From: a virus
Lineage: Duplodnaviria > Heunggongvirae > Uroviricota > Caudoviricetes
Virus record (IMG/VR): IMGVR_UViG_2700989274_000003
DNA length: 13,408 bases
Strand: one strand, 5' to 3'
Part shown: piece by piece, positions 1 through 13,408 of the stretch
How the letters are laid out: the number at the start of each line of letters is the position of its first letter
Numbering within the stretch: position 1 is the stretch's first letter
The notes under the pieces: generated by a model
What the model was told of the DNA's origin: nothing
Seen by the model: only the letters and a program-made list of their open reading frames with translations
Database searches by the model: none
Made by a program: the position numbers and the translations under genes

Positions 1-1
1 A

Positions 2-1282
2 TTAATTTTTCATTGCTTCGTTATGGGGCATGGTTGGGGCAAACTCGCTTAACTGTGTATTTAACAAAGCTACCTGTGCATTATTGTTTTCAGACATCCA
101 TTTTCCGTATACCTGAAATACCATTTGCGCATCTGCATGGCCCATCTGGTTTGCTATAAATGCCGGGTTAGCACCAGCTGTCAGCGACCAGCAGGCATAA
201 GTATGTCTCGACTGATATGATTTTCGATGGCGGAGTCCGGCACGTTTTATCGCTGCGTCCCACATCTGCCTTATTGAGTCAACGGTAAAATGGTCACCAT
301 AATTTTTTACTCTCGCTGACACTTCAGGTTGAAAAACAAAGGTGCATTTATGTTTTTCTGTTCTGCCATACTCTCTGAGGTGAACATCAATGATATGCTC
401 TTTGCTCAGTCTCGTTAATGTCATCTGACTCCGGAGAGCGTCGATTGCTGGCTTAATAAGATGAATGACCCGATTGGTTCCCGCCTGTGTTTTTGGTACC
501 GTGAAACGGTCTTTTGCTAAATTTCTCCTGATCATCATTGTTCCATTTTTCAGATCTATGTCCTCCCATCCAAGTGCACACAGCTCACCAGGGCGAACGC
601 CAGTATAAACAGAAACACACCATAAATTTTTGGCTTGCTGATTTCTGCACGCATCGATAAGACGGATGAATTCCTCCCGCGAAAGAGGATCCGGAATGGT
701 TCTTGATTCCTTTAATGGCGAGATCCCCTTAAACGGGTTATCTGCCAGGTAACCGTTATCAACACCAAACTGGAACACGGCGTTAAGATTTGTCATGTAA
801 TTATTTACAGTTACAGCCGATCTCCCTGGTTGTGTAACAATATAGTTACTTTTGGGGATCTGGTATCCAGTCAGTAGCTCTTTACGAACCTCCAGTAATT
901 TTTCTTTATTAATCGATGAGGCAAGATTTTTTTCACCGATTATGCTCAGGATATTTTTGATGACGGCACGGTATGTGTTGAGTGATGTTTTTGCGACTTC
1001 AGTTTCTTTCAGTGCCAGAAATTTTTCAGCCAGTTCTTTTATGGTTAAATCTTGTCGGGTCTCACCAAATTTTTCCAGATTGCGTGAGGAGGGAAACTGT
1101 TTTGCATAGTCGAAAACACCAGTTTTTATTGCGTAACAAACAGAGGCGCGTAGCTCACCTGCAACGCGCCTGTTTTTTGCTGTGTCAGGAACCCCCAGGT
1201 TTTCCCTGACTCTTACGCCTTTATAAACAAACCAGATACGTAATTTCCCTCCATGGTTTTCCACGCCTGTCGGATATTTCAT
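2..1282 (-). CDS. int: Phage tyrosine integrase (site-specific recombinase)
   Basis: ORF 2..1297 on minus strand with TAA stop at 2-4. The C-terminal region carries tyrosine-recombinase-like motifs (SRHTYACW, MGHADAQMVFQVYGKW). Start is probably ATG 1282 (MKYPTGVE..., weak GAGA SD) rather than 1297, which has no SD. It sits at the prophage edge; the att site would lie left of the window. Confidence 0.88.
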   Translation of the reverse strand: MKYPTGVENHGGKLRIWFVYKGVRVRENLGVPDTAKNRRVAGELRASVCYAIKTGVFDYAKQFPSSRNLEKFGETRQDLTIKELAEKFLALKETEVAKTSLNTYRAVIKNILSIIGEKNLASSINKEKLLEVRKELLTGYQIPKSNYIVTQPGRSAVTVNNYMTNLNAVFQFGVDNGYLADNPFKGISPLKESRTIPDPLSREEFIRLIDACRNQQAKNLWCVSVYTGVRPGELCALGWEDIDLKNGTMMIRRNLAKDRFTVPKTQAGTNRVIHLIKPAIDALRSQMTLTRLSKEHIIDVHLREYGRTEKHKCTFVFQPEVSARVKNYGDHFTVDSIRQMWDAAIKRAGLRHRKSYQSRHTYACWSLTAGANPAFIANQMGHADAQMVFQVYGKWMSENNNAQVALLNTQLSEFAPTMPHNEAMKN

Positions 1283-1316
1283 TTCAATTTCTCTCATTAG
1301 TTAGTGTGGCTTTTAG

Positions 1317-1568
1317 TCAAGTAAGATGACGTCTTGGTCTTGCTGATGCCTGGCGCTCAATCCAGCGATCAATTTCTTCCAGGTTGTAAAAGCATGGACT
1401 GTTATCCCATGGCATACCGTCATGAGCGACATGCTTATATTCCCTTCCTTCCATAAACGATTTTTCCCGGGCCTTTTTTAACGTACCTTTTTTTATTCCT
1501 TTCAGCGCAATTAACTGCTCTTCGGATACCCATTTGCCGGGAGAGACAATCATGATTACTTCGCTCAT
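1317..1568 (-). CDS. xis: Putative excisionase / small DNA-binding protein directly upstream of int
   Basis: 83-aa ORF immediately upstream of and co-oriented with int, the classic xis position. Assignment is by position and size only. Confidence 0.5.
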   Translation of the reverse strand: MSEVIMIVSPGKWVSEEQLIALKGIKKGTLKKAREKSFMEGREYKHVAHDGMPWDNSPCFYNLEEIDRWIERQASARPRRHLT

Positions 1569-1640
1569 CGATTTCTTTATCTCTTACATCAGACGAGCGC
1601 CGGTTGCAGAATACCAGTCACAACCGGCGACAGTTGAACA

Positions 1641-4112
1641 TTAAGAATCAGCCTGACTCGGGATCAGTTTTTGCCAGATAACTGAAACGTATTTTGCCTG
1701 GTAACGGGCGTCATCAAGTGCATTATGGCGCTCACCTTCGAATGGAATAGCCGTTCTGGCATCGAAGTCTATGGCTTTCCCCAGCTCAACGATTGTGCGT
1801 ACATCGCGATCGTTGTAGTAACGCCACGGGCAGGGGATCCCCTGCCGTTCGTATGAACGGCGCAAAATCGTGTTGTCGAAGTTGGCTCCATTTCCCCAGA
1901 CCTGAACAAAAAATTCACCGGAGTTTTCGTCGATAAATTCCCACAATTGTAACAGTGCATCATCTAACGGGATTTCATCGGTCATAATGGCAGATTGCGC
2001 TTCGCGTGATTGCTTAAGCCACCATTTAATGGTGTCCCGATCAATGACTCCGCCAGCAGTTTCCAGATCGATAGTCTTACTAAATTCCGGTCCCATATCT
2101 CCGGTTTGCGGATCGAAAAATATTGCACCTATTGAGATGATCGGGGCATCAGGATTTTTTCCCATGGTTTCAAGGTCGATCATTAGATGGTCACACGTCC
2201 TGCTGGTGGATGTGATTTCTTGATGACCGTTCACCTTAATTGAGTGATCTGCCGTCTCGCCAGTTTCATTATCGCTATCGTGATGCTGATTGCCGCCAGT
2301 GTTCTCCTTGTGTGGATGTTCAGCGCCTTCCATTTCCTCCGGATCATCTTCCTGAACTTCAATCTGATACTCTTCATCGAATGTTTCCTGGTATGTTGCG
2401 TCGCCCATTACCGCGCCACAATCAGGGCAGTTGCCGCCGCCGGTCTGACCGCAGGCGGTGCAGACTTTTTCCACTTCCTGTTGCGCCACTGATTCAGGCT
2501 GTTTCGTTTCTGGCTCGTTTTGTAACGCATTTGGGCTGTTTTGTTCCGCTTTTTGGTAGTTCCGTTCCGATTCATGCTGGTTCTGGTTCACAGAATCGCG
2601 GGTCTGGATCCCCTTAACCCATTTCGGATCATTCGGGTCACTAATCCCTTCAACAAATTCACCACGTGATGCAGCAAGCAACTTATCGGCGTCAGGCTGG
2701 ATGATATTGGCTGCCTGCATAATTTTGTTTACTTCGTCAGCGGTAACTTTTATCGGCTCTGGTTGTTCTGAATCTTCAGCGGTATCTACATTTTGCGGTA
2801 AGCCCGTGTATGTGCCATTTTTTCGGGCAAAATATTCTTCTTTTGTGATTTCAGTGGCGCCAGCAGCCAGTGCCTTATCCAGACCAGAAAGTTTGTTTGC
2901 GCGACCGTATTTTTCTCCGTCCTTATCTGCGAAGAGGAAATAGAACGGCCCCTCACGCTCTACAGATGGTTCAGCTTCCGGCGCGGTTTCATTTTTTGGG
3001 ATATCAGATACCTCAGTTTCCACTGCATCAGTTTGTGTTTCTGATGACTGGAGAACATCAACAGTGCCCAGGTCTGTTTCTTCATTCTCAAACACGCCCT
3101 TTGTCGTCAGGTATTCGCAGATATATTTGTTCAGTGCTACGGGATCTTTGTGAATGTCGATCGGACGCTCACGGACAAGGCCAAAAATAGTTTGGCGGTC
3201 GTAGCGAAGGGCATCAGGCTGTTTGCGCATTGATGCCGAGATACGCTTCCAGTCTTCGCGGTCGTTGTCGATAACTTCATTTTTTGCCCAGCGATGGATG
3301 CTGCCGTCAATGTTTCCGGCATCCACATCACCAGGCCAGAGAGCGTAGGCCAGTTCGTCATCCAGTGTTTTCCATGTCTGCTTGTATTCGCGATGAATGG
3401 CAGCAATGACCGGGCTGATTTTTCCTGTTGAATTTTCAGTGTACTGTTGATTGGCTCTGGCGCGGGCGAGATCAACAACAGACGTGTATTTTCCGGTTTC
3501 CTTGCGTTCACCTTCGCGACGTTTTTTCCAGATGCGCATCTCTGCCTGAATTTCGGGCCATTTAGCACCAGGAATACATTTATGCTTAACCCACCCAATG
3601 GCGTGCAACTTAAGCTCCGGATACATGGCGTTAACTTCTGGCATTTTCATCAACGCTTCAACGATATGTCCGTCGAATGTTGCCATGTCTTCCTGCAACA
3701 ATTCCTGTGCGCTAATAACCATATCAACGGTGATGTTTTCACATGTGTCGAACTTAACCATGACAGCGTTCTGTACTTCAGGGGCCAGCTTGTCAAAAGT
3801 GACGTTCATCGGATCGGATTCAGTCTCAACCGGGACAAAAGAAGCAGACTCCTCATCCCAGCGGTTTTCCTGCATATATTCAGCATCCCATGAATCGAGG
3901 GCAGGGCGGGGTATGCCAGGTTTATCCTCGCAGACAATAAATTTATAAGCGCAGTCCTGAGCAGCCGGATAATGTTCCAGGAATTGCCAGTGAAATTTTG
4001 CTCGAGCACGGCGTTCGTCGCCAGCTTCAATGGCTGTGGCTACAGCCACAGCGCCTTCTTCCCTTGTTGCCAGTTCGTCAGGAATAGCGGCGCAAATAAA
4101 GACTTTACTCAT
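1641..4112 (-). CDS. Large phage exonuclease (often annotated exodeoxyribonuclease VIII-like) with C-terminal DEDDh 3'-5' exonuclease domain and internal zinc ribbon
   Basis: ORF 1641..4148; likely start is ATG 4112 (MSKVF..., GAGGT SD about 9 nt upstream). C-terminal about 200 aa carry DEDDh motifs: IDLETMG, VWGNGANFDNTIL, HNALDDARYQA. CTACGQTGGGNCPDCG (coding about 2411-2465) looks like a CxxC...CxxC zinc ribbon. Acidic low-complexity linkers. Confidence 0.8.
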   Translation of the reverse strand: MSKVFICAAIPDELATREEGAVAVATAIEAGDERRARAKFHWQFLEHYPAAQDCAYKFIVCEDKPGIPRPALDSWDAEYMQENRWDEESASFVPVETESDPMNVTFDKLAPEVQNAVMVKFDTCENITVDMVISAQELLQEDMATFDGHIVEALMKMPEVNAMYPELKLHAIGWVKHKCIPGAKWPEIQAEMRIWKKRREGERKETGKYTSVVDLARARANQQYTENSTGKISPVIAAIHREYKQTWKTLDDELAYALWPGDVDAGNIDGSIHRWAKNEVIDNDREDWKRISASMRKQPDALRYDRQTIFGLVRERPIDIHKDPVALNKYICEYLTTKGVFENEETDLGTVDVLQSSETQTDAVETEVSDIPKNETAPEAEPSVEREGPFYFLFADKDGEKYGRANKLSGLDKALAAGATEITKEEYFARKNGTYTGLPQNVDTAEDSEQPEPIKVTADEVNKIMQAANIIQPDADKLLAASRGEFVEGISDPNDPKWVKGIQTRDSVNQNQHESERNYQKAEQNSPNALQNEPETKQPESVAQQEVEKVCTACGQTGGGNCPDCGAVMGDATYQETFDEEYQIEVQEDDPEEMEGAEHPHKENTGGNQHHDSDNETGETADHSIKVNGHQEITSTSRTCDHLMIDLETMGKNPDAPIISIGAIFFDPQTGDMGPEFSKTIDLETAGGVIDRDTIKWWLKQSREAQSAIMTDEIPLDDALLQLWEFIDENSGEFFVQVWGNGANFDNTILRRSYERQGIPCPWRYYNDRDVRTIVELGKAIDFDARTAIPFEGERHNALDDARYQAKYVSVIWQKLIPSQADS

Positions 4113-4204
4113 TTGTTTTAACCTCATGACAGATTTAAGGATGAACAAATCCCTGCCATTGCTGGCATATAAGAATGAAACCGGATATTTATTACGGAAC
4201 TGTT

Positions 4205-4396
4205 TTAAAGACCTGCCGGGATTTCGATATTATCCTGGTGAATAACTTTATCGACCGGGTAACAGTTACCGGGAATTTTCTGTTCGGTTGCTGCAGTCAT
4301 ACACTCCTGCATTGTCCTGTGAACACTGACTGCAATATCAACTGGCTCTCCGGAAACAAGAAAAACTGTCAGAACAAGCACAAATGCTGAATTCAT
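4205..4396 (-). CDS. Small protein with N-terminal signal-peptide-like hydrophobic segment (hypothetical)
   Basis: ATG 4396 overlaps the stop of the upstream gene as ATGA (translational coupling). Product MNSAFVLVLTVFLVSGEP... is 63 aa with two Cys. The longer ORF 4205..4450 has no better start. Confidence 0.5.
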   Translation of the reverse strand: MNSAFVLVLTVFLVSGEPVDIAVSVHRTMQECMTAATEQKIPGNCYPVDKVIHQDNIEIPAGL

Positions 4397-4581
4397 TGTG
4401 CACATCCTTTTGGCATCAGACGTAAACGAGCCAGCATTGAAACAATGCATATTTTATTTAATAGCTCCCGTTCTTGTTTTCTCTTGTTAATGGCATCTTC
4501 AGTAAATACTGGGTTACTGATAGTGACACCAATTTCAAAACAACCTTCAGACGTATTAACGTTTGGTAATAACGTTTTCAT
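4393..4581 (-). CDS. Hypothetical small protein (62 aa), early-left operon
   Basis: Start ATG 4581 (MKTLLPNV...) is preceded by GAGGA SD at about 7 nt. Stop TGA overlaps the next gene's ATG. The upstream part of ORF 4393..4686 lacks an RBS. Confidence 0.5.
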   Translation of the reverse strand: MKTLLPNVNTSEGCFEIGVTISNPVFTEDAINKRKQERELLNKICIVSMLARLRLMPKGCAQ

Positions 4582-4750
4582 TATCGCGTCCTCAACAATG
4601 AATTTTGTGATGCAGTGCCTGGTGCCTCCAGGTGACGTTAACCAGTTAACAATTAACGCCGGATACAGAGAATCCACCCATAACACTGTTTTTGGTTTTA
4701 ACTGTTCCGCGTGCGCTCAGCCGCATTCACCACATCACAAAATTCACTTT

Positions 4751-4793
4751 AAAAAGGGCGGCAGAGCAGTCACGGAGTAAAACTGATACCGCC
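4751..4793 (-). terminator. Possible intrinsic terminator on minus strand (GC stem GGCGG/CCGCC, long loop, U5 tail)
   Basis: Minus strand reads GGCGG-(26 nt)-GCCGCCC-TTTTT. The loop is unusually long, so this is weak. Confidence 0.2.
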
Positions 4794-5148
4794 AAACGTC
4801 ACCAGAAAATTGATAACAGAGGGCGTTGCAGCGGGGTTGTCACTTAAGCGTATGGTCAACCTGACAACCCGGTGTCCTCAACGGGGAAGAAATAACCCCG
4901 CCATACTTACCGCCGCACCATTTCGCGGGTTGCCACAACCGGAAGCGCACGGTCGACGAAAATTTAACGACAGGCTATCTATGAACCAGCTACCTCGCCG
5001 TGCGCTTTCGCGTTATGGTCTGACTTTTCAGGGAAATATCCTTTCAGTAAACTGTCAGTGCCGGATGCTCACCCGTGTCCGGCGCACGCACTCCACCTCA
5101 CCCGTGGAGAACTCCTTAATTACCAACCTTAGCTTCGTTGGTTAGCTA

Positions 5149-5367
5149 TTAACGCGGGTATGTAATCATTCTGGCAATGCTTAATGCCGCTGCTTTTTCC
5201 AGATTGGTGATATCCTGCTCCAGAGCGGACAGATTTTCAGCCTGCTTAGCCCTGGCTTCATTGGCCCATTTCAGATCCTGCGCTGCATTAATTTTCTGGC
5301 GCATCCACTCATAAAGTTCATCATCGGTATAGTCTGGCGCGATGATGACGGGTTCTCGTTTCTGCAT
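5149..5367 (-). CDS. Hypothetical protein (72 aa, predicted coiled coil)
   Basis: ORF with GAGGAA SD about 5 nt upstream of ATG 5367. Last gene of a tightly packed three-gene leftward operon. Confidence 0.55.
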   Translation of the reverse strand: MQKREPVIIAPDYTDDELYEWMRQKINAAQDLKWANEARAKQAENLSALEQDITNLEKAAALSIARMITYPR

Positions 5368-5396
5368 ACTGATTCCTCGCGGTGCTGTTTCGCTTA

Positions 5397-5525
5397 TCAG
5401 CCGTTAGATTTTGCCGAACTGGAAAGCGCCTGTTTAAATTCGTTGAAGCTGTGAGCTTCTTCGCCTTCGGCAAGGCCTTCGAAGTATTCTTCGTAAGCCT
5501 TTTCCATGATTGTGTCAAAATCCAT
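5397..5525 (-). CDS. Small acidic protein (42 aa; MDFDTIMEKAYEEYFEGLAEGEEAHSFNEFKQALSSSAKSNG), not in supplied ORF track
   Basis: Hand-translated from the minus strand. ATG at 5525-5523 is preceded by AGGTGA SD and lies 1 nt after the upstream gene's TGA (TGAtATG). Stop TGA at 5399-5397. Fills the gap between the 78-aa and 72-aa genes. Confidence 0.45.
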   Translation of the reverse strand: MDFDTIMEKAYEEYFEGLAEGEEAHSFNEFKQALSSSAKSNG

Positions 5526-5526
5526 A

Positions 5527-5763
5527 TCACTCACCTGAGTTTCTTTCCAGCCAGCGACGGGCACCATTTTCGGTTTTAAACGTTTTGCTTTTGGTATACG
5601 TCATTGCGGTGAAGGTGCCGTCCTGGTTTGGAAACACGCCGTACACCAGAGATTCGTTGTTGCCAAGATCGATAGTATCCATGCTGACCTCATTTCCCCT
5701 TAACGCCGGGGTAGCGGAACAAAAACCTGCTGCATAGTTATTAAAGTTGAACCCTGCCGTCAT
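5527..5763 (-). CDS. Hypothetical protein, first gene of leftward early operon (78 aa; alternative start ATG 5682 gives 51 aa)
   Basis: ORF 5527..5763. GAGG SD is 9 nt upstream of ATG 5763; the internal ATG 5682 also has a GAGG SD at 5 nt. No recognisable N-like arginine-rich motif. Confidence 0.5.
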   Translation of the reverse strand: MTAGFNFNNYAAGFCSATPALRGNEVSMDTIDLGNNESLVYGVFPNQDGTFTAMTYTKSKTFKTENGARRWLERNSGE

Positions 5764-5861
5764 GTTCTTACGCCTCGGGCTGGCTACTTAACCCCTGACC
5801 ACTGCCTGGTAACTCGAAGTATTGCCCTGCATTCTGTAGGATGGGGTGAGGGAATGAATGA

Positions 5862-5890
5862 AGTTTAGAAAGACGAACTTTCCAGGTCAA
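5862..5890 (-). promoter_or_regulatory. Candidate leftward early promoter (PL-like): -35 TTGACC, 17-bp spacer, -10 TAAACT
   Basis: On the minus strand: TTGACC (plus 5885-5890), 17 bp, TAAACT (plus 5862-5867). Lies between the cI stop (5975) and the first leftward gene. A GTTTTGAT operator-like motif (5901-5908) is adjacent. Confidence 0.3.
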
Positions 5891-5974
5891 TGTTTTTTTA
5901 TCAAAACATTTTAAGCAGGCAGCTGTTAAGCCATCACCACGATGGCATACAGTTAATCAAATAGATGAGGTTGG

Positions 5975-6613
5975 TTAAATATCTTGTTGAATTTTAAAGC
6001 ATACGCCCAATATGCAAGATAGATCATCCAGCATAATTGAAGGGTAGCGAGGATTCGTGGGGACTAAAAGAATATCCGGCCCTTCTATCTCCAGTTTACG
6101 AATGACAGGTGTTGTGGTCCCTTTGGGTAAGGCAAGGACAATATTTCCTGGTTGTACGGTTCGATCGGGATCAACAAAAACTGTTGAACCATTTGGGATG
6201 GAAACTCCCCCACCAGATGTTGACATACTGTCACTCTCTAGAACAACTGCAAAGGTATTGACCGGGATTTCTCCGACAAGCTGCACACAAGAGGTTATTG
6301 AGGAATTTTTCATATAATCACTCCAGCTTGCTGCCTGCTGAAGTGATAGTAGCGGAACCGTTTTTATCGGCGGTAAAGATAGATCAAGCGAATCACCTGT
6401 ATTTAACTCTCCTCCATTAAGAAGCCAATTTTCGTTTACTTTCAATATTTTTGCCAGTGAACTTATGTAACGCGAGGACGGCGCTCCTCCACCGTTCATC
6501 CATTGACTTACGGAGCCTTTTGATGCGCCAGTGCCATTGACAAGGTCTTTGCCTTTCAGGTTTAGCGCATGCATACGTTGGGTTATGCGTTCAGATATAG
6601 TTTGCTTGCTCAT
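5975..6613 (-). CDS. cI: cI-like prophage repressor (N-terminal HTH, C-terminal S24 LexA-like autopeptidase domain)
   Basis: 212-aa ORF. N-terminus has an HTH-like segment (GASKGSVSQWMNGG). C-terminus has S24 signatures: Ser in VVLESDSMS and Lys in PVIRKL. Divergent from the cro-like gene. No SD upstream; -10 TAAAAT (plus 6620-6625) sits 7 nt from the ATG, suggesting a leaderless PRM-type transcript. Confidence 0.88.
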   Translation of the reverse strand: MSKQTISERITQRMHALNLKGKDLVNGTGASKGSVSQWMNGGGAPSSRYISSLAKILKVNENWLLNGGELNTGDSLDLSLPPIKTVPLLSLQQAASWSDYMKNSSITSCVQLVGEIPVNTFAVVLESDSMSTSGGGVSIPNGSTVFVDPDRTVQPGNIVLALPKGTTTPVIRKLEIEGPDILLVPTNPRYPSIMLDDLSCILGVCFKIQQDI

Positions 6614-6704
6614 GTTTTGATTTTAAAACACAGATGGTTTTGTTTCTTGACTTTCTTTGGTTTTGATTATTAAACTTTTGACGTTCAGTTTTATGGAGCG
6701 ACTC
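6614..6704. promoter_or_regulatory. Immunity-region divergent promoter/operator segment (OR-like) between cI and cro-like genes
   Basis: 91-bp intergenic region. Repeated GTTTTGATT-type motifs at 6614-6622 and 6659-6669, and TTTTGA at 6676-6681. Candidate PR -35 TTGACT at 6647-6652. Candidate PRM -10 TAAAAT on the minus strand at 6620-6625. Confidence 0.45.
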
Positions 6705-6935
6705 ATGAAAAAATCAGAAGTATTAGGCTATTTTGGCGGAGTTGTTAAAACAGCCGCAGCTCTAGGAACGTCAAAAACCACAGTCAGCATGTGGGGGGAA
6801 GAGGTTCCGTGGAAATGGGCGTTGCTAATTCAGGCAGTCACTGCCGGGGCGCTCAAATATGAGTTACACATACCGACGGTTGTCATTCCCGGTTCTGATC
6901 ATAATCCGCCTTCTAACCAAGGGGGGGATTCATGA
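6705..6935 (+). CDS. Cro/YdaS-like HTH regulator
   Basis: ATG 6705 with GGAG SD 6 nt upstream. HTH-like GGVVKTAAALGTSKTTVSMWGE resembles the Cro/YdaS family. Divergent from cI. Stop overlaps the next gene's ATG as ATGA. Confidence 0.78.
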   Translation: MKKSEVLGYFGGVVKTAAALGTSKTTVSMWGEEVPWKWALLIQAVTAGALKYELHIPTVVIPGSDHNPPSNQGGDS

Positions 6936-7357
6936 AAATCAAGCATGAACACATCCGCATGGCGATGAATGCCTGGGCGCATCCGGACGGCGAAAAAGTA
7001 CCGGCTGCGAAAATTACCAAAGCGTATTTCGAGCTGGGAATGACGTTCCCGGAACTGTATGACGACAGCCATCCGGAAGCCCTGGCTCGCAATACCCAGA
7101 AAATTTTCCGCTGGGTAGAGAAAGACACCCCTGATGCAGTTGAAAAAATTCAGGCGTTGTTACCAGCGATCGAAAAGGCAATGCCACCTTTGCTGGTGGC
7201 CAGAATGCGCAGCCACAGTTCAGCTTATTTTCGGGAGCTGGTGGAGACGCGGGAGCGACTGGTGAGAGACGCTGATGATTTTGTCGCAGTGGCAATCGCC
7301 GGTTTCAATCAGATGAACCGTGGTGGCCCGGCAGGAAATGCTGTGGCAGTACATTGA
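6932..7357 (+). CDS. YdaT-like (CII-analogue) regulatory protein
   Basis: 141-aa ORF translationally coupled to the cro-like gene, in the position of cII/ydaT. The N-terminus MKIKHEHI... is recalled from the Rac YdaT family, from memory only. Confidence 0.6.
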   Translation: MKIKHEHIRMAMNAWAHPDGEKVPAAKITKAYFELGMTFPELYDDSHPEALARNTQKIFRWVEKDTPDAVEKIQALLPAIEKAMPPLLVARMRSHSSAYFRELVETRERLVRDADDFVAVAIAGFNQMNRGGPAGNAVAVH

Positions 7358-7428
7358 CTGACAATAGCCATATCGAATCGCTTCCGGCAACTCGTGAGTA
7401 AAAAGATTCGGTATCAGAAGAGGTGAGT

Positions 7429-8499
7429 ATGGCTAACGCCTGGCTCAGATTATGGCATGACATGCCAAATGACCCTAAGTGGCGAACAATTGCCAGGGTG
7501 TCAGGGCAGCCAATTGCAACAGTGATGGCAGTGTATATCCACCTCCTGGTGAGCGCGTCACGAAATGTCACGCGAGGTCACATTGATGTCACGACAGAAG
7601 ATTTGGCAAGTGCGCTCGACGTGACAGAAGAGGTAATTGATTCAATTTTGCAGACGATGCAGGGGCGGGTACTTGATGGTGATTTAATCACTGGATGGGA
7701 AAAACGCCAGGTGCTGAAAGAGGACAACGGCAATATTTCGCAAACCGCAAAATCTCCGGCAGAGCGCAAGAGGGCGCAGCGAGAGAGGGAAAGAAAGCGG
7801 GAACAAAATGGCGATTGTCACGGCGCGTCACGAAATGTCACGCACATGTCACGACGAGTCACGACAGATAAAGATACAGATAAAGATACAGATCAAGAAG
7901 ATCAAAACACTATGGTCCATGGCGTAAAAAACGCCACGAACCAGGCAGGGGATGTTCAGACCGTCAATCCTGGTCAGCCAGCAGGCACGACACCGGAAGC
8001 CGATTCAGCGTATGCGCTGAAAGCCGATTCGGGCGCTGTGCAGCAGGTGATGACCCCAAGGCCGGAGCAATCACACCAACTGCAGCAGCCTGAAGCCGAT
8101 TCCGCCATTCAGCGGGAAGCCGATCGGGTAGTCCCGGAAAACACCGGGCTGTCTGTGGGACGAGTGGATTATCCGGATGTGTTCGAACAGGTCTGGCGGG
8201 AGTACCCGTTGCGTGCCGGAGCAAACCCGAAGAAATCCGCTTTCAGTGCCTGGAAGGCCAGATTACGCGAGGGGGTGCCACCAGAGGCCATGCTGGATGG
8301 CGTGAGGCGTTACGCAAGATACTTGGCGGCTACCGGGAAAACGGGAACGGAATTTGTTCAGCGAGCGACGACGTTTTTTGGACCGGACCGGAATTTTGAG
8401 AACCCCTGGTTGCTCCCGGTAAGCGGCACGAACAACCAGCGTTGTGTGAATCATATTTCTGAACCGGATACCGAAATTCCACCGGGCTTCAGGGGGTAA
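7429..8499 (+). CDS. Phage replication initiation protein (O-like), containing intragenic origin iterons
   Basis: ORF 7423..8499; ATG 7429 (MANAWLRLW...) is preceded by GAGGTG SD. It occupies the O-gene position after cro/cII-like genes and carries iteron arrays plus an AT-rich tract internally, as lambda O carries ori-lambda. The central linker is low-complexity (EADS repeats, KRAQRERERKRE). Confidence 0.7.
   Translation: MANAWLRLWHDMPNDPKWRTIARVSGQPIATVMAVYIHLLVSASRNVTRGHIDVTTEDLASALDVTEEVIDSILQTMQGRVLDGDLITGWEKRQVLKEDNGNISQTAKSPAERKRAQRERERKREQNGDCHGASRNVTHMSRRVTTDKDTDKDTDQEDQNTMVHGVKNATNQAGDVQTVNPGQPAGTTPEADSAYALKADSGAVQQVMTPRPEQSHQLQQPEADSAIQREADRVVPENTGLSVGRVDYPDVFEQVWREYPLRAGANPKKSAFSAWKARLREGVPPEAMLDGVRRYARYLAATGKTGTEFVQRATTFFGPDRNFENPWLLPVSGTNNQRCVNHISEPDTEIPPGFRG
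7553..7593. repeat. Iteron cluster 1: four GTCAC(G/A) repeats phased at 10-11 bp
   Basis: GTCACG at 7557, 7567 and 7588, and GTCACA at 7577. A 21-bp segment GCGCGTCACGAAATGTCACGC (7553-7573) is identical to 7824-7844. Confidence 0.6.
7817..7910. repeat. Iteron cluster 2 (five GTCACG repeats at 10-11 bp phasing) followed by AT-rich tract with 12-bp tandem duplication; putative replication origin
   Basis: GTCACG at 7817, 7827, 7837, 7848 and 7858. This is followed by GATAAAGATACA x2 (7867-7890) and the A/T-rich GATCAAGAAGATCAAAACAC. The iteron-then-AT-rich layout matches lambda-type ori. Confidence 0.6.
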
Positions 8500-8539
8500 G
8501 TGTTGATTTCTGGTCATGAGGTAATTTTCAGGAGGGCTT

Positions 8540-8962
8540 GTGGCAAAAGTTTTTACACAAGAAGAGCGAGAAAAAATTAAAGGGCAGGTTGTTGAACTCG
8601 TACGCCAGAGTGGGCGTGAGACGTTACGGCAACTGGAAGTCAAGACAGGTGCGACAAGATATCTGATGAGCGTTCTCGCAAGAGAGCTGGTTGCCAGCGG
8701 CGATGTATACAACTCCGGCTACGGGTTATTCCCCTCTGAACAGGCGCGTAAGGACTGGCAAAACGCCCGCAAAAAACTCTCGAGGGCAAAGGTGAAGAAA
8801 CCTGCTGTGGTTGATCCGGACCTTATCTGGTCATCACCTGACGGAGAAATACGTCGCTACGACAGTCGCCTAAACATAATCTGTCGCGAGTGCCGGAAGA
8901 GTGAAGCTATGCAGCGTGTACTGGCTTTCTATCAGGGTAATTTTCAGGAGGCGGTACTGTGA
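8540..8962 (+). CDS. Hypothetical protein (140 aa)
   Basis: GTG start 8540 with AGGAGG SD (8530-8535). The 16-bp RBS segment GGTAATTTTCAGGAGG is repeated exactly before the next gene. No family recognised. Confidence 0.6.
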   Translation: MAKVFTQEEREKIKGQVVELVRQSGRETLRQLEVKTGATRYLMSVLARELVASGDVYNSGYGLFPSEQARKDWQNARKKLSRAKVKKPAVVDPDLIWSSPDGEIRRYDSRLNIICRECRKSEAMQRVLAFYQGNFQEAVL

Positions 8963-9376
8963 GTGAAATTAGCTATCAGGCTTCAATTACCGCTGGCATT
9001 CGCATCAAAGGAGAGGAGCATGGAAATAAAACCAGAGGATGAGTTAAGCAATATCGTTTTATTTCCGGTAAAAGAGGATGACCCTCGTAATCAGGTTAAT
9101 TTTCTTTATGAGCCATCGGAAAGACCATATTGTCATCACGCCTCTGTCCGGGTTGACGAAAAAGAGCGTCAGGTCCGCTGTAAAATCTGCGGTGCAGTTG
9201 TGGAGCCATTTGACTGGATGCTCTCTGTGGCGAAAAGAGAAACCAGACTGGCAGATGATGTAAGGCTCTTGCGTCAGGAGGAGCGGGAAAGGCGAAAAAA
9301 TATAGAAAAGCTAATTCAGATTGAGCGTAACGCGAAAGCGCGGATACGCAGGGCGACAAAATCCAGAACTGAATAA
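8963..9376 (+). CDS. Hypothetical protein with CHH...CxxC putative zinc-binding motif and C-terminal basic coiled coil (alternative start ATG 9020)
   Basis: ORF 8963..9376. GTG 8963 follows the repeated AGGAGG segment; ATG 9020 has a strong GGAGAGGAG SD. Motif YCHHASVRVDEKERQVRCKICG, then LLRQEERERRKNIEKLIQIERNAKARIRR. Confidence 0.6.
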   Translation: MKLAIRLQLPLAFASKERSMEIKPEDELSNIVLFPVKEDDPRNQVNFLYEPSERPYCHHASVRVDEKERQVRCKICGAVVEPFDWMLSVAKRETRLADDVRLLRQEERERRKNIEKLIQIERNAKARIRRATKSRTE

Positions 9377-9469
9377 TTAAATTTAGCTCTGTTAAAAATT
9401 TAATCCTTAACCGGAGGGATTTCTGCACCCTCAGAACATCAGGAGGCCGCCCGAAAGGGCGGTAGTTAA

Positions 9470-9652
9470 ATGCGAAAGTTTAAAATAATTATTGAAACGG
9501 GAATAGCCGGTGGAGATTTCGAGGATGAATTCGAAGTGGATGATGATGCGACGCCTGATGAAATACATGACGAAGCAAAAGATATTTTCTTTAACTACTG
9601 CAATTACTCATATCACGAAATAAAAGACGAAGAGGAAGAACAAAATGGCTGA
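9470..9652 (+). CDS. Small highly acidic protein (60 aa)
   Basis: Product MRKFKIIIETGIAGGDFEDEFEVDDDATPDEIHDEAKD...KDEEEEQNG. AGGAGG (9441-9446) is separated from the ATG by a GC hairpin with a GAAA loop (9447-9462). Overlaps the next ORF by 8 nt. Confidence 0.5.
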   Translation: MRKFKIIIETGIAGGDFEDEFEVDDDATPDEIHDEAKDIFFNYCNYSYHEIKDEEEEQNG

Positions 9653-9821
9653 TTTTGGTTCAACTAAATACAACGTCAGTTTTGAAGAATGGCATGAACT
9701 GTTAATGGACTATGCAGAGTTACGTGGTGGCAGTGCTGCTGATGCTGAAGCATGGCGTGATGATTATGAAGCAGGAAAAACTCCGGTCGAAGCATATTGT
9801 GATGAGTGGGGCGATGAATGA
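9645..9821 (+). CDS. Small acidic protein (58 aa; MADFGSTKYNVSFEEWHELLMDYAELRGGSAADAEAWRDDYEAGKTPVEAYCDEWGDE), not in supplied ORF track
   Basis: Hand-translated. ATG 9645 with GAGGA SD about 8 nt upstream. Overlaps the upstream gene (ATGGCTGA) and the downstream gene (ATGA at 9818-9821). Confidence 0.5.
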   Translation: MADFGSTKYNVSFEEWHELLMDYAELRGGSAADAEAWRDDYEAGKTPVEAYCDEWGDE

Positions 9822-10134
9822 GCGAGGTTAATTATCAGGAAGGGCATGAAACGGCGGGGCAAGCAAAAACAGTGGCATGGCGATATCGCTACGTGAAAAA
9901 AAAGGCGTTACGGACTTTCAGGGGAAGTAGTGGTCTGGTGACTGGAAATATGTACCGAAAAAAGAGGATTGTAACGACAGGCCGAACTATGAAATTCAGG
10001 CCTTATTCACTGCCCCGCCAGTCCCGGTTACATCAGAAGAACTGGTTAAAGCTGTGCACTTTTATGAACAACTAAAACGCGAAAATCCACCAGCATCCGG
10101 AAACCTGATTACAGATTCCCAGATAAGGCAATGA
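9818..10134 (+). CDS. Hypothetical gene with frame discontinuity: frame A (9818...) carries two in-frame A AAA AAG heptamers; the protein-like downstream frame (9931..10134) is the -1 frame and has no start codon
   Basis: ATG 9818 is coupled to the upstream gene. Frame A after 9905 is R/K-rich and looks out-of-frame. The -1 frame 9931-10134 (…KEDCNDRPNYEIQALFTAPPVPVTSEELVKAVHFYEQLKRENPP…) looks protein-like but opens directly after a TAG (9928-9930) with no ATG/GTG/TTG. Heptamers at 9898-9904 and 9958-9964. Confidence 0.35.
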
Positions 10135-10230
10135 GCTACCTGGCGCAGAACGGGCTGATAAGTATGGGGAATGTTTTACGATGAATATTTAGACTAAAGA
10201 GTTTGTAACGCTATGTAAGTGATTTTTTCT

Positions 10231-10258
10231 GGTTTAGATATTTATATGTCCGGCCAAA
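10231..10258. repeat. Imperfect direct repeat copy 1 (GGTTTAG..ATATTTA..TGTCCGG..CAAA) upstream of the small membrane-protein gene
   Basis: Roughly 80% identical to 10502-10533 by eye, with indels. The two copies bracket the 59-aa gene. Confidence 0.4.
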
Positions 10259-10304
10259 TTGAGGTGTGTTTAAATGTAATTGCACATTGATTGTAGGAGG
10301 AATA

Positions 10305-10484
10305 ATGAAAAACGCATTGCAGTTTTTGTTTGTTGCGTTCTGGTTGTTCGTATCATGTATGCCCATCATCTTCACAGCAAGGTATATGGAAAAAGTTGAT
10401 GTTTTGATATTAATATTTGGATATATAAATGCCCTTTTTTTAGGGGTGTTCATGGCGGTCATGTGCATTGAATACTGGCGGTAA
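10305..10484 (+). CDS. Small hydrophobic protein, two predicted TM helices (59 aa), in AT-rich island
   Basis: ATG 10305 with AGGAGG SD (10295-10300). Product MKNALQFLFVAFWLFVSCMPIIFTARYMEKVDVLILIFGYINALFLGVFMAVMCIEYWR. Surrounding DNA (about 10140-10560) is markedly AT-rich. ORF track start 10266 has no RBS. Confidence 0.55.
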   Translation: MKNALQFLFVAFWLFVSCMPIIFTARYMEKVDVLILIFGYINALFLGVFMAVMCIEYWR

Positions 10485-10501
10485 ATACAGCGAACGCCAT
10501 T

Positions 10502-10533
10502 GGTTTAGTTGGATATTTACTGTGCCGGACAAA
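10502..10533. repeat. Imperfect direct repeat copy 2, immediately upstream of the hok promoter region
   Basis: GGTTTAGTTGGATATTTACTGTGCCGGACAAA, compared by eye with 10231-10258. Confidence 0.4.
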
Positions 10534-10538
10534 AACGG

Positions 10539-10567
10539 TTTGCGGGGAAATCTTAGTTAAGTAGAAT
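10539..10567 (+). promoter_or_regulatory. Candidate hok mRNA promoter (-10 TAGAAT at 10562-10567, weak -35 about 10539-10545)
   Basis: TAGAAT lies about 7 nt upstream of the 5' fold-back element (10572-10585), where the hok mRNA 5' end is expected. Confidence 0.35.
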
Positions 10568-10629
10568 GACTGCGGGTGCTTGAGGCTATCTGTCTCAGGC
10601 ATGAACACCAAAAGGCAGATAGAGAAAAG

Positions 10630-10694
10630 CCCCAGTTAACATTACGCGTCCTGCAAGACGCTTAACATTAATCTGAGGCCATATCTATGCGACA
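10630..10694 (-). ncRNA. sok: Predicted Sok-like antisense RNA (coordinates approximate)
   Basis: Minus-strand sigma70-like promoter: -35 TTGACC (plus 10724-10729), 16-bp spacer, -10 GCTAAT (plus 10702-10707). The transcript would be antisense to the mok SD (GAGG 10675-10678) and start codon (10687). The 3' end is not defined; no clean terminator was found by eye. Confidence 0.3.
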
Positions 10695-10746
10695 CATAGA
10701 GATTAGCCTCTTACGGACCGAAAGGTCAAGGAGAAGCAGGCTATGA
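10687..10746 (+). CDS. mok: mok-like upstream reading frame (19 codons) translationally coupled to hok
   Basis: ATG 10687 with GAGG SD 8 nt upstream. Stop TGA at 10744-10746 overlaps the hok ATG 10743-10745 (ATGA). Much shorter than R1 mok. Confidence 0.4.
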   Translation: MRHIEISLLRTERSRRSRL

Positions 10747-10898
10747 AGCAGCAAAAGGCGATGTTAATCGCCCTGATCGTCATCTGTTTAACCGTCATAG
10801 TGACGGCACTGGTAACGAGGAAAGACCTCTGCGAGGTACGAATCCGAACCGGCCAGACGGAGGTCGCTGTCTTCACAGCTTACGAACCTGAGGAGTAA
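10743..10898 (+). CDS. hok: Hok/Gef-family type I toxin (51 aa), HokD/RelF-like
   Basis: Product MKQQKAMLIALIVICLTVIVTALVTRKDLCEVRIRTGQTEVAVFTAYEPEE. Single N-terminal TM helix and the conserved TRKxLCE...EVAxFxAYE Hok signature. AGGAG SD 9 nt upstream. Confidence 0.9.
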   Translation: MKQQKAMLIALIVICLTVIVTALVTRKDLCEVRIRTGQTEVAVFTAYEPEE

Positions 10899-10966
10899 GA
10901 GACCTGGCGGGGGAGAAATCCCTCGCCACCTCTGATGTGTCAGGCATCCTCAACGCACCCGCACGT

Positions 10967-10995
10967 AACCCGCTTCGGCGGGTTTTGTTTTTTCC
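10967..10995 (+). terminator. Rho-independent terminator of hok mRNA (stem AACCCGC/GCGGGTT, UUCG loop, T-rich tail)
   Basis: AACCCGC-TTCG-GCGGGTT followed by TTGTTTTTT. It lies directly after the 3' fold-back element (10948-10962). Confidence 0.7.
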
Positions 10996-11065
10996 TGGCA
11001 TTCTGGTTTACAATTCGCACGCCAGCCTGAACAACTGGCACCTGCTGCGCCAGCAGAGACAACCG

Positions 11066-11344
11066 ATGGCGCACGATACCAAATTACACAATTCTAATGA
11101 TTCTGCCGTCTTTGCCAGTAGGTGCGGACGGCGTTTTCACGCATTCAAATCAGACTGGTTCCAGCATCCTCCATGCACTGAAGAGCAGGCGGAATGGATA
11201 ATTCAGTGTTACCGCAGGCGCGGATACGAGGTTAAGAAAGCTCTTAGCCTCGACTACCGTCACTGGATAATCTCAGTCAGACTCCCTTACTCCGAACGCC
11301 CACCGCGTTCATCCCGCACATACCAGCAACGGATCTGGAGGTAA
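11066..11344 (+). CDS. rem: Rem-like small protein (Qin-prophage rem position, between hok and ydfU)
   Basis: ORF 10937..11344; ATG 11066 (MAHDTKLHNS...) is the first start outside the hok terminator. Synteny hok-rem-ydfU-Q matches my recollection of K-12 Qin. The protein-level match is from memory, not searched. Confidence 0.5.
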   Translation: MAHDTKLHNSNDSAVFASRCGRRFHAFKSDWFQHPPCTEEQAEWIIQCYRRRGYEVKKALSLDYRHWIISVRLPYSERPPRSSRTYQQRIWR

Positions 11345-11345
11345 C

Positions 11346-12395
11346 GTGCGGGTATTACTTCGACCTGTTCTGGTACCGGAACTCGGGGTGGTGATCGTTA
11401 AGCCGGGCCGTGAATCCATGCCGGTATTCCACAATACCCGGGTACTGGTGGAGCCGGAACCGAAAAGCATGCGTAATCTGCCGTCCGGGGTCGTTCCTGC
11501 CGTTCGCCAGCCGCTGGTGGAAGACAAAACATTGCTGCCGTTTTTCAGTAACGCACGGGTGATTCGTGCTGCTGGTGGTGCTGGTGCATTGTCTGACTGG
11601 CTGTTGCGCCATATTAAATCCTGCCAGTGGCCACACGGCGATTATCACCACAGTGAAACCGTCATTCACCGTTATGGTACCGGCGCAATGGTGTTGTGCT
11701 GGCACTGCGACAACCAGCTGCGTGACCAGACATCCGAATCACTCGAGCAACTTGCTCATCAAAACCTGTCAGCATGGATGATTGACGTCATCGGTCACGC
11801 AATAAGCGGTACGCAGGAGCGTGAATTATCTCTGGCTGAATTATCCTGGTGGGCGGTCCGAAATCAGGTGGCGGATGCGCTACCTGAAGCGGTATTACGT
11901 CGCTCGCTGGGATTACCAGCGGAAAAAATCCGCTCAATGTACCGCGAAAGCGACATCGTACCGGGAGAGCAGACCGCCACCAGCATATTGAAACAGCGCA
12001 CAAAAAATCTTGCACTGTTGCCTCACGCCCACCAGGAACAACACCCACTACAGGAAAGGACGGTGGTAAGCATCACCGTTGATCCTGAGTCTCCGGAATC
12101 TTTCATGAAGCTACCTAAACGTCGCCGCTGGGTTAAGGAGAAATACACTCGCTGGGTGAAGACACAGCCGTGTGCTTGCTGCGGTATGCCAGCCGACGAT
12201 CCGCATCATCTGATTGGTCACGGGCAGGGCGGAATGGGAACCAAAGCACATGATCTTTTTGTGTTGCCTTTATGCAGAAAGCATCACGACGAACTGCATA
12301 CGGATACCGTGGCATTTGAAGAGAAGTATGGCTCCCAACTGGAGCTGATTTTTCGATTTATCGATCACGCGCTGGCAATTGGTGTGCTGGCCTAA
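11346..12395 (+). CDS. ydfU: YdfU-like DUF968 protein with C-terminal HNH-like CxxC..HH..C..HH motif
   Basis: 349-aa ORF with GTG start 11346 and GGAGG SD 5 nt upstream. Same length and position as Qin ydfU. C-terminus PCACCGMPADDPHHLIGHGQGGMGTKAHDLFVLPLCRKHHDELH resembles HNH endonuclease metal-binding signatures. Confidence 0.75.
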   Translation: MRVLLRPVLVPELGVVIVKPGRESMPVFHNTRVLVEPEPKSMRNLPSGVVPAVRQPLVEDKTLLPFFSNARVIRAAGGAGALSDWLLRHIKSCQWPHGDYHHSETVIHRYGTGAMVLCWHCDNQLRDQTSESLEQLAHQNLSAWMIDVIGHAISGTQERELSLAELSWWAVRNQVADALPEAVLRRSLGLPAEKIRSMYRESDIVPGEQTATSILKQRTKNLALLPHAHQEQHPLQERTVVSITVDPESPESFMKLPKRRRWVKEKYTRWVKTQPCACCGMPADDPHHLIGHGQGGMGTKAHDLFVLPLCRKHHDELHTDTVAFEEKYGSQLELIFRFIDHALAIGVLA

Positions 12396-12411
12396 TTTTG
12401 TGGAGTAAGTT

Positions 12412-12459
12412 GATGCGTGATATTCAGATGGTTCTTGAGCGTTGGGGAGCGTGGGCGGC
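12412..12459 (+). CDS. Antiterminator Q (phage 82/Qin QuuQ-like), 5' fragment only (16 codons) truncated by N gap
   Basis: ATG 12412 with GGAG SD 7 nt upstream. MRDIQMVLERWGAWAA matches the N-terminus of 82-type Q proteins as I recall them. The reading frame runs into the N run. Confidence 0.55.
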
Positions 12460-12469
12460 NNNNNNNNNN
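12460..12469. other. Run of 10 N (assembly or scaffold gap of unknown true length)
   Basis: nnnnnnnnnn in the sequence. The flanks differ sharply in GC content and gene content. Confidence 0.99.
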
Positions 12470-12628
12470 ATATGTACAGGCTCGCACCTGGGCTTGCCTG
12501 ACTGACCGCAGGCCGGCGACGACAAGGTGGAAAAGTTCGGCGTGTGGCTCTGGCGGCAACGATCCCGCGAAGGGCGGACGGTGCTTGAGCTGTTGAACGT
12601 AAGCATGCGGGCAAACCATCTTGCGCGA

Positions 12629-12790
12629 CTATGCCGGATGCCACCTATGCGGCAGCAGCTCTGCAATCTCACTAGCTCGCTGCGTCGGCAACCGTCTCAG
12701 CACATCCTTGAGATAGGCATACGGATCGTGCCCATTATTACGGGCCGACTGGATCAAACTCATGATCGCAGCAGCGCGCTTGAGCATGCG
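12629..12790 (-). pseudogene. IS66 transposase (TnpC) C-terminal fragment
   Basis: C-terminus ...RAAAIMSLIQSARNNGHDPYAYLKDVLRRLPTQRASEIAELLPHRWHPA resembles IS66 TnpC C-termini. The upstream part of ORF 12629..13408 is low-complexity and not transposase-like. Confidence 0.5.
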
Positions 12791-12811
12791 AACCCGCGCC
12801 GAGCATTTGAG

Positions 12812-13001
12812 AAGGCAACGGGATGAACGCTGGCTGGATAGCCGTGGTTTTCTGGGTAAGCAGGCGAATCCATTTGTGGACGAGGTTGGCATTGAGGCTG
12901 TAGCCCAAGGCGATGTTTGCGATGGAGGCACCGGGTTCAGAACACTCCTGAATGACCTGGGCCTTGAAAGATTTGCTGTAGGTACGGCGCTGAGGGCGCA
13001 T
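12812..13001 (-). pseudogene. IS66-family TnpA (orf1, HTH) N-terminal fragment
   Basis: MRPQRRTYSKSFKAQVIQECSEPGASIANIALGYSLNANLVHKWIRLLTQK...PAFIPLP, in a different frame from the TnpC fragment. tnpB and most of tnpC are absent. Confidence 0.45.
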
Positions 13002-13184
13002 GGAAAATCCGCTTGATGGGCCATGGCCTTCGGCGGCGGTGTCGGGAAGGTGTGTTGGCCGGACGGATACTGTTGAACTACGTTGTCTGGGGCAACGGAA
13101 GTGTTTCGGCCCGACTCTGGAACGCGATCCGCAGCGACGACTGGGCAATTCCGCACGTTGGCCTGAGCAGCCTCGGGGAAATCG

Positions 13185-13206
13185 TCGTCTGGGCGCGCCC
13201 AGACGA
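13185..13206. repeat. Perfect 22-bp palindrome TCGTCTGGGCGCGCCCAGACGA
   Basis: Seen directly in the sequence. GC-rich, with no T tract after it. Confidence 0.8.
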
Positions 13207-13408
13207 GTTTCCGCCAAGGAACATGCAGACAAGCAAGGGGCTGCGGGCACTCGGCTACAACGTGAGGATCGGTGTTTGATCGAGGCGCCTGTGGCACACG
13301 CAGGCTGAGGAGCCAGGCGCTGTCCATTGCCTGATCAGGCCGCCCCCCTGTGCCTTGCCTGAGCAGTTGACCTGCATCAATGGGGCGGGAGAACGCTGCA
13401 CATTGCAC

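Follow-up and report, generated by a model that had tools for sequence, protein, structure and literature searches.

The segment at positions 7553-7943 of the window, by which we mean the whole 13.4-kb stretch of DNA analysed here, is very probably the origin of vegetative replication in a Rac/Qin-like lambdoid prophage, lying within the coding sequence of the prophage's own initiator. This assignment draws on a comparison of homologous genes, among which the repeats that mark the segment show conservation of their DNA and not of the protein that they encode; hence we read them as a replication origin. In the best reading of these sequences, the segment is an iteron origin with a DNA-unwinding element, of the same build as ori-lambda and SPP1 oriL, in an uncharacterised family. 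It would belong, with these two and P22 ori, to the iteron-type origins of phages that lie within an initiator gene. No description of this initiator gene's origin was found in the literature searched, including the paper on the Stx 'Eru' replication type. The features of the gene and of the candidate origin are as follows.

7429..8499, plus strand: replication initiator gene, 'phage replisome organizer', 356 aa (open reading frame and translation)
7553..7596, plus strand: iteron array 1, four direct GTCAC(G/A) cores at 7557, 7567, 7577 and 7588 (spacing 10, 10, 11)
7553..7573 and 7823-7843, plus strand: 21-mer GCGCGTCACGAAATGTCACGC, two iterons plus spacer, exactly two occurrences
7620..7625, minus strand: single inverted core, GTCACG, 32 bp past the last array 1 copy, overlying codons D64-V65-T66
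7813..7863, plus strand: iteron array 2, five direct GTCACG cores at 7817, 7827, 7837, 7848 and 7858 (spacing 10, 10, 11, 10)
7864..7910, plus strand: putative DNA-unwinding element, A/T tract, 70% A+T, 72% purine on the top strand
7913..7943, no strand assigned: imperfect 31-bp palindrome, TGGTCCATGGCGT-AAAAA-ACGCCACGAACCA, directly after the A/T tract, 13 pairs on the minus strand

As the original prediction had it, nine GTCAC(G/A) copies phased at 10-11 bp form two clusters, which lie 260 bp apart when measured from start to start, and an identical 21-mer begins at 7553 in one and at 7823 in the other. The 12-bp tandem repeat placed after the second cluster was likewise recovered, as 2.9 copies of ACAGATAAAGAT at 7864-7898 (by TRF and a second repeat search, with a GATAMA hexamer periodicity) within the A/T-rich tract, and the iterons are indeed translated as repeated peptide segments, SASRNVTRGHIDVTT and GASRNVTHMSRRVTT. 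Two elements had been missed, namely a tenth, inverted core and the palindrome. The array 1 copy at 7577 reads GTCACA. Array 1 overlies codons 43-55, a loop modelled by AF2 at low confidence between two helices of the N-terminal domain; the array 2 cores use all three reading frames (S-R, V-T and x-H, the period not being a multiple of 3) inside a predicted disordered linker. Counted over the whole window and both strands, the GTCACR hexamer is unremarkable (16 vs 11.5 expected); the same-strand cores are clustered, with nine in 310 bp and a maximum of four in 2000 first-order Markov simulations. DnaA boxes are a classical hallmark of origins, though not a required one, and at one mismatch or fewer none was found in 7400-8400 apart from one at 8445 on the minus strand, the window-wide count being at chance. 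Rfam gave no match in the region.

The A/T tract at 7864-7910 holds the least stable 40-step stretch of the gene, at -44.7 kcal/mol where the gene averages -58.9 (sd 3.8, a departure of 3.7 sd), and this stretch is the fourth least stable locus of the window, after 9371-9411, 10211-10251 and 10390-10430. Two GATC sites, at 7891 and 7900, fall within the tract. In the homologues, the tract next to the last iteron reads (GATAAA/GATACA/GATAAG)n in hosts with 33-70% GC; the tract is both unstable and conserved. The palindrome that follows it folds as DNA at -8.7 kcal/mol on the plus strand and -10.9 on the minus strand (z -3.9 and -4.5), the minus strand being the more stable. It is kept in the homologues L003-L006 and L060, and in L007 with an altered stem and reading frame, and it is part of the middle/C-terminal module rather than a family-wide feature. 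We rejected the notion of a GC-rich hairpin after the A/T tract in every member, which had been seen by eye at many loci only: the best 40-nt fold at most 120 nt downstream of the tract was no better than at random places of the same locus (median control fraction 0.475), and the palindrome claim is therefore limited to the sub-family that shares the window's middle module. A search of IMG/VR with the palindrome pattern CATGGCGNAAAAANNCGCCA gave nine matches, all in unrelated contexts.

The comparison set comprised 43 homologous genes with the same N-terminal domain from beta- and gammaproteobacteria, with a locus GC of 33-70% and hosts that include Enterobacterales, Pseudomonas, Bordetella, Acidovorax, Chromobacterium, Gilvimarinus and Marinobacter. 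Two arrays stand at the same gene positions in 38 of the 43, with array 2 abutting the (GATAAA)n tract, and the core-to-core spacing across these 38 genes is 10 bp in 142 cases and 11 bp in 45. Array 2 varies from two to six copies and always ends against the A/T tract, and array gains amount to 21 bp, that is, two iterons and seven codons. Three core variants occur, GTCACG in 29 genes, GTAACG(C) in six and GAACGC in three, and within any one of the 38 genes the core is identical between both arrays; picking the GTCAC class on array 2 alone returns the same 29 genes, in 24-26 of which the array 1 positions nt 129/139/149/160 carry the core. The encoded peptides change with the iteron class, and the DNA core and its 10-11 bp phasing are kept. 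The core changes in concert in both arrays. The arrays are also linked to the N-terminal module, with which they are co-inherited: relatives with other C-domains that share the N-domain retain the arrays and the A/T tract, and the Stx phage 75/02 of Shigella, which has the same C-domain with a different N-domain, is without GTCAC arrays. In five members (L035, L037, L042, L043 and L053) array 1 is not recognisable and array 2 is vestigial at most, so that the domain can exist without arrays and some relatives may initiate elsewhere.

At codon resolution, eight four- or six-fold-degenerate codons overlapping the cores are near-invariant in the 29 GTCAC-class genes (entropy 0-0.57 bits), for example S44 as TCA in 26/28, V47 as GTC in 28/28, G50 as GGT in 28/28 and T48 as ACG in 27/28. 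They are fully separated from 34 other conserved codons of the same domain, which range from 1.32 to 2.43 bits (Mann-Whitney p=7e-6), and the spacer codon R49 is free to be CGA, CGT or CGC. The eight codons also include V65, in the inverted core, which is encoded by GTG in all 25 homologues that have Val at that column; the sequence 'gacGTGACa' is conserved throughout the GTCAC class. Where the first core has been lost, in L014 and L016, the codons there drift. The repeats are under DNA-level purifying selection that acts on both the cores and their phasing. A conserved peptide over lost DNA phasing had been named in advance as the finding that would speak against an origin; the opposite was seen, with core, 10-11 bp phasing and synonymous positions all conserved. 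Accordingly, the homologue comparison strongly supports the central proposal of the original prediction, an iteron origin inside the initiator gene with a putative A/T unwinding tract after the second array.

These observations bear directly on whether the repeats could simply follow from a need for SRNVT/VT peptide motifs, or from slippage, and have no function as DNA. The array 1 loop has the same length in iteron-less members (AS-xSEERGxxxIx) and keeps its 'RG' motif there, which marks it as a genuine part of the protein, and the A/T tract is read as D-K/D-T repeats in most homologues. Yet the synonymous sites of the iterons are frozen across hosts of 33-70% GC when other conserved codons are free to vary, the core is found in each of the three frames at a 10-11 bp period, the iteron classes have completely different peptides with the same DNA architecture, and array 2 lies in a predicted disordered linker. 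The frozen synonymous sites, the three frames and the joint switching of the cores together refute a coding by-product, to which we assign next to no probability. It is also very unlikely that the arrays serve another protein, whether as a partition centromere, a terminase pac site or an array for a host or phage transcription factor. The R1 plasmid centromere parC does consist of short repeats phased at 10-11 bp in two arrays, and the phased two-array layout found here would fit such a centromere; however, no par or segregation genes were seen beside the initiator gene, and both the window and its relatives belong to prophages that integrate and carry an integrase. Moreover, the flanking regulators vary (YdaS, YdaT and Cro types), as do the downstream genes (DnaC-like, P-like, DUF977 and others), terminase genes are far off in related phages, and the arrays track only the initiator's N-terminal module.

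A further alternative accepts the initiator as the bound protein and takes the arrays for a control locus, acting through autoregulation, titration or handcuffing, for instance as a transcription roadblock within the initiator's own gene, with strand opening and replisome loading placed elsewhere. We consider this unlikely for the region as a whole, although it may hold for array 1 alone. Some 230 bp separate array 1 from the A/T tract, and the array sits in the coding region of a well-folded domain with no adjoining unwinding element; additional iteron arrays serve control alone in plasmid systems such as P1 incA; some family members are without arrays; and three less stable A/T stretches exist elsewhere in the window. 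Those other stretches, however, fall in intergenic or accessory parts and show no linkage to the gene in homologues, whereas array 2 always ends at the (GATAAA)n tract, even at 66-70% GC and so against the compositional grain. The order of iterons, A/T tract and palindrome also matches that of characterised origins, and the same A/T tract follows different repeats in Rac ydaU.

The gene at 7429..8499 derives from a Rac/Qin-like lambdoid prophage of E. coli and is neither lambda O nor K-12 Rac YdaU. Its product matches phrog_3729, 'replication initiation protein' (E=1.7e-256), and the PHROG 'replisome organizer' families 4880 and 5968 (E=6e-6 and 2e-4), and its RefSeq/NCBI label is 'phage replisome organizer protein'. 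PF09681 (Phage_rep_org_N) scores 16.6 bits, under the cutoff of 23.3 (E=0.0081), and TIGR01714 scores 15.4 bits, under the cutoff of 49.8 (E=0.016); these sub-threshold matches are colinear (aa 5-123 against profile positions 1-119/121), recur in 11 of 29 family members and are consistent with the initiator being a putative distant relative of the Phage_rep_org_N 'replisome organizer' family. The whole protein gave nothing against Pfam at E<=0.01. Membership of the lambda O family was rejected on the grounds that Phage_rep_O is not among the Pfam matches (the list for 29 N-domains at E<=1 does not contain it) and that sequence homology is lacking; the name 'DNA replication protein O', used in some GenBank records, denotes function and nothing more. 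Homology to the DUF1376 protein YdaU of K-12 Rac was rejected as well, given that BLASTP aligns the last 19 aa and the low-complexity linker only, as was homology to DnaT (primosomal protein I) past the C-terminal tail, where just aa 333-356 match DnaT 156-179; the 'primosomal protein I' annotations in phage records arise from this DnaT-like tail alone. The likeness to ori-lambda within gene O, which the original prediction had drawn, consequently stands for the architecture and falls for homology, be it to lambda O or to K-12 Rac YdaU.

By AF2 secondary structure and pLDDT, the N-terminal domain (aa 1-~95) is helical and probably a winged-helix domain, and a basic helix spans aa 110-127. A long linker predicted to be disordered (aa 128-246) leads to the C-terminal domain that ends in the DnaT-like tail. 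The AF2 model is of low confidence overall (mean pLDDT 50); Foldseek against the PDB returned winged-helix regulators as its top matches, none significant (best E=1.3), and a profile search of the N-domain against PDB sequences found no match.

From the co-inheritance of the arrays with the initiator's N-terminal module, we infer that the initiator is the binder of the GTCACG cores. In the proposed mechanism, the winged-helix-like N-terminal domain of the 356-aa 'replisome organizer' would bind the 6-bp (T)GTCACG cores and, since these recur once per helical turn, the bound protomers would line up on one face of the DNA. Strand opening would take place at the purine-rich (GATAMA)n A/T tract that abuts the five-copy array 2, and the C-terminal domain with its DnaT-like tail would recruit the helicase machinery of the host; downstream of the initiator gene, the window contains no phage gene for a helicase or loader. 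Array 1, with its four copies and one inverted copy 230-260 bp upstream, would be a second cluster of the same sites that probably raises initiator occupancy or cooperativity, or serves autoregulation or origin control. Because transcription of a pR-type operon passes both arrays, transcription and origin activity are likely coupled, as in lambda.

An extension of the origin reading, which we regard as rather doubtful, is that the arrays form one self-referential device, in which the initiator binds sites within the coding sequence of the loop of its own DNA-binding domain (array 1) and of its linker (array 2) and bridges or wraps the intervening stretch of roughly 230 bp, which codes for that domain. 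Were this so, origin firing would be coupled in cis to the gene's transcription and translation, such that transcription through array 1 clears or remodels the complex and occupancy of array 1 throttles initiator synthesis. In a stronger form, the iteron sequence may even code for some of the specificity determinant by which it is read, given that the array 1 loop is alone among the protein segments in changing obligatorily with iteron class; one and the same DNA change would then affect both the site and its reader. Beyond the loop that the iterons encode, no residue follows iteron class perfectly. K114 and Q117 of the basic helix track it with the exception of L031, an exception that keeps them from being a firm specificity determinant, and with such imperfect segregation the iteron classes might reflect tolerated drift and homogenisation rather than changed specificity.

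Two further ideas about the arrays fared less well. The original prediction had suggested that the split arrangement could allow initiator-mediated looping, which is speculation: the distance from the last array 1 copy to the first array 2 copy takes 19 distinct values between 145 and 319 bp among homologues, and a Rayleigh test for a common helical phase between the arrays was not significant (p about 0.09 for a period of 10.33 and 0.16 for 10.5). With the inter-array helical phase not conserved, looping has no comparative support. The shared 21-mer as a general sign of gene conversion between the arrays was rejected, in that long identity is limited to a few lineages; the 21-mer characterises the E. 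coli/Salmonella lineage and not the whole family, and the longest common substring has an intra-gene median of 10 versus 9 between genes (p=0.024, without phylogenetic correction).

The initiator gene is widespread: of 5426 complete E. coli genomes, 1646 contain at least 80% of the 1.3-kb region. N-domains related to this one are found in O157 prophages as well as in those of Pseudomonas, Bordetella, Serratia, Yersinia and Salmonella. The isolated phages Tritos, Evi, vB_EcoS-640R1 and others carry the gene at 97-100% identity, and Tritos has no other replication gene between cro and Q. A defined ori would let prophage induction and copy number be modelled, would explain superinfection and incompatibility between co-resident Rac-like prophages, and would give a compact one-protein replicon for vectors. 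The family may also represent a clean natural dual-coding experiment, in which the codons of a protein loop appear fixed by a DNA-binding requirement, as well as a case of apparent initiator-iteron co-evolution, in which three core variants one or two bases apart are always homogenised across both arrays.

Among characterised origins, that of lambda is one of the closest for comparison. The lambda A/T tract is also purine-skewed and has a palindrome after it. Other features shared with ori-lambda of lambda and the Stx phages are an origin placed midway within the initiator gene, direct repeats followed by an A/T tract on one side, an iteron copy number that varies among relatives (four vs six there), iterons that form one specificity module with the N-domain next to a swappable C-terminal domain for host or loader interaction, and a location inside the pR operon, where the origin is transcribed through (PMC7466680). 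The ori-lambda repeats are bound by the N-terminal part of O (PMC7466680), and the same binding is proposed here. The lambda iterons, however, are about 19 bp long, internally symmetric and contiguous, whereas the core here is a 6-bp asymmetric element that recurs once per helical turn; additionally, the present gene has two arrays about 230 bp apart, one of them over the coding sequence of the DNA-binding domain, and no P-like loader gene follows in this window.

SPP1 oriL, in gene 38 (gp38/G38P), shares the 'replisome organizer' type of initiator and the in-gene combination of direct repeats with an A/T-rich unwinding element, and the SPP1 initiator also binds a second, separate repeat set, oriR (PMC6316719). 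In SPP1 that second set is about 13 kb off, intergenic and provided with its own A/T tract, whereas here the second array is about 230 bp off, in-gene and without one; SPP1 has Firmicutes hosts and its own loader and helicase, and its similarity to the initiator studied here is sub-threshold (PF09681 E=0.008). The SaPI origins likewise have penta- or hexanucleotide iterons in two sets and an A/T-rich region, and their iterons are recognised by a winged-helix domain (PMC9371898), a mode of recognition that we propose here as well. They differ in that their iterons are downstream of rep and flank the A/T region on both sides in opposite directions, as opposed to direct iterons on one side and in-gene, and in that the SaPI Rep is itself a helicase and the present initiator is without an ATPase domain. 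The ori and crr of phage P4 consist of short octamer iterons in two separate clusters, both cis-acting and served by one initiator. The two iteron clusters are a point of likeness, and spacing and site placement differ: about 4.5 kb separates the P4 clusters, and the P4 initiator, the alpha protein, is a primase-helicase whose sites are outside the region that encodes its DNA-binding domain.

Finally, ydaU of the K-12 Rac prophage occupies the same genomic slot after ydaS/ydaT-type genes, has in-gene repeats followed by a nearly identical AATAAAGATACAGATAAAGATC tract and encodes the same DnaT-like C-terminal tail. Rac has been reported to carry an active origin, oriJ, at the level of the prophage (PMC3945230). 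The N-terminal domain of YdaU, a DUF1376 protein, is unrelated to that of the initiator described here, and the ydaU repeats (RRTGTTCAA) are irregularly spaced, have no second array upstream and belong to a gene that is followed by the DnaC-like ydaV.

Judged on sequence, the case for a putative iteron origin within the initiator gene (7429-8499, plus strand) is solid. All nine GTCAC(G/A) cores of the original prediction lie exactly where it had placed them on the plus strand, four in array 1 (7557, 7567, 7577 and 7588) and five in array 2 (7817, 7827, 7837, 7848 and 7858), as do the 21-mer common to both arrays (GCGCGTCACGAAATGTCACGC, at 7553 and 7823) and the tandem repeat that follows array 2 (ACAGATAAAGAT, 2.9 copies at 7864-7898); an additional, inverted core copy is found at 7620-7625. 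While the hexamer count over the whole window is ordinary (16 vs 11.5 expected), the clustering is not: nine same-strand cores fall within 310 bp, and the maximum in 2000 first-order Markov simulations of the window was four. Within the window, copies of the core occur in each of the three reading frames (xxG TCA CGx, GTC ACG and xGT CAC Gxx). The adjoining A/T-rich tract at 7864-7910, a putative DNA-unwinding element, also bears out its earlier description as A/T-rich, at 70% A+T; its top strand is 72% purine, and it contains the gene's least stable 40-step stretch (-44.7 kcal/mol vs a mean of -58.9, sd 3.8), which ranks fourth among the least stable in the 13.4-kb window. Two GATC (Dam) sites lie within the tract (7891-7894 and 7900-7903) and suggest possible Dam/SeqA control of the origin; AGATCTAAAA occupies the equivalent place in many enterobacterial homologues and is absent from non-enteric ones.

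A protein search returned 1504 relatives, and in the full-length homologue alignment (46-99% identity) both repeat sites are rich in indels and their peptide motifs change in concert. The DNA comparison encompassed six aligned homologues and 51 further loci, one genome per species; 43 genes in this set have the N-terminal domain, with locus GC of 0.33-0.70 and hosts that include Enterobacterales, Pseudomonas, Bordetella, Castellaniella, Acidovorax, Aquitalea, Chromobacterium, Gilvimarinus, Marinobacter and Sphingomonas. Two arrays occur at equal places in 38 of the 43, array 1 at gene nt 129/139/149/160 in most homologues and array 2 at about nt 360-490 in 2-6 copies; array 1 is strongly conserved, yet missing from five family members. 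Successive cores are spaced by 10 bp (142 cases) or 11 bp (45 cases), copies are gained in 21-bp steps, each equal to two iterons and to seven codons (as in homologous locus L008, with 6 and 6 copies), and a (GATAAA/GATACA/GATAAG)n tract always adjoins the last array-2 copy, even in the 66-70% GC loci of Castellaniella and Pseudothauera. Three core classes were distinguished, GTCACG (29 genes), GTAACG(C) (6) and GAACGC (3); the class is always identical in both arrays of a given gene, and the inverted copy is kept within the GTCAC class.

Such repeats could be only a coding consequence, in which case homologues would conserve the peptide but not the phasing of the DNA. The reverse was found, with core, phasing and synonymous sites all conserved. 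For this comparison we took the 29 GTCAC-class genes and, within the N-terminal domain, those columns in which the amino acid is conserved; the array-1 test is not circular, because selecting the class by array 2 alone returns the identical 29 genes. Where a core overlaps a 4- or 6-fold-degenerate codon (eight cases), that codon proved nearly invariant:

Core-overlapping codons in the GTCAC-class genes (residue, codon, genes with that codon)
A43, GCG, 26/29
S44, TCA, 26/28
V47, GTC, 28/28
T48, ACG, 27/28
G50, GGT, 28/28
V54, GTC, 28/28
T55, ACG, 26/28
V65, GTG, 25/25

Their entropies (0-0.57 bits) do not overlap those of the other 34 conserved codons (1.32-2.43 bits; Mann-Whitney p=7e-6, indicative only, as the homologues are not phylogenetically independent), and this contrast persists in hosts from 34% to 70% GC, while the spacer codon R49 varies freely. 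Peptides differ wholly between iteron classes (e.g. NVTRGHxDVT, GVTLRNVTVT and NATERGRTQN), and iteron-less members retain a loop of equal length (SEERGxVxIx). Frozen core codons in combination with class-specific peptides indicate that selection preserves the DNA motif together with its helical phasing, and that the peptide follows. In essence, then, the original interpretation is upheld by DNA-level conservation across homologues.

The initiator protein has no above-threshold match in Pfam, and in PHROGs it belongs to phrog_3729, 'replication initiation protein' (E=1.7e-256), with further matches of its N-terminal half to 'replisome organizer' and 'DnaD-like helicase loader' families. PF09681 / TIGR01714 (Phage_rep_org_N) is colinear over aa 5-123 at sub-threshold scores (E=0.008 / 0.016), a match given by 11 of 29 family members. 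Identity with lambda O was rejected, as was identity with K-12 Rac YdaU, a DUF1376 protein. AlphaFold2, run on 15 aligned sequences, gave a generally weak model (mean pLDDT 50). Helices are predicted with confidence for aa 2-45 and aa 56-77, with a short hairpin behind them, and the loop that separates them (aa 46-55) is of low confidence; a basic helix spans aa 110-127, and aa 128-246 are disordered. Given this layout, array 1 (codons 43-55) would overlie the inter-helix loop, and array 2 with the A/T tract (codons 130-160) would fall in a disordered linker. Foldseek returned nothing significant for the model, its best, non-significant matches being winged-helix regulators. Residues K114 and Q117, in the basic helix that immediately precedes array 2 (aa 110-121, window 7756-7791), track iteron class, being K/Q with GTCACG, A or V with Y/F/S with GTAACG, and A/W with GAACGC; locus L031, with GTCACG iterons and an A/Y helix, is the exception. 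The tail VNHISEPDTEIPPGFRG (last ~21 aa; window 8449-8496, aa 340-356) nearly equals the extreme C-terminus of E. coli DnaT, VNTVSEPDSQIPPGFRG (PDB 2ru8, 6aep and 9zbt_D), and is likewise matched by the K-12 Rac YdaU tail, VNTVSLPDSAIPPGFRG. Several unrelated prophage initiators therefore have a common host-protein-like tail, which hints at a host partner in common and presumably serves to reach it.

Relatives with the same N-domain and other C-terminal modules, such as the DnaT-like ssDNA-binding domain PF17948 in O157 prophages, retain both arrays and the A/T tract, and their sequences diverge right after the tract. Conversely, Shigella phage 75/02 Stx has the C-terminal half in common (82% DNA identity from window 8021 onward) and a different N-domain; it lacks GTCAC arrays and keeps the purine-rich tract and palindrome. 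K-12 Rac ydaU represents a third initiator type, with its own repeats, RRTGTTCAA, followed by AATAAAGATACAGATAAAGATCTAAAAACAGATCC. An active origin, oriJ, has been reported for the K-12 Rac prophage (PMC3945230), and we infer that it maps to the ydaU repeats. These three comparisons point to a general prophage design of N-domain-specific repeats, a shared-type A/T tract and an exchangeable C-terminal domain, in which the arrays co-inherit with the N-domain, as expected if this domain reads them.

The A/T tract is directly followed by an imperfect 31-bp palindrome (7913-7943), which a terminator scan detected as terminator-like on the minus strand and whose fold as single-stranded DNA reaches -8.7 kcal/mol on the plus strand (z -3.9) and -10.9 on the minus strand (z -4.5). 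It is kept in phage 75/02 and in loci L003-L006, homologues with a common middle module, and Salmonella homologue L007 (4477-4512) has a changed frame and inner stem, yet a perfect 10-bp palindrome (z -5.6); covariation is thin, with only seven distinct sequences. A hairpin at this place as a family-wide feature failed a control test and was rejected. Ori-lambda likewise has a palindrome beyond its A/T tract. CCCCCC-N3-5-CCCCCC(N)GGGGG recurs after the A/T tract in homologues with another C-terminal module (L015, L019, L021, L023, L029, L032 and L033) and in K-12 Rac ydaU (L002, 3633-3660), and could represent either a DNA element or a coding motif (P-P-L-x-P-P-R-G); the control test did not support it as a significant hairpin.

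The window corresponds to the early region of an E. coli prophage of the Rac/Qin-like lambdoid type, in which the genes around the initiator are ordered as follows:

5975-6613, minus strand, S24 repressor
6657-6935, Cro-like gene, between the S24 repressor and the YdaT-like gene
6932-7357, YdaT-like gene, directly before the initiator gene
7429-8499, plus strand, initiator gene, 356 aa
8540-8962, DUF977/Ren-like gene, next after the initiator gene

The isolated phages Tritos, 204576, vB_EcoS-640R1 and Evi are 98-99% identical to window 7300-8600; among 5426 complete E. coli genomes, 1646 contain at least 80% of this region. Window 8500-9400 has no DnaC-like or lambda-P-like helicase loader gene, the DUF977/Ren-like gene and a zinc-ribbon ORF being there instead; homologues from other hosts carry IstB/DnaC-like genes (L003-L005) or a lambda-P-like gene (L006) in this slot. 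No loader or helicase gene follows the initiator gene in the window or in Tritos, where the initiator gene is the sole replication gene between cro and Q, and the DnaC of the host presumably serves the E. coli version. Elsewhere in the window, DicF antisense RNA (4756-4807, minus strand, 76.7 bits) and the sok antitoxin RNA of a hok/sok locus (10574-10745, plus strand, 106.7 bits) fit a Qin/Rac-type prophage, and a 10-N run at 12460-12469 marks a scaffold gap or masked stretch. One E. coli variant of the initiator (P0020) is only 302 aa long and is present in four contigs, one of them a 5.1-Mb chromosome. It lacks aa 134-222 and with them the palindrome, the A/T tract and the greater part of array 2, and it resembles a cryptic prophage copy that has lost its ori.

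By analogy with ori-lambda (PMC7466680) and SPP1 oriL (PMC6316719), the initiator N-terminal domain would bind the cores, one per helical turn, the array-2 complex would destabilise the neighbouring A/T tract, and the C-terminal domain would bring in the helicase machinery of the host. Looping between the arrays, as originally proposed, is possible but unsupported, because the inter-array distance has no conserved helical phase among homologues; a role for array 1 in cooperative loading, autoregulation or control would be equally consistent with the evidence.

Iteron origins with an unwinding element inside the initiator gene are well known as a kind, among them those of P22 and the lactococcal phages TP901-1 and Tuc2009. 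Other examples are those of lambda and Stx phages (PMC7466680) and SPP1 oriL (PMC6316719). The literature searched holds no description of this origin or of any origin for this initiator family, and the phages with the N-terminal domain are recent genome records. Repeats that travel with the N-domain recall the lambda O / ori-lambda specificity module. However, the present system differs from known origins in that its initiator family is only remotely related to Phage_rep_org_N, its 6-bp core is asymmetric and recurs at every helical turn, its two arrays are separated by ~230 bp and both lie to one side of the A/T tract, one of them coincides with a predicted loop in the coding sequence for the DNA-binding domain itself, and its three core variants are homogenised across both arrays.

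Follow-up and report, generated by a model that had tools for sequence, protein, structure and literature searches.

What do two very short, overlapping and strongly acidic genes contribute to the early region of a lambdoid prophage? The question is raised by a 13,408-nucleotide stretch of viral DNA (here called the window), for which an initial annotation, made from the sequence alone, described an operon of two mini-proteins and proposed them as DNA-mimic or anti-defence candidates of the kind represented by Ocr and ArdA. Both ORFs lie on the plus strand and were recovered as described there, ORF1 at 9470..9652 (60 aa) and ORF2 at 9645..9821 (58 aa), with translations that agree and an overlap of 8 nt (ATGGCTGA). 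Their acidic and aromatic composition was likewise confirmed: Asp and Glu together make up 33% of ORF1 and 28% of ORF2, aromatic residues account for 13% and about 15-16%, respectively, the net charges are -15 and -12, and the computed pI is ~4.05 for both.

The pair lies in a mosaic accessory stretch of a Qin/Rac-type prophage

The window represents an E. coli lambdoid prophage of the Qin/Rac type. Over the 521 bases that surround the pair, its sequence agrees with many E. coli chromosomes at 100% identity, and in strain 203740 the prophage that carries this locus adjoins ompW. The minus strand holds, in order, genes for an integrase, an excisionase and an 835-aa exonuclease, followed by ydfD, dicB, the DicF RNA, ydfC, ydfB, a DUF1391 gene and an S24/HTH repressor gene, while the plus strand runs from a P22-Cro-like regulator through a YdaT-like protein and a replication initiator (phrog_3729) to a DUF977/Ren-like gene (8540-8962, plus strand; Ren-like exclusion family phrog_142) and a zinc-ribbon gene (8963..9376, plus strand; phrog_1621, E 3e-56, with a weak match to Zn_Ribbon_TF). 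ORF1, ORF2, a decayed gene, sok/hokD and a DUF968 gene follow. Because the DUF977/Ren-like and zinc-ribbon genes intervene, the pair does not come directly after the replication gene, as had been claimed, but its placement in the early region stands: ORF1 is separated from the zinc-ribbon gene by a 93-nt spacer on the same early rightward strand, and no promoter-like or terminator-like site was found in this spacer or in the flanks of the pair. ORF1 and ORF2 are accessory ("moron-like") genes within a mosaic, nin-like stretch that extends from the replication genes to hok/sok.

The gene that follows ORF2 (9818..10134, plus strand) begins in an ATGA overlap with the ORF2 stop codon and carries a frameshift and an internal stop. 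Three-frame translation places the change of frame from +1 to +3, and RefSeq labels the identical locus "frameshifted; internal stop". The prophage is thus partly degraded, although ORF1 and ORF2 themselves are intact. Further downstream, at 10574-10898, lie the sok antisense RNA (Rfam, 106.7 bits) and hokD, and on the opposite arm the DicF sRNA (4756-4807) accompanies dicB and ydfD; both sets are typical cargo of Qin-type prophages. In the 835-aa "exonuclease" (1641-4148, minus strand), the sole part that Pfam recognises is a Rv2179c-like 3'-5' exonuclease domain at the C-terminus (residues 654-825), which is preceded by a long, very acidic, low-complexity middle region. The third small acidic ORF picked out by the initial annotation, at 5397-5525 on the minus strand, is indeed present and is the annotated ydfB (42 aa, net charge -7, phrog_2061), a part of the ydfA-ydfB-ydfC cluster of the leftward arm and unrelated to ORF1 or ORF2. 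Towards the end of the window, 10 consecutive N (12460-12469) precede GC-rich (59%) fragments of the IS66 family (DDE_Tnp_IS66_C, HTH_Tnp_1) on the minus strand, which continue to position 13408, and the rusA and antiterminator genes that stand 3' of DUF968 in the reference prophage are missing; the window therefore seems to end in an assembly gap or an IS junction.

Both ORFs are constrained genes whose acidity is a family trait

The existence of these proteins is not new, since identical ones are annotated in thousands of genomes (ORF1 in RefSeq as WP_001224662, "DUF7167 family protein", and ORF2 as WP_000753060, "hypothetical protein") and their families have been catalogued as Pfam DUF7167 and as PHROG 519 and 1997. 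DNA of the locus is present in 2543 of 5426 complete E. coli genomes (47%), with up to 6 copies in a genome. We compared 32 distinct ungapped coding alleles of the pair taken from viral contigs. In the commonest divergent allele, 17 of 352 coding nucleotides are changed and yet only 2 residues differ. By the Nei-Gojobori method, dN/dS for ORF1 is 0.02-0.23 where dS is measurable, while ORF2 gives 0-0.23 when E. coli-type copies are compared with one another and 0.38 against the homologue of phage Cba120. The conservation of both ORFs as coding sequence in related elements, on which the initial annotation had made its proposal depend, was thus borne out as strong purifying selection, with dN/dS of about 0.02-0.2. 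Together with the RefSeq annotation and the prevalence of the locus, these low ratios identify ORF1 and ORF2 as real, constrained genes.

Chance or non-functional ORFs of an AT-rich spacer would also be short and carry no functional annotation, as these two do, but we give such an origin practically no probability. It is refuted by dN/dS values well below 1, by a core motif that is kept at 30-40% identity in phages of both Gram-negative and Gram-positive hosts, by the confidence of the predicted folds and by the membership of both proteins in curated Pfam and PHROG families.

The negative charge, too, is a property of the families and not of these two sequences only: it ranges from -10 to -18 in 56 DUF7167 members and from -4 to -15 in 40 members of the ORF2 family. 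In both alignments, many columns are more than 75% Asp or Glu, whereas hydrophobic or aromatic residues occupy the invariant positions, a combination which argues that selection maintains a folded core together with a negative surface. Both families therefore display the high, conserved net negative charge that characterises DNA mimics as a class.

Translation signals of the pair and a predicted hairpin

ORF1 is preceded by a strong Shine-Dalgarno sequence, AGGAGG (9441..9446, plus strand), at a linear distance of 23 nt from the AUG; most E. coli-type alleles keep it in this form or as AGGAGA. Between it and the start codon, at 9446..9463 on the plus strand, stands a predicted hairpin with a 7-bp GC-rich stem and a GNRA loop (GCCGCCC-GAAA-GGGCGGU), which is present in both the MFE and centroid folds at a local energy of ~-15.5 kcal/mol. 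Across 22 distinct variants, 93.5% of the stem cells are paired, against 27-69% for slid partners; the variants include G-U wobbles, one double change from G-C to A-U, and GAAA or GGCA loops, and covariation among these 22 was not significant against shuffles. In some loci a mosaic junction falls directly 5' of the Shine-Dalgarno sequence, which indicates that this sequence, the hairpin and ORF1 travel together.

The hairpin may bring the Shine-Dalgarno sequence close to the AUG or otherwise modulate translation of ORF1, as a split ribosome-binding site or as a throttle. Split ribosome-binding sites are found in T4 genes 38 and 25, and by analogy the ORF1 leader, with its strong Shine-Dalgarno sequence ~23 nt from the AUG and a stable hairpin in between, would have an effective spacing of ~6 nt. 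It differs from the T4 leaders in that the covariation is non-significant and that the 3' arm of the stem, GGGCGGU, could equally be a weak Shine-Dalgarno sequence hidden by the stem. For ORF2, an SD-like GAGGA (9632..9636, plus strand) lies within the codons for the acidic tail of ORF1, 8 nt before the ORF2 AUG.

On this arrangement, we suggest that the two genes are probably co-transcribed in a long early rightward operon, that ORF1 would be translated from the AGGAGG set off from its AUG by the conserved hairpin, and that ORF2 would be translated by coupling through the 8-nt overlap and from its own GAGGA. Each gene is predicted to yield a compact, folded and strongly acidic mini-protein, comprising a beta-hairpin, helix and tail in the case of ORF1 and a three-helix unit in the case of ORF2.

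ORF1 is a full-length member of the DUF7167 family

ORF1 matches Pfam DUF7167 (PF23768) with 55.1 bits against a cut-off of 24.4, its residues 2-53 aligning to positions 1-60 of the 60-position profile, and it matches phrog_1997 over the whole profile (positions 1-57 of 57; E 9e-31). By these profile matches it is a full-length member of DUF7167, and we saw no difference between it and the family, whose proteins of ~55-60 aa share an IET...EV.DDAT.EEI...AKD.F...CNYG core and an acidic tail. The most conserved positions are M1, V6, I8, E9, T10, E22, D25, I32, A36, F40, C44 and Y46, after which the tail is always acidic. An AlphaFold2 model built with 56 sequences (pLDDT 87) has strands at residues 2-8 and 17-23 and a helix at 29-43, that is, a beta-hairpin and helix followed by the acidic C-terminal tail, and a Foldseek comparison with viral models returned only uncharacterised mini-proteins, from phAPEC8, Lactococcus phage 949 and a Streptomyces phage. 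We also looked for fusions of DUF7167 to an informative domain. A profile search gave 132 clusters, and those listed are all standalone proteins of ~34-99 aa with no extra Pfam domain. The term DUF7167 was not found in any paper in our literature search.

Homologues occur in a wide range of phages, including Enterococcus Herelleviridae and Phapecoctavirus-type genomes; only 15 plasmid records carry one. They are found in the nin regions of Klebsiella and E. coli prophages, upstream of the integrase gene in Yersinia, and in the early-left region of P22-like prophages, where the gene stands between Erf/SSB/Dam and a homologue of the pol III theta subunit (HOT). In Klebsiella phage VLCpiS11a (Guernseyvirinae; locus L002, 4001-5525), the DUF7167 gene runs 11 nt into the start of a gene for a 454-aa DUF2800/PD-(D/E)XK nuclease, and the two adjoin genes for a Gp2.5-like SSB and a DNA polymerase. 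In Enterococcus phage MDA2 (locus L004, 2471-3013), the gene just 5' of the homologue is deposited as an "exonuclease"; Pfam identifies its product as a DUF3850/ASCH protein, so on its domain content the deposited label looks doubtful.

Such repeated embedding of DUF7167 in DNA-metabolism modules raises the alternative that the two proteins are accessory subunits or modulators of the element's own replication or recombination machinery, which might for example tune a phage nuclease, SSB or initiator. The P22-like and Guernseyvirinae positions would suit this role, as would the window itself, where the DUF7167 gene follows the replication initiator and DUF977 genes, and an IncI2 plasmid on which the ORF2 homologue adjoins repA (see below). 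We nevertheless regard it as unlikely. The adjacent replication and recombination genes vary between elements, so that there is no constant partner gene, and adjacency by itself says little because the early regions of small phages consist mostly of DNA-metabolism genes anyway; moreover, the Enterococcus neighbour appears not to be an exonuclease at all, and the neighbours in Phapecoctavirus and Ackermannviridae are unrelated hypothetical or structural genes.

ORF2 belongs to a family shared by phages and conjugative plasmids

ORF2 has no match to a Pfam family, but it matches phrog_519 (E 4.5e-23) and by this match is a member of that family. It resembles Cba120 orf183 and its relatives in the core sFEEW...L...A...GGs.aD.daWR.dYdaGkTP..AW.deW, and differs from the full profile in that it covers only columns 76-137 of 143, the C-terminal core; some of the longer relatives are read-throughs. 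Among 40 members, the near-invariant residues are F13, W16, L20, W37, Y41, G44 and P47, which give the family a conserved aromatic core, and the AlphaFold2 model (pLDDT 88) is a three-helix mini-domain, with helices at 13-27, 34-42 and 47-55. An exhaustive HMMER search of 1.84 billion representatives retrieved 65 clusters of this family, mostly standalone proteins of 50-65 aa. Informative fusions were again sought: one long match (P0200) is a read-through in which a DUF1187 remnant is joined to ORF2, and the other long matches, which fall in multiple stretches of very long proteins, were interpreted as an effect of composition.

The family is present in 202 phage records, mostly of Ackermannviridae, and one member lies in the early region of a Mu-like phage. 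It is also present in 561 plasmid records, 516 of them conjugative, and ~418 plasmid records of IncI2 size carry a homologue at 80-90% identity. IncI2 is the backbone of many mcr-1 plasmids. On the IncI2 plasmid CP122748.1, the homologue (30516-30692, plus strand; 9001-9177 of locus L259) is 88% identical to ORF2, with dS of 0.69 and dN/dS of 0.09 against the window copy. There it overlaps the stop codon of a DUF1187 gene, in an operon that is headed by a CaiF/GrlA regulator and lies beside repA, and it is adjoined by SPFH/NfeD genes. Counted from mobC on the non-relaxase (presumed leading) side, it is approximately the 23rd listed ORF, beyond repA, a count made with an inferred oriT and polarity of transfer and from an incomplete PLSDB gene table. 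Anti-defence genes are enriched in the first 30 ORFs of plasmid leading regions (PMC11541004), and with the inferred oriT the homologue falls inside this zone. The only published functional claim for phrog_519 is a machine-learning anti-CRISPR flag on Kuttervirus members, whose PaCRISPR scores of 0.48-0.54 are marginal against a threshold of 0.5 (PMC9409062).

A different possibility is that the genes are expressed from the resident element and benefit the lysogen or plasmid host, through superinfection exclusion or by modulating host physiology or the nucleoid. Several observations lean this way: the pair has stayed intact although the prophage is partly decayed and the gene after ORF2 is a pseudogene, E. 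coli chromosomes carry the pair very often, its neighbours include the Ren-like exclusion family and hok/sok, and the ORF2 homologue appears to be stably kept on IncI2-size plasmids, next to SPFH/NfeD genes on the one that was examined. We consider such a lysogenic-conversion or exclusion function improbable all the same, since the lack of a promoter-like site of the pair's own makes expression in a repressed lysogen doubtful, and since both families also occur in strictly virulent phages (Ackermannviridae, Herelleviridae, Guernseyvirinae and Phapecoctavirus), where a role of this kind cannot apply.

ORF1 and ORF2 are independent cassettes

The description of the locus as an operon of two genes holds in so far as these are co-directional and carry signals for translational coupling, but not in the sense of a functional unit, as each gene is found without the other even in close relatives. 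In all 80 loci whose ORF1 protein is identical to that of the window, ORF2 lies downstream, with the 8-nt overlap in 79 of them, and 237 E. coli-type loci hold both genes. This is what an obligate two-component unit, such as a heterodimer or a toxin-antidote-like pair, would predict; however, these co-occurring loci are near-identical by descent, and the picture changes as soon as one moves away from them. At loci L176-L179, ORF2 is present at 76-79% identity with an Ead/Ea22-like gene upstream and without DUF7167, on the IncI2 plasmid CP122748.1 the 88% identical homologue follows DUF1187, and at locus L096 the place of ORF2 behind a DUF7167 gene of 79% identity is taken by a DUF551 gene. The more distant loci all carry one gene, and none carries both. 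As both proteins are acidic, there is also no charge complementarity between them. The distribution in close and divergent relatives largely refutes an obligate pair, which we hold to be very unlikely, and each gene is an independent cassette that moves between mobile elements.

Candidate inhibitors of nucleic-acid-binding proteins

The reading that we favour, with a probability of a little under two in five and somewhat more for ORF2 than for ORF1, is that ORF1 and ORF2 are small acidic inhibitors of basic nucleic-acid-binding surfaces on host or defence proteins. Each protein would act alone, soon after activation of the element or its entry into the cell. Its target would be a host or defence protein, whose positively charged, nucleic-acid-binding surface it would occupy in a stoichiometric complex and so block. 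Points in favour of such inhibitors include the evidence that the genes are real, the conservation of charge together with a core, the behaviour of the genes as independent cassettes, and their accessory or early positions in unrelated elements; their mobile accessory distribution, over many phage types and in the case of ORF2 also over conjugative plasmids, fits host-modulating or anti-defence genes. The same reading is weakened by the abundance of small acidic proteins in the early regions of phages, most of them with unrelated or unknown roles, by the marginal score of phrog_519, and by a leading-region argument that depends on an inferred oriT with repA in between.

A more specific proposal is that one or both families are nucleic-acid-mimicking inhibitors of host immunity or of DNA-handling proteins, in which case ORF2/phrog_519 would help lambdoid prophages, Ackermannviridae, Mu-like phages and conjugative plasmids of IncI2 and other types alike to become established or to counter defence, and DUF7167 would be a phage factor that ranges from Enterobacteriaceae to Enterococcus. 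This we put forward tentatively, as possible but doubtful. ORF1 and ORF2 are ordinary uncharacterised accessory genes whose families, found in many phages and in the case of ORF2 also on conjugative plasmids, make them reasonable candidates for inhibitors of host or defence proteins.

Their value lies mainly in being candidates for testing, as roughly one in two complete E. coli genomes carries them and they are under strong purifying selection, have confidently predicted folds and have kept their acidity. ORF2 is the best lead of this analysis: its family spans temperate phages, virulent phages and conjugative plasmids including IncI2, and this spread over phages and plasmids makes it a worthwhile candidate for screening. 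If either protein is an anti-defence or establishment factor, it would represent a compact new inhibitor family that bears on phage therapy and on the spread of plasmids; otherwise the locus adds two more ordinary accessory genes of an uncharacterised kind.

Comparison with known DNA mimics and small acidic inhibitors

The initial annotation had called the composition and size of the two proteins typical of Ocr and ArdA. Ocr (T7 gp0.3) is an all-alpha dimer of about 116-117 aa and ArdA a three-domain protein of ~166 aa, each an elongated mimic of a long stretch of DNA, so that these proteins are two to three times larger than ORF1 and ORF2 and the comparison of size fails. Searches of Pfam, NCBIfam, PADLOC and PDB-wide profiles (E<=10) gave no known anti-defence or DNA-mimic homologue of either ORF, and PADLOC had 0 matches at E<=1. 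The structural check that had been proposed came out against the kinship as well: neither profiles nor the predicted models bear any likeness to Ocr, ArdA, Gam or another solved DNA mimic. ORF1 and ORF2 are accordingly outside the Ocr family, sharing neither its homology nor its all-alpha dimeric fold, and outside the ArdA family, to which they have no Pfam, NCBIfam or PDB profile match and with which their size and fold are incompatible. Their motifs had 0 matches in the supplements of a functional screen of accessory genes and of a survey of plasmid leading regions, and neither WP_001224662 nor WP_000753060, nor functional data on either family, turned up in the literature search.

What the two proteins do share with Ocr and ArdA is strong acidity, carriage on mobile elements and likely early expression, and the ORF2 family, like ArdA, is found on conjugative plasmids. 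They differ in sequence and fold, being compact globular units of ~58-60 aa, and a monomer of this size could mimic a short length of duplex at most. Of the anti-defence or DNA-mimic proposal as a whole, then, the acidity as a family trait and the distribution as mobile cassettes are retained, while the kinship with Ocr and ArdA is not.

Closer in size (~50-90 aa) and charge are T7 gp5.9, lambda Gam, AcrIIA4, AcrF2, phi29 p56 and Ugi. The T7 gp5.9 gene lies just upstream of the exonuclease gene (gene 6), and the Guernseyvirinae DUF7167 gene that overlaps the start of a nuclease gene may be seen as a similar arrangement. A general link of this style between DUF7167 and exonucleases was weakened by the DUF3850/ASCH identity of the Enterococcus neighbour, which leaves only the Guernseyvirinae case standing. 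If ORF1 and ORF2 are indeed inhibitors of nucleic-acid-binding surfaces, each would represent a new family of such small acidic proteins, to be set in principle beside the DNA-mimic anti-restriction, anti-RecBCD and anti-CRISPR proteins.

Follow-up and report, generated by a model that had tools for sequence, protein, structure and literature searches.

A short open reading frame at 9818-10134 of the window (the whole stretch of 13,408 nt that we analyzed, from IMG/VR virus record IMGVR_UViG_2700989274_000003) raises the question of whether it is expressed through a programmed -1 frameshift or is simply broken. It holds two A_AAA_AAG heptamers in phase with its start codon and a protein-like stretch in the -1 frame, and an earlier note, written from the letters alone, had offered both readings. 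Comparison with homologous loci led us to conclude that the region, with a relic reaching 10184, is very probably a pseudogene of a Qin/Rac-like lambdoid E. coli early-region gene of the phrog_660 family, with an A8 tract and a TAG codon as its lesions.

Layout of the locus and its prophage surroundings

Reading and translating the region bore out the coordinates given in the earlier note: ATG 9818, both in-phase A_AAA_AAG heptamers (9898-9904 and 9958-9964), the TAG at 9928-9930 in the -1 frame and the open stretch running from 9931 to TGA 10132-10134 are all where it had placed them (Table 1). Translation of the three forward frames gives a zero-frame ORF of 85 aa (9818-10075), which reads MSEVNYQEGHETAGQAKTVAWRYRYV-KKK and then continues past the A run into the R/K-rich tail already noticed from the letters, a tail that contains ALRTFRGSSGLV. 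The zero-frame codons at the A8 tract are GTG(9893) AAA AAA AAG, which puts the heptamer at 9898-9904 in phase, and at the second run (A6+G) the zero frame reads CGA AAA AAG, likewise in phase with ATG 9818. The arithmetic of both proposed slips is also right, with a -1 slip at the first heptamer stopping at the TAG after 8 codons and a slip at the second giving about 105 aa (49 zero-frame and 56 -1-frame codons).

The window is a Qin/Rac-like lambdoid E. coli prophage, in which the DicF RNA, a ydaS-like regulator, a YdaT-family gene, an O-like replication-region gene and DUF977 and DUF7167 genes lie upstream of the remnant; DUF968, rusA and the Q antiterminator are found further downstream. 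Many complete E. coli genomes match the 701 nt around the remnant at 100%. Rfam showed no element inside 9818-10134, and scanning 9300-10950 for promoters and terminators gave nothing of relevance.

We also observed that the right arm of the window (~6900-13408) has its genes at the same coordinates as the MS6198 prophage beside ompW (L009, NZ_CP015834.1), whereas window positions 1-4400, which cover the integrase and exonuclease region, have other coordinates and other ORF sizes than L009. The left arm of the MS6198 prophage has dicB and ydfA-C annotated, and the window differs from the MS6198 record there. Because of this differing left arm, the window comes from another mosaic or integration variant of an MS6198-type prophage.

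Two smaller observations concern the DNA between the remnant and sok. The strongly hydrophobic 59-aa ORF found there is without RefSeq annotation (L001/L009), had only near-identical copies in the phage collection, and gave no Pfam, PHROG or NCBIfam match. Phage records annotate 'hornerin' on an opposite-strand ORF at 10211-10468, which looks spurious.

Table 1. Positions of the features discussed, in window coordinates
Feature	Position	Strand	Remarks
DicF sRNA	4756-4807	-	Rfam RF00039, 76.7 bits
Upstream 58-aa prophage gene, intact, phrog_519	9645..9821	+	TGA overlaps ATG of the putative pseudogene
Putative pseudogene, start codon	ATG 9818-9820	+	shares ATGA 9818-9821 with TGA of the upstream 58-aa ORF
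Putative pseudogene, 5' part in original frame, codons 1-26 (MSEVNYQEGHETAGQAKTVAWRYRYV)	9818..9895	+	
A8 homopolymer, followed by G 9904	9896..9903	+	+2 relative to A6 (Lys-Lys) of ORF-intact homologues
Ancestral frame continued (the earlier '-1 frame', frame of 9817)	9904..10134	+	homologous to codons 29-104 of the 104-aa allele
TAG nonsense codon in ancestral frame	9928..9930	+	
Second AAAAAAG	9958..9964	+	ancestral-frame reading CCG AAA AAA GAG (Pro-Lys-Lys-Glu)
Junction left by older internal deletions, compared with the 171-aa form	10092..10111	+	net 151 nt missing
C-terminal relic of the 171-aa form, third frame (KPDYRFPDKAMSYLAQNGLISMGNVLR, then stop)	10112..10184	+	original TGA 10182-10184
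59-aa strongly hydrophobic ORF (MKNALQFLFVAFWLFVSCMPIIF...)	10305-10484	+	AGGAGG 4 nt before ATG; between putative pseudogene and sok
sok antisense RNA	10574-10745	+	Rfam RF01794, 106.7 bits; overlaps hokD
hokD toxin gene	10743-10898	+	

Intact relatives in the same slot

Related prophages keep the same order of genes (DUF7167 gene, 58-aa gene, homologue of the remnant, hok/sok), and the homologue in that slot is one unbroken ORF. The nearest ORF-intact relatives, L035, L037 and L086, are ~97% identical to the window, with ~20 substitutions over 717 nt. Their continuous ORF of 104 aa shares its start, its flanks and its TGA (10132-10134) with the remnant and ends in ASGNLITDSQIRQ before the stop; the ancestral frame of the remnant ends at this very stop. 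Where the window has A8, these three have A6, and they carry AAT CTG where it reads AAG TAG, and ACA in place of AAA at 9959. More distant intact homologues are 119-171 aa long. The 119-aa ORF of phage vB_EcoM-606R7 (L003, URC08769.1) is colinear with frame 0 of the window and then with frame -1, reading GTG AAA AAA GGC (A6) at the tract and GAG CCG TGG where the window reads AAG TAG TGG, and L004-L006 carry a 171-aa form between the 58-aa gene and hok. The ATGA that couples the 58-aa gene to the remnant is identical in loci with an intact gene. The earlier note had named comparison with homologues as a way of telling its two readings apart, and since these show one continuous ORF and not two conserved frames, the outcome goes against frameshifting and supports the pseudogene it had listed as the alternative.

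The same picture is seen at the protein level. The frame-corrected translation of the window matches the phrog_660 profile as one uninterrupted hit (residues 2-100, E = 1e-26), which bears out the impression that the -1 frame is protein-like, and the intact 119-aa homologue matches it with E = 1.2e-42. Sequence searches of Pfam, NCBIfam and PDB gave no meaningful match for the family, leaving phrog_660 as the only one. With the intact protein as query, 643 protein clusters of 117-209 aa were matched; the 120 listed of these have at least 87% query coverage, and all 12 that were aligned run continuously across the site. The family alignment is most conserved in a core block, GVTDxQGxxWxGDWKYVP, with invariant D33, G36, W39, G41-D42-W43-K44-Y45 and P47.

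The window shares with this lambdoid prophage early-region family the slot, the start, the ATGA coupling and the core AWRYRYVKKG..D.QG..W.GDWKYVP.KEDCNDRP.YEIQALF, and copies that have its N-terminal module are 74-79% identical in amino acids to the frame-corrected window. It differs from the family in having A8 for A6 and in the additional TAG codon, and therefore cannot encode a phrog_660 protein. The codon at the TAG position (codon 37, L003-L129) is hypervariable in intact members, where CAG, CCG, CTG, TTG, ATG, GCG and TGG are found (Q, P, L, M, A, W).

As side observations on the family, this hypervariable codon falls inside the very block in which the protein is otherwise most conserved, and the phrog_660 core is combined with varied N-terminal modules, MSEINYQEGHET in some members versus longer coiled-coil-like leaders in others. 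The C-terminal modules vary too, giving proteins of 104, 119, 140, 148, 170 and 171 aa as well as fusions to DUF551 or ead/Ea22-like domains. Such module shuffling is typical lambdoid early-region mosaicism.

Measured to the end of the relic at 10184, the remnant spans 367 nt compared to 516 nt for the 171-aa form. PhiR42_1-type copies share the loss of 94 of the net 151 nt that are missing, and a further 57 nt were lost at 10098. We had considered the 151-nt deletion, together with G74E, R80H and V85L, as pseudogene decay and dropped the idea, as ORF-intact alleles share this 3' segment (the 104-aa L035 type and the 140-aa TTG type). The internal deletions are older than the A8 and TAG lesions because the ORF-intact 104-aa allele has the same junction, and the deletion and all three substitutions are older changes compatible with an open frame.

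Origin of the heptamers and the question of slippage

In intact genes the A6 tract encodes Lys-Lys and is not in phase for a -1 slip. The first A_AAA_AAG exists only because two A were inserted (A6 to A8), and the second heptamer is in slippery phase only because of this upstream +2 shift; the in-phase status of both thus follows from a single insertion. At the site of the second heptamer, CCG ACA AAA GA(G/A) is found in 74 of 127 sampled loci, and its AAA form also occurs in the ORF-intact TTG lineage, where it is plain Pro-Lys-Lys-Glu. AAAAAAG is present in 5 copies in the window versus 4.4 expected from shuffles, which is no enrichment.

A dnaX-like programmed -1 frameshift at 9898-9904 would yield a 37-aa product ending at TAG 9928 beside the 85-aa product, and the shorter frameshift product has a parallel in dnaX itself. 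The heptamer is identical to that of dnaX, IS911 and IS3-type -1 sites, an X_XXY_YYZ in phase with the zero frame, and the class to which both heptamers belong is the most shift-prone in E. coli (PMC4066793). Unlike those sites, the heptamer layout in the window is not conserved among diverged homologues, the -1 frame is shut after 8 codons instead of opening into a coherent conserved product, the zero-frame continuation is no conserved protein, and neither an SD-like element nor a hairpin was seen as stimulator. A -1 slip here regains the ancestral frame (VKKKGVTDFQGK) only to meet the TAG. Moreover, the heptamer is a +2 insertion missing from all ORF-intact homologues, the zero-frame tail behind it is out of frame and has no homologues, and the A run is polymorphic (A6, A7, A8) inside the clade. 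With the two-frame layout limited to a near-clonal clade, we regard programmed frameshifting at this heptamer as very unlikely.

The search for stimulators covered both heptamers. No GGAG/AGGA-type sequence is present in 9881-9892 or 9941-9952, the intervals 6-17 nt upstream where an SD-like element was looked for, and folds of 40 and 60 nt downstream of either heptamer showed no stable hairpin (z = -0.14, -0.23, -0.67 and -1.82; dG between -8.6 and -12.1 kcal/mol). The hairpin seen downstream of 9964, where the earlier note had proposed to look at a distance of 5-8 nt, is weak, begins 15 nt away (z = -1.8) and does not stand out convincingly from shuffled sequence. Unstimulated V_VV.A_AA.G heptamers shift at ~0.3% in E. 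coli and reach at most ~3.7% in the best 3' context (PMC4066793); the first heptamer, lacking both an upstream SD and a downstream hairpin, is expected at the unstimulated rate. As both heptamers belong to the most shift-prone class, a certain amount of -1 slippage at 9898-9904 is almost certain to occur.

We give hardly any credence to a programmed -1 frameshift at 9958-9964, which would fuse the 49 zero-frame codons to the 56 of the -1 frame. This heptamer is in phase as well and the -1 frame runs open between 9931 and 10134, but the fusion would swap the invariant, most conserved block of the family for ~20 out-of-frame residues. In place of the heptamer, the majority of intact homologues read CCG ACA AAA GAG, the phase depends on the upstream +2 and is wrong in the true frame, and the weak hairpin adds nothing in its favour.

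Alleles and decay across genomes

We scanned IMG/VR with a conserved 22-mer and recovered at least 120 loci. Among the matches listed, all alleles with an intact ORF carry A6 and differ from the window by 6-18%, while A7 and A8 are found only in copies with up to about 13 mismatches to the window in 266 nt; over the same 266 nt, the median number of mismatches is 0.5 for A8+TAG, 1 for A7+TAG and 6 for A6+TAG. Counts in the whole IMG/VR collection are 42 for A8+TAG, 36 for A6+TAG, 3 for A8+TGG and 0 for A6+TGG. The TAG/TGG lineage comprises at least 24 remnant haplotypes with further independent lesions (23 carry TAG and 2 carry TGG), including, among the matches listed, A7, loss of G 9904 (at least 6 loci) and a 1-nt deletion at 10012. 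The listed matches also vary in having or lacking the 57 nt, and at least 4 are truncated. Nonsynonymous to synonymous codon differences are 8:12 for the window, but as the intact family itself has about as many of one kind as of the other (223:209), the count does not discriminate between relaxed and normal constraint.

Of 5,426 complete E. coli genomes, 918 carry the lineage, with the exact A8+TAG 75-mer in ~339. Most of the other genomes among the 918 have A6+TAG (73-nt span, 97.3% identity), which outnumbers A8+TAG, and a minority have A7 (74 nt) or 72-nt variants. These counts were obtained with 73-75-nt megablast queries with unmasked flanks, recording span and identity, given that short allele-specific queries run into low-complexity masking of A8.

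These numbers bear on the possibility that a homopolymer sequencing or assembly error hides an intact gene, as the earlier note had allowed. Homopolymers are error-prone and some of the A7 variants could be errors, but the exact A8+TAG 75-mer is shared by those complete genomes and by 42 IMG/VR contigs from many projects, and the TAG stop is unrelated to the A run. We consider the probability of such an error to be negligible, since recurrence across genomes makes A8+TAG a real inherited mutation, and a widespread one.

Variation in the length of the A run in the population could also point to a contingency locus that toggles ON and OFF through A6, A7 and A8. Efficient transcriptional slippage is usually tied to runs longer than A8. 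Long A runs do give rise to transcriptional slippage (PMC4066793, PMC5009743), so RNA polymerase slipping on A8 might restore the frame in some mRNAs. Against this, the A run varies in length, among the loci listed, only within the clade that is already dead. In addition, the TAG shuts the frame at any A length, as in the window and in all A6+TAG copies, and therefore no ON state exists. A switch of either kind is in our opinion extremely unlikely, and the A tract behaves like a neutral hot spot of slippage within an already dead gene.

Several alleles coexist, namely A8+TAG with the 57 nt (L036, L104), A6+TAG with the 57 nt, and full-length A8+TGG, and their coexistence implies recombination. 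The A8+TGG alleles, with TGG for TAG, are found in 3 contigs in all of IMG/VR (L031:2957-3474, L064:1301-1818 and L131; UViGs 2872180393_000005, 2896595138_000001 and 2869924733_000007). L031 and L064 join a window-like 5' part (A8 and the AAAAAC marker at 9869) to an undeleted 3' part; the +2 is the sole lesion in these two, where slipping by -1 at A_AAA_AAG would yield a full-length 172-aa protein. L131 has an open -1 frame of just 99 codons. We infer that A8+TGG is absent from complete E. coli genomes, where there was no match and no full-length exact hit (the 42-nt right flank was expected to seed). Neither IMG/VR nor the complete E. coli genomes yielded an A6+TGG ancestor.

The most likely origin of these rare alleles is a frameshift mutation that arose recently in a recombinant. 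They are also the only basis for a 'savior' reading, which says that -1 slippage or transcriptional slippage on A8 kept a low level of full-length protein in L031 and L064 and that a frameshifted allele was tolerated for some time until the TAG inactivated it in the lineage of the window. We think this unlikely; it is not applicable to the window, for which it would be at most a historical footnote even if true.

The proposed pseudogene and its annotation

The marks of a pseudogene are present at this locus: continuous colinear homologues, identifiable lesions, and signs of decay in the lesion-bearing clade. In the pseudogene reading, replication slippage would have expanded the A6 Lys-Lys tract to A8 (+2 nt, 9896-9903), and a nonsense TAG at the hypervariable codon would be the second lesion. 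The first 'slippery heptamer' would then be the mutation itself and the second an ordinary Lys-Lys dipeptide. The remnant is probably still translated from 9818, coupled to the upstream ORF, which would give an 85-aa product of 26 authentic residues followed by out-of-frame residues, and rare spontaneous -1 slips at A_AAA_AAG may add the 37-aa peptide. As both products would be without the conserved core, no functional protein would result.

Pseudogene status is already annotated by RefSeq. PGAP/RefSeq MS6198_RS31675 (NZ_CP015834.1 1431022-1431338) marks the same boundaries, 9818-10134, as 'hypothetical protein; frameshifted; internal stop'; it is the same allele in another strain, with window positions 9600-10300 matching at 100%. 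The result touches no open biological question, and its use is as a caution: where an in-phase A_AAA_AAG precedes a protein-like -1 frame, a +2 (or -1) indel in an A-tract encoding Lys-Lys gives exactly that layout, and comparison with homologues tells decay from recoding within minutes. In GenBank phage record ON470612 the 85-aa zero-frame ORF is called a hypothetical protein (URC10046.1), and it is better treated as a pseudogene fragment. The older third-frame relic at 10112-10184 is not included in the MS6198_RS31675 annotation, and the earlier note likewise stopped short of it.

Follow-up and report, generated by a model that had tools for sequence, protein, structure and literature searches.

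A short AT-rich segment lies immediately upstream of the hok toxin gene in a viral DNA of 13,408 nucleotides (IMGVR_UViG_2700989274_000003), and the question raised by this locus is whether the segment is a discrete unit and what its small open reading frame encodes. A preliminary description had presented it as a moron-like island bracketed by direct repeats, standing where relBE is found in Escherichia coli K-12 and holding one strongly expressed-looking gene for a two-transmembrane mini-protein. Hereafter, the window designates the whole 13,408-nt stretch that was analysed, and all coordinates refer to it.

Results

Genetic context of the AT-rich segment

The window corresponds to the left half of a Rac/Qin-like lambdoid prophage. 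Its minus strand encodes an integrase (2-1297), an exonuclease and a cI-like S24 repressor (5975-6613), and its plus strand bears genes for Cro (6657-6935), YdaT-like and DUF977 proteins, replication and several small nin-type ORFs, and after these hok, a DUF968/YdfU protein, RusA and the antiterminator Q. The small gene considered here is part of this rightward same-strand array, downstream of Cro and upstream of RusA and Q. It is preceded by a frameshifted nin-region gene (a pseudogene; 9818-10184, plus strand), the stop codon of which, TGA, occupies 10182-10184. In an O104:H4 genome that is identical over window positions 10100-10620, PGAP annotates this gene as a "frameshifted; internal stop" pseudogene ending at about 10134; the end at 10184 is taken from other records, in which the gene is either intact (204 aa, strain 7/2) or frameshifted (1EC213). 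Phage vB_EcoS-689R5 has a 114-aa version of it.

On the other side, the toxin gene itself was identified. A HokD-type coding sequence is present at 10743-10898 on the plus strand (Pfam HOK_GEF, 1.2e-23; PHROG 251; hokD according to PGAP) and is preceded by the hok mRNA leader with the sok-mok region at 10574-10745, also on the plus strand (Rfam RF01794, 106.7 bits, E = 7e-25). The small gene is thus indeed upstream of hok, as initially stated. A candidate hok promoter, TTGCGG-N16-TAGAAT (10540-10567, plus strand), has the best local position weight matrix (PWM) score (10.2, in the top 0.007% of the sites of the window) and lies directly upstream of the start of the Rfam match at 10574. The terminator scan predicted the intrinsic terminator of hok at 10967-10984; it is the first one on the plus strand downstream of the small gene.

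Extent and mobility of the segment

The announced drop in base composition around 10140-10560 was found again and could be delimited. The stretch from 10185 to 10527 has a GC content of 35.6%, as compared to 48.5% for the whole window, and is its lowest-GC stretch of 343 nt; among all windows of this length, only 0.4% are equally GC-poor, and all of these overlap it. These limits are the junctions seen in the comparison with related prophages. Homology with phage vB_EcoS-689R5 ends after the ATGA at 10181-10184 and returns with AAAAACGGTTTGCGG at about 10528, just before the -35 hexamer of hok. The same junctions, 10184/10185 and approximately 10527/10528, were obtained with other IMG/VR contigs, and they place the segment between the stop of the nin-region pseudogene and the hok/sok promoter. 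In two alleles (a42 and a36), other apparent junctions turned out to be insertions of IS1 and of an IS3-family element and not recombination points.

The segment was present in 1569 of 5426 complete E. coli genomes (about 29%), always with at least 95% identity, and a relative of its ORF is encoded in at least 183 stretches of IMG/VR prophage contigs. At 99 IMG/VR loci among the matches listed, the ORF differs by only 0 to 5 nt and both flanks are mosaic: at least three widely divergent classes can be distinguished upstream, and variation also affects the leader and coding sequence of hok. Such a near-invariant island on differing flanks indicates that it moves as a module. Judging from the loss of homology with 689R5, the composition and the mosaic flanks, 10185-10527 is a recombinationally exchangeable, AT-rich cassette of the nin region of a Rac/Qin-like lambdoid prophage.

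The comparison with K-12 is less close than had been proposed. In the Qin prophage of K-12, relB, relE, hokD, rem and ydfU are collinear, and relBE has a roughly analogous position. Yet the homology between K-12 and the window starts only at the Shine-Dalgarno sequence of hok (about 10729), whereas the island ends at about 10527, which implies that relBE took the place not only of the island but also of the whole hok promoter and sok/mok leader. On this alignment, the positional analogy is only approximate.

The 59-codon ORF and its paralog

The cassette holds one ORF, on the plus strand from 10305 to 10484 (59 codons; MKNALQFLFVAFWLFVSCMPIIFTARYMEKVDVLILIFGYINALFLGVFMAVMCIEYWR), preceded 4 nt before its ATG by the Shine-Dalgarno sequence AGGAGG (10295-10300), so that the gene first described was recovered with the same length and ribosome-binding site. 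Its presumed strong expression had been deduced from this motif only, and we did not retain it, since an A/G polymorphism at 10298 makes the motif AGGGGG in about half of the alleles. An upstream GTG start at 10266, used in some annotations and giving a 72-aa product, was rejected: it has GAGG only 1 nt upstream, and the paralog described below shares the ATG start. An antisense ORF of 85 codons (10211-10468), annotated in phage PhiR42_1, shows no third-position bias of polymorphisms in its own frame and was considered a shadow of the plus-strand gene.

An exhaustive HMMER search revealed a second subfamily (P0040/P0046; MRKILMYLCISIWIVISCVPIILTSEYLTEASIMALMFGHANALCIGVFISIIYIECWR), also of 59 aa and 41% identical to the first (E = 3.7e-9). 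It is encoded in a prophage remnant between ttcA, the Rac attachment site, and uspF; of 5426 genomes, 1045 (about 19%) carry it, Nissle 1917 and the type strain among them. At the DNA level, the two loci are homologous from the 3' end of the upstream gene up to about 45 nt beyond the stop codon of the ORF. A purine-rich AGGGA is present 6 nt before the ATG of the paralog, and a frameshifted 3' remnant of hok begins 55 nt after its end (score 68 versus 19 ± 2 for shuffles), so that hok must already have adjoined the small gene in the ancestor of the two loci. Both of these anciently diverged copies of the cassette have the 59-aa gene next to hok.

The alignment of the two ORFs contains no gap over 180 nt, versus 34 gap columns in the 5' flank. 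By the Nei-Gojobori method, pN was 0.33 and pS 0.72, corresponding to a dN/dS of about 0.19, and the differences were most frequent at third codon positions (25, 16 and 31 at the first, second and third positions). When the same 72 substitutions were spread neutrally, the frame stayed open in 2.2% of the simulations and at least 24 identical amino acids were kept in 2.1%; both occurred together in 0.1% (P = 0.001). The other two frames contained stops and only 14 identical residues. The ORF thus proved to be conserved. Taken together, the ungapped alignment, the dN/dS ratio and the neutral simulation indicate that 10305-10484 is a real gene, long maintained by purifying selection.

A profile search with both subfamilies yielded no third one. 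A scan of GTDB species representatives found relatives in E. coli and Shigella only, a profile scan of IMG/VR gave only near-identical copies among the matches listed, and neither subfamily was present in K-12 at the loci checked. From these searches, the 59-aa protein belongs to an unannotated family of two subfamilies restricted to E. coli and Shigella.

Transcription of the small gene

The idea of morons, or mosaic accessory cassettes, of lambdoid phages was formulated for phages such as HK97 and HK022 (reviewed in PMC3594210). Like them, the present cassette is a discrete low-GC segment between genes conserved in related phages, and it brings one small accessory gene outside the core phage cycle, exchanged as a unit among backgrounds. 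Unlike them, it has no detectable promoter or terminator of its own and substitutes for other small-ORF cassettes: instead of an empty site, relatives carry a different small-ORF cassette at this place. Two attributes of a moron, a discrete segment and a deviant composition, were therefore found, and two others, a promoter and a terminator of its own, were not.

A consensus scan of 9900-11100 detected no promoter, and no terminator except that of hok. In the PWM scan, the highest-scoring site upstream of the ORF was TTGAGG-N18-CACATT, with 7.5 versus 10.2 for the promoter of hok; the paralog has not conserved this site and contains another one in its leader (TTGACA-N19-TACGTT, score 10.05). 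The leader of the small gene (about 120 nt, 31% GC) lies within the cassette, and the paralog has a homologous leader; the AT-rich sequence here may contain a weak or non-sigma-70 promoter. RNA of the leader and of the trailer folded no better than shuffled sequences (z = -0.1 and -0.35, respectively). No terminator was found between 10484 and the hok promoter, nor was any predicted on the plus strand from 6657 to 10967, i.e. from Cro to the hok terminator. Since no promoter or terminator could be recognised as the gene's own, the gene is most likely co-transcribed within the Cro-led rightward early operon, which we regard as the most economical reading of these scans. Translation would make use of the gene's own Shine-Dalgarno sequence, and the product would be formed mainly upon induction or infection, not as that of a moron expressed in the lysogen. 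That no sigma-70 promoter or intrinsic terminator belonging to the gene was found, together with its position in a same-strand array downstream of Cro, led us to abandon the term moron in its strict sense. In strain LF82, whose Tritos prophage has RNA-seq data but lacks the island, and in the published tables of which the paralog locus is unannotated, hokD is reported at 3792-fold above the prophage background (PMC9928086, Table 1).

We considered the possibility that the cassette is nonetheless a classical moron, that is, an autonomous unit next to hok from which the lysogen would express a membrane toxin or a superinfection-exclusion factor. This would agree with its distinctly low GC content and its discrete insertion between conserved flanks, and the AT-rich leader of 120 nt could hold a weak or non-consensus promoter (PWM scores of 7.5 here and 10.05 in the paralog). 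Furthermore, the remnant found in B2 strains has kept the paralogous ORF intact, though the adjacent hok has decayed and the upstream operon is gone, which would be sensible if the gene were independently expressed and useful to the host. Yet the scans disclosed no consensus promoter or terminator, the candidate promoter sites are not the same in both subfamilies, the cassette stands in the place of another small ORF instead of being an addition, and its product has no homology to a known exclusion or toxin family. A classical moron is thus possible but unlikely, and we prefer transcription from the Cro-led operon.

Predicted structure of the product

The 59-aa protein (GRAVY 1.31) comprises two hydrophobic blocks, approximately residues 4-25 and 33-55, separated by RYMEKVD; Kyte-Doolittle means over 15 residues reach 2.4. 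AlphaFold2 modelled a helix from residue 2 to 24, a loop, and a second helix from 31 to 58, with a mean pLDDT of 72.6. By hydropathy and by the AlphaFold2 model, the product is therefore a two-helix hairpin, and this computed check of transmembrane topology concurs with the two-transmembrane protein originally proposed. Invariant in both subfamilies are W13, S17, C18, P20, I21, I22 and T24 in helix 1, L36, F38, G39, N42, A43 and L44 in helix 2, and E56, W58 and R59 at the C-terminus; G47, F49 and I55 are nearly so. One face of helix 2, G39xxxA43xxxG47, forms a small-xxx-small-xxx-small motif accompanied by a membrane-embedded asparagine (N42). A face of this type with a buried Asn is a typical surface for helix packing or oligomerisation. 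Because the paralog has R2 and K3 at its N-terminus and an acidic loop, the distribution of charges suggests an N-in/C-in topology.

Searches in Pfam, PHROG, NCBIfam and PADLOC gave no match for the 59-aa protein, for its paralog or for the alternative small ORFs described below. A PDB profile search with the small protein was equally negative, and Foldseek against viral models (BFVD) returned only generic, non-significant helical hairpins.

The conservation of S17 and C18 led us to consider that the product might be a small lipoprotein. Residues 1-17 would then be a signal peptide ending in a lipobox, (L/I)(F/V)(V/I)-S-C18, and cleavage by Lsp would leave a lipidated protein of 42 residues with helix 2 as an additional anchor. 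PROSITE PS51257 is a pattern of the lipobox type that yields false positives in transmembrane helices. Both subfamilies fit a PS51257-type pattern (K or R among the first seven residues, six uncharged positions ahead of the box, [AGS] at -1, Cys at 18), and S17, C18 and P20 have remained invariant at 41% identity while nearby hydrophobic residues vary. These points are offset by the hydrophobic stretch, which runs 7 residues past the cysteine, by the AlphaFold2 helix, unbroken from 2 to 24, by the presence of F or V instead of L at -3, and by the known propensity of the pattern to pick up transmembrane helices. We consider a lipoprotein improbable and retain the two-helix hairpin.

Comparison with small membrane proteins of known types

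Class II holins, including the pinholin S21 68, which has a GxxxSxxxG face in its second transmembrane domain, have a layout similar to that of the hairpin: two transmembrane helices in about 60-70 aa, with small-xxx-small-xxx-small in helix 2. Unlike the genes of these holins, the small gene lies upstream of Q in the early/nin region and not in a lysis cassette, and its product lacks a charged C-terminal tail (it ends with EYWR only), a dual start and a holin match in Pfam or PHROG.

Phages and prophages encode small proteins of the inner membrane with effects on the host envelope, among them T4 Imm, HK97 gp15, P22 SieA and Qin DicB; of these, DicB is not itself transmembrane. Like Imm, gp15, SieA and the envelope-acting DicB of Qin (PMC6832061), the product is a very small, phage-encoded accessory protein, predicted to be membranous, for which interference at the membrane level is plausible. 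In contrast, no sequence or family relationship with them was detected in Pfam, PHROG, PADLOC, PDB or BFVD.

Among toxins, two transmembrane helices are predicted for GhoT of the type V system GhoST, and Hok spans the membrane by a single helix, with a tail in the periplasm. The 59-aa protein resembles the Hok/Gef and GhoT toxins in size (about 50-60 aa) and in its hydrophobic helices, and its gene adjoins a bona fide hok/sok locus. It differs from Hok and GhoT in that no antisense RNA gene, structured leader, partner antitoxin or Hok/GhoT Pfam match was found for it. Rfam gave no match within 10185-10527, and on the minus strand within the ORF promoter scores did not exceed 6.9 and no terminator was predicted. 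No homology to Hok, Ldr, TisB, Ibs, ShoB, Zor, DinQ or GhoT was seen at E ≤ 1 beyond noise in Pfam or NCBIfam. A hydrophobic ORF of up to about 60 aa, as in type I toxin-antitoxin systems, is thus present, without the antisense small RNA and the toxin-family homology of such systems.

Polymorphism and decay within the island subfamily

PGAP leaves the 59-aa ORF unannotated in every RefSeq record inspected, and a literature search for peptide strings of the small protein found no match. Within the island subfamily, 11 of the 12 polymorphisms of the ORF are nonsynonymous and 1 is synonymous, an excess that appears to fit relaxed or diversifying selection at present and not the long-term dN/dS of 0.19. 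Frameshifted, truncated and IS-disrupted copies occur. Among the full-length matches that were fetched, the ORF was intact in 201 of 203, a figure that does not stand for 203 independent copies since some contigs were fetched repeatedly. One copy (L006), in which the ORF is frameshifted and hok intact, provides an example of decay. As a general rule, T-rich DNA tends to yield hydrophobic ORFs, and hydrophobicity alone is weak evidence for a gene.

It could therefore be argued that the ORF is non-functional and that the island merely fills the space from the nin genes to hok with decaying sequence, non-coding or pseudogenic, its open frame and hydrophobicity being by-products of T-richness. The missing PGAP call, the ratio of 11 nonsynonymous to 1 synonymous polymorphisms, the frameshifted, truncated and IS-carrying variants and the confinement of the family to one species would all fit. 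They are outweighed by the paralog, whose start, stop and length are unchanged with nucleotide identity down to 59%, indels being numerous outside the ORF and absent inside it, as well as by the dN/dS ratio of about 0.19, by the outcome of the neutral simulation (P = 0.001) and by the 201 intact ORFs among the 203 full-length matches, repeatedly fetched contigs included. We regard a non-functional ORF as very improbable and keep to the conclusion that it is a real gene.

The imperfect direct repeats

The imperfect direct repeats that had been said to bracket the island do exist. The left copy (10230-10258, plus strand), which the paralog has not conserved, lies inside the cassette by 46 nt; the right copy (10501-10533, plus strand) straddles the right junction at about 10528, just upstream of the -35 hexamer of hok. 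They align as TGGTTTA----GATATTTA-TATGTCCGGCCAAA with TGGTTTAGTTGGATATTTACTGTG-CCGGACAAA, with three gaps. Their local alignment score of 25 was reached in 2 of 2000 shuffles and in 6 of 344 equally spaced controls made of real sequence of the same window. The repeats are thus real and somewhat above chance, but weak, and the module is not enclosed by them. No counterpart exists in the paralogous cassette, where the best flank-to-flank score is 14 against a shuffle mean of 14.6, and polymorphisms inside the repeats are as frequent as elsewhere.

Target-site duplications, att-like scars and module boundaries were all rejected as explanations, because the repeats are off the junctions, are aligned with three gaps and are absent from the paralog. 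Of the proposal that an inserted cassette is marked by these repeats, the part that remains is the cassette, a discrete segment between conserved flanks; the repeats we take to be incidental or lineage-specific sequence. A regulatory role is unlikely. That they are duplicated regulatory sites, binding a common factor or serving as UP-like elements before a weak promoter of the small gene and before that of hok, would suit their above-chance similarity and the position of the two copies, which end 0 and 6 nt before a TTG.GG hexamer (TTGAGG at 10259; TTGCGG at 10540), but it has very little in its favour given that the hok promoters of relatives, which are preceded by unrelated sequence, work with entirely different upstream sequences, that the paralog lacks the repeats, and that polymorphisms are as common inside them as elsewhere.

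Alternative occupants of the site upstream of hok

In relatives that lack the island, the site is not empty: about two thirds carry one of three tiny hydrophobic ORFs. The first class is a 27-aa transmembrane peptide read from the same ATGA, MTWPEA(L/F)TTVGIAMAVALVVYSICRWG; the second reads ...MSDDISLAMEGALAVIAVVGVYCLVVFLMDRLGN, and the third (M/V)VLVLKCALAIAAVMAIYCLAVVLMDHLSD. Polymorphism in the first class is of the coding type, with 17 synonymous versus 14 nonsynonymous changes, 18 of the 31 being at third positions. With the 59-aa hairpin and these three single-transmembrane peptides of about 27-34 aa, the slot has at least four unrelated types of occupants. In the window, the sequence itself reveals a three-codon remnant ORF at 10181-10192 on the plus strand (ATG AAT ATT TAG, MNI*), the ATG of which overlaps the stop of the upstream gene as ATGA; this stub is all that is left here of the overlapping start.

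Discussion

The picture that emerges is that of an exchangeable cassette with a genuine gene for a two-helix hairpin, expressed from the Cro-led operon, the product of which would act in the membrane through helix contacts, the repeats being incidental; we consider this reading, taken as a whole, to be probable. Its last step is the most tentative. The protein might insert into the inner membrane and act there by helix-helix contacts of its Asn/small-residue face, either associating with itself or binding a host membrane protein. It might in this way alter membrane function to the benefit of the phage, for instance by excluding superinfecting phages or by modulating a host membrane protein, and it would not need to be a stand-alone killer toxin. 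Such a role as membrane modulator or exclusion factor is proposed, with low certainty, from the architecture of the protein and by analogy.

The diversity of the occupants of the site also led us to consider that the slot might be dedicated to quickly exchanged small membrane proteins that work with Hok, by tuning or gating it, by conferring immunity, or by forming with it an abortive-infection or exclusion pair, a notion to which we give scant credence. If it were true, the linkage between the small gene and hok would be functional and not mere neighbourhood.

The feature is thus genuine but ordinary, a mosaic accessory cassette with an unannotated gene for a small membrane protein; apart from this gene family and the slot next to hok/sok, it is a routine example of lambdoid mosaicism. 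If expressed, this gene would add a conserved family of small membrane proteins that current annotation has overlooked. Of its two subfamilies, the island copy is present in about 29% and the B2-type remnant copy in about 19% of complete E. coli genomes, and the recurrent slot next to hok/sok supplies a definite group of candidates for a role in exclusion, membrane modulation or toxicity.

Alternative small ORFs upstream of hok

Lambdoid contigs that lack the AT-rich island (loci L131 to L230) carry, directly 5' of the hok promoter, other tiny hydrophobic ORFs of about 27 to 34 aa, which fall into three classes and occupy a slot corresponding to the right junction of the island, at about 10528 in the window. 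No family match was found for the small hydrophobic ORFs of classes 1 to 3. When both fetched sets were pooled, some small transmembrane ORF was present upstream of hok in about 84% of the hok loci, a figure that is inflated because the first set had been chosen for the island. The class-2 loci from IMG/VR (e.g. L207) also contain a perfect 22-bp palindrome, CGATATGGGAATTCCCATATCG, between the stop codon of the small ORF and the hok promoter, just 5' of the -35 element; this palindrome may act as an operator or form a hairpin.

A Rfam match to the Gifsy-1 sRNA IsrK was observed over the 3' UTR and terminator of hok (10907-10988), but at 27 bits (E = 0.0017) it is below the gathering score, which is 50 for this model.

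A paralog of the 59-aa gene in a prophage remnant

A paralog 41% identical to the 59-aa gene of the island is still intact inside a heavily decayed prophage remnant in the ttcA-uspF interval of B2-type E. coli genomes (L232, 6001-6180). Downstream of this paralog, only a frameshifted 3' part of hok is left (6235-6324), and the surrounding prophage remnant holds an integrase fragment and sitD fragments. The paralog, which PGAP leaves without annotation, occurs in 1045 of 5426 complete genomes, among them that of Nissle 1917.

Decay of the island and of its upstream gene

Several genomes have the island interrupted or truncated by IS1 and IS3-family insertions. The junction lies at the equivalent of 10236/7 in L082 and L312 and at about 10497 in L071, while in L129 an IS1A element replaces all sequence left of about 10475 and only the part 10475-10525 of the island is kept. 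In the decayed copy of E. coli ECMA0423 (L006, 2990-3180), several frameshifts disrupt the 59-aa ORF and the hok leader has diverged, but the 51-aa Hok CDS shows no difference from that of the window.

The gene 5' of the island is frameshifted in the window (9818-10184), and in an O104:H4 genome that has the same sequence across 10100-10620 it is annotated by PGAP as a pseudogene. Intact versions in relatives encode 114 to 204 aa, and at least three divergent sequence classes are found among them. Elsewhere in the window, 10 consecutive N (12460-12469), standing for bases that are masked or unknown, fall within ORFs of the RusA region.

Polymorphism of the 59-aa gene

The Shine-Dalgarno sequence of the gene varies at 10298, being AGGAGG or AGGGGG, with the distinct alleles split roughly equally.

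Comparison of the fetched loci indicated that 11 of the 12 polymorphisms in the ORF (10305-10484) within the island subfamily are nonsynonymous, V16A, V31I, I37M and Y40H being the common substitutions. In contrast, dN/dS between this subfamily and that of the paralog is about 0.19. The nonsynonymous excess within the island subfamily may reflect relaxed or diversifying selection.

What the first reader, a model, noticed from the sequence alone, without database searches (positions are those of the whole stretch)
10539..10995. Apparently complete hok/mok/sok-type type I toxin locus with intact fold-back elements, in a Qin-like context lacking relBE
The 51-aa ORF (10743-10898) is a clear Hok/Gef-family peptide. 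A 19-codon upstream frame (10687-10746) ends in ATGA on the hok start, as expected for mok coupling. The predicted mRNA 5' end GCGGGTGCTTGAGG (10572-10585) is nearly perfectly complementary to CCTCAACGCACCCGC (10948-10962) just before a UUCG-loop terminator (10967-10995). That is the 5'-3' fold-back-inhibition layout described for plasmid R1 hok/sok. A minus-strand promoter (-35 TTGACC 10724-10729, -10 GCTAAT 10702-10707) would produce an antisense RNA over the mok SD and start. From memory, the K-12 homologue hokD/relF sits downstream of relBE and is regarded as a regulatory relic; here relBE is absent and the regulatory parts look intact, so this copy may be functional.
Basis: partly seen in the sequence, partly recalled or inferred. 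Interest (0 to 1): 0.55.

Follow-up and report, generated by a model that had tools for sequence, protein, structure and literature searches.

The report
Intact prophage hok/sok toxin–antitoxin cassette

Summary
The 51-aa ORF (10743-10898) is a Hok/Gef peptide (Pfam E 1.2e-23), identical to K-12 HokD. Rfam's sok/hok-leader model matches 10574-10745 (107 bits). The predicted full-length mRNA closes with the proposed 5'-3' helix (z -9.3). That fold is 92% paired across 38 diverged loci, against about 40% in slid controls. K-12 hokD shares only 10729-10992 because relE replaces the leader. The window has the whole leader and no relBE, so it is not the K-12 relic. It is also not new. The intact leader occurs in 4,288 of 5,426 complete E. 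coli genomes, against 1,165 with the relE-hokD junction, and in 102 phage records. It is annotated hokD/hok/mok. It differs in four C-terminal residues from the Stx2-phage Hok peptide that I take to be HokW; hokW-sokW of prophage Sp5 is experimentally validated. Corrections: the conserved 5' end is G10574, not 10572. The 19-codon mok ending in ATGA is a minority geometry, though compatible with R1 mutagenesis. The Sok -10 box is ambiguous. Side observation: a hypervariable patch around the mok ATG (10681-10701), opposite the predicted 5' end of Sok.

The parts
10540..10567 (+). Putative hok promoter: -35 TTGCGG (10540-10545), 16-nt spacer, -10 TAGAAT (10562-10567). This places +1 about 7 nt downstream, at G10574.
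   Evidence: Read. Both hexamers are conserved in the Stx2-phage locus. Homology with other loci typically begins at 10539-10572. The site is below the strict scan threshold, but that scan also misses validated promoters. Inferred, not shown.
10574..10994 (+). Predicted full-length hok (mok-hok) mRNA, about 421 nt.
   Evidence: The Rfam model starts at 10574 and the terminator T-tract ends at about 10994. MFE is -175 to -181 kcal/mol, z -9.3. The structure is 92.2% paired in 38 loci, with 36 compensatory pairs.
10574..10585 (+). tac (translational activator element) at the 5' end. It pairs with fbi in the full-length RNA and can pair with ucb after 3' processing.
   Evidence: 12-bp helix with 10948-10960. 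Entropy is 0.0 among 63 alleles. tac/ucb complementarity is 98.9% in 38 loci.
10629..10679 (+). ucb (GCCCC, 10629-10633) / SD-mok (GAGGC, 10675-10679) hairpin. It sequesters the mok Shine-Dalgarno in the closed state. Its complement is the Sok terminator hairpin. It carries a 16-nt apical extension relative to the Rfam consensus.
   Evidence: SD partners in the full-length fold. Helix 4 is 95% paired with 5 compensatory pairs. The insertion is visible in the Rfam alignment.
10687..10746 (+). mok leader ORF: 19 codons (MRHIEISLLRTERSRRSRL), with the stop TGA overlapping the hok ATG (ATGA).
   Evidence: Offset-56 geometry is found in 15 of 125 hok loci. In R1, mok translation is needed only up to the hok initiation region (PMC9841398).
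10681..10701 (.). Hypervariable patch flanking the invariant mok ATG. It lies opposite the predicted 5' (recognition) end of Sok and forms the mok-AUG hairpin (UCUAUG/CAUAGA).
   Evidence: Entropy is 0.7-0.84 bits per column against 0.107 on average and 0.018 in the hok CDS. The hairpin is kept in 36 of 45 alleles with different stem sequences.
10705..10710 (+). dcb (AGCCUC), the partner of SD-mok in the open, 3'-processed state. It overlaps the Sok -10 region.
   Evidence: In the forced tac/ucb fold, SD-mok pairs with 10706-10710. Complementarity is 100% in 38 loci. PMC9841398 places the Sok-promoter mutation inside dcb.
10716..10727 (+). GACC-GAAA-GGUC hairpin just upstream of the hok SD. 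It contains the Sok -35 box on the other strand.
   Evidence: It covaries with UGCC-GAAA-GGCA in the majority allele (helix 7).
10729..10733 (+). hok Shine-Dalgarno (AGGAG). 10729 is also the left end of the homology with K-12 hokD.
10743..10898 (+). hok CDS, 51 aa. The peptide is identical to HokD (WP_000813254.1).
10876..10890 (+). tRNA-Arg-anticodon-like hairpin (CAG-C-UUACGAA-C-CUG) that presents Tyr47 UAC. A10882 is the candidate TadA A-to-I editing site (Tyr47 to Cys).
   Evidence: TACGAA is invariant in 38 loci. The hairpin is 99% paired, with 2 of 3 pairs compensatory. Editing of hokB, C, D and E is reported in bioRxiv 10.1101/2025.08.07.668861. Editing was not tested here.
10906..10927 (+). 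3'-UTR stem-loop (GGCGGGGGAG-AAAU-CCCUCGCC). It would be the terminal hairpin of the processed mRNA.
   Evidence: helix 17: 88% paired, 4 compensatory pairs. By analogy with the stabilising 3' hairpin of R1 Tr-hok (PMC9841398).
10948..10962 (+). fbi (fold-back inhibitory element), CCUCAACGCACCC(GC).
   Evidence: Helix 1 is 92.8% paired in 38 loci, with a G-C to A-U compensatory change in Kluyvera.
10967..10994 (+). Intrinsic terminator: 7-bp stem, UUCG loop and U-tract.
10700..10729 (-). Putative Sok promoter: -35 TTGACC (10729-10724). The -10 is either TAATCT (10705-10700, 18-nt spacer, homologous to R1-type TATCCT and Stx2-phage TAACCT) or GCTAAT (10707-10702, 16-nt spacer).
   Evidence: Positional homology. 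The strict scan is negative, but it is equally negative on validated controls. Inferred.
10622..10693 (-). Predicted Sok antisense RNA, about 70 nt: a single-stranded 5' end over the mok ATG and SD, then a long terminator hairpin followed by UUUUCUC.
   Evidence: Fold of 10696-10615(-): -33 kcal/mol, z -5.3. The ends are inferred from the promoter and the U-tract. The transcript was not observed here.

Best explanation
This is an intact hok/mok/sok type I toxin-antitoxin cassette of the hokD/hokW allele group. It is a self-contained module of about 455 bp (promoter to terminator, 10540-10994) in the nin region of a Qin-like lambdoid prophage.

Proposed mechanism. The architecture is shown; the mechanistic steps are inferred from R1 and hokW.
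1. A weak promoter (TTGCGG-16-TAGAAT) produces a stable mRNA of about 421 nt starting at G10574.
2. The nascent and full-length RNAs are translationally silent. The 5' tac (10574-10585) pairs with the 3' fbi (10948-10960). The mok SD (10675-10679) is sequestered by ucb (10629-10633). The hok SD/AUG region pairs with the end of the hok CDS.
3. Slow 3' trimming removes the terminator and fbi. tac can then pair with ucb and the mok SD moves to dcb (10705-10710), which exposes the mok start region.
4. A constitutive, unstable antisense Sok RNA of about 70 nt (minus strand, about 10693-10622) binds this processed form over the mok start. That blocks mok translation and triggers duplex cleavage.
5. 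When Sok is depleted, ribosomes translate the 19-codon mok, terminate at the UGA within AUGA and start hok. Sok could be lost through loss of the element, transcription arrest or prophage induction.
6. The 51-aa Hok inserts into the inner membrane and depolarises or lyses the cell. A TadA-type A-to-I edit at A10882 (Tyr47 to Cys) may increase toxicity.

By analogy with hokW-sokW, the most likely biological role is to assist host lysis and phage release on induction, and/or to retain the prophage.
For: Identity of the parts:
- Pfam HOK_GEF, E 1.2e-23.
- Rfam sok/hok-leader model, 106.7 bits.
- The peptide is identical to HokD. HokD was used as a toxic control in bioRxiv 10.1101/2025.08.07.668861.

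Closed state:
- The MFE fold contains tac/fbi, z -9.3.
- The architecture is the same as in an R1-type control, including ucb/SD-mok pairing.
- The structure is 92.2% paired across 38 diverged loci against 37-43% when slid, with 36 compensatory pairs against 10-18.

Open state:
- Forcing tac/ucb costs +4.2 kcal/mol (R1-type control +1.6), and SD-mok then pairs with dcb.
- These pairs are 99-100% complementary in all 38 loci.

mok:
- R1 mutagenesis shows that translation is needed only up to the hok start. R1 also has 19 mok codons upstream of hok (PMC9841398).
- The same offset-56 geometry arose independently in hokC-like loci L014 and L016.
- The window's exact leader allele occurs at >=99% identity in 1,027 complete-genome records.

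Sok:
- A terminator-type hairpin plus U-tract on the minus strand, z -5.3.
- The promoter hexamers are positionally homologous to the R1-type and Stx2-phage loci.

Function:
- hokW-sokW of prophage Sp5 is toxic, is neutralised by sokW expressed from its own promoter, and doubles phage release after mitomycin C (PMC8621323).
- The Stx2-converting phage I locus differs from the window's peptide in four of the last seven residues and has a collinear leader. I take it to carry the same hokW as Sp5; that equivalence was not checked.

Not the K-12 relic.
Against: - No transcript, processing or toxicity data exist for this allele.
- Neither promoter passes a strict sigma-70 consensus scan. The same scan fails on validated controls, though.
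- The unconstrained MFE of the 3'-truncated RNA puts tac in a local 5' hairpin rather than on ucb. The open state is 4.2 kcal/mol above the MFE.
- The Sok promoter spacer is 18 nt for the homologous -10, against 17 in the R1-type and Stx2-phage loci.
- The 19-codon mok is a minority geometry and has not been tested experimentally.
Confidence: 0.85

Rival explanations
1. The locus looks intact but is functionally silent. All elements are retained, but as reported for several chromosomal hok loci it cannot be activated to kill. It persists by hitch-hiking in the prophage or because of RNA-level constraints.
For: [quoted passage not shown] The promoters are non-consensus. The open conformation is not the predicted MFE.
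Against: - The hok CDS is almost invariant (entropy 0.018) while neighbouring leader positions vary freely.
- tac, ucb, dcb and fbi are conserved out to Kluyvera, Erwinia and R1.
- The closely related hokW-sokW is active in its native prophage (PMC8621323).
- A single chromosomal copy of R1 hok without Sok is lethal (PMC9841398).
Confidence: 0.12
2. This is an attenuated allele. Relative to the majority in-frame mok (offset 57), the window's leader is one nucleotide shorter (offset 56). That truncates mok to 19 codons and weakens or uncouples hok translation, so this allele lineage makes little Hok.
For: 73 of 125 loci have a mok of about 70 codons in frame with hok, against 15 with the short form. 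The short form in hokD-type loci is essentially one leader allele: 13 loci share an identical 81-nt segment.
Against: [quoted passage not shown]
- An AUGA stop-start overlap is a classical coupling arrangement (general knowledge).
- The same geometry arose independently in E. ruysiae and E. whittamii hokC-like loci.
- The allele is common, with 1,027 records at >=99% identity.
Confidence: 0.1
3. The module is expressed mainly as a passenger of phage early-right (pR/nin) read-through transcription rather than from its own promoter. Sok is lost on induction because sense read-through interferes with its convergent promoter.
For: hok is co-oriented with the replication genes (7423-8499), DUF968 (11346-12395) and the Q-like gene that begins at about 12414. 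sokW disappears and HokW appears after mitomycin C in a RecA-dependent way (PMC8621323).
Against: The homology block shared between unrelated contexts starts at the putative hok promoter and ends at the terminator. It also occurs in plasmids of about 95 kb, which argues for an autonomous cassette with its own promoter. This reading complements the main explanation rather than excluding it.
Confidence: 0.3

Closest known systems
hokW-sokW of Stx2 prophage Sp5 / 933W-type phages (E. coli O157:H7 Sakai; PMC8621323)
   Same: Compared through the Stx2-converting phage I locus (L139), which I take to carry the same hokW as Sp5; that equivalence was not checked.
- 51-aa peptide identical except for four of the last seven residues (VDYESEK vs TAYEPEE).
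- Collinear leader, hok promoter hexamers, tac, ucb hairpin with the same 16-nt extension, dcb, 3'-UTR hairpin and fbi; about 92% nucleotide identity.
- Lambdoid prophage context.
   Different: - HokW-type loci have the in-frame 70-codon mok (offset 57); the window has the 19-codon ATGA form.
- The patch around the mok ATG has a different sequence.
- The GAAA hairpin and Sok -35 differ: UGCC/GGCA with TTGCCT, against GACC/GGUC with TTGACC.
- The sequence after fbi is unrelated, and the strict scan found no terminator there in the Stx2 phage.
K-12 hokD (relF) in the relBEF operon of cryptic prophage Qin
   Same: Identical Hok peptide. 98.5% nucleotide identity from the hok SD to the terminator (10729-10992), including fbi. 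Same prophage family: the window is 99.3% identical to Qin over dicB/DicF/ydfABC.
   Different: K-12 has relB-relE abutting the hok SD and lacks the hok promoter, tac, ucb, mok, dcb and sok. K-12 also has rem downstream, which the window lacks.
hok/sok (parB) of plasmid R1, the archetype of the family; compared here through an R1-type IncFII locus (L138)
   Same: Same order and pairing logic for tac/fbi, the ucb/SD-mok hairpin, 19 mok codons before hok, dcb overlapping the Sok promoter, and the hok SD. The predicted closed architecture is the same. The Rfam model built on this family matches.
   Different: - The paper reports 44% peptide identity between HokW and R1 Hok (PMC8621323).
- tac is GGGUGC rather than GGCGC, with a matching change in fbi.
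- The first 5' hairpin is shorter and the ucb hairpin carries a 16-nt extension.
- R1 mok is 70 codons and overlaps hok.
- R1 is plasmid-borne with a post-segregational killing role.
hok/mok annotated in Escherichia phage Rac (MN652886) and 'MokW' in mEp460-type phages
   Same: About 95% identical cassette in the nin region of lambdoid phages, already annotated as mok plus hok.
   Different: Rac has the R1-like overlapping mok frame (offset 58, 68 codons) and is followed by rem.

Membership tests
[quoted passage not shown] | Small hydrophobic Hok/Gef-family toxin peptide | tested here: met
   PF01848: E 1.2e-23, 82.9 bits against a cut-off of 22, covering the full 42-position profile.
[quoted passage not shown] | Structured hok mRNA leader recognised by the curated covariance model (Rfam RF01794) | tested here: met
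   106.7 bits against a gathering score of 59, model positions 1-157 of 157, at 10574-10745 on the + strand.
[quoted passage not shown] | Long-range 5'-3' tac/fbi helix that closes the full-length mRNA | tested here: met
   A 12-14 bp helix in the MFE fold. It is 92.8% paired in 38 loci with one compensatory pair.
[quoted passage not shown] | [quoted passage not shown] | tested here: met
   G10675, G10677, G10678 and C10679 pair with C10633, C10631, C10630 and G10629 respectively in the full-length fold, as in the R1-type control. Helix 4 is 95% paired with 5 compensatory pairs.
[quoted passage not shown] | Alternative open form after 3' processing: tac/ucb and SD-mok/dcb pairings | tested here: inconclusive
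   Complementarity is present and 99-100% conserved. The forced open form is +4.2 kcal/mol above the MFE, against +1.6 for the R1-type control. The unconstrained MFE prefers a local 5' hairpin. Processing itself cannot be tested here.
[quoted passage not shown] | Leader ORF mok, with its own SD, translated into the hok initiation region (translational coupling) | tested here: met
   GAGG lies 8 nt upstream of the ATG at 10687. There are 19 codons ending in TGA inside ATGA. The geometry differs from R1 (70 codons) but reaches the hok start, which is what R1 genetics requires (PMC9841398). Coupling was not measured.
[quoted passage not shown] | Cis-encoded antisense Sok RNA with its own promoter and terminator, complementary to the mok initiation region | tested here: inconclusive
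   The terminator hairpin plus U-tract is predicted (z -5.3). The promoter hexamers are positionally homologous to the R1-type and Stx2-phage loci. No strict sigma-70 match was found, but the scan also misses validated Sok promoters. The transcript was not observable here.
[quoted passage not shown] | Toxicity of the peptide and neutralisation by the antisense RNA | not testable with these tools
   Published for the identical HokD peptide (bioRxiv 10.1101/2025.08.07.668861) and for hokW-sokW (PMC8621323), not for this leader allele.
K-12 hokD/relF relic (relBEF operon) | relE directly upstream of the hok SD, with the leader (promoter, tac, ucb, mok, sok) absent | tested here: not met
   K-12 homology starts only at 10729. 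tblastn finds no RelB or RelE in the window, while L006, L087 and L091 hit at 100%.

The most novel reading that the evidence does not exclude
The 21-nt patch around the invariant mok ATG (10681-10701) lies opposite the predicted recognition end of Sok. It may be under diversifying selection, so that each co-resident prophage or plasmid copy of hok has a private, non-cross-reacting Sok. Indels in the patch would then incidentally switch mok between three frames: in frame with hok, R1-like overlapping, or a 19-codon stop-start as in the window. That would make the prophage hokD/hokW group a natural set of orthogonal antisense pairs. It would also show that only the act of translating mok is selected, not its peptide or its frame.
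Probability: 0.4. Interest if true: 0.35.

Novelty: already known. Interest (0 to 1): 0.12.

Why it matters
It matters little as a discovery. The locus is a textbook type I toxin-antitoxin module. It is annotated in RefSeq, matched by Rfam and Pfam, present in most E. coli genomes, and characterised experimentally in a near-identical prophage allele.

Its practical value is for annotation. The 'hokD' of most strains is the complete hok/mok/sok cassette, not the relBEF relic of K-12, and PGAP records annotate only the toxin CDS, not mok or Sok.

The side observations could support a small comparative study of how multiple hok/sok copies avoid cross-talk. These are the three interchangeable mok frames and the hypervariable Sok-recognition patch with a conserved hairpin. 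The 2026 survey of Hok diversity explicitly left mok and Sok elements unanalysed.

Tried and rejected
1. Strict sigma-70 scan for the hok and Sok promoters. It found none. I rejected this as evidence because the same scan misses the validated Sok promoter in an R1-type locus, and finds no promoter at all in the Stx2-phage locus.
2. Unconstrained folding of the 3'-truncated mRNA to look for tac/ucb. The MFE gives the local 5' hairpin instead. I replaced it with constrained folds, using the R1-type locus as a control.
3. I first guessed that AGCCUCUUAC was ucb. Reading PMC9841398 and the constrained fold showed it is dcb, and that GCCCC at 10629-10633 is ucb.
4. Distant blastn of the locus against plasmids did not reach R1 hok/sok itself. 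It found only hokD-type copies, mostly on non-mobilizable plasmids of about 95 kb. I retrieved the R1-type locus by tblastn with the R1 Hok peptide recalled from memory, which matched at 100%.
5. I considered that the 19-codon mok is an inactivating frameshift. I rejected this as the main reading because of the R1 mutagenesis, its independent recurrence and the allele's frequency.
6. I considered testing whether co-resident copies always differ in the variable patch. Only two multi-copy genomes were examined, which is too few for statistics, so this is left as a next step.
7. The large protein-homology, structure-prediction and fold-search tools were not used. The peptide is identical to a named RefSeq protein and they would add nothing.
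Full report
**What is there**

The window is a Qin-like lambdoid prophage. It contains:
- an integrase (2-1297, minus strand) and an exonuclease-like gene (1641-4148, minus strand);
- a block 99.3% identical to K-12 Qin across dicB/ydfABC, including DicF RNA (Rfam, 4756-4807, minus strand);
- a LexA-family repressor, a YdaT-like gene, a replisome organiser, a DUF977 gene, the hok locus and a DUF968 gene.

The finding lies in the nin-like region, co-oriented with the rightward genes.

**Check of the observation**

All strings and ORFs are at the stated coordinates.
- The 51-aa ORF at 10743-10898 matches Pfam HOK_GEF (E 1.2e-23). It is identical to HokD (WP_000813254.1).
- Rfam's 'sok' model actually models the sense-strand hok leader and ends on the hok AUG. 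It matches 10574-10745 over its full length with 106.7 bits, against a gathering score of 59.
- The predicted transcript 10572-10995 folds to -181 kcal/mol (z -9.28), and the MFE structure closes with the proposed 5'-3' helix.
- The terminator at 10967-10984 plus its T-tract is the only terminator-like site found in 10400-11100.

**Is it the K-12 relic?**

No. blastn of the window against K-12 Qin aligns only 10729-10992 (98.5%) to hokD. In K-12, relE ends directly upstream of the hok Shine-Dalgarno. tblastn with K-12 RelB and RelE finds nothing in the window, while it finds 100% matches in the K-12-type loci L006, L087 and L091. The window therefore has the 155-nt leader (10574-10728) that K-12 lacks.

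**Comparison with the archetype**

I retrieved an R1-type hok/sok from an IncFII plasmid. I took the definitions of the regulatory elements from PMC9841398:
- tac/fbi closes the full-length mRNA;
- ucb sequesters the mok SD;
- after 3' processing, tac pairs with ucb and the mok SD pairs with dcb;
- a metastable 5' hairpin forms in the nascent RNA.

The window has each element in the same order (coordinates are in the parts list). The full-length folds of the window and the R1-type control have the same architecture:
- a tac/fbi helix of 12 bp in the window against 9 bp in the control;
- a 5' helix;
- the mok SD paired to the GCCCC box.

When the published tac/ucb pairs are forced in the 3'-truncated RNA:
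- the cost is +4.2 kcal/mol in the window and +1.6 in the control;
- the window's mok SD then pairs with GCCUC of the AGCCUCUUAC box (dcb), as the model requires.

The unconstrained MFE of the truncated RNA instead shows tac in a local 5' hairpin. That corresponds to the published metastable structure. The switch is therefore plausible but is not proven by thermodynamics.

**Comparative support**

I fetched 133 related loci from genome and viral collections. Of the 80 viral contigs that encode this exact peptide, all but a few carry the full leader. Among all fetched loci, the K-12-type break at 10729 occurs only in L001, L006, L043, L087, L091 and L132. The shared homology block usually runs from about 10539-10572 to about 10986-11000, that is, from promoter to terminator. 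The locus therefore behaves as a discrete cassette.

On an alignment of 38 sequences below 97.5% pairwise identity (including Kluyvera, Erwinia, hokC-like, phage Rac and R1-type loci), the window's MFE structure gave the following:

| Measure | Observed | Control |
|---|---|---|
| Cells paired | 92.2% | 37-43% (partners slid by 1-3 columns) |
| Pairs with changes on both sides | 36 | 10-18 (slid partners) |
| Shuffles reaching the observed paired fraction or covariation score | 0 of 500 | n/a |

- The tac/fbi helix is 92.8% paired, with one compensatory G-C to A-U change.
- Its two outermost pairs (10572, 10573) are not conserved. The conserved 5' end is therefore G10574, which is 7 nt downstream of a TAGAAT -10 box.
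- The open-state pairs are 99-100% complementary in all 38 loci, but they are invariant and so carry no covariation signal.

**mok**

The 19-codon frame ending in ATGA is real, but it is not the usual arrangement. Among 125 hok loci:
- 73 have the mok ATG 57 nt upstream of hok, giving an in-frame Mok of about 70 aa (an N-terminally extended Hok, which from memory is also the K-12 mokC arrangement);
- smaller groups share that offset with 64-72 codons;
- a few have offset 58, the R1- and Rac-like overlapping frame of about 68 codons;
- 15 have offset 56, the window's form.

Thirteen of those 15 share the window's leader allele. The other two (L014 E. ruysiae, L016 E. whittamii) are hokC-like and arose independently.

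R1 genetics shows that mok must be translated only up to the hok initiation region, and that stop codons beyond the hok start are harmless. R1 also has 19 mok codons before hok (PMC9841398). The short mok is therefore compatible with coupling, and the allele is common, with 1,027 complete-genome records at >=99% identity over 10574-10760.

**Sok**

- On the minus strand, the complement of the ucb/SD hairpin forms a long hairpin followed by UUUUCUC (z -5.3).
- Upstream lies TTGACC (10729-10724).
- The -10 box positionally homologous to R1-type TATCCT and Stx2-phage TAACCT is TAATCT (10705-10700, 18-nt spacer).
- The strict sigma-70 scan finds neither. It also fails to find the Sok promoter in the R1-type locus and finds no promoter in the Stx2-phage locus, so it decides nothing.

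**How common and how well known**

- The 511-nt query around the locus is covered at >=80% in 3,818 of 5,426 complete E. coli genomes. There is a median of two copies per genome that has any, and up to ten.
- The leader plus hok start is present in 4,288 genomes. The K-12 relE-hokD junction is present in 1,165.
- It occurs in 102 phage records, annotated 'hok', 'mok', 'MokW', 'HokD toxin' or 'gef phage maintenance protein', and in 605 plasmid records.
- Hok enrichment in prophages, and the toxicity of HokD as a positive control in their assay, are reported in bioRxiv 10.1101/2025.08.07.668861.
- PMC1635323, citing Pedersen & Gerdes 1999, states that K-12 hok loci are inactive while those of ECOR strains are active.
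- hokW-sokW of the Stx2 prophage Sp5 has been characterised experimentally (PMC8621323): it is toxic, sokW from its own promoter neutralises it, sokW is lost and HokW accumulates after mitomycin C in a RecA-dependent manner, and it gives a two-fold gain in phage release.
- The Hok peptide of the Stx2-converting phage I locus differs from the window's only in four of its last seven residues, and the leaders are collinear. I take this locus to be the same hokW as in Sp5, but I did not check that equivalence.

**Verdict**

The object is a known, widespread and annotated element, and the intact form is the rule rather than the exception. I rate the interest at 0.12 and the novelty as already known.

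**Side observations**

1. Hypervariable patch.
   - Among 63 alleles at least 93% identical to the window's, per-column entropy averages 0.107 bits. It is 0.018 in the hok CDS and 0.0 in tac and the mok ATG.
   - It is 0.7-0.84 bits in 10681-10701, on both flanks of the mok ATG and opposite the predicted 5' end of Sok.
   - A hairpin that holds the AUG in its stem is kept in 36 of 45 unique alleles, with different stem sequences (mean z -1.6).
   - Co-resident copies in the two multi-copy genomes examined differ in this patch.
   - This suggests selection for private Sok-hok recognition. It also explains the frame-switching of mok through indels.
2. TadA-like hairpin. UACGAA at Tyr47 (10881-10886) is invariant in all 38 loci. 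It can sit in a 7-nt loop closed by a 3-bp stem with compensatory changes. This mimics the tRNA-Arg anticodon arm (my inference), and TadA editing of hok mRNAs is the reported context (bioRxiv 10.1101/2025.08.07.668861).
3. relBE-hok fusions are not confined to E. coli. A Kluyvera contig (L027) has RelE 96.8% identical to K-12's, upstream of a diverged hok.

Noticed in passing
window 10681-10701: A sharply localised hypervariable patch flanks the invariant mok ATG. Entropy is 0.7-0.84 bits per column, against 0.018 in the hok CDS, among alleles at least 93% identical. The patch lies opposite the predicted Sok 5' end. A hairpin around the AUG is kept in 36 of 45 alleles with different stems. 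Co-resident copies in E. coli ECMA0423 (L004, L005, L012) and S. flexneri SFBU1023 (L007, L009, L013) all differ here.
   Followed up: partly
window 10687-10746; loci L003-L139: mok occurs in three interchangeable frames among close relatives: offset 57 in frame with hok (about 70 aa), offset 58 R1-like overlapping (about 68 aa), and offset 56 with 19 codons and an ATGA stop-start. The Mok peptide and even its frame are therefore not conserved. PGAP annotates none of them.
   Followed up: yes
window 10876-10890 (A10882): An invariant UACGAA at Tyr47 can sit in a 7-nt loop closed by CAG/CUG, with compensatory changes in relatives. This is a tRNA-Arg anticodon-arm mimic and a candidate TadA A-to-I site (Tyr to Cys). 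It is mutually exclusive with helices of the closed mRNA fold.
   Followed up: partly
L027 (Kluyvera sp. CHPC 1.2972), L006/L087/L091, L043, L132: The relBE-hok (relBEF) fusion also occurs in a Kluyvera contig, with RelE 96.8% identical to K-12's and a diverged Hok (MKQQSWRFITLI...). L043 has a degraded relE. L132 breaks at the same point (10729) but has an unrelated upstream sequence.
   Followed up: partly
window 4756-4807 (-): DicF small RNA (Rfam RF00039, 76.7 bits) lies within a block 99.3% identical to K-12 Qin (3346-5720). The immunity and replication region (about 5975-10500) is unrelated to Qin's dicA/dicC.
   Followed up: no
window 12461-13408: A run of 10 N (scaffold gap) at 12461-12470 interrupts what looks like the start of a Q-antiterminator-like ORF (ATG at about 12414, MRDIQMVLERWGAW...). 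The GC-rich sequence beyond it (58-63% GC) carries IS66-family fragments (DDE_Tnp_IS66_C, HTH_Tnp_1). The right end of the window is probably a different contig.
   Followed up: partly
window 10266-10484 (+): An unannotated 72-aa, very hydrophobic ORF lies in an AT-rich stretch (35-38% GC) just upstream of the hok cassette. It has no Pfam match and is outside the homology block shared by other hok loci.
   Followed up: no
window 10993-11048 vs K-12 Qin: The window lacks rem, which lies between hokD and ydfU in K-12 and follows hok in phages Rac and mEp460. Only 56 bp separate the hok terminator from the sequence homologous to the region upstream of ydfU.
   Followed up: no
plasmid hits H33-H59: hokD-type cassettes at about 90% identity sit on many non-mobilizable plasmids of about 93-120 kb from Escherichia, Salmonella and Klebsiella. 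These may be P1-like phage-plasmids; a Punavirus record also appears among the phage hits.
   Followed up: no
Rfam RF01794 match, window 10574-10745 (+): The Rfam family named 'sok antitoxin' matches the sense (hok mRNA leader) strand and ends on the hok AUG. Automated annotation from it would therefore label the wrong strand as the antitoxin.
   Followed up: no

Follow-up and report, generated by a model that had tools for sequence, protein, structure and literature searches.

A prophage Q antiterminator gene apparently cut beside an IS66 remnant in Escherichia coli RU1: a probable join of two unrelated contigs

The DNA stretch of 13,408 nucleotides analysed here in its whole length (hereafter the window) reads from a lambdoid prophage into the first codons of a Q antiterminator gene, then into a run of ten N, and behind them into GC-rich DNA with fragments of IS66 transposase genes. 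The locus raises the question whether a mobile element has knocked out the late-gene switch of the prophage or whether the two sides of the N run belong to different places in the genome. Both possibilities had been raised in an earlier note made from the letters of the window. There is little room for doubt, in our opinion, that the junction at 12460-12469 is an assembly artefact, namely an arbitrary join of two unrelated contigs, one from the prophage and one from the border of the heat-resistance island LHR/tLST. The features on which the discussion is based are the following.

11346-12395, plus strand: ydfU-like DUF968 gene (PF06147, E=1.2e-76), the last complete gene of the left (prophage) contig
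12396-12459, no strand: candidate short repeat of 64 nt, bracketed by the break positions 12395, 12453 and 12459
12413-12459, plus strand: 5' end of a Q antiterminator gene, 15 codons and 2 nt (GC), PF06530 positions 1-17
12460-12469, no strand: spacer of exactly 10 N, very probably between two concatenated contigs, which says nothing on adjacency or distance
12470-12483, no strand: outermost 14 nt of an IS256-family element; IS256-family matches from many unrelated contexts all end at 12483 (position 8013 of L001)
12484-12598, no strand: GC-rich LHR/tLST border DNA of 115 nt with no coding assignment, 100% identical in E. coli S1 and other complete genomes
12599-12811, minus strand: 3' end of an IS66-family element with the last ~60 codons of TnpC; stop codon at 12629-12631, PF13817 match at ~12647-12760
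12629-13408, minus strand: almost certainly spurious call of a 259-aa gene across both IS66 fragments and intergenic DNA (10217-10996 in the source scaffold L023)
12738-13001, minus strand: truncated IS66 TnpA, an 87-aa ORF that begins with ~66 residues (~12804-12992) from the N-terminal region of TnpA
13016-13279, plus strand: conserved 87-aa hypothetical ORF of the LHR border, a candidate gene (WP_001295708.1 in E. coli S1)

The DNA on the two sides of the spacer

The left ~12.4 kb of the window (1-12459) represent a Qin-type lambdoid prophage of E. coli with a GC content of 47.7%. The genes are arranged in the order integrase, excisionase, RecE-like exonuclease, ydfD, dicB, repressor, Cro, YdaT, replisome organizer, hokD, ydfU and Q, and in related complete genomes the prophage integrase adjoins rspB. 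The gene order including ydfU (DUF968) upstream of Q is the feature that this part of the window shares with the Qin-type prophages next to rspB. Among 5,426 complete E. coli genomes the best match to the ydfU region (10937-12459) has only 95-96.5% identity, compared with up to 98% for the remaining parts of the prophage. Nevertheless, the exact YdfU protein was found in 85 blocks of the protein collection, which belong largely to the RU1 series. The region of ydfU and the 5' end of Q is found at a median of 2 and a maximum of 13 places per complete E. coli genome.

Read from the ATG at 12413, the Q fragment is translated into MRDIQMVLERWGAW-A, which can also be given as MRDIQMVLERWGAWA plus two bases. 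When its 15 residues were padded with alanines, they matched positions 1-17 of the 118 positions of PF06530 (E=1.6e-6), and in NZ_CP098211 the Q CDS is annotated from the equivalent ATG. The earlier note had let the gene begin at 12412 and run directly into the N run; the truncation at the spacer was found as described, while the start has to be placed at 12413, which leaves 15 codons and 2 nt. Base for base, the fragment equals the 5' end of the intact 125-aa Q genes in L012, which is from the RU1 line MA5, and in L008, which is from another, unrelated strain. It agrees with lambdoid Q antiterminators of the PF06530 family in the position of the start codon and the first 15-16 residues; however, the complete ORF of ~125 aa is not in the window, where the contig end cuts it after 47 nt, whereas the gene is whole in the same clone (L012).

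To the right of the spacer the DNA is clearly different. The 939 nt from 12470 to 13408 have a GC content of 60.2%, compared with 47.7% on the left, in agreement with the change in composition already described in the earlier note. When 938-939 nt of this flank were used as query, they proved 100% identical to the LHR border in E. coli S1 and in further strains; altogether, the segment was found in 148 of the 5,426 complete genomes of E. coli, and also in ~1,270 plasmids, mostly of Klebsiella. In E. coli S1 the segment is situated directly upstream of an HTH gene, sHSP20, clpK, ftsH, hsp20-GI, yfdX1 and yfdX2; the island lies there at mhpA beside IS256-family, IS3 and IS30 copies, and a similar location may be expected in RU1. 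The LHR has been described as an island with 61.8% GC (PMC4563881) and with mobile elements and transposases consistently at its flanks (PMC4563881; PMC8407380), and the clpK locus of Klebsiella plasmids has been reported by Bojer et al. 2010 (PMC2976762). The corresponding gene set is also present on the source scaffold to the right of the window, where positions 11097-20093 of L023 encode HTH_17, sHSP20, a 960-aa ClpK, FtsH, sHSP-GI, YfdX1, YfdX2 and a DUF308/HdeD-like gene. Hence, right flank and scaffold share with LHR/tLST the 100% identical border, the island gene set, a GC content of ~60-61% and the flanking transposase remnants. There is nothing biologically different from the known island, but the window itself comprises only its non-functional border, in which IS remnants and one ORF of 87 aa are found; none of the heat-resistance genes is included. 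This ORF (13016-13279), for which no Pfam or NCBIfam match was found, sits between the IS66 remnant and LHR orf1, the HTH_17 gene that starts at the window-equivalent position 13509.

The right end of the window has a simple origin. The 259-aa gene call on the minus strand, which has a family match only in its last ~40 residues and yet occurs in 1,712 blocks of the protein collection, starts at 13408 and thereby set the end of the window, which is hence not a contig end. Position 13408 was also considered as contig end or variant boundary, since plasmid matches stop at 13405; this reading was dismissed, because the matches end early owing to an indel close to the end of the query, and because the source scaffold runs on past 13408 without N.

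The IS66 fragments in this flank are genuine. The TnpC remnant (12629-12811) matches PF13817 at 62.6 bits (cutoff 30; E=3.9e-17), and it covers positions 354-387 of the 387 positions of NF033517. The TnpA remnant matches NF047595 with E=1.1e-18 and 67.9 bits over positions 1-66 of 113, a score that stays under the cutoff of 74 bits because the protein is cut, and PF01527 with E=7.4e-7. Like the Q match, these profile matches are far beyond chance, and the TnpA and TnpC fragments reported on the minus strand by the earlier note were thereby verified. In E. coli S1 the 87-aa TnpA ORF corresponds to the RefSeq transposase WP_001247776.1. The ORF reads from TnpA into the TnpC fragment, which indicates that an internal deletion took the 3' end of TnpA, TnpB and most of TnpC; with both fragments overlapping in one ORF, no room is left for TnpB. 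The DDE catalytic core is absent, and only the last ~40-60 residues of TnpC are present. The GTAAGC at 12599 is presumably the IS66 terminus (GTAA-type) downstream of tnpC. An inverted-repeat pair with an 8-bp target duplication in Q was not found; only one terminus is possible, and it is located 139 nt from the Q fragment. Compared with the IS66 family (tnpA-tnpB-tnpC), the remnant agrees in the C-terminal element of TnpC, the N-terminal part of TnpA, the common strand and the canonical order, but it lacks TnpB, the DDE core and the other end, and being fixed in the LHR border it is neither an active nor a recent insertion. The constancy of the remnant in the LHR border across genomes and plasmids marks it as a fixed scar of this border. 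Judged from sequence comparison, it is an old scar that appears never to have touched Q.

Between the IS66 remnant and the spacer, two further segments could be distinguished. The border DNA at 12484-12598 is common to plasmids of Klebsiella, Citrobacter and others, and the LHR matches of Klebsiella plasmids begin at 12484. The 14 nt before this position are the tip of an IS256-family element that is multi-copy in E. coli. The full 432-aa transposase of this element (PF00872) adjoins the LHR border in complete genomes and in RU1 MA5, whereas the window holds only the tip and the transposase gene is outside of it. The named element IS1414 is related to the LHR-abutting element at ~85% identity, while unnamed copies are closer (97%). 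No convincing pair of terminal inverted repeats was found for the IS256-family element, because its far end is disrupted by other insertions; hence, the IS boundary at 12483 rests on the point where many independent copies stop matching. Altogether, the statement in the earlier note that everything right of 12469 may be from another locus holds true, with the sequence from 12470 onward being the IS256 tip and the LHR border.

Among the plasmids, matches to the LHR border start at three nested positions, 12484, 12686 and 12889. The start at 12686, inside the TnpC fragment, is found in most Klebsiella plasmids, and the start at 12889 in some Enterobacter and Klebsiella plasmids. These nested starts indicate that the LHR border has been truncated repeatedly by other insertions.

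Contig ends in the sister assemblies of E. coli RU1

The source of the window was observed directly. It is an exact substring of contig JRSJ01000056.1 in assembly GCA_001413745.1, and a 30-aa gene call that crosses the N gap is on record in this contig only. A table in PMC9638481 assigns GCA_001413745.1 to the line BHI3 of E. coli RU1 and its neighbours in accession order to the RU1 lines MA, LB and BHI. According to the RU1 paper (PMC4263409), these lines go back to one ancestor colony of a human stool isolate; propagation lasted from 500 to ~5,900 generations, and the lines were then sequenced on Illumina with paired 100-bp reads. How the deposited assemblies were built is not described in this paper. 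Sister assemblies were found by exact look-up of the YdfU protein and carry the WGS prefixes JRRN to JRSS. The so-called contigs of the series are 1.3-4.7 Mb long and contain 10-N runs, and the same 10-N spacer was found at every comparable N-marked join in the sister assemblies. With a query spanning the gap, both flanks together were found in none of the 5,426 complete E. coli genomes. An exact-pattern scan for both flanks within 0-30 nt gave no hit among the GTDB representatives, which comprise one genome per species and do not include the source.

As the RU1 lines share one ancestor, their assemblies could be compared base for base. Over 1346-12459 (11,114 nt) the window has no mismatch to L007, L010, L011 and L012, and in the sisters that break before 12459 every aligned base is identical over the shorter spans. 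The left contig end itself is followed by 10 N in eight sister assemblies and by eight different partners, as listed here with the last base in window numbering; the gene names of the partner loci are our reading of their Pfam content.

L007: last base 12459 as in the window; 10 N, then an integrase and restriction-modification island
L010: last base 12459 as in the window; 10 N, then queG-amiB-mutL-hfq
L011: last base 12459 as in the window; 10 N, then acnA-ribA-pgpB
L006: last base 12453, 6 nt earlier; 10 N, then yahN/prpR
L003: last base 12395, the ydfU stop codon (TAA); 10 N, then zinT/yedYZ
L004: last base 12395, the ydfU stop codon (TAA); 10 N, then yegV-thiMD-rcnA
L005: last base 12395, the ydfU stop codon (TAA); 10 N, then ydcO/hicAB
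L009: last base 12395, the ydfU stop codon (TAA); 10 N, then dmsCBA-serS
L012 (RU1 MA5): no break; Q intact with 125 aa (PF06530) and followed by blc, a ybgA-like gene and holin
L008 (unrelated strain, prophage 99.88% identical to that of the window): no break; as L012, 125-aa Q (PF06530) included, then on to lysozyme and terminase

The recurrence of the same contig ends with different partners and the intact Q gene of MA5, in an assembly that runs unbroken through this region, are direct observations. The truncation of Q in the window is hence a contig end and not a biological event. The suspicion in the earlier note that the flanks are not contiguous was well founded, since the sisters break there into different loci, the right contig also occurs with varied partners, and MA5 assembles through Q. 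With the window included, the nine RU1 assemblies with a break end at 12395 (n=4), 12453 (n=1) or 12459 (n=4). These three positions bracket the 64 nt from 12396 to 12459, which suggests that this stretch contains a short exact repeat of about k-mer size, with another copy elsewhere in RU1, that broke the assembly graph. The rest of Q being generally multi-copy in E. coli was considered as another cause of the break and ruled out, because the remainder of the Q allele of the window is found at a median of 1 and a maximum of 4 places per complete E. coli genome. With the rest of Q being mostly single-copy, the repeat at the left break is a cause that we infer from the break positions.

Another 10-N join was noticed in L012 of RU1 MA5 at 15056-15065, where the holin region of the prophage is connected with a tRNA, an amino-acid permease and the wecG/wzyE region. 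The prophage of L008 goes on with lysozyme and terminase at this point, hence this second join is also arbitrary. In L008 (11068-21050) the late region is complete after Q and comprises a blc-like lipocalin, a ybgA-like gene, holin, lysozyme, DUF2514, a cold-shock gene, GnsAB and the Nu1/GpA terminase.

The right contig shows the corresponding behaviour. LHR-carrying RU1 sisters were retrieved with the 259-aa ORF at 12629-13408. In RU1 LB9 (L027) and RU1 BHI7 (L030) the start of the LHR contig agrees to the base with that in the window, ATATGTACAGG, again after 10 N and with two other partners in front of it. In RU1 MA5 (L032) the LHR border is seen to be continuous with the complete IS256-family transposase, followed by an IS3-type fragment and an IS30-type gene, an arrangement that complete genomes also show. 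Hence, both true continuations are visible in one sister, because in MA5 the Q gene goes on as Q and the LHR goes on into the IS256-family element.

The multi-copy nature of the IS256-family element explains why the right contig ends there, as far as such reasons can be inferred for either contig. The partner contigs in L027 and L030 end, 56-64 nt left of the 10-N runs, in what we take to be IS1 termini (GGTGATGCTGCCAACTTACTG... and ...ATGACTCCAACTTATTGATAG...). The position of these presumed termini before the spacers would imply that many RU1 contigs stop ~56-64 nt inside IS elements. The right contig of the window enters its IS by only 14 nt, whereas other RU1 contig ends enter repeats by ~56-64 nt, hence the behaviour of the assembler is not fully understood.

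A different situation was observed in RU1 LB12 (L028, ~4023, GCA_001413685.1). Its LHR contig reaches 84 nt further into the IS256-family element (~98 nt in all), where it passes directly, with no N in between, into an unrelated locus encoding a Na+/H+ exchanger and a peptidase S66. Hence, N runs do not mark every chimeric join of the RU1 series.

Explanations for the junction

The observation that started this analysis, genuine TnpC and TnpA fragments within 170-540 nt of the gap, would be expected if an IS66-family element had inserted into Q, truncated the late-gene antiterminator and made the prophage defective. The earlier note had considered that late-gene activation would be crippled in this way. 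Nevertheless, the fragment is a dead internal-deletion remnant without TnpB and DDE core, it occurs without any change in the LHR border of the complete genomes and plasmids mentioned above and thus in contexts without Q, and its terminus at 12599 is parted from the gap by the 115 nt of LHR border and the 14-nt IS256-family tip. A remnant that is dead, bound to the LHR border and not adjoining the gap, together with the intact Q of the sister MA5, excludes the insertion of IS66, to which we assign practically no probability. A more elaborate alternative starts from the IS256-family tip at the beginning of the right contig: a copy of this element might have inserted or recombined at Q during the evolution of BHI3, placing the LHR beside the 5' end of Q, and the gap would then conceal the IS. 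In favour of this explanation, rearrangements mediated by IS elements are known from evolution experiments. However, its insertion point would have to coincide to the base with the contig end in three lines that have other partners, the start of the LHR contig would have to coincide with that of two lines that again have other partners, the left contig end contains no IS bases, and such a junction is present in no complete genome. It is accordingly very improbable that an IS256-family-mediated rearrangement in part of the BHI3 population put the heat-resistance island beside the early region of the prophage; if it were true, the island would be prophage-linked cargo and Q would be inactivated.

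The join could also be valid as it stands, supported by read pairs over a small unsequenced gap, so that the LHR lies directly beside the 5' end of Q in RU1. A fixed gap of 10 N is what some scaffolding programs insert between linked contigs at small or unknown distance, which would fit the spacer. Against a valid join stand the nine different right-hand partners of the left contig among lines of the same ancestor (the window counted), the several different left-hand partners of the LHR contig, and MA5 with its two true continuations. We consider such a valid join as still less probable than the rearrangement in BHI3. In the explanation that we prefer by far, the arbitrary join of two unrelated contigs, short-read contigs of RU1 BHI3 would have been concatenated to pseudo-scaffolds of megabase size, with a constant spacer of 10 N and not in their chromosomal order. 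The left contig would be the Qin-type prophage that ends 47 nt into Q, where a short repeat likely broke the assembly graph. The right contig would be the LHR border starting 14 nt inside the multi-copy IS256-family element, so that this contig end, too, would be due to a repeat. On the actual chromosome of RU1, Q would then be intact and followed by the rest of the prophage, and the LHR border would run into a complete IS256-family element at a different locus. The window agrees with fixed-length N spacers of draft assemblies, i.e. exactly 10 N, repeat-associated ends and inconsistent partners between replicate assemblies, and no difference was noted. All its components are already known, the Qin-type prophage with its PF06530 Q, the LHR/tLST border with the IS66 scar, the IS256-family element and the 10-N spacer. 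The IS66 remnant belongs to the LHR border and has no connection with Q, and the apparent disruption of Q is not real biology.

Consequences for RU1 and its assemblies

The value of this finding is mainly that of a warning. The window mimics a prophage with transposase cargo and a knocked-out late-gene switch, while the final 939 nt belong to a different locus. Anyone who accepted the join as it stands would be misled into assuming a defective prophage and, as ClpK and FtsH follow on the scaffold, also a heat-resistance island carried by a phage. The same caution applies to the RU1 assemblies GCA_0014129xx to GCA_0014139xx in general, whose megabase "contigs" are arbitrary concatenations, so that synteny or provirus boundaries across 10-N runs are unreliable.

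In the searched parts of the RU1 paper (PMC4263409) no mention of heat resistance was found. As a by-product, our data indicate that RU1, a commensal from the stool of a healthy human that was used in a published evolution experiment, carries a complete-looking LHR/tLST. Finally, the near-identical prophage of L008 with its complete late region makes it conceivable that the prophage of RU1 is not a Qin-like relic and may be a full-length, possibly inducible phage.
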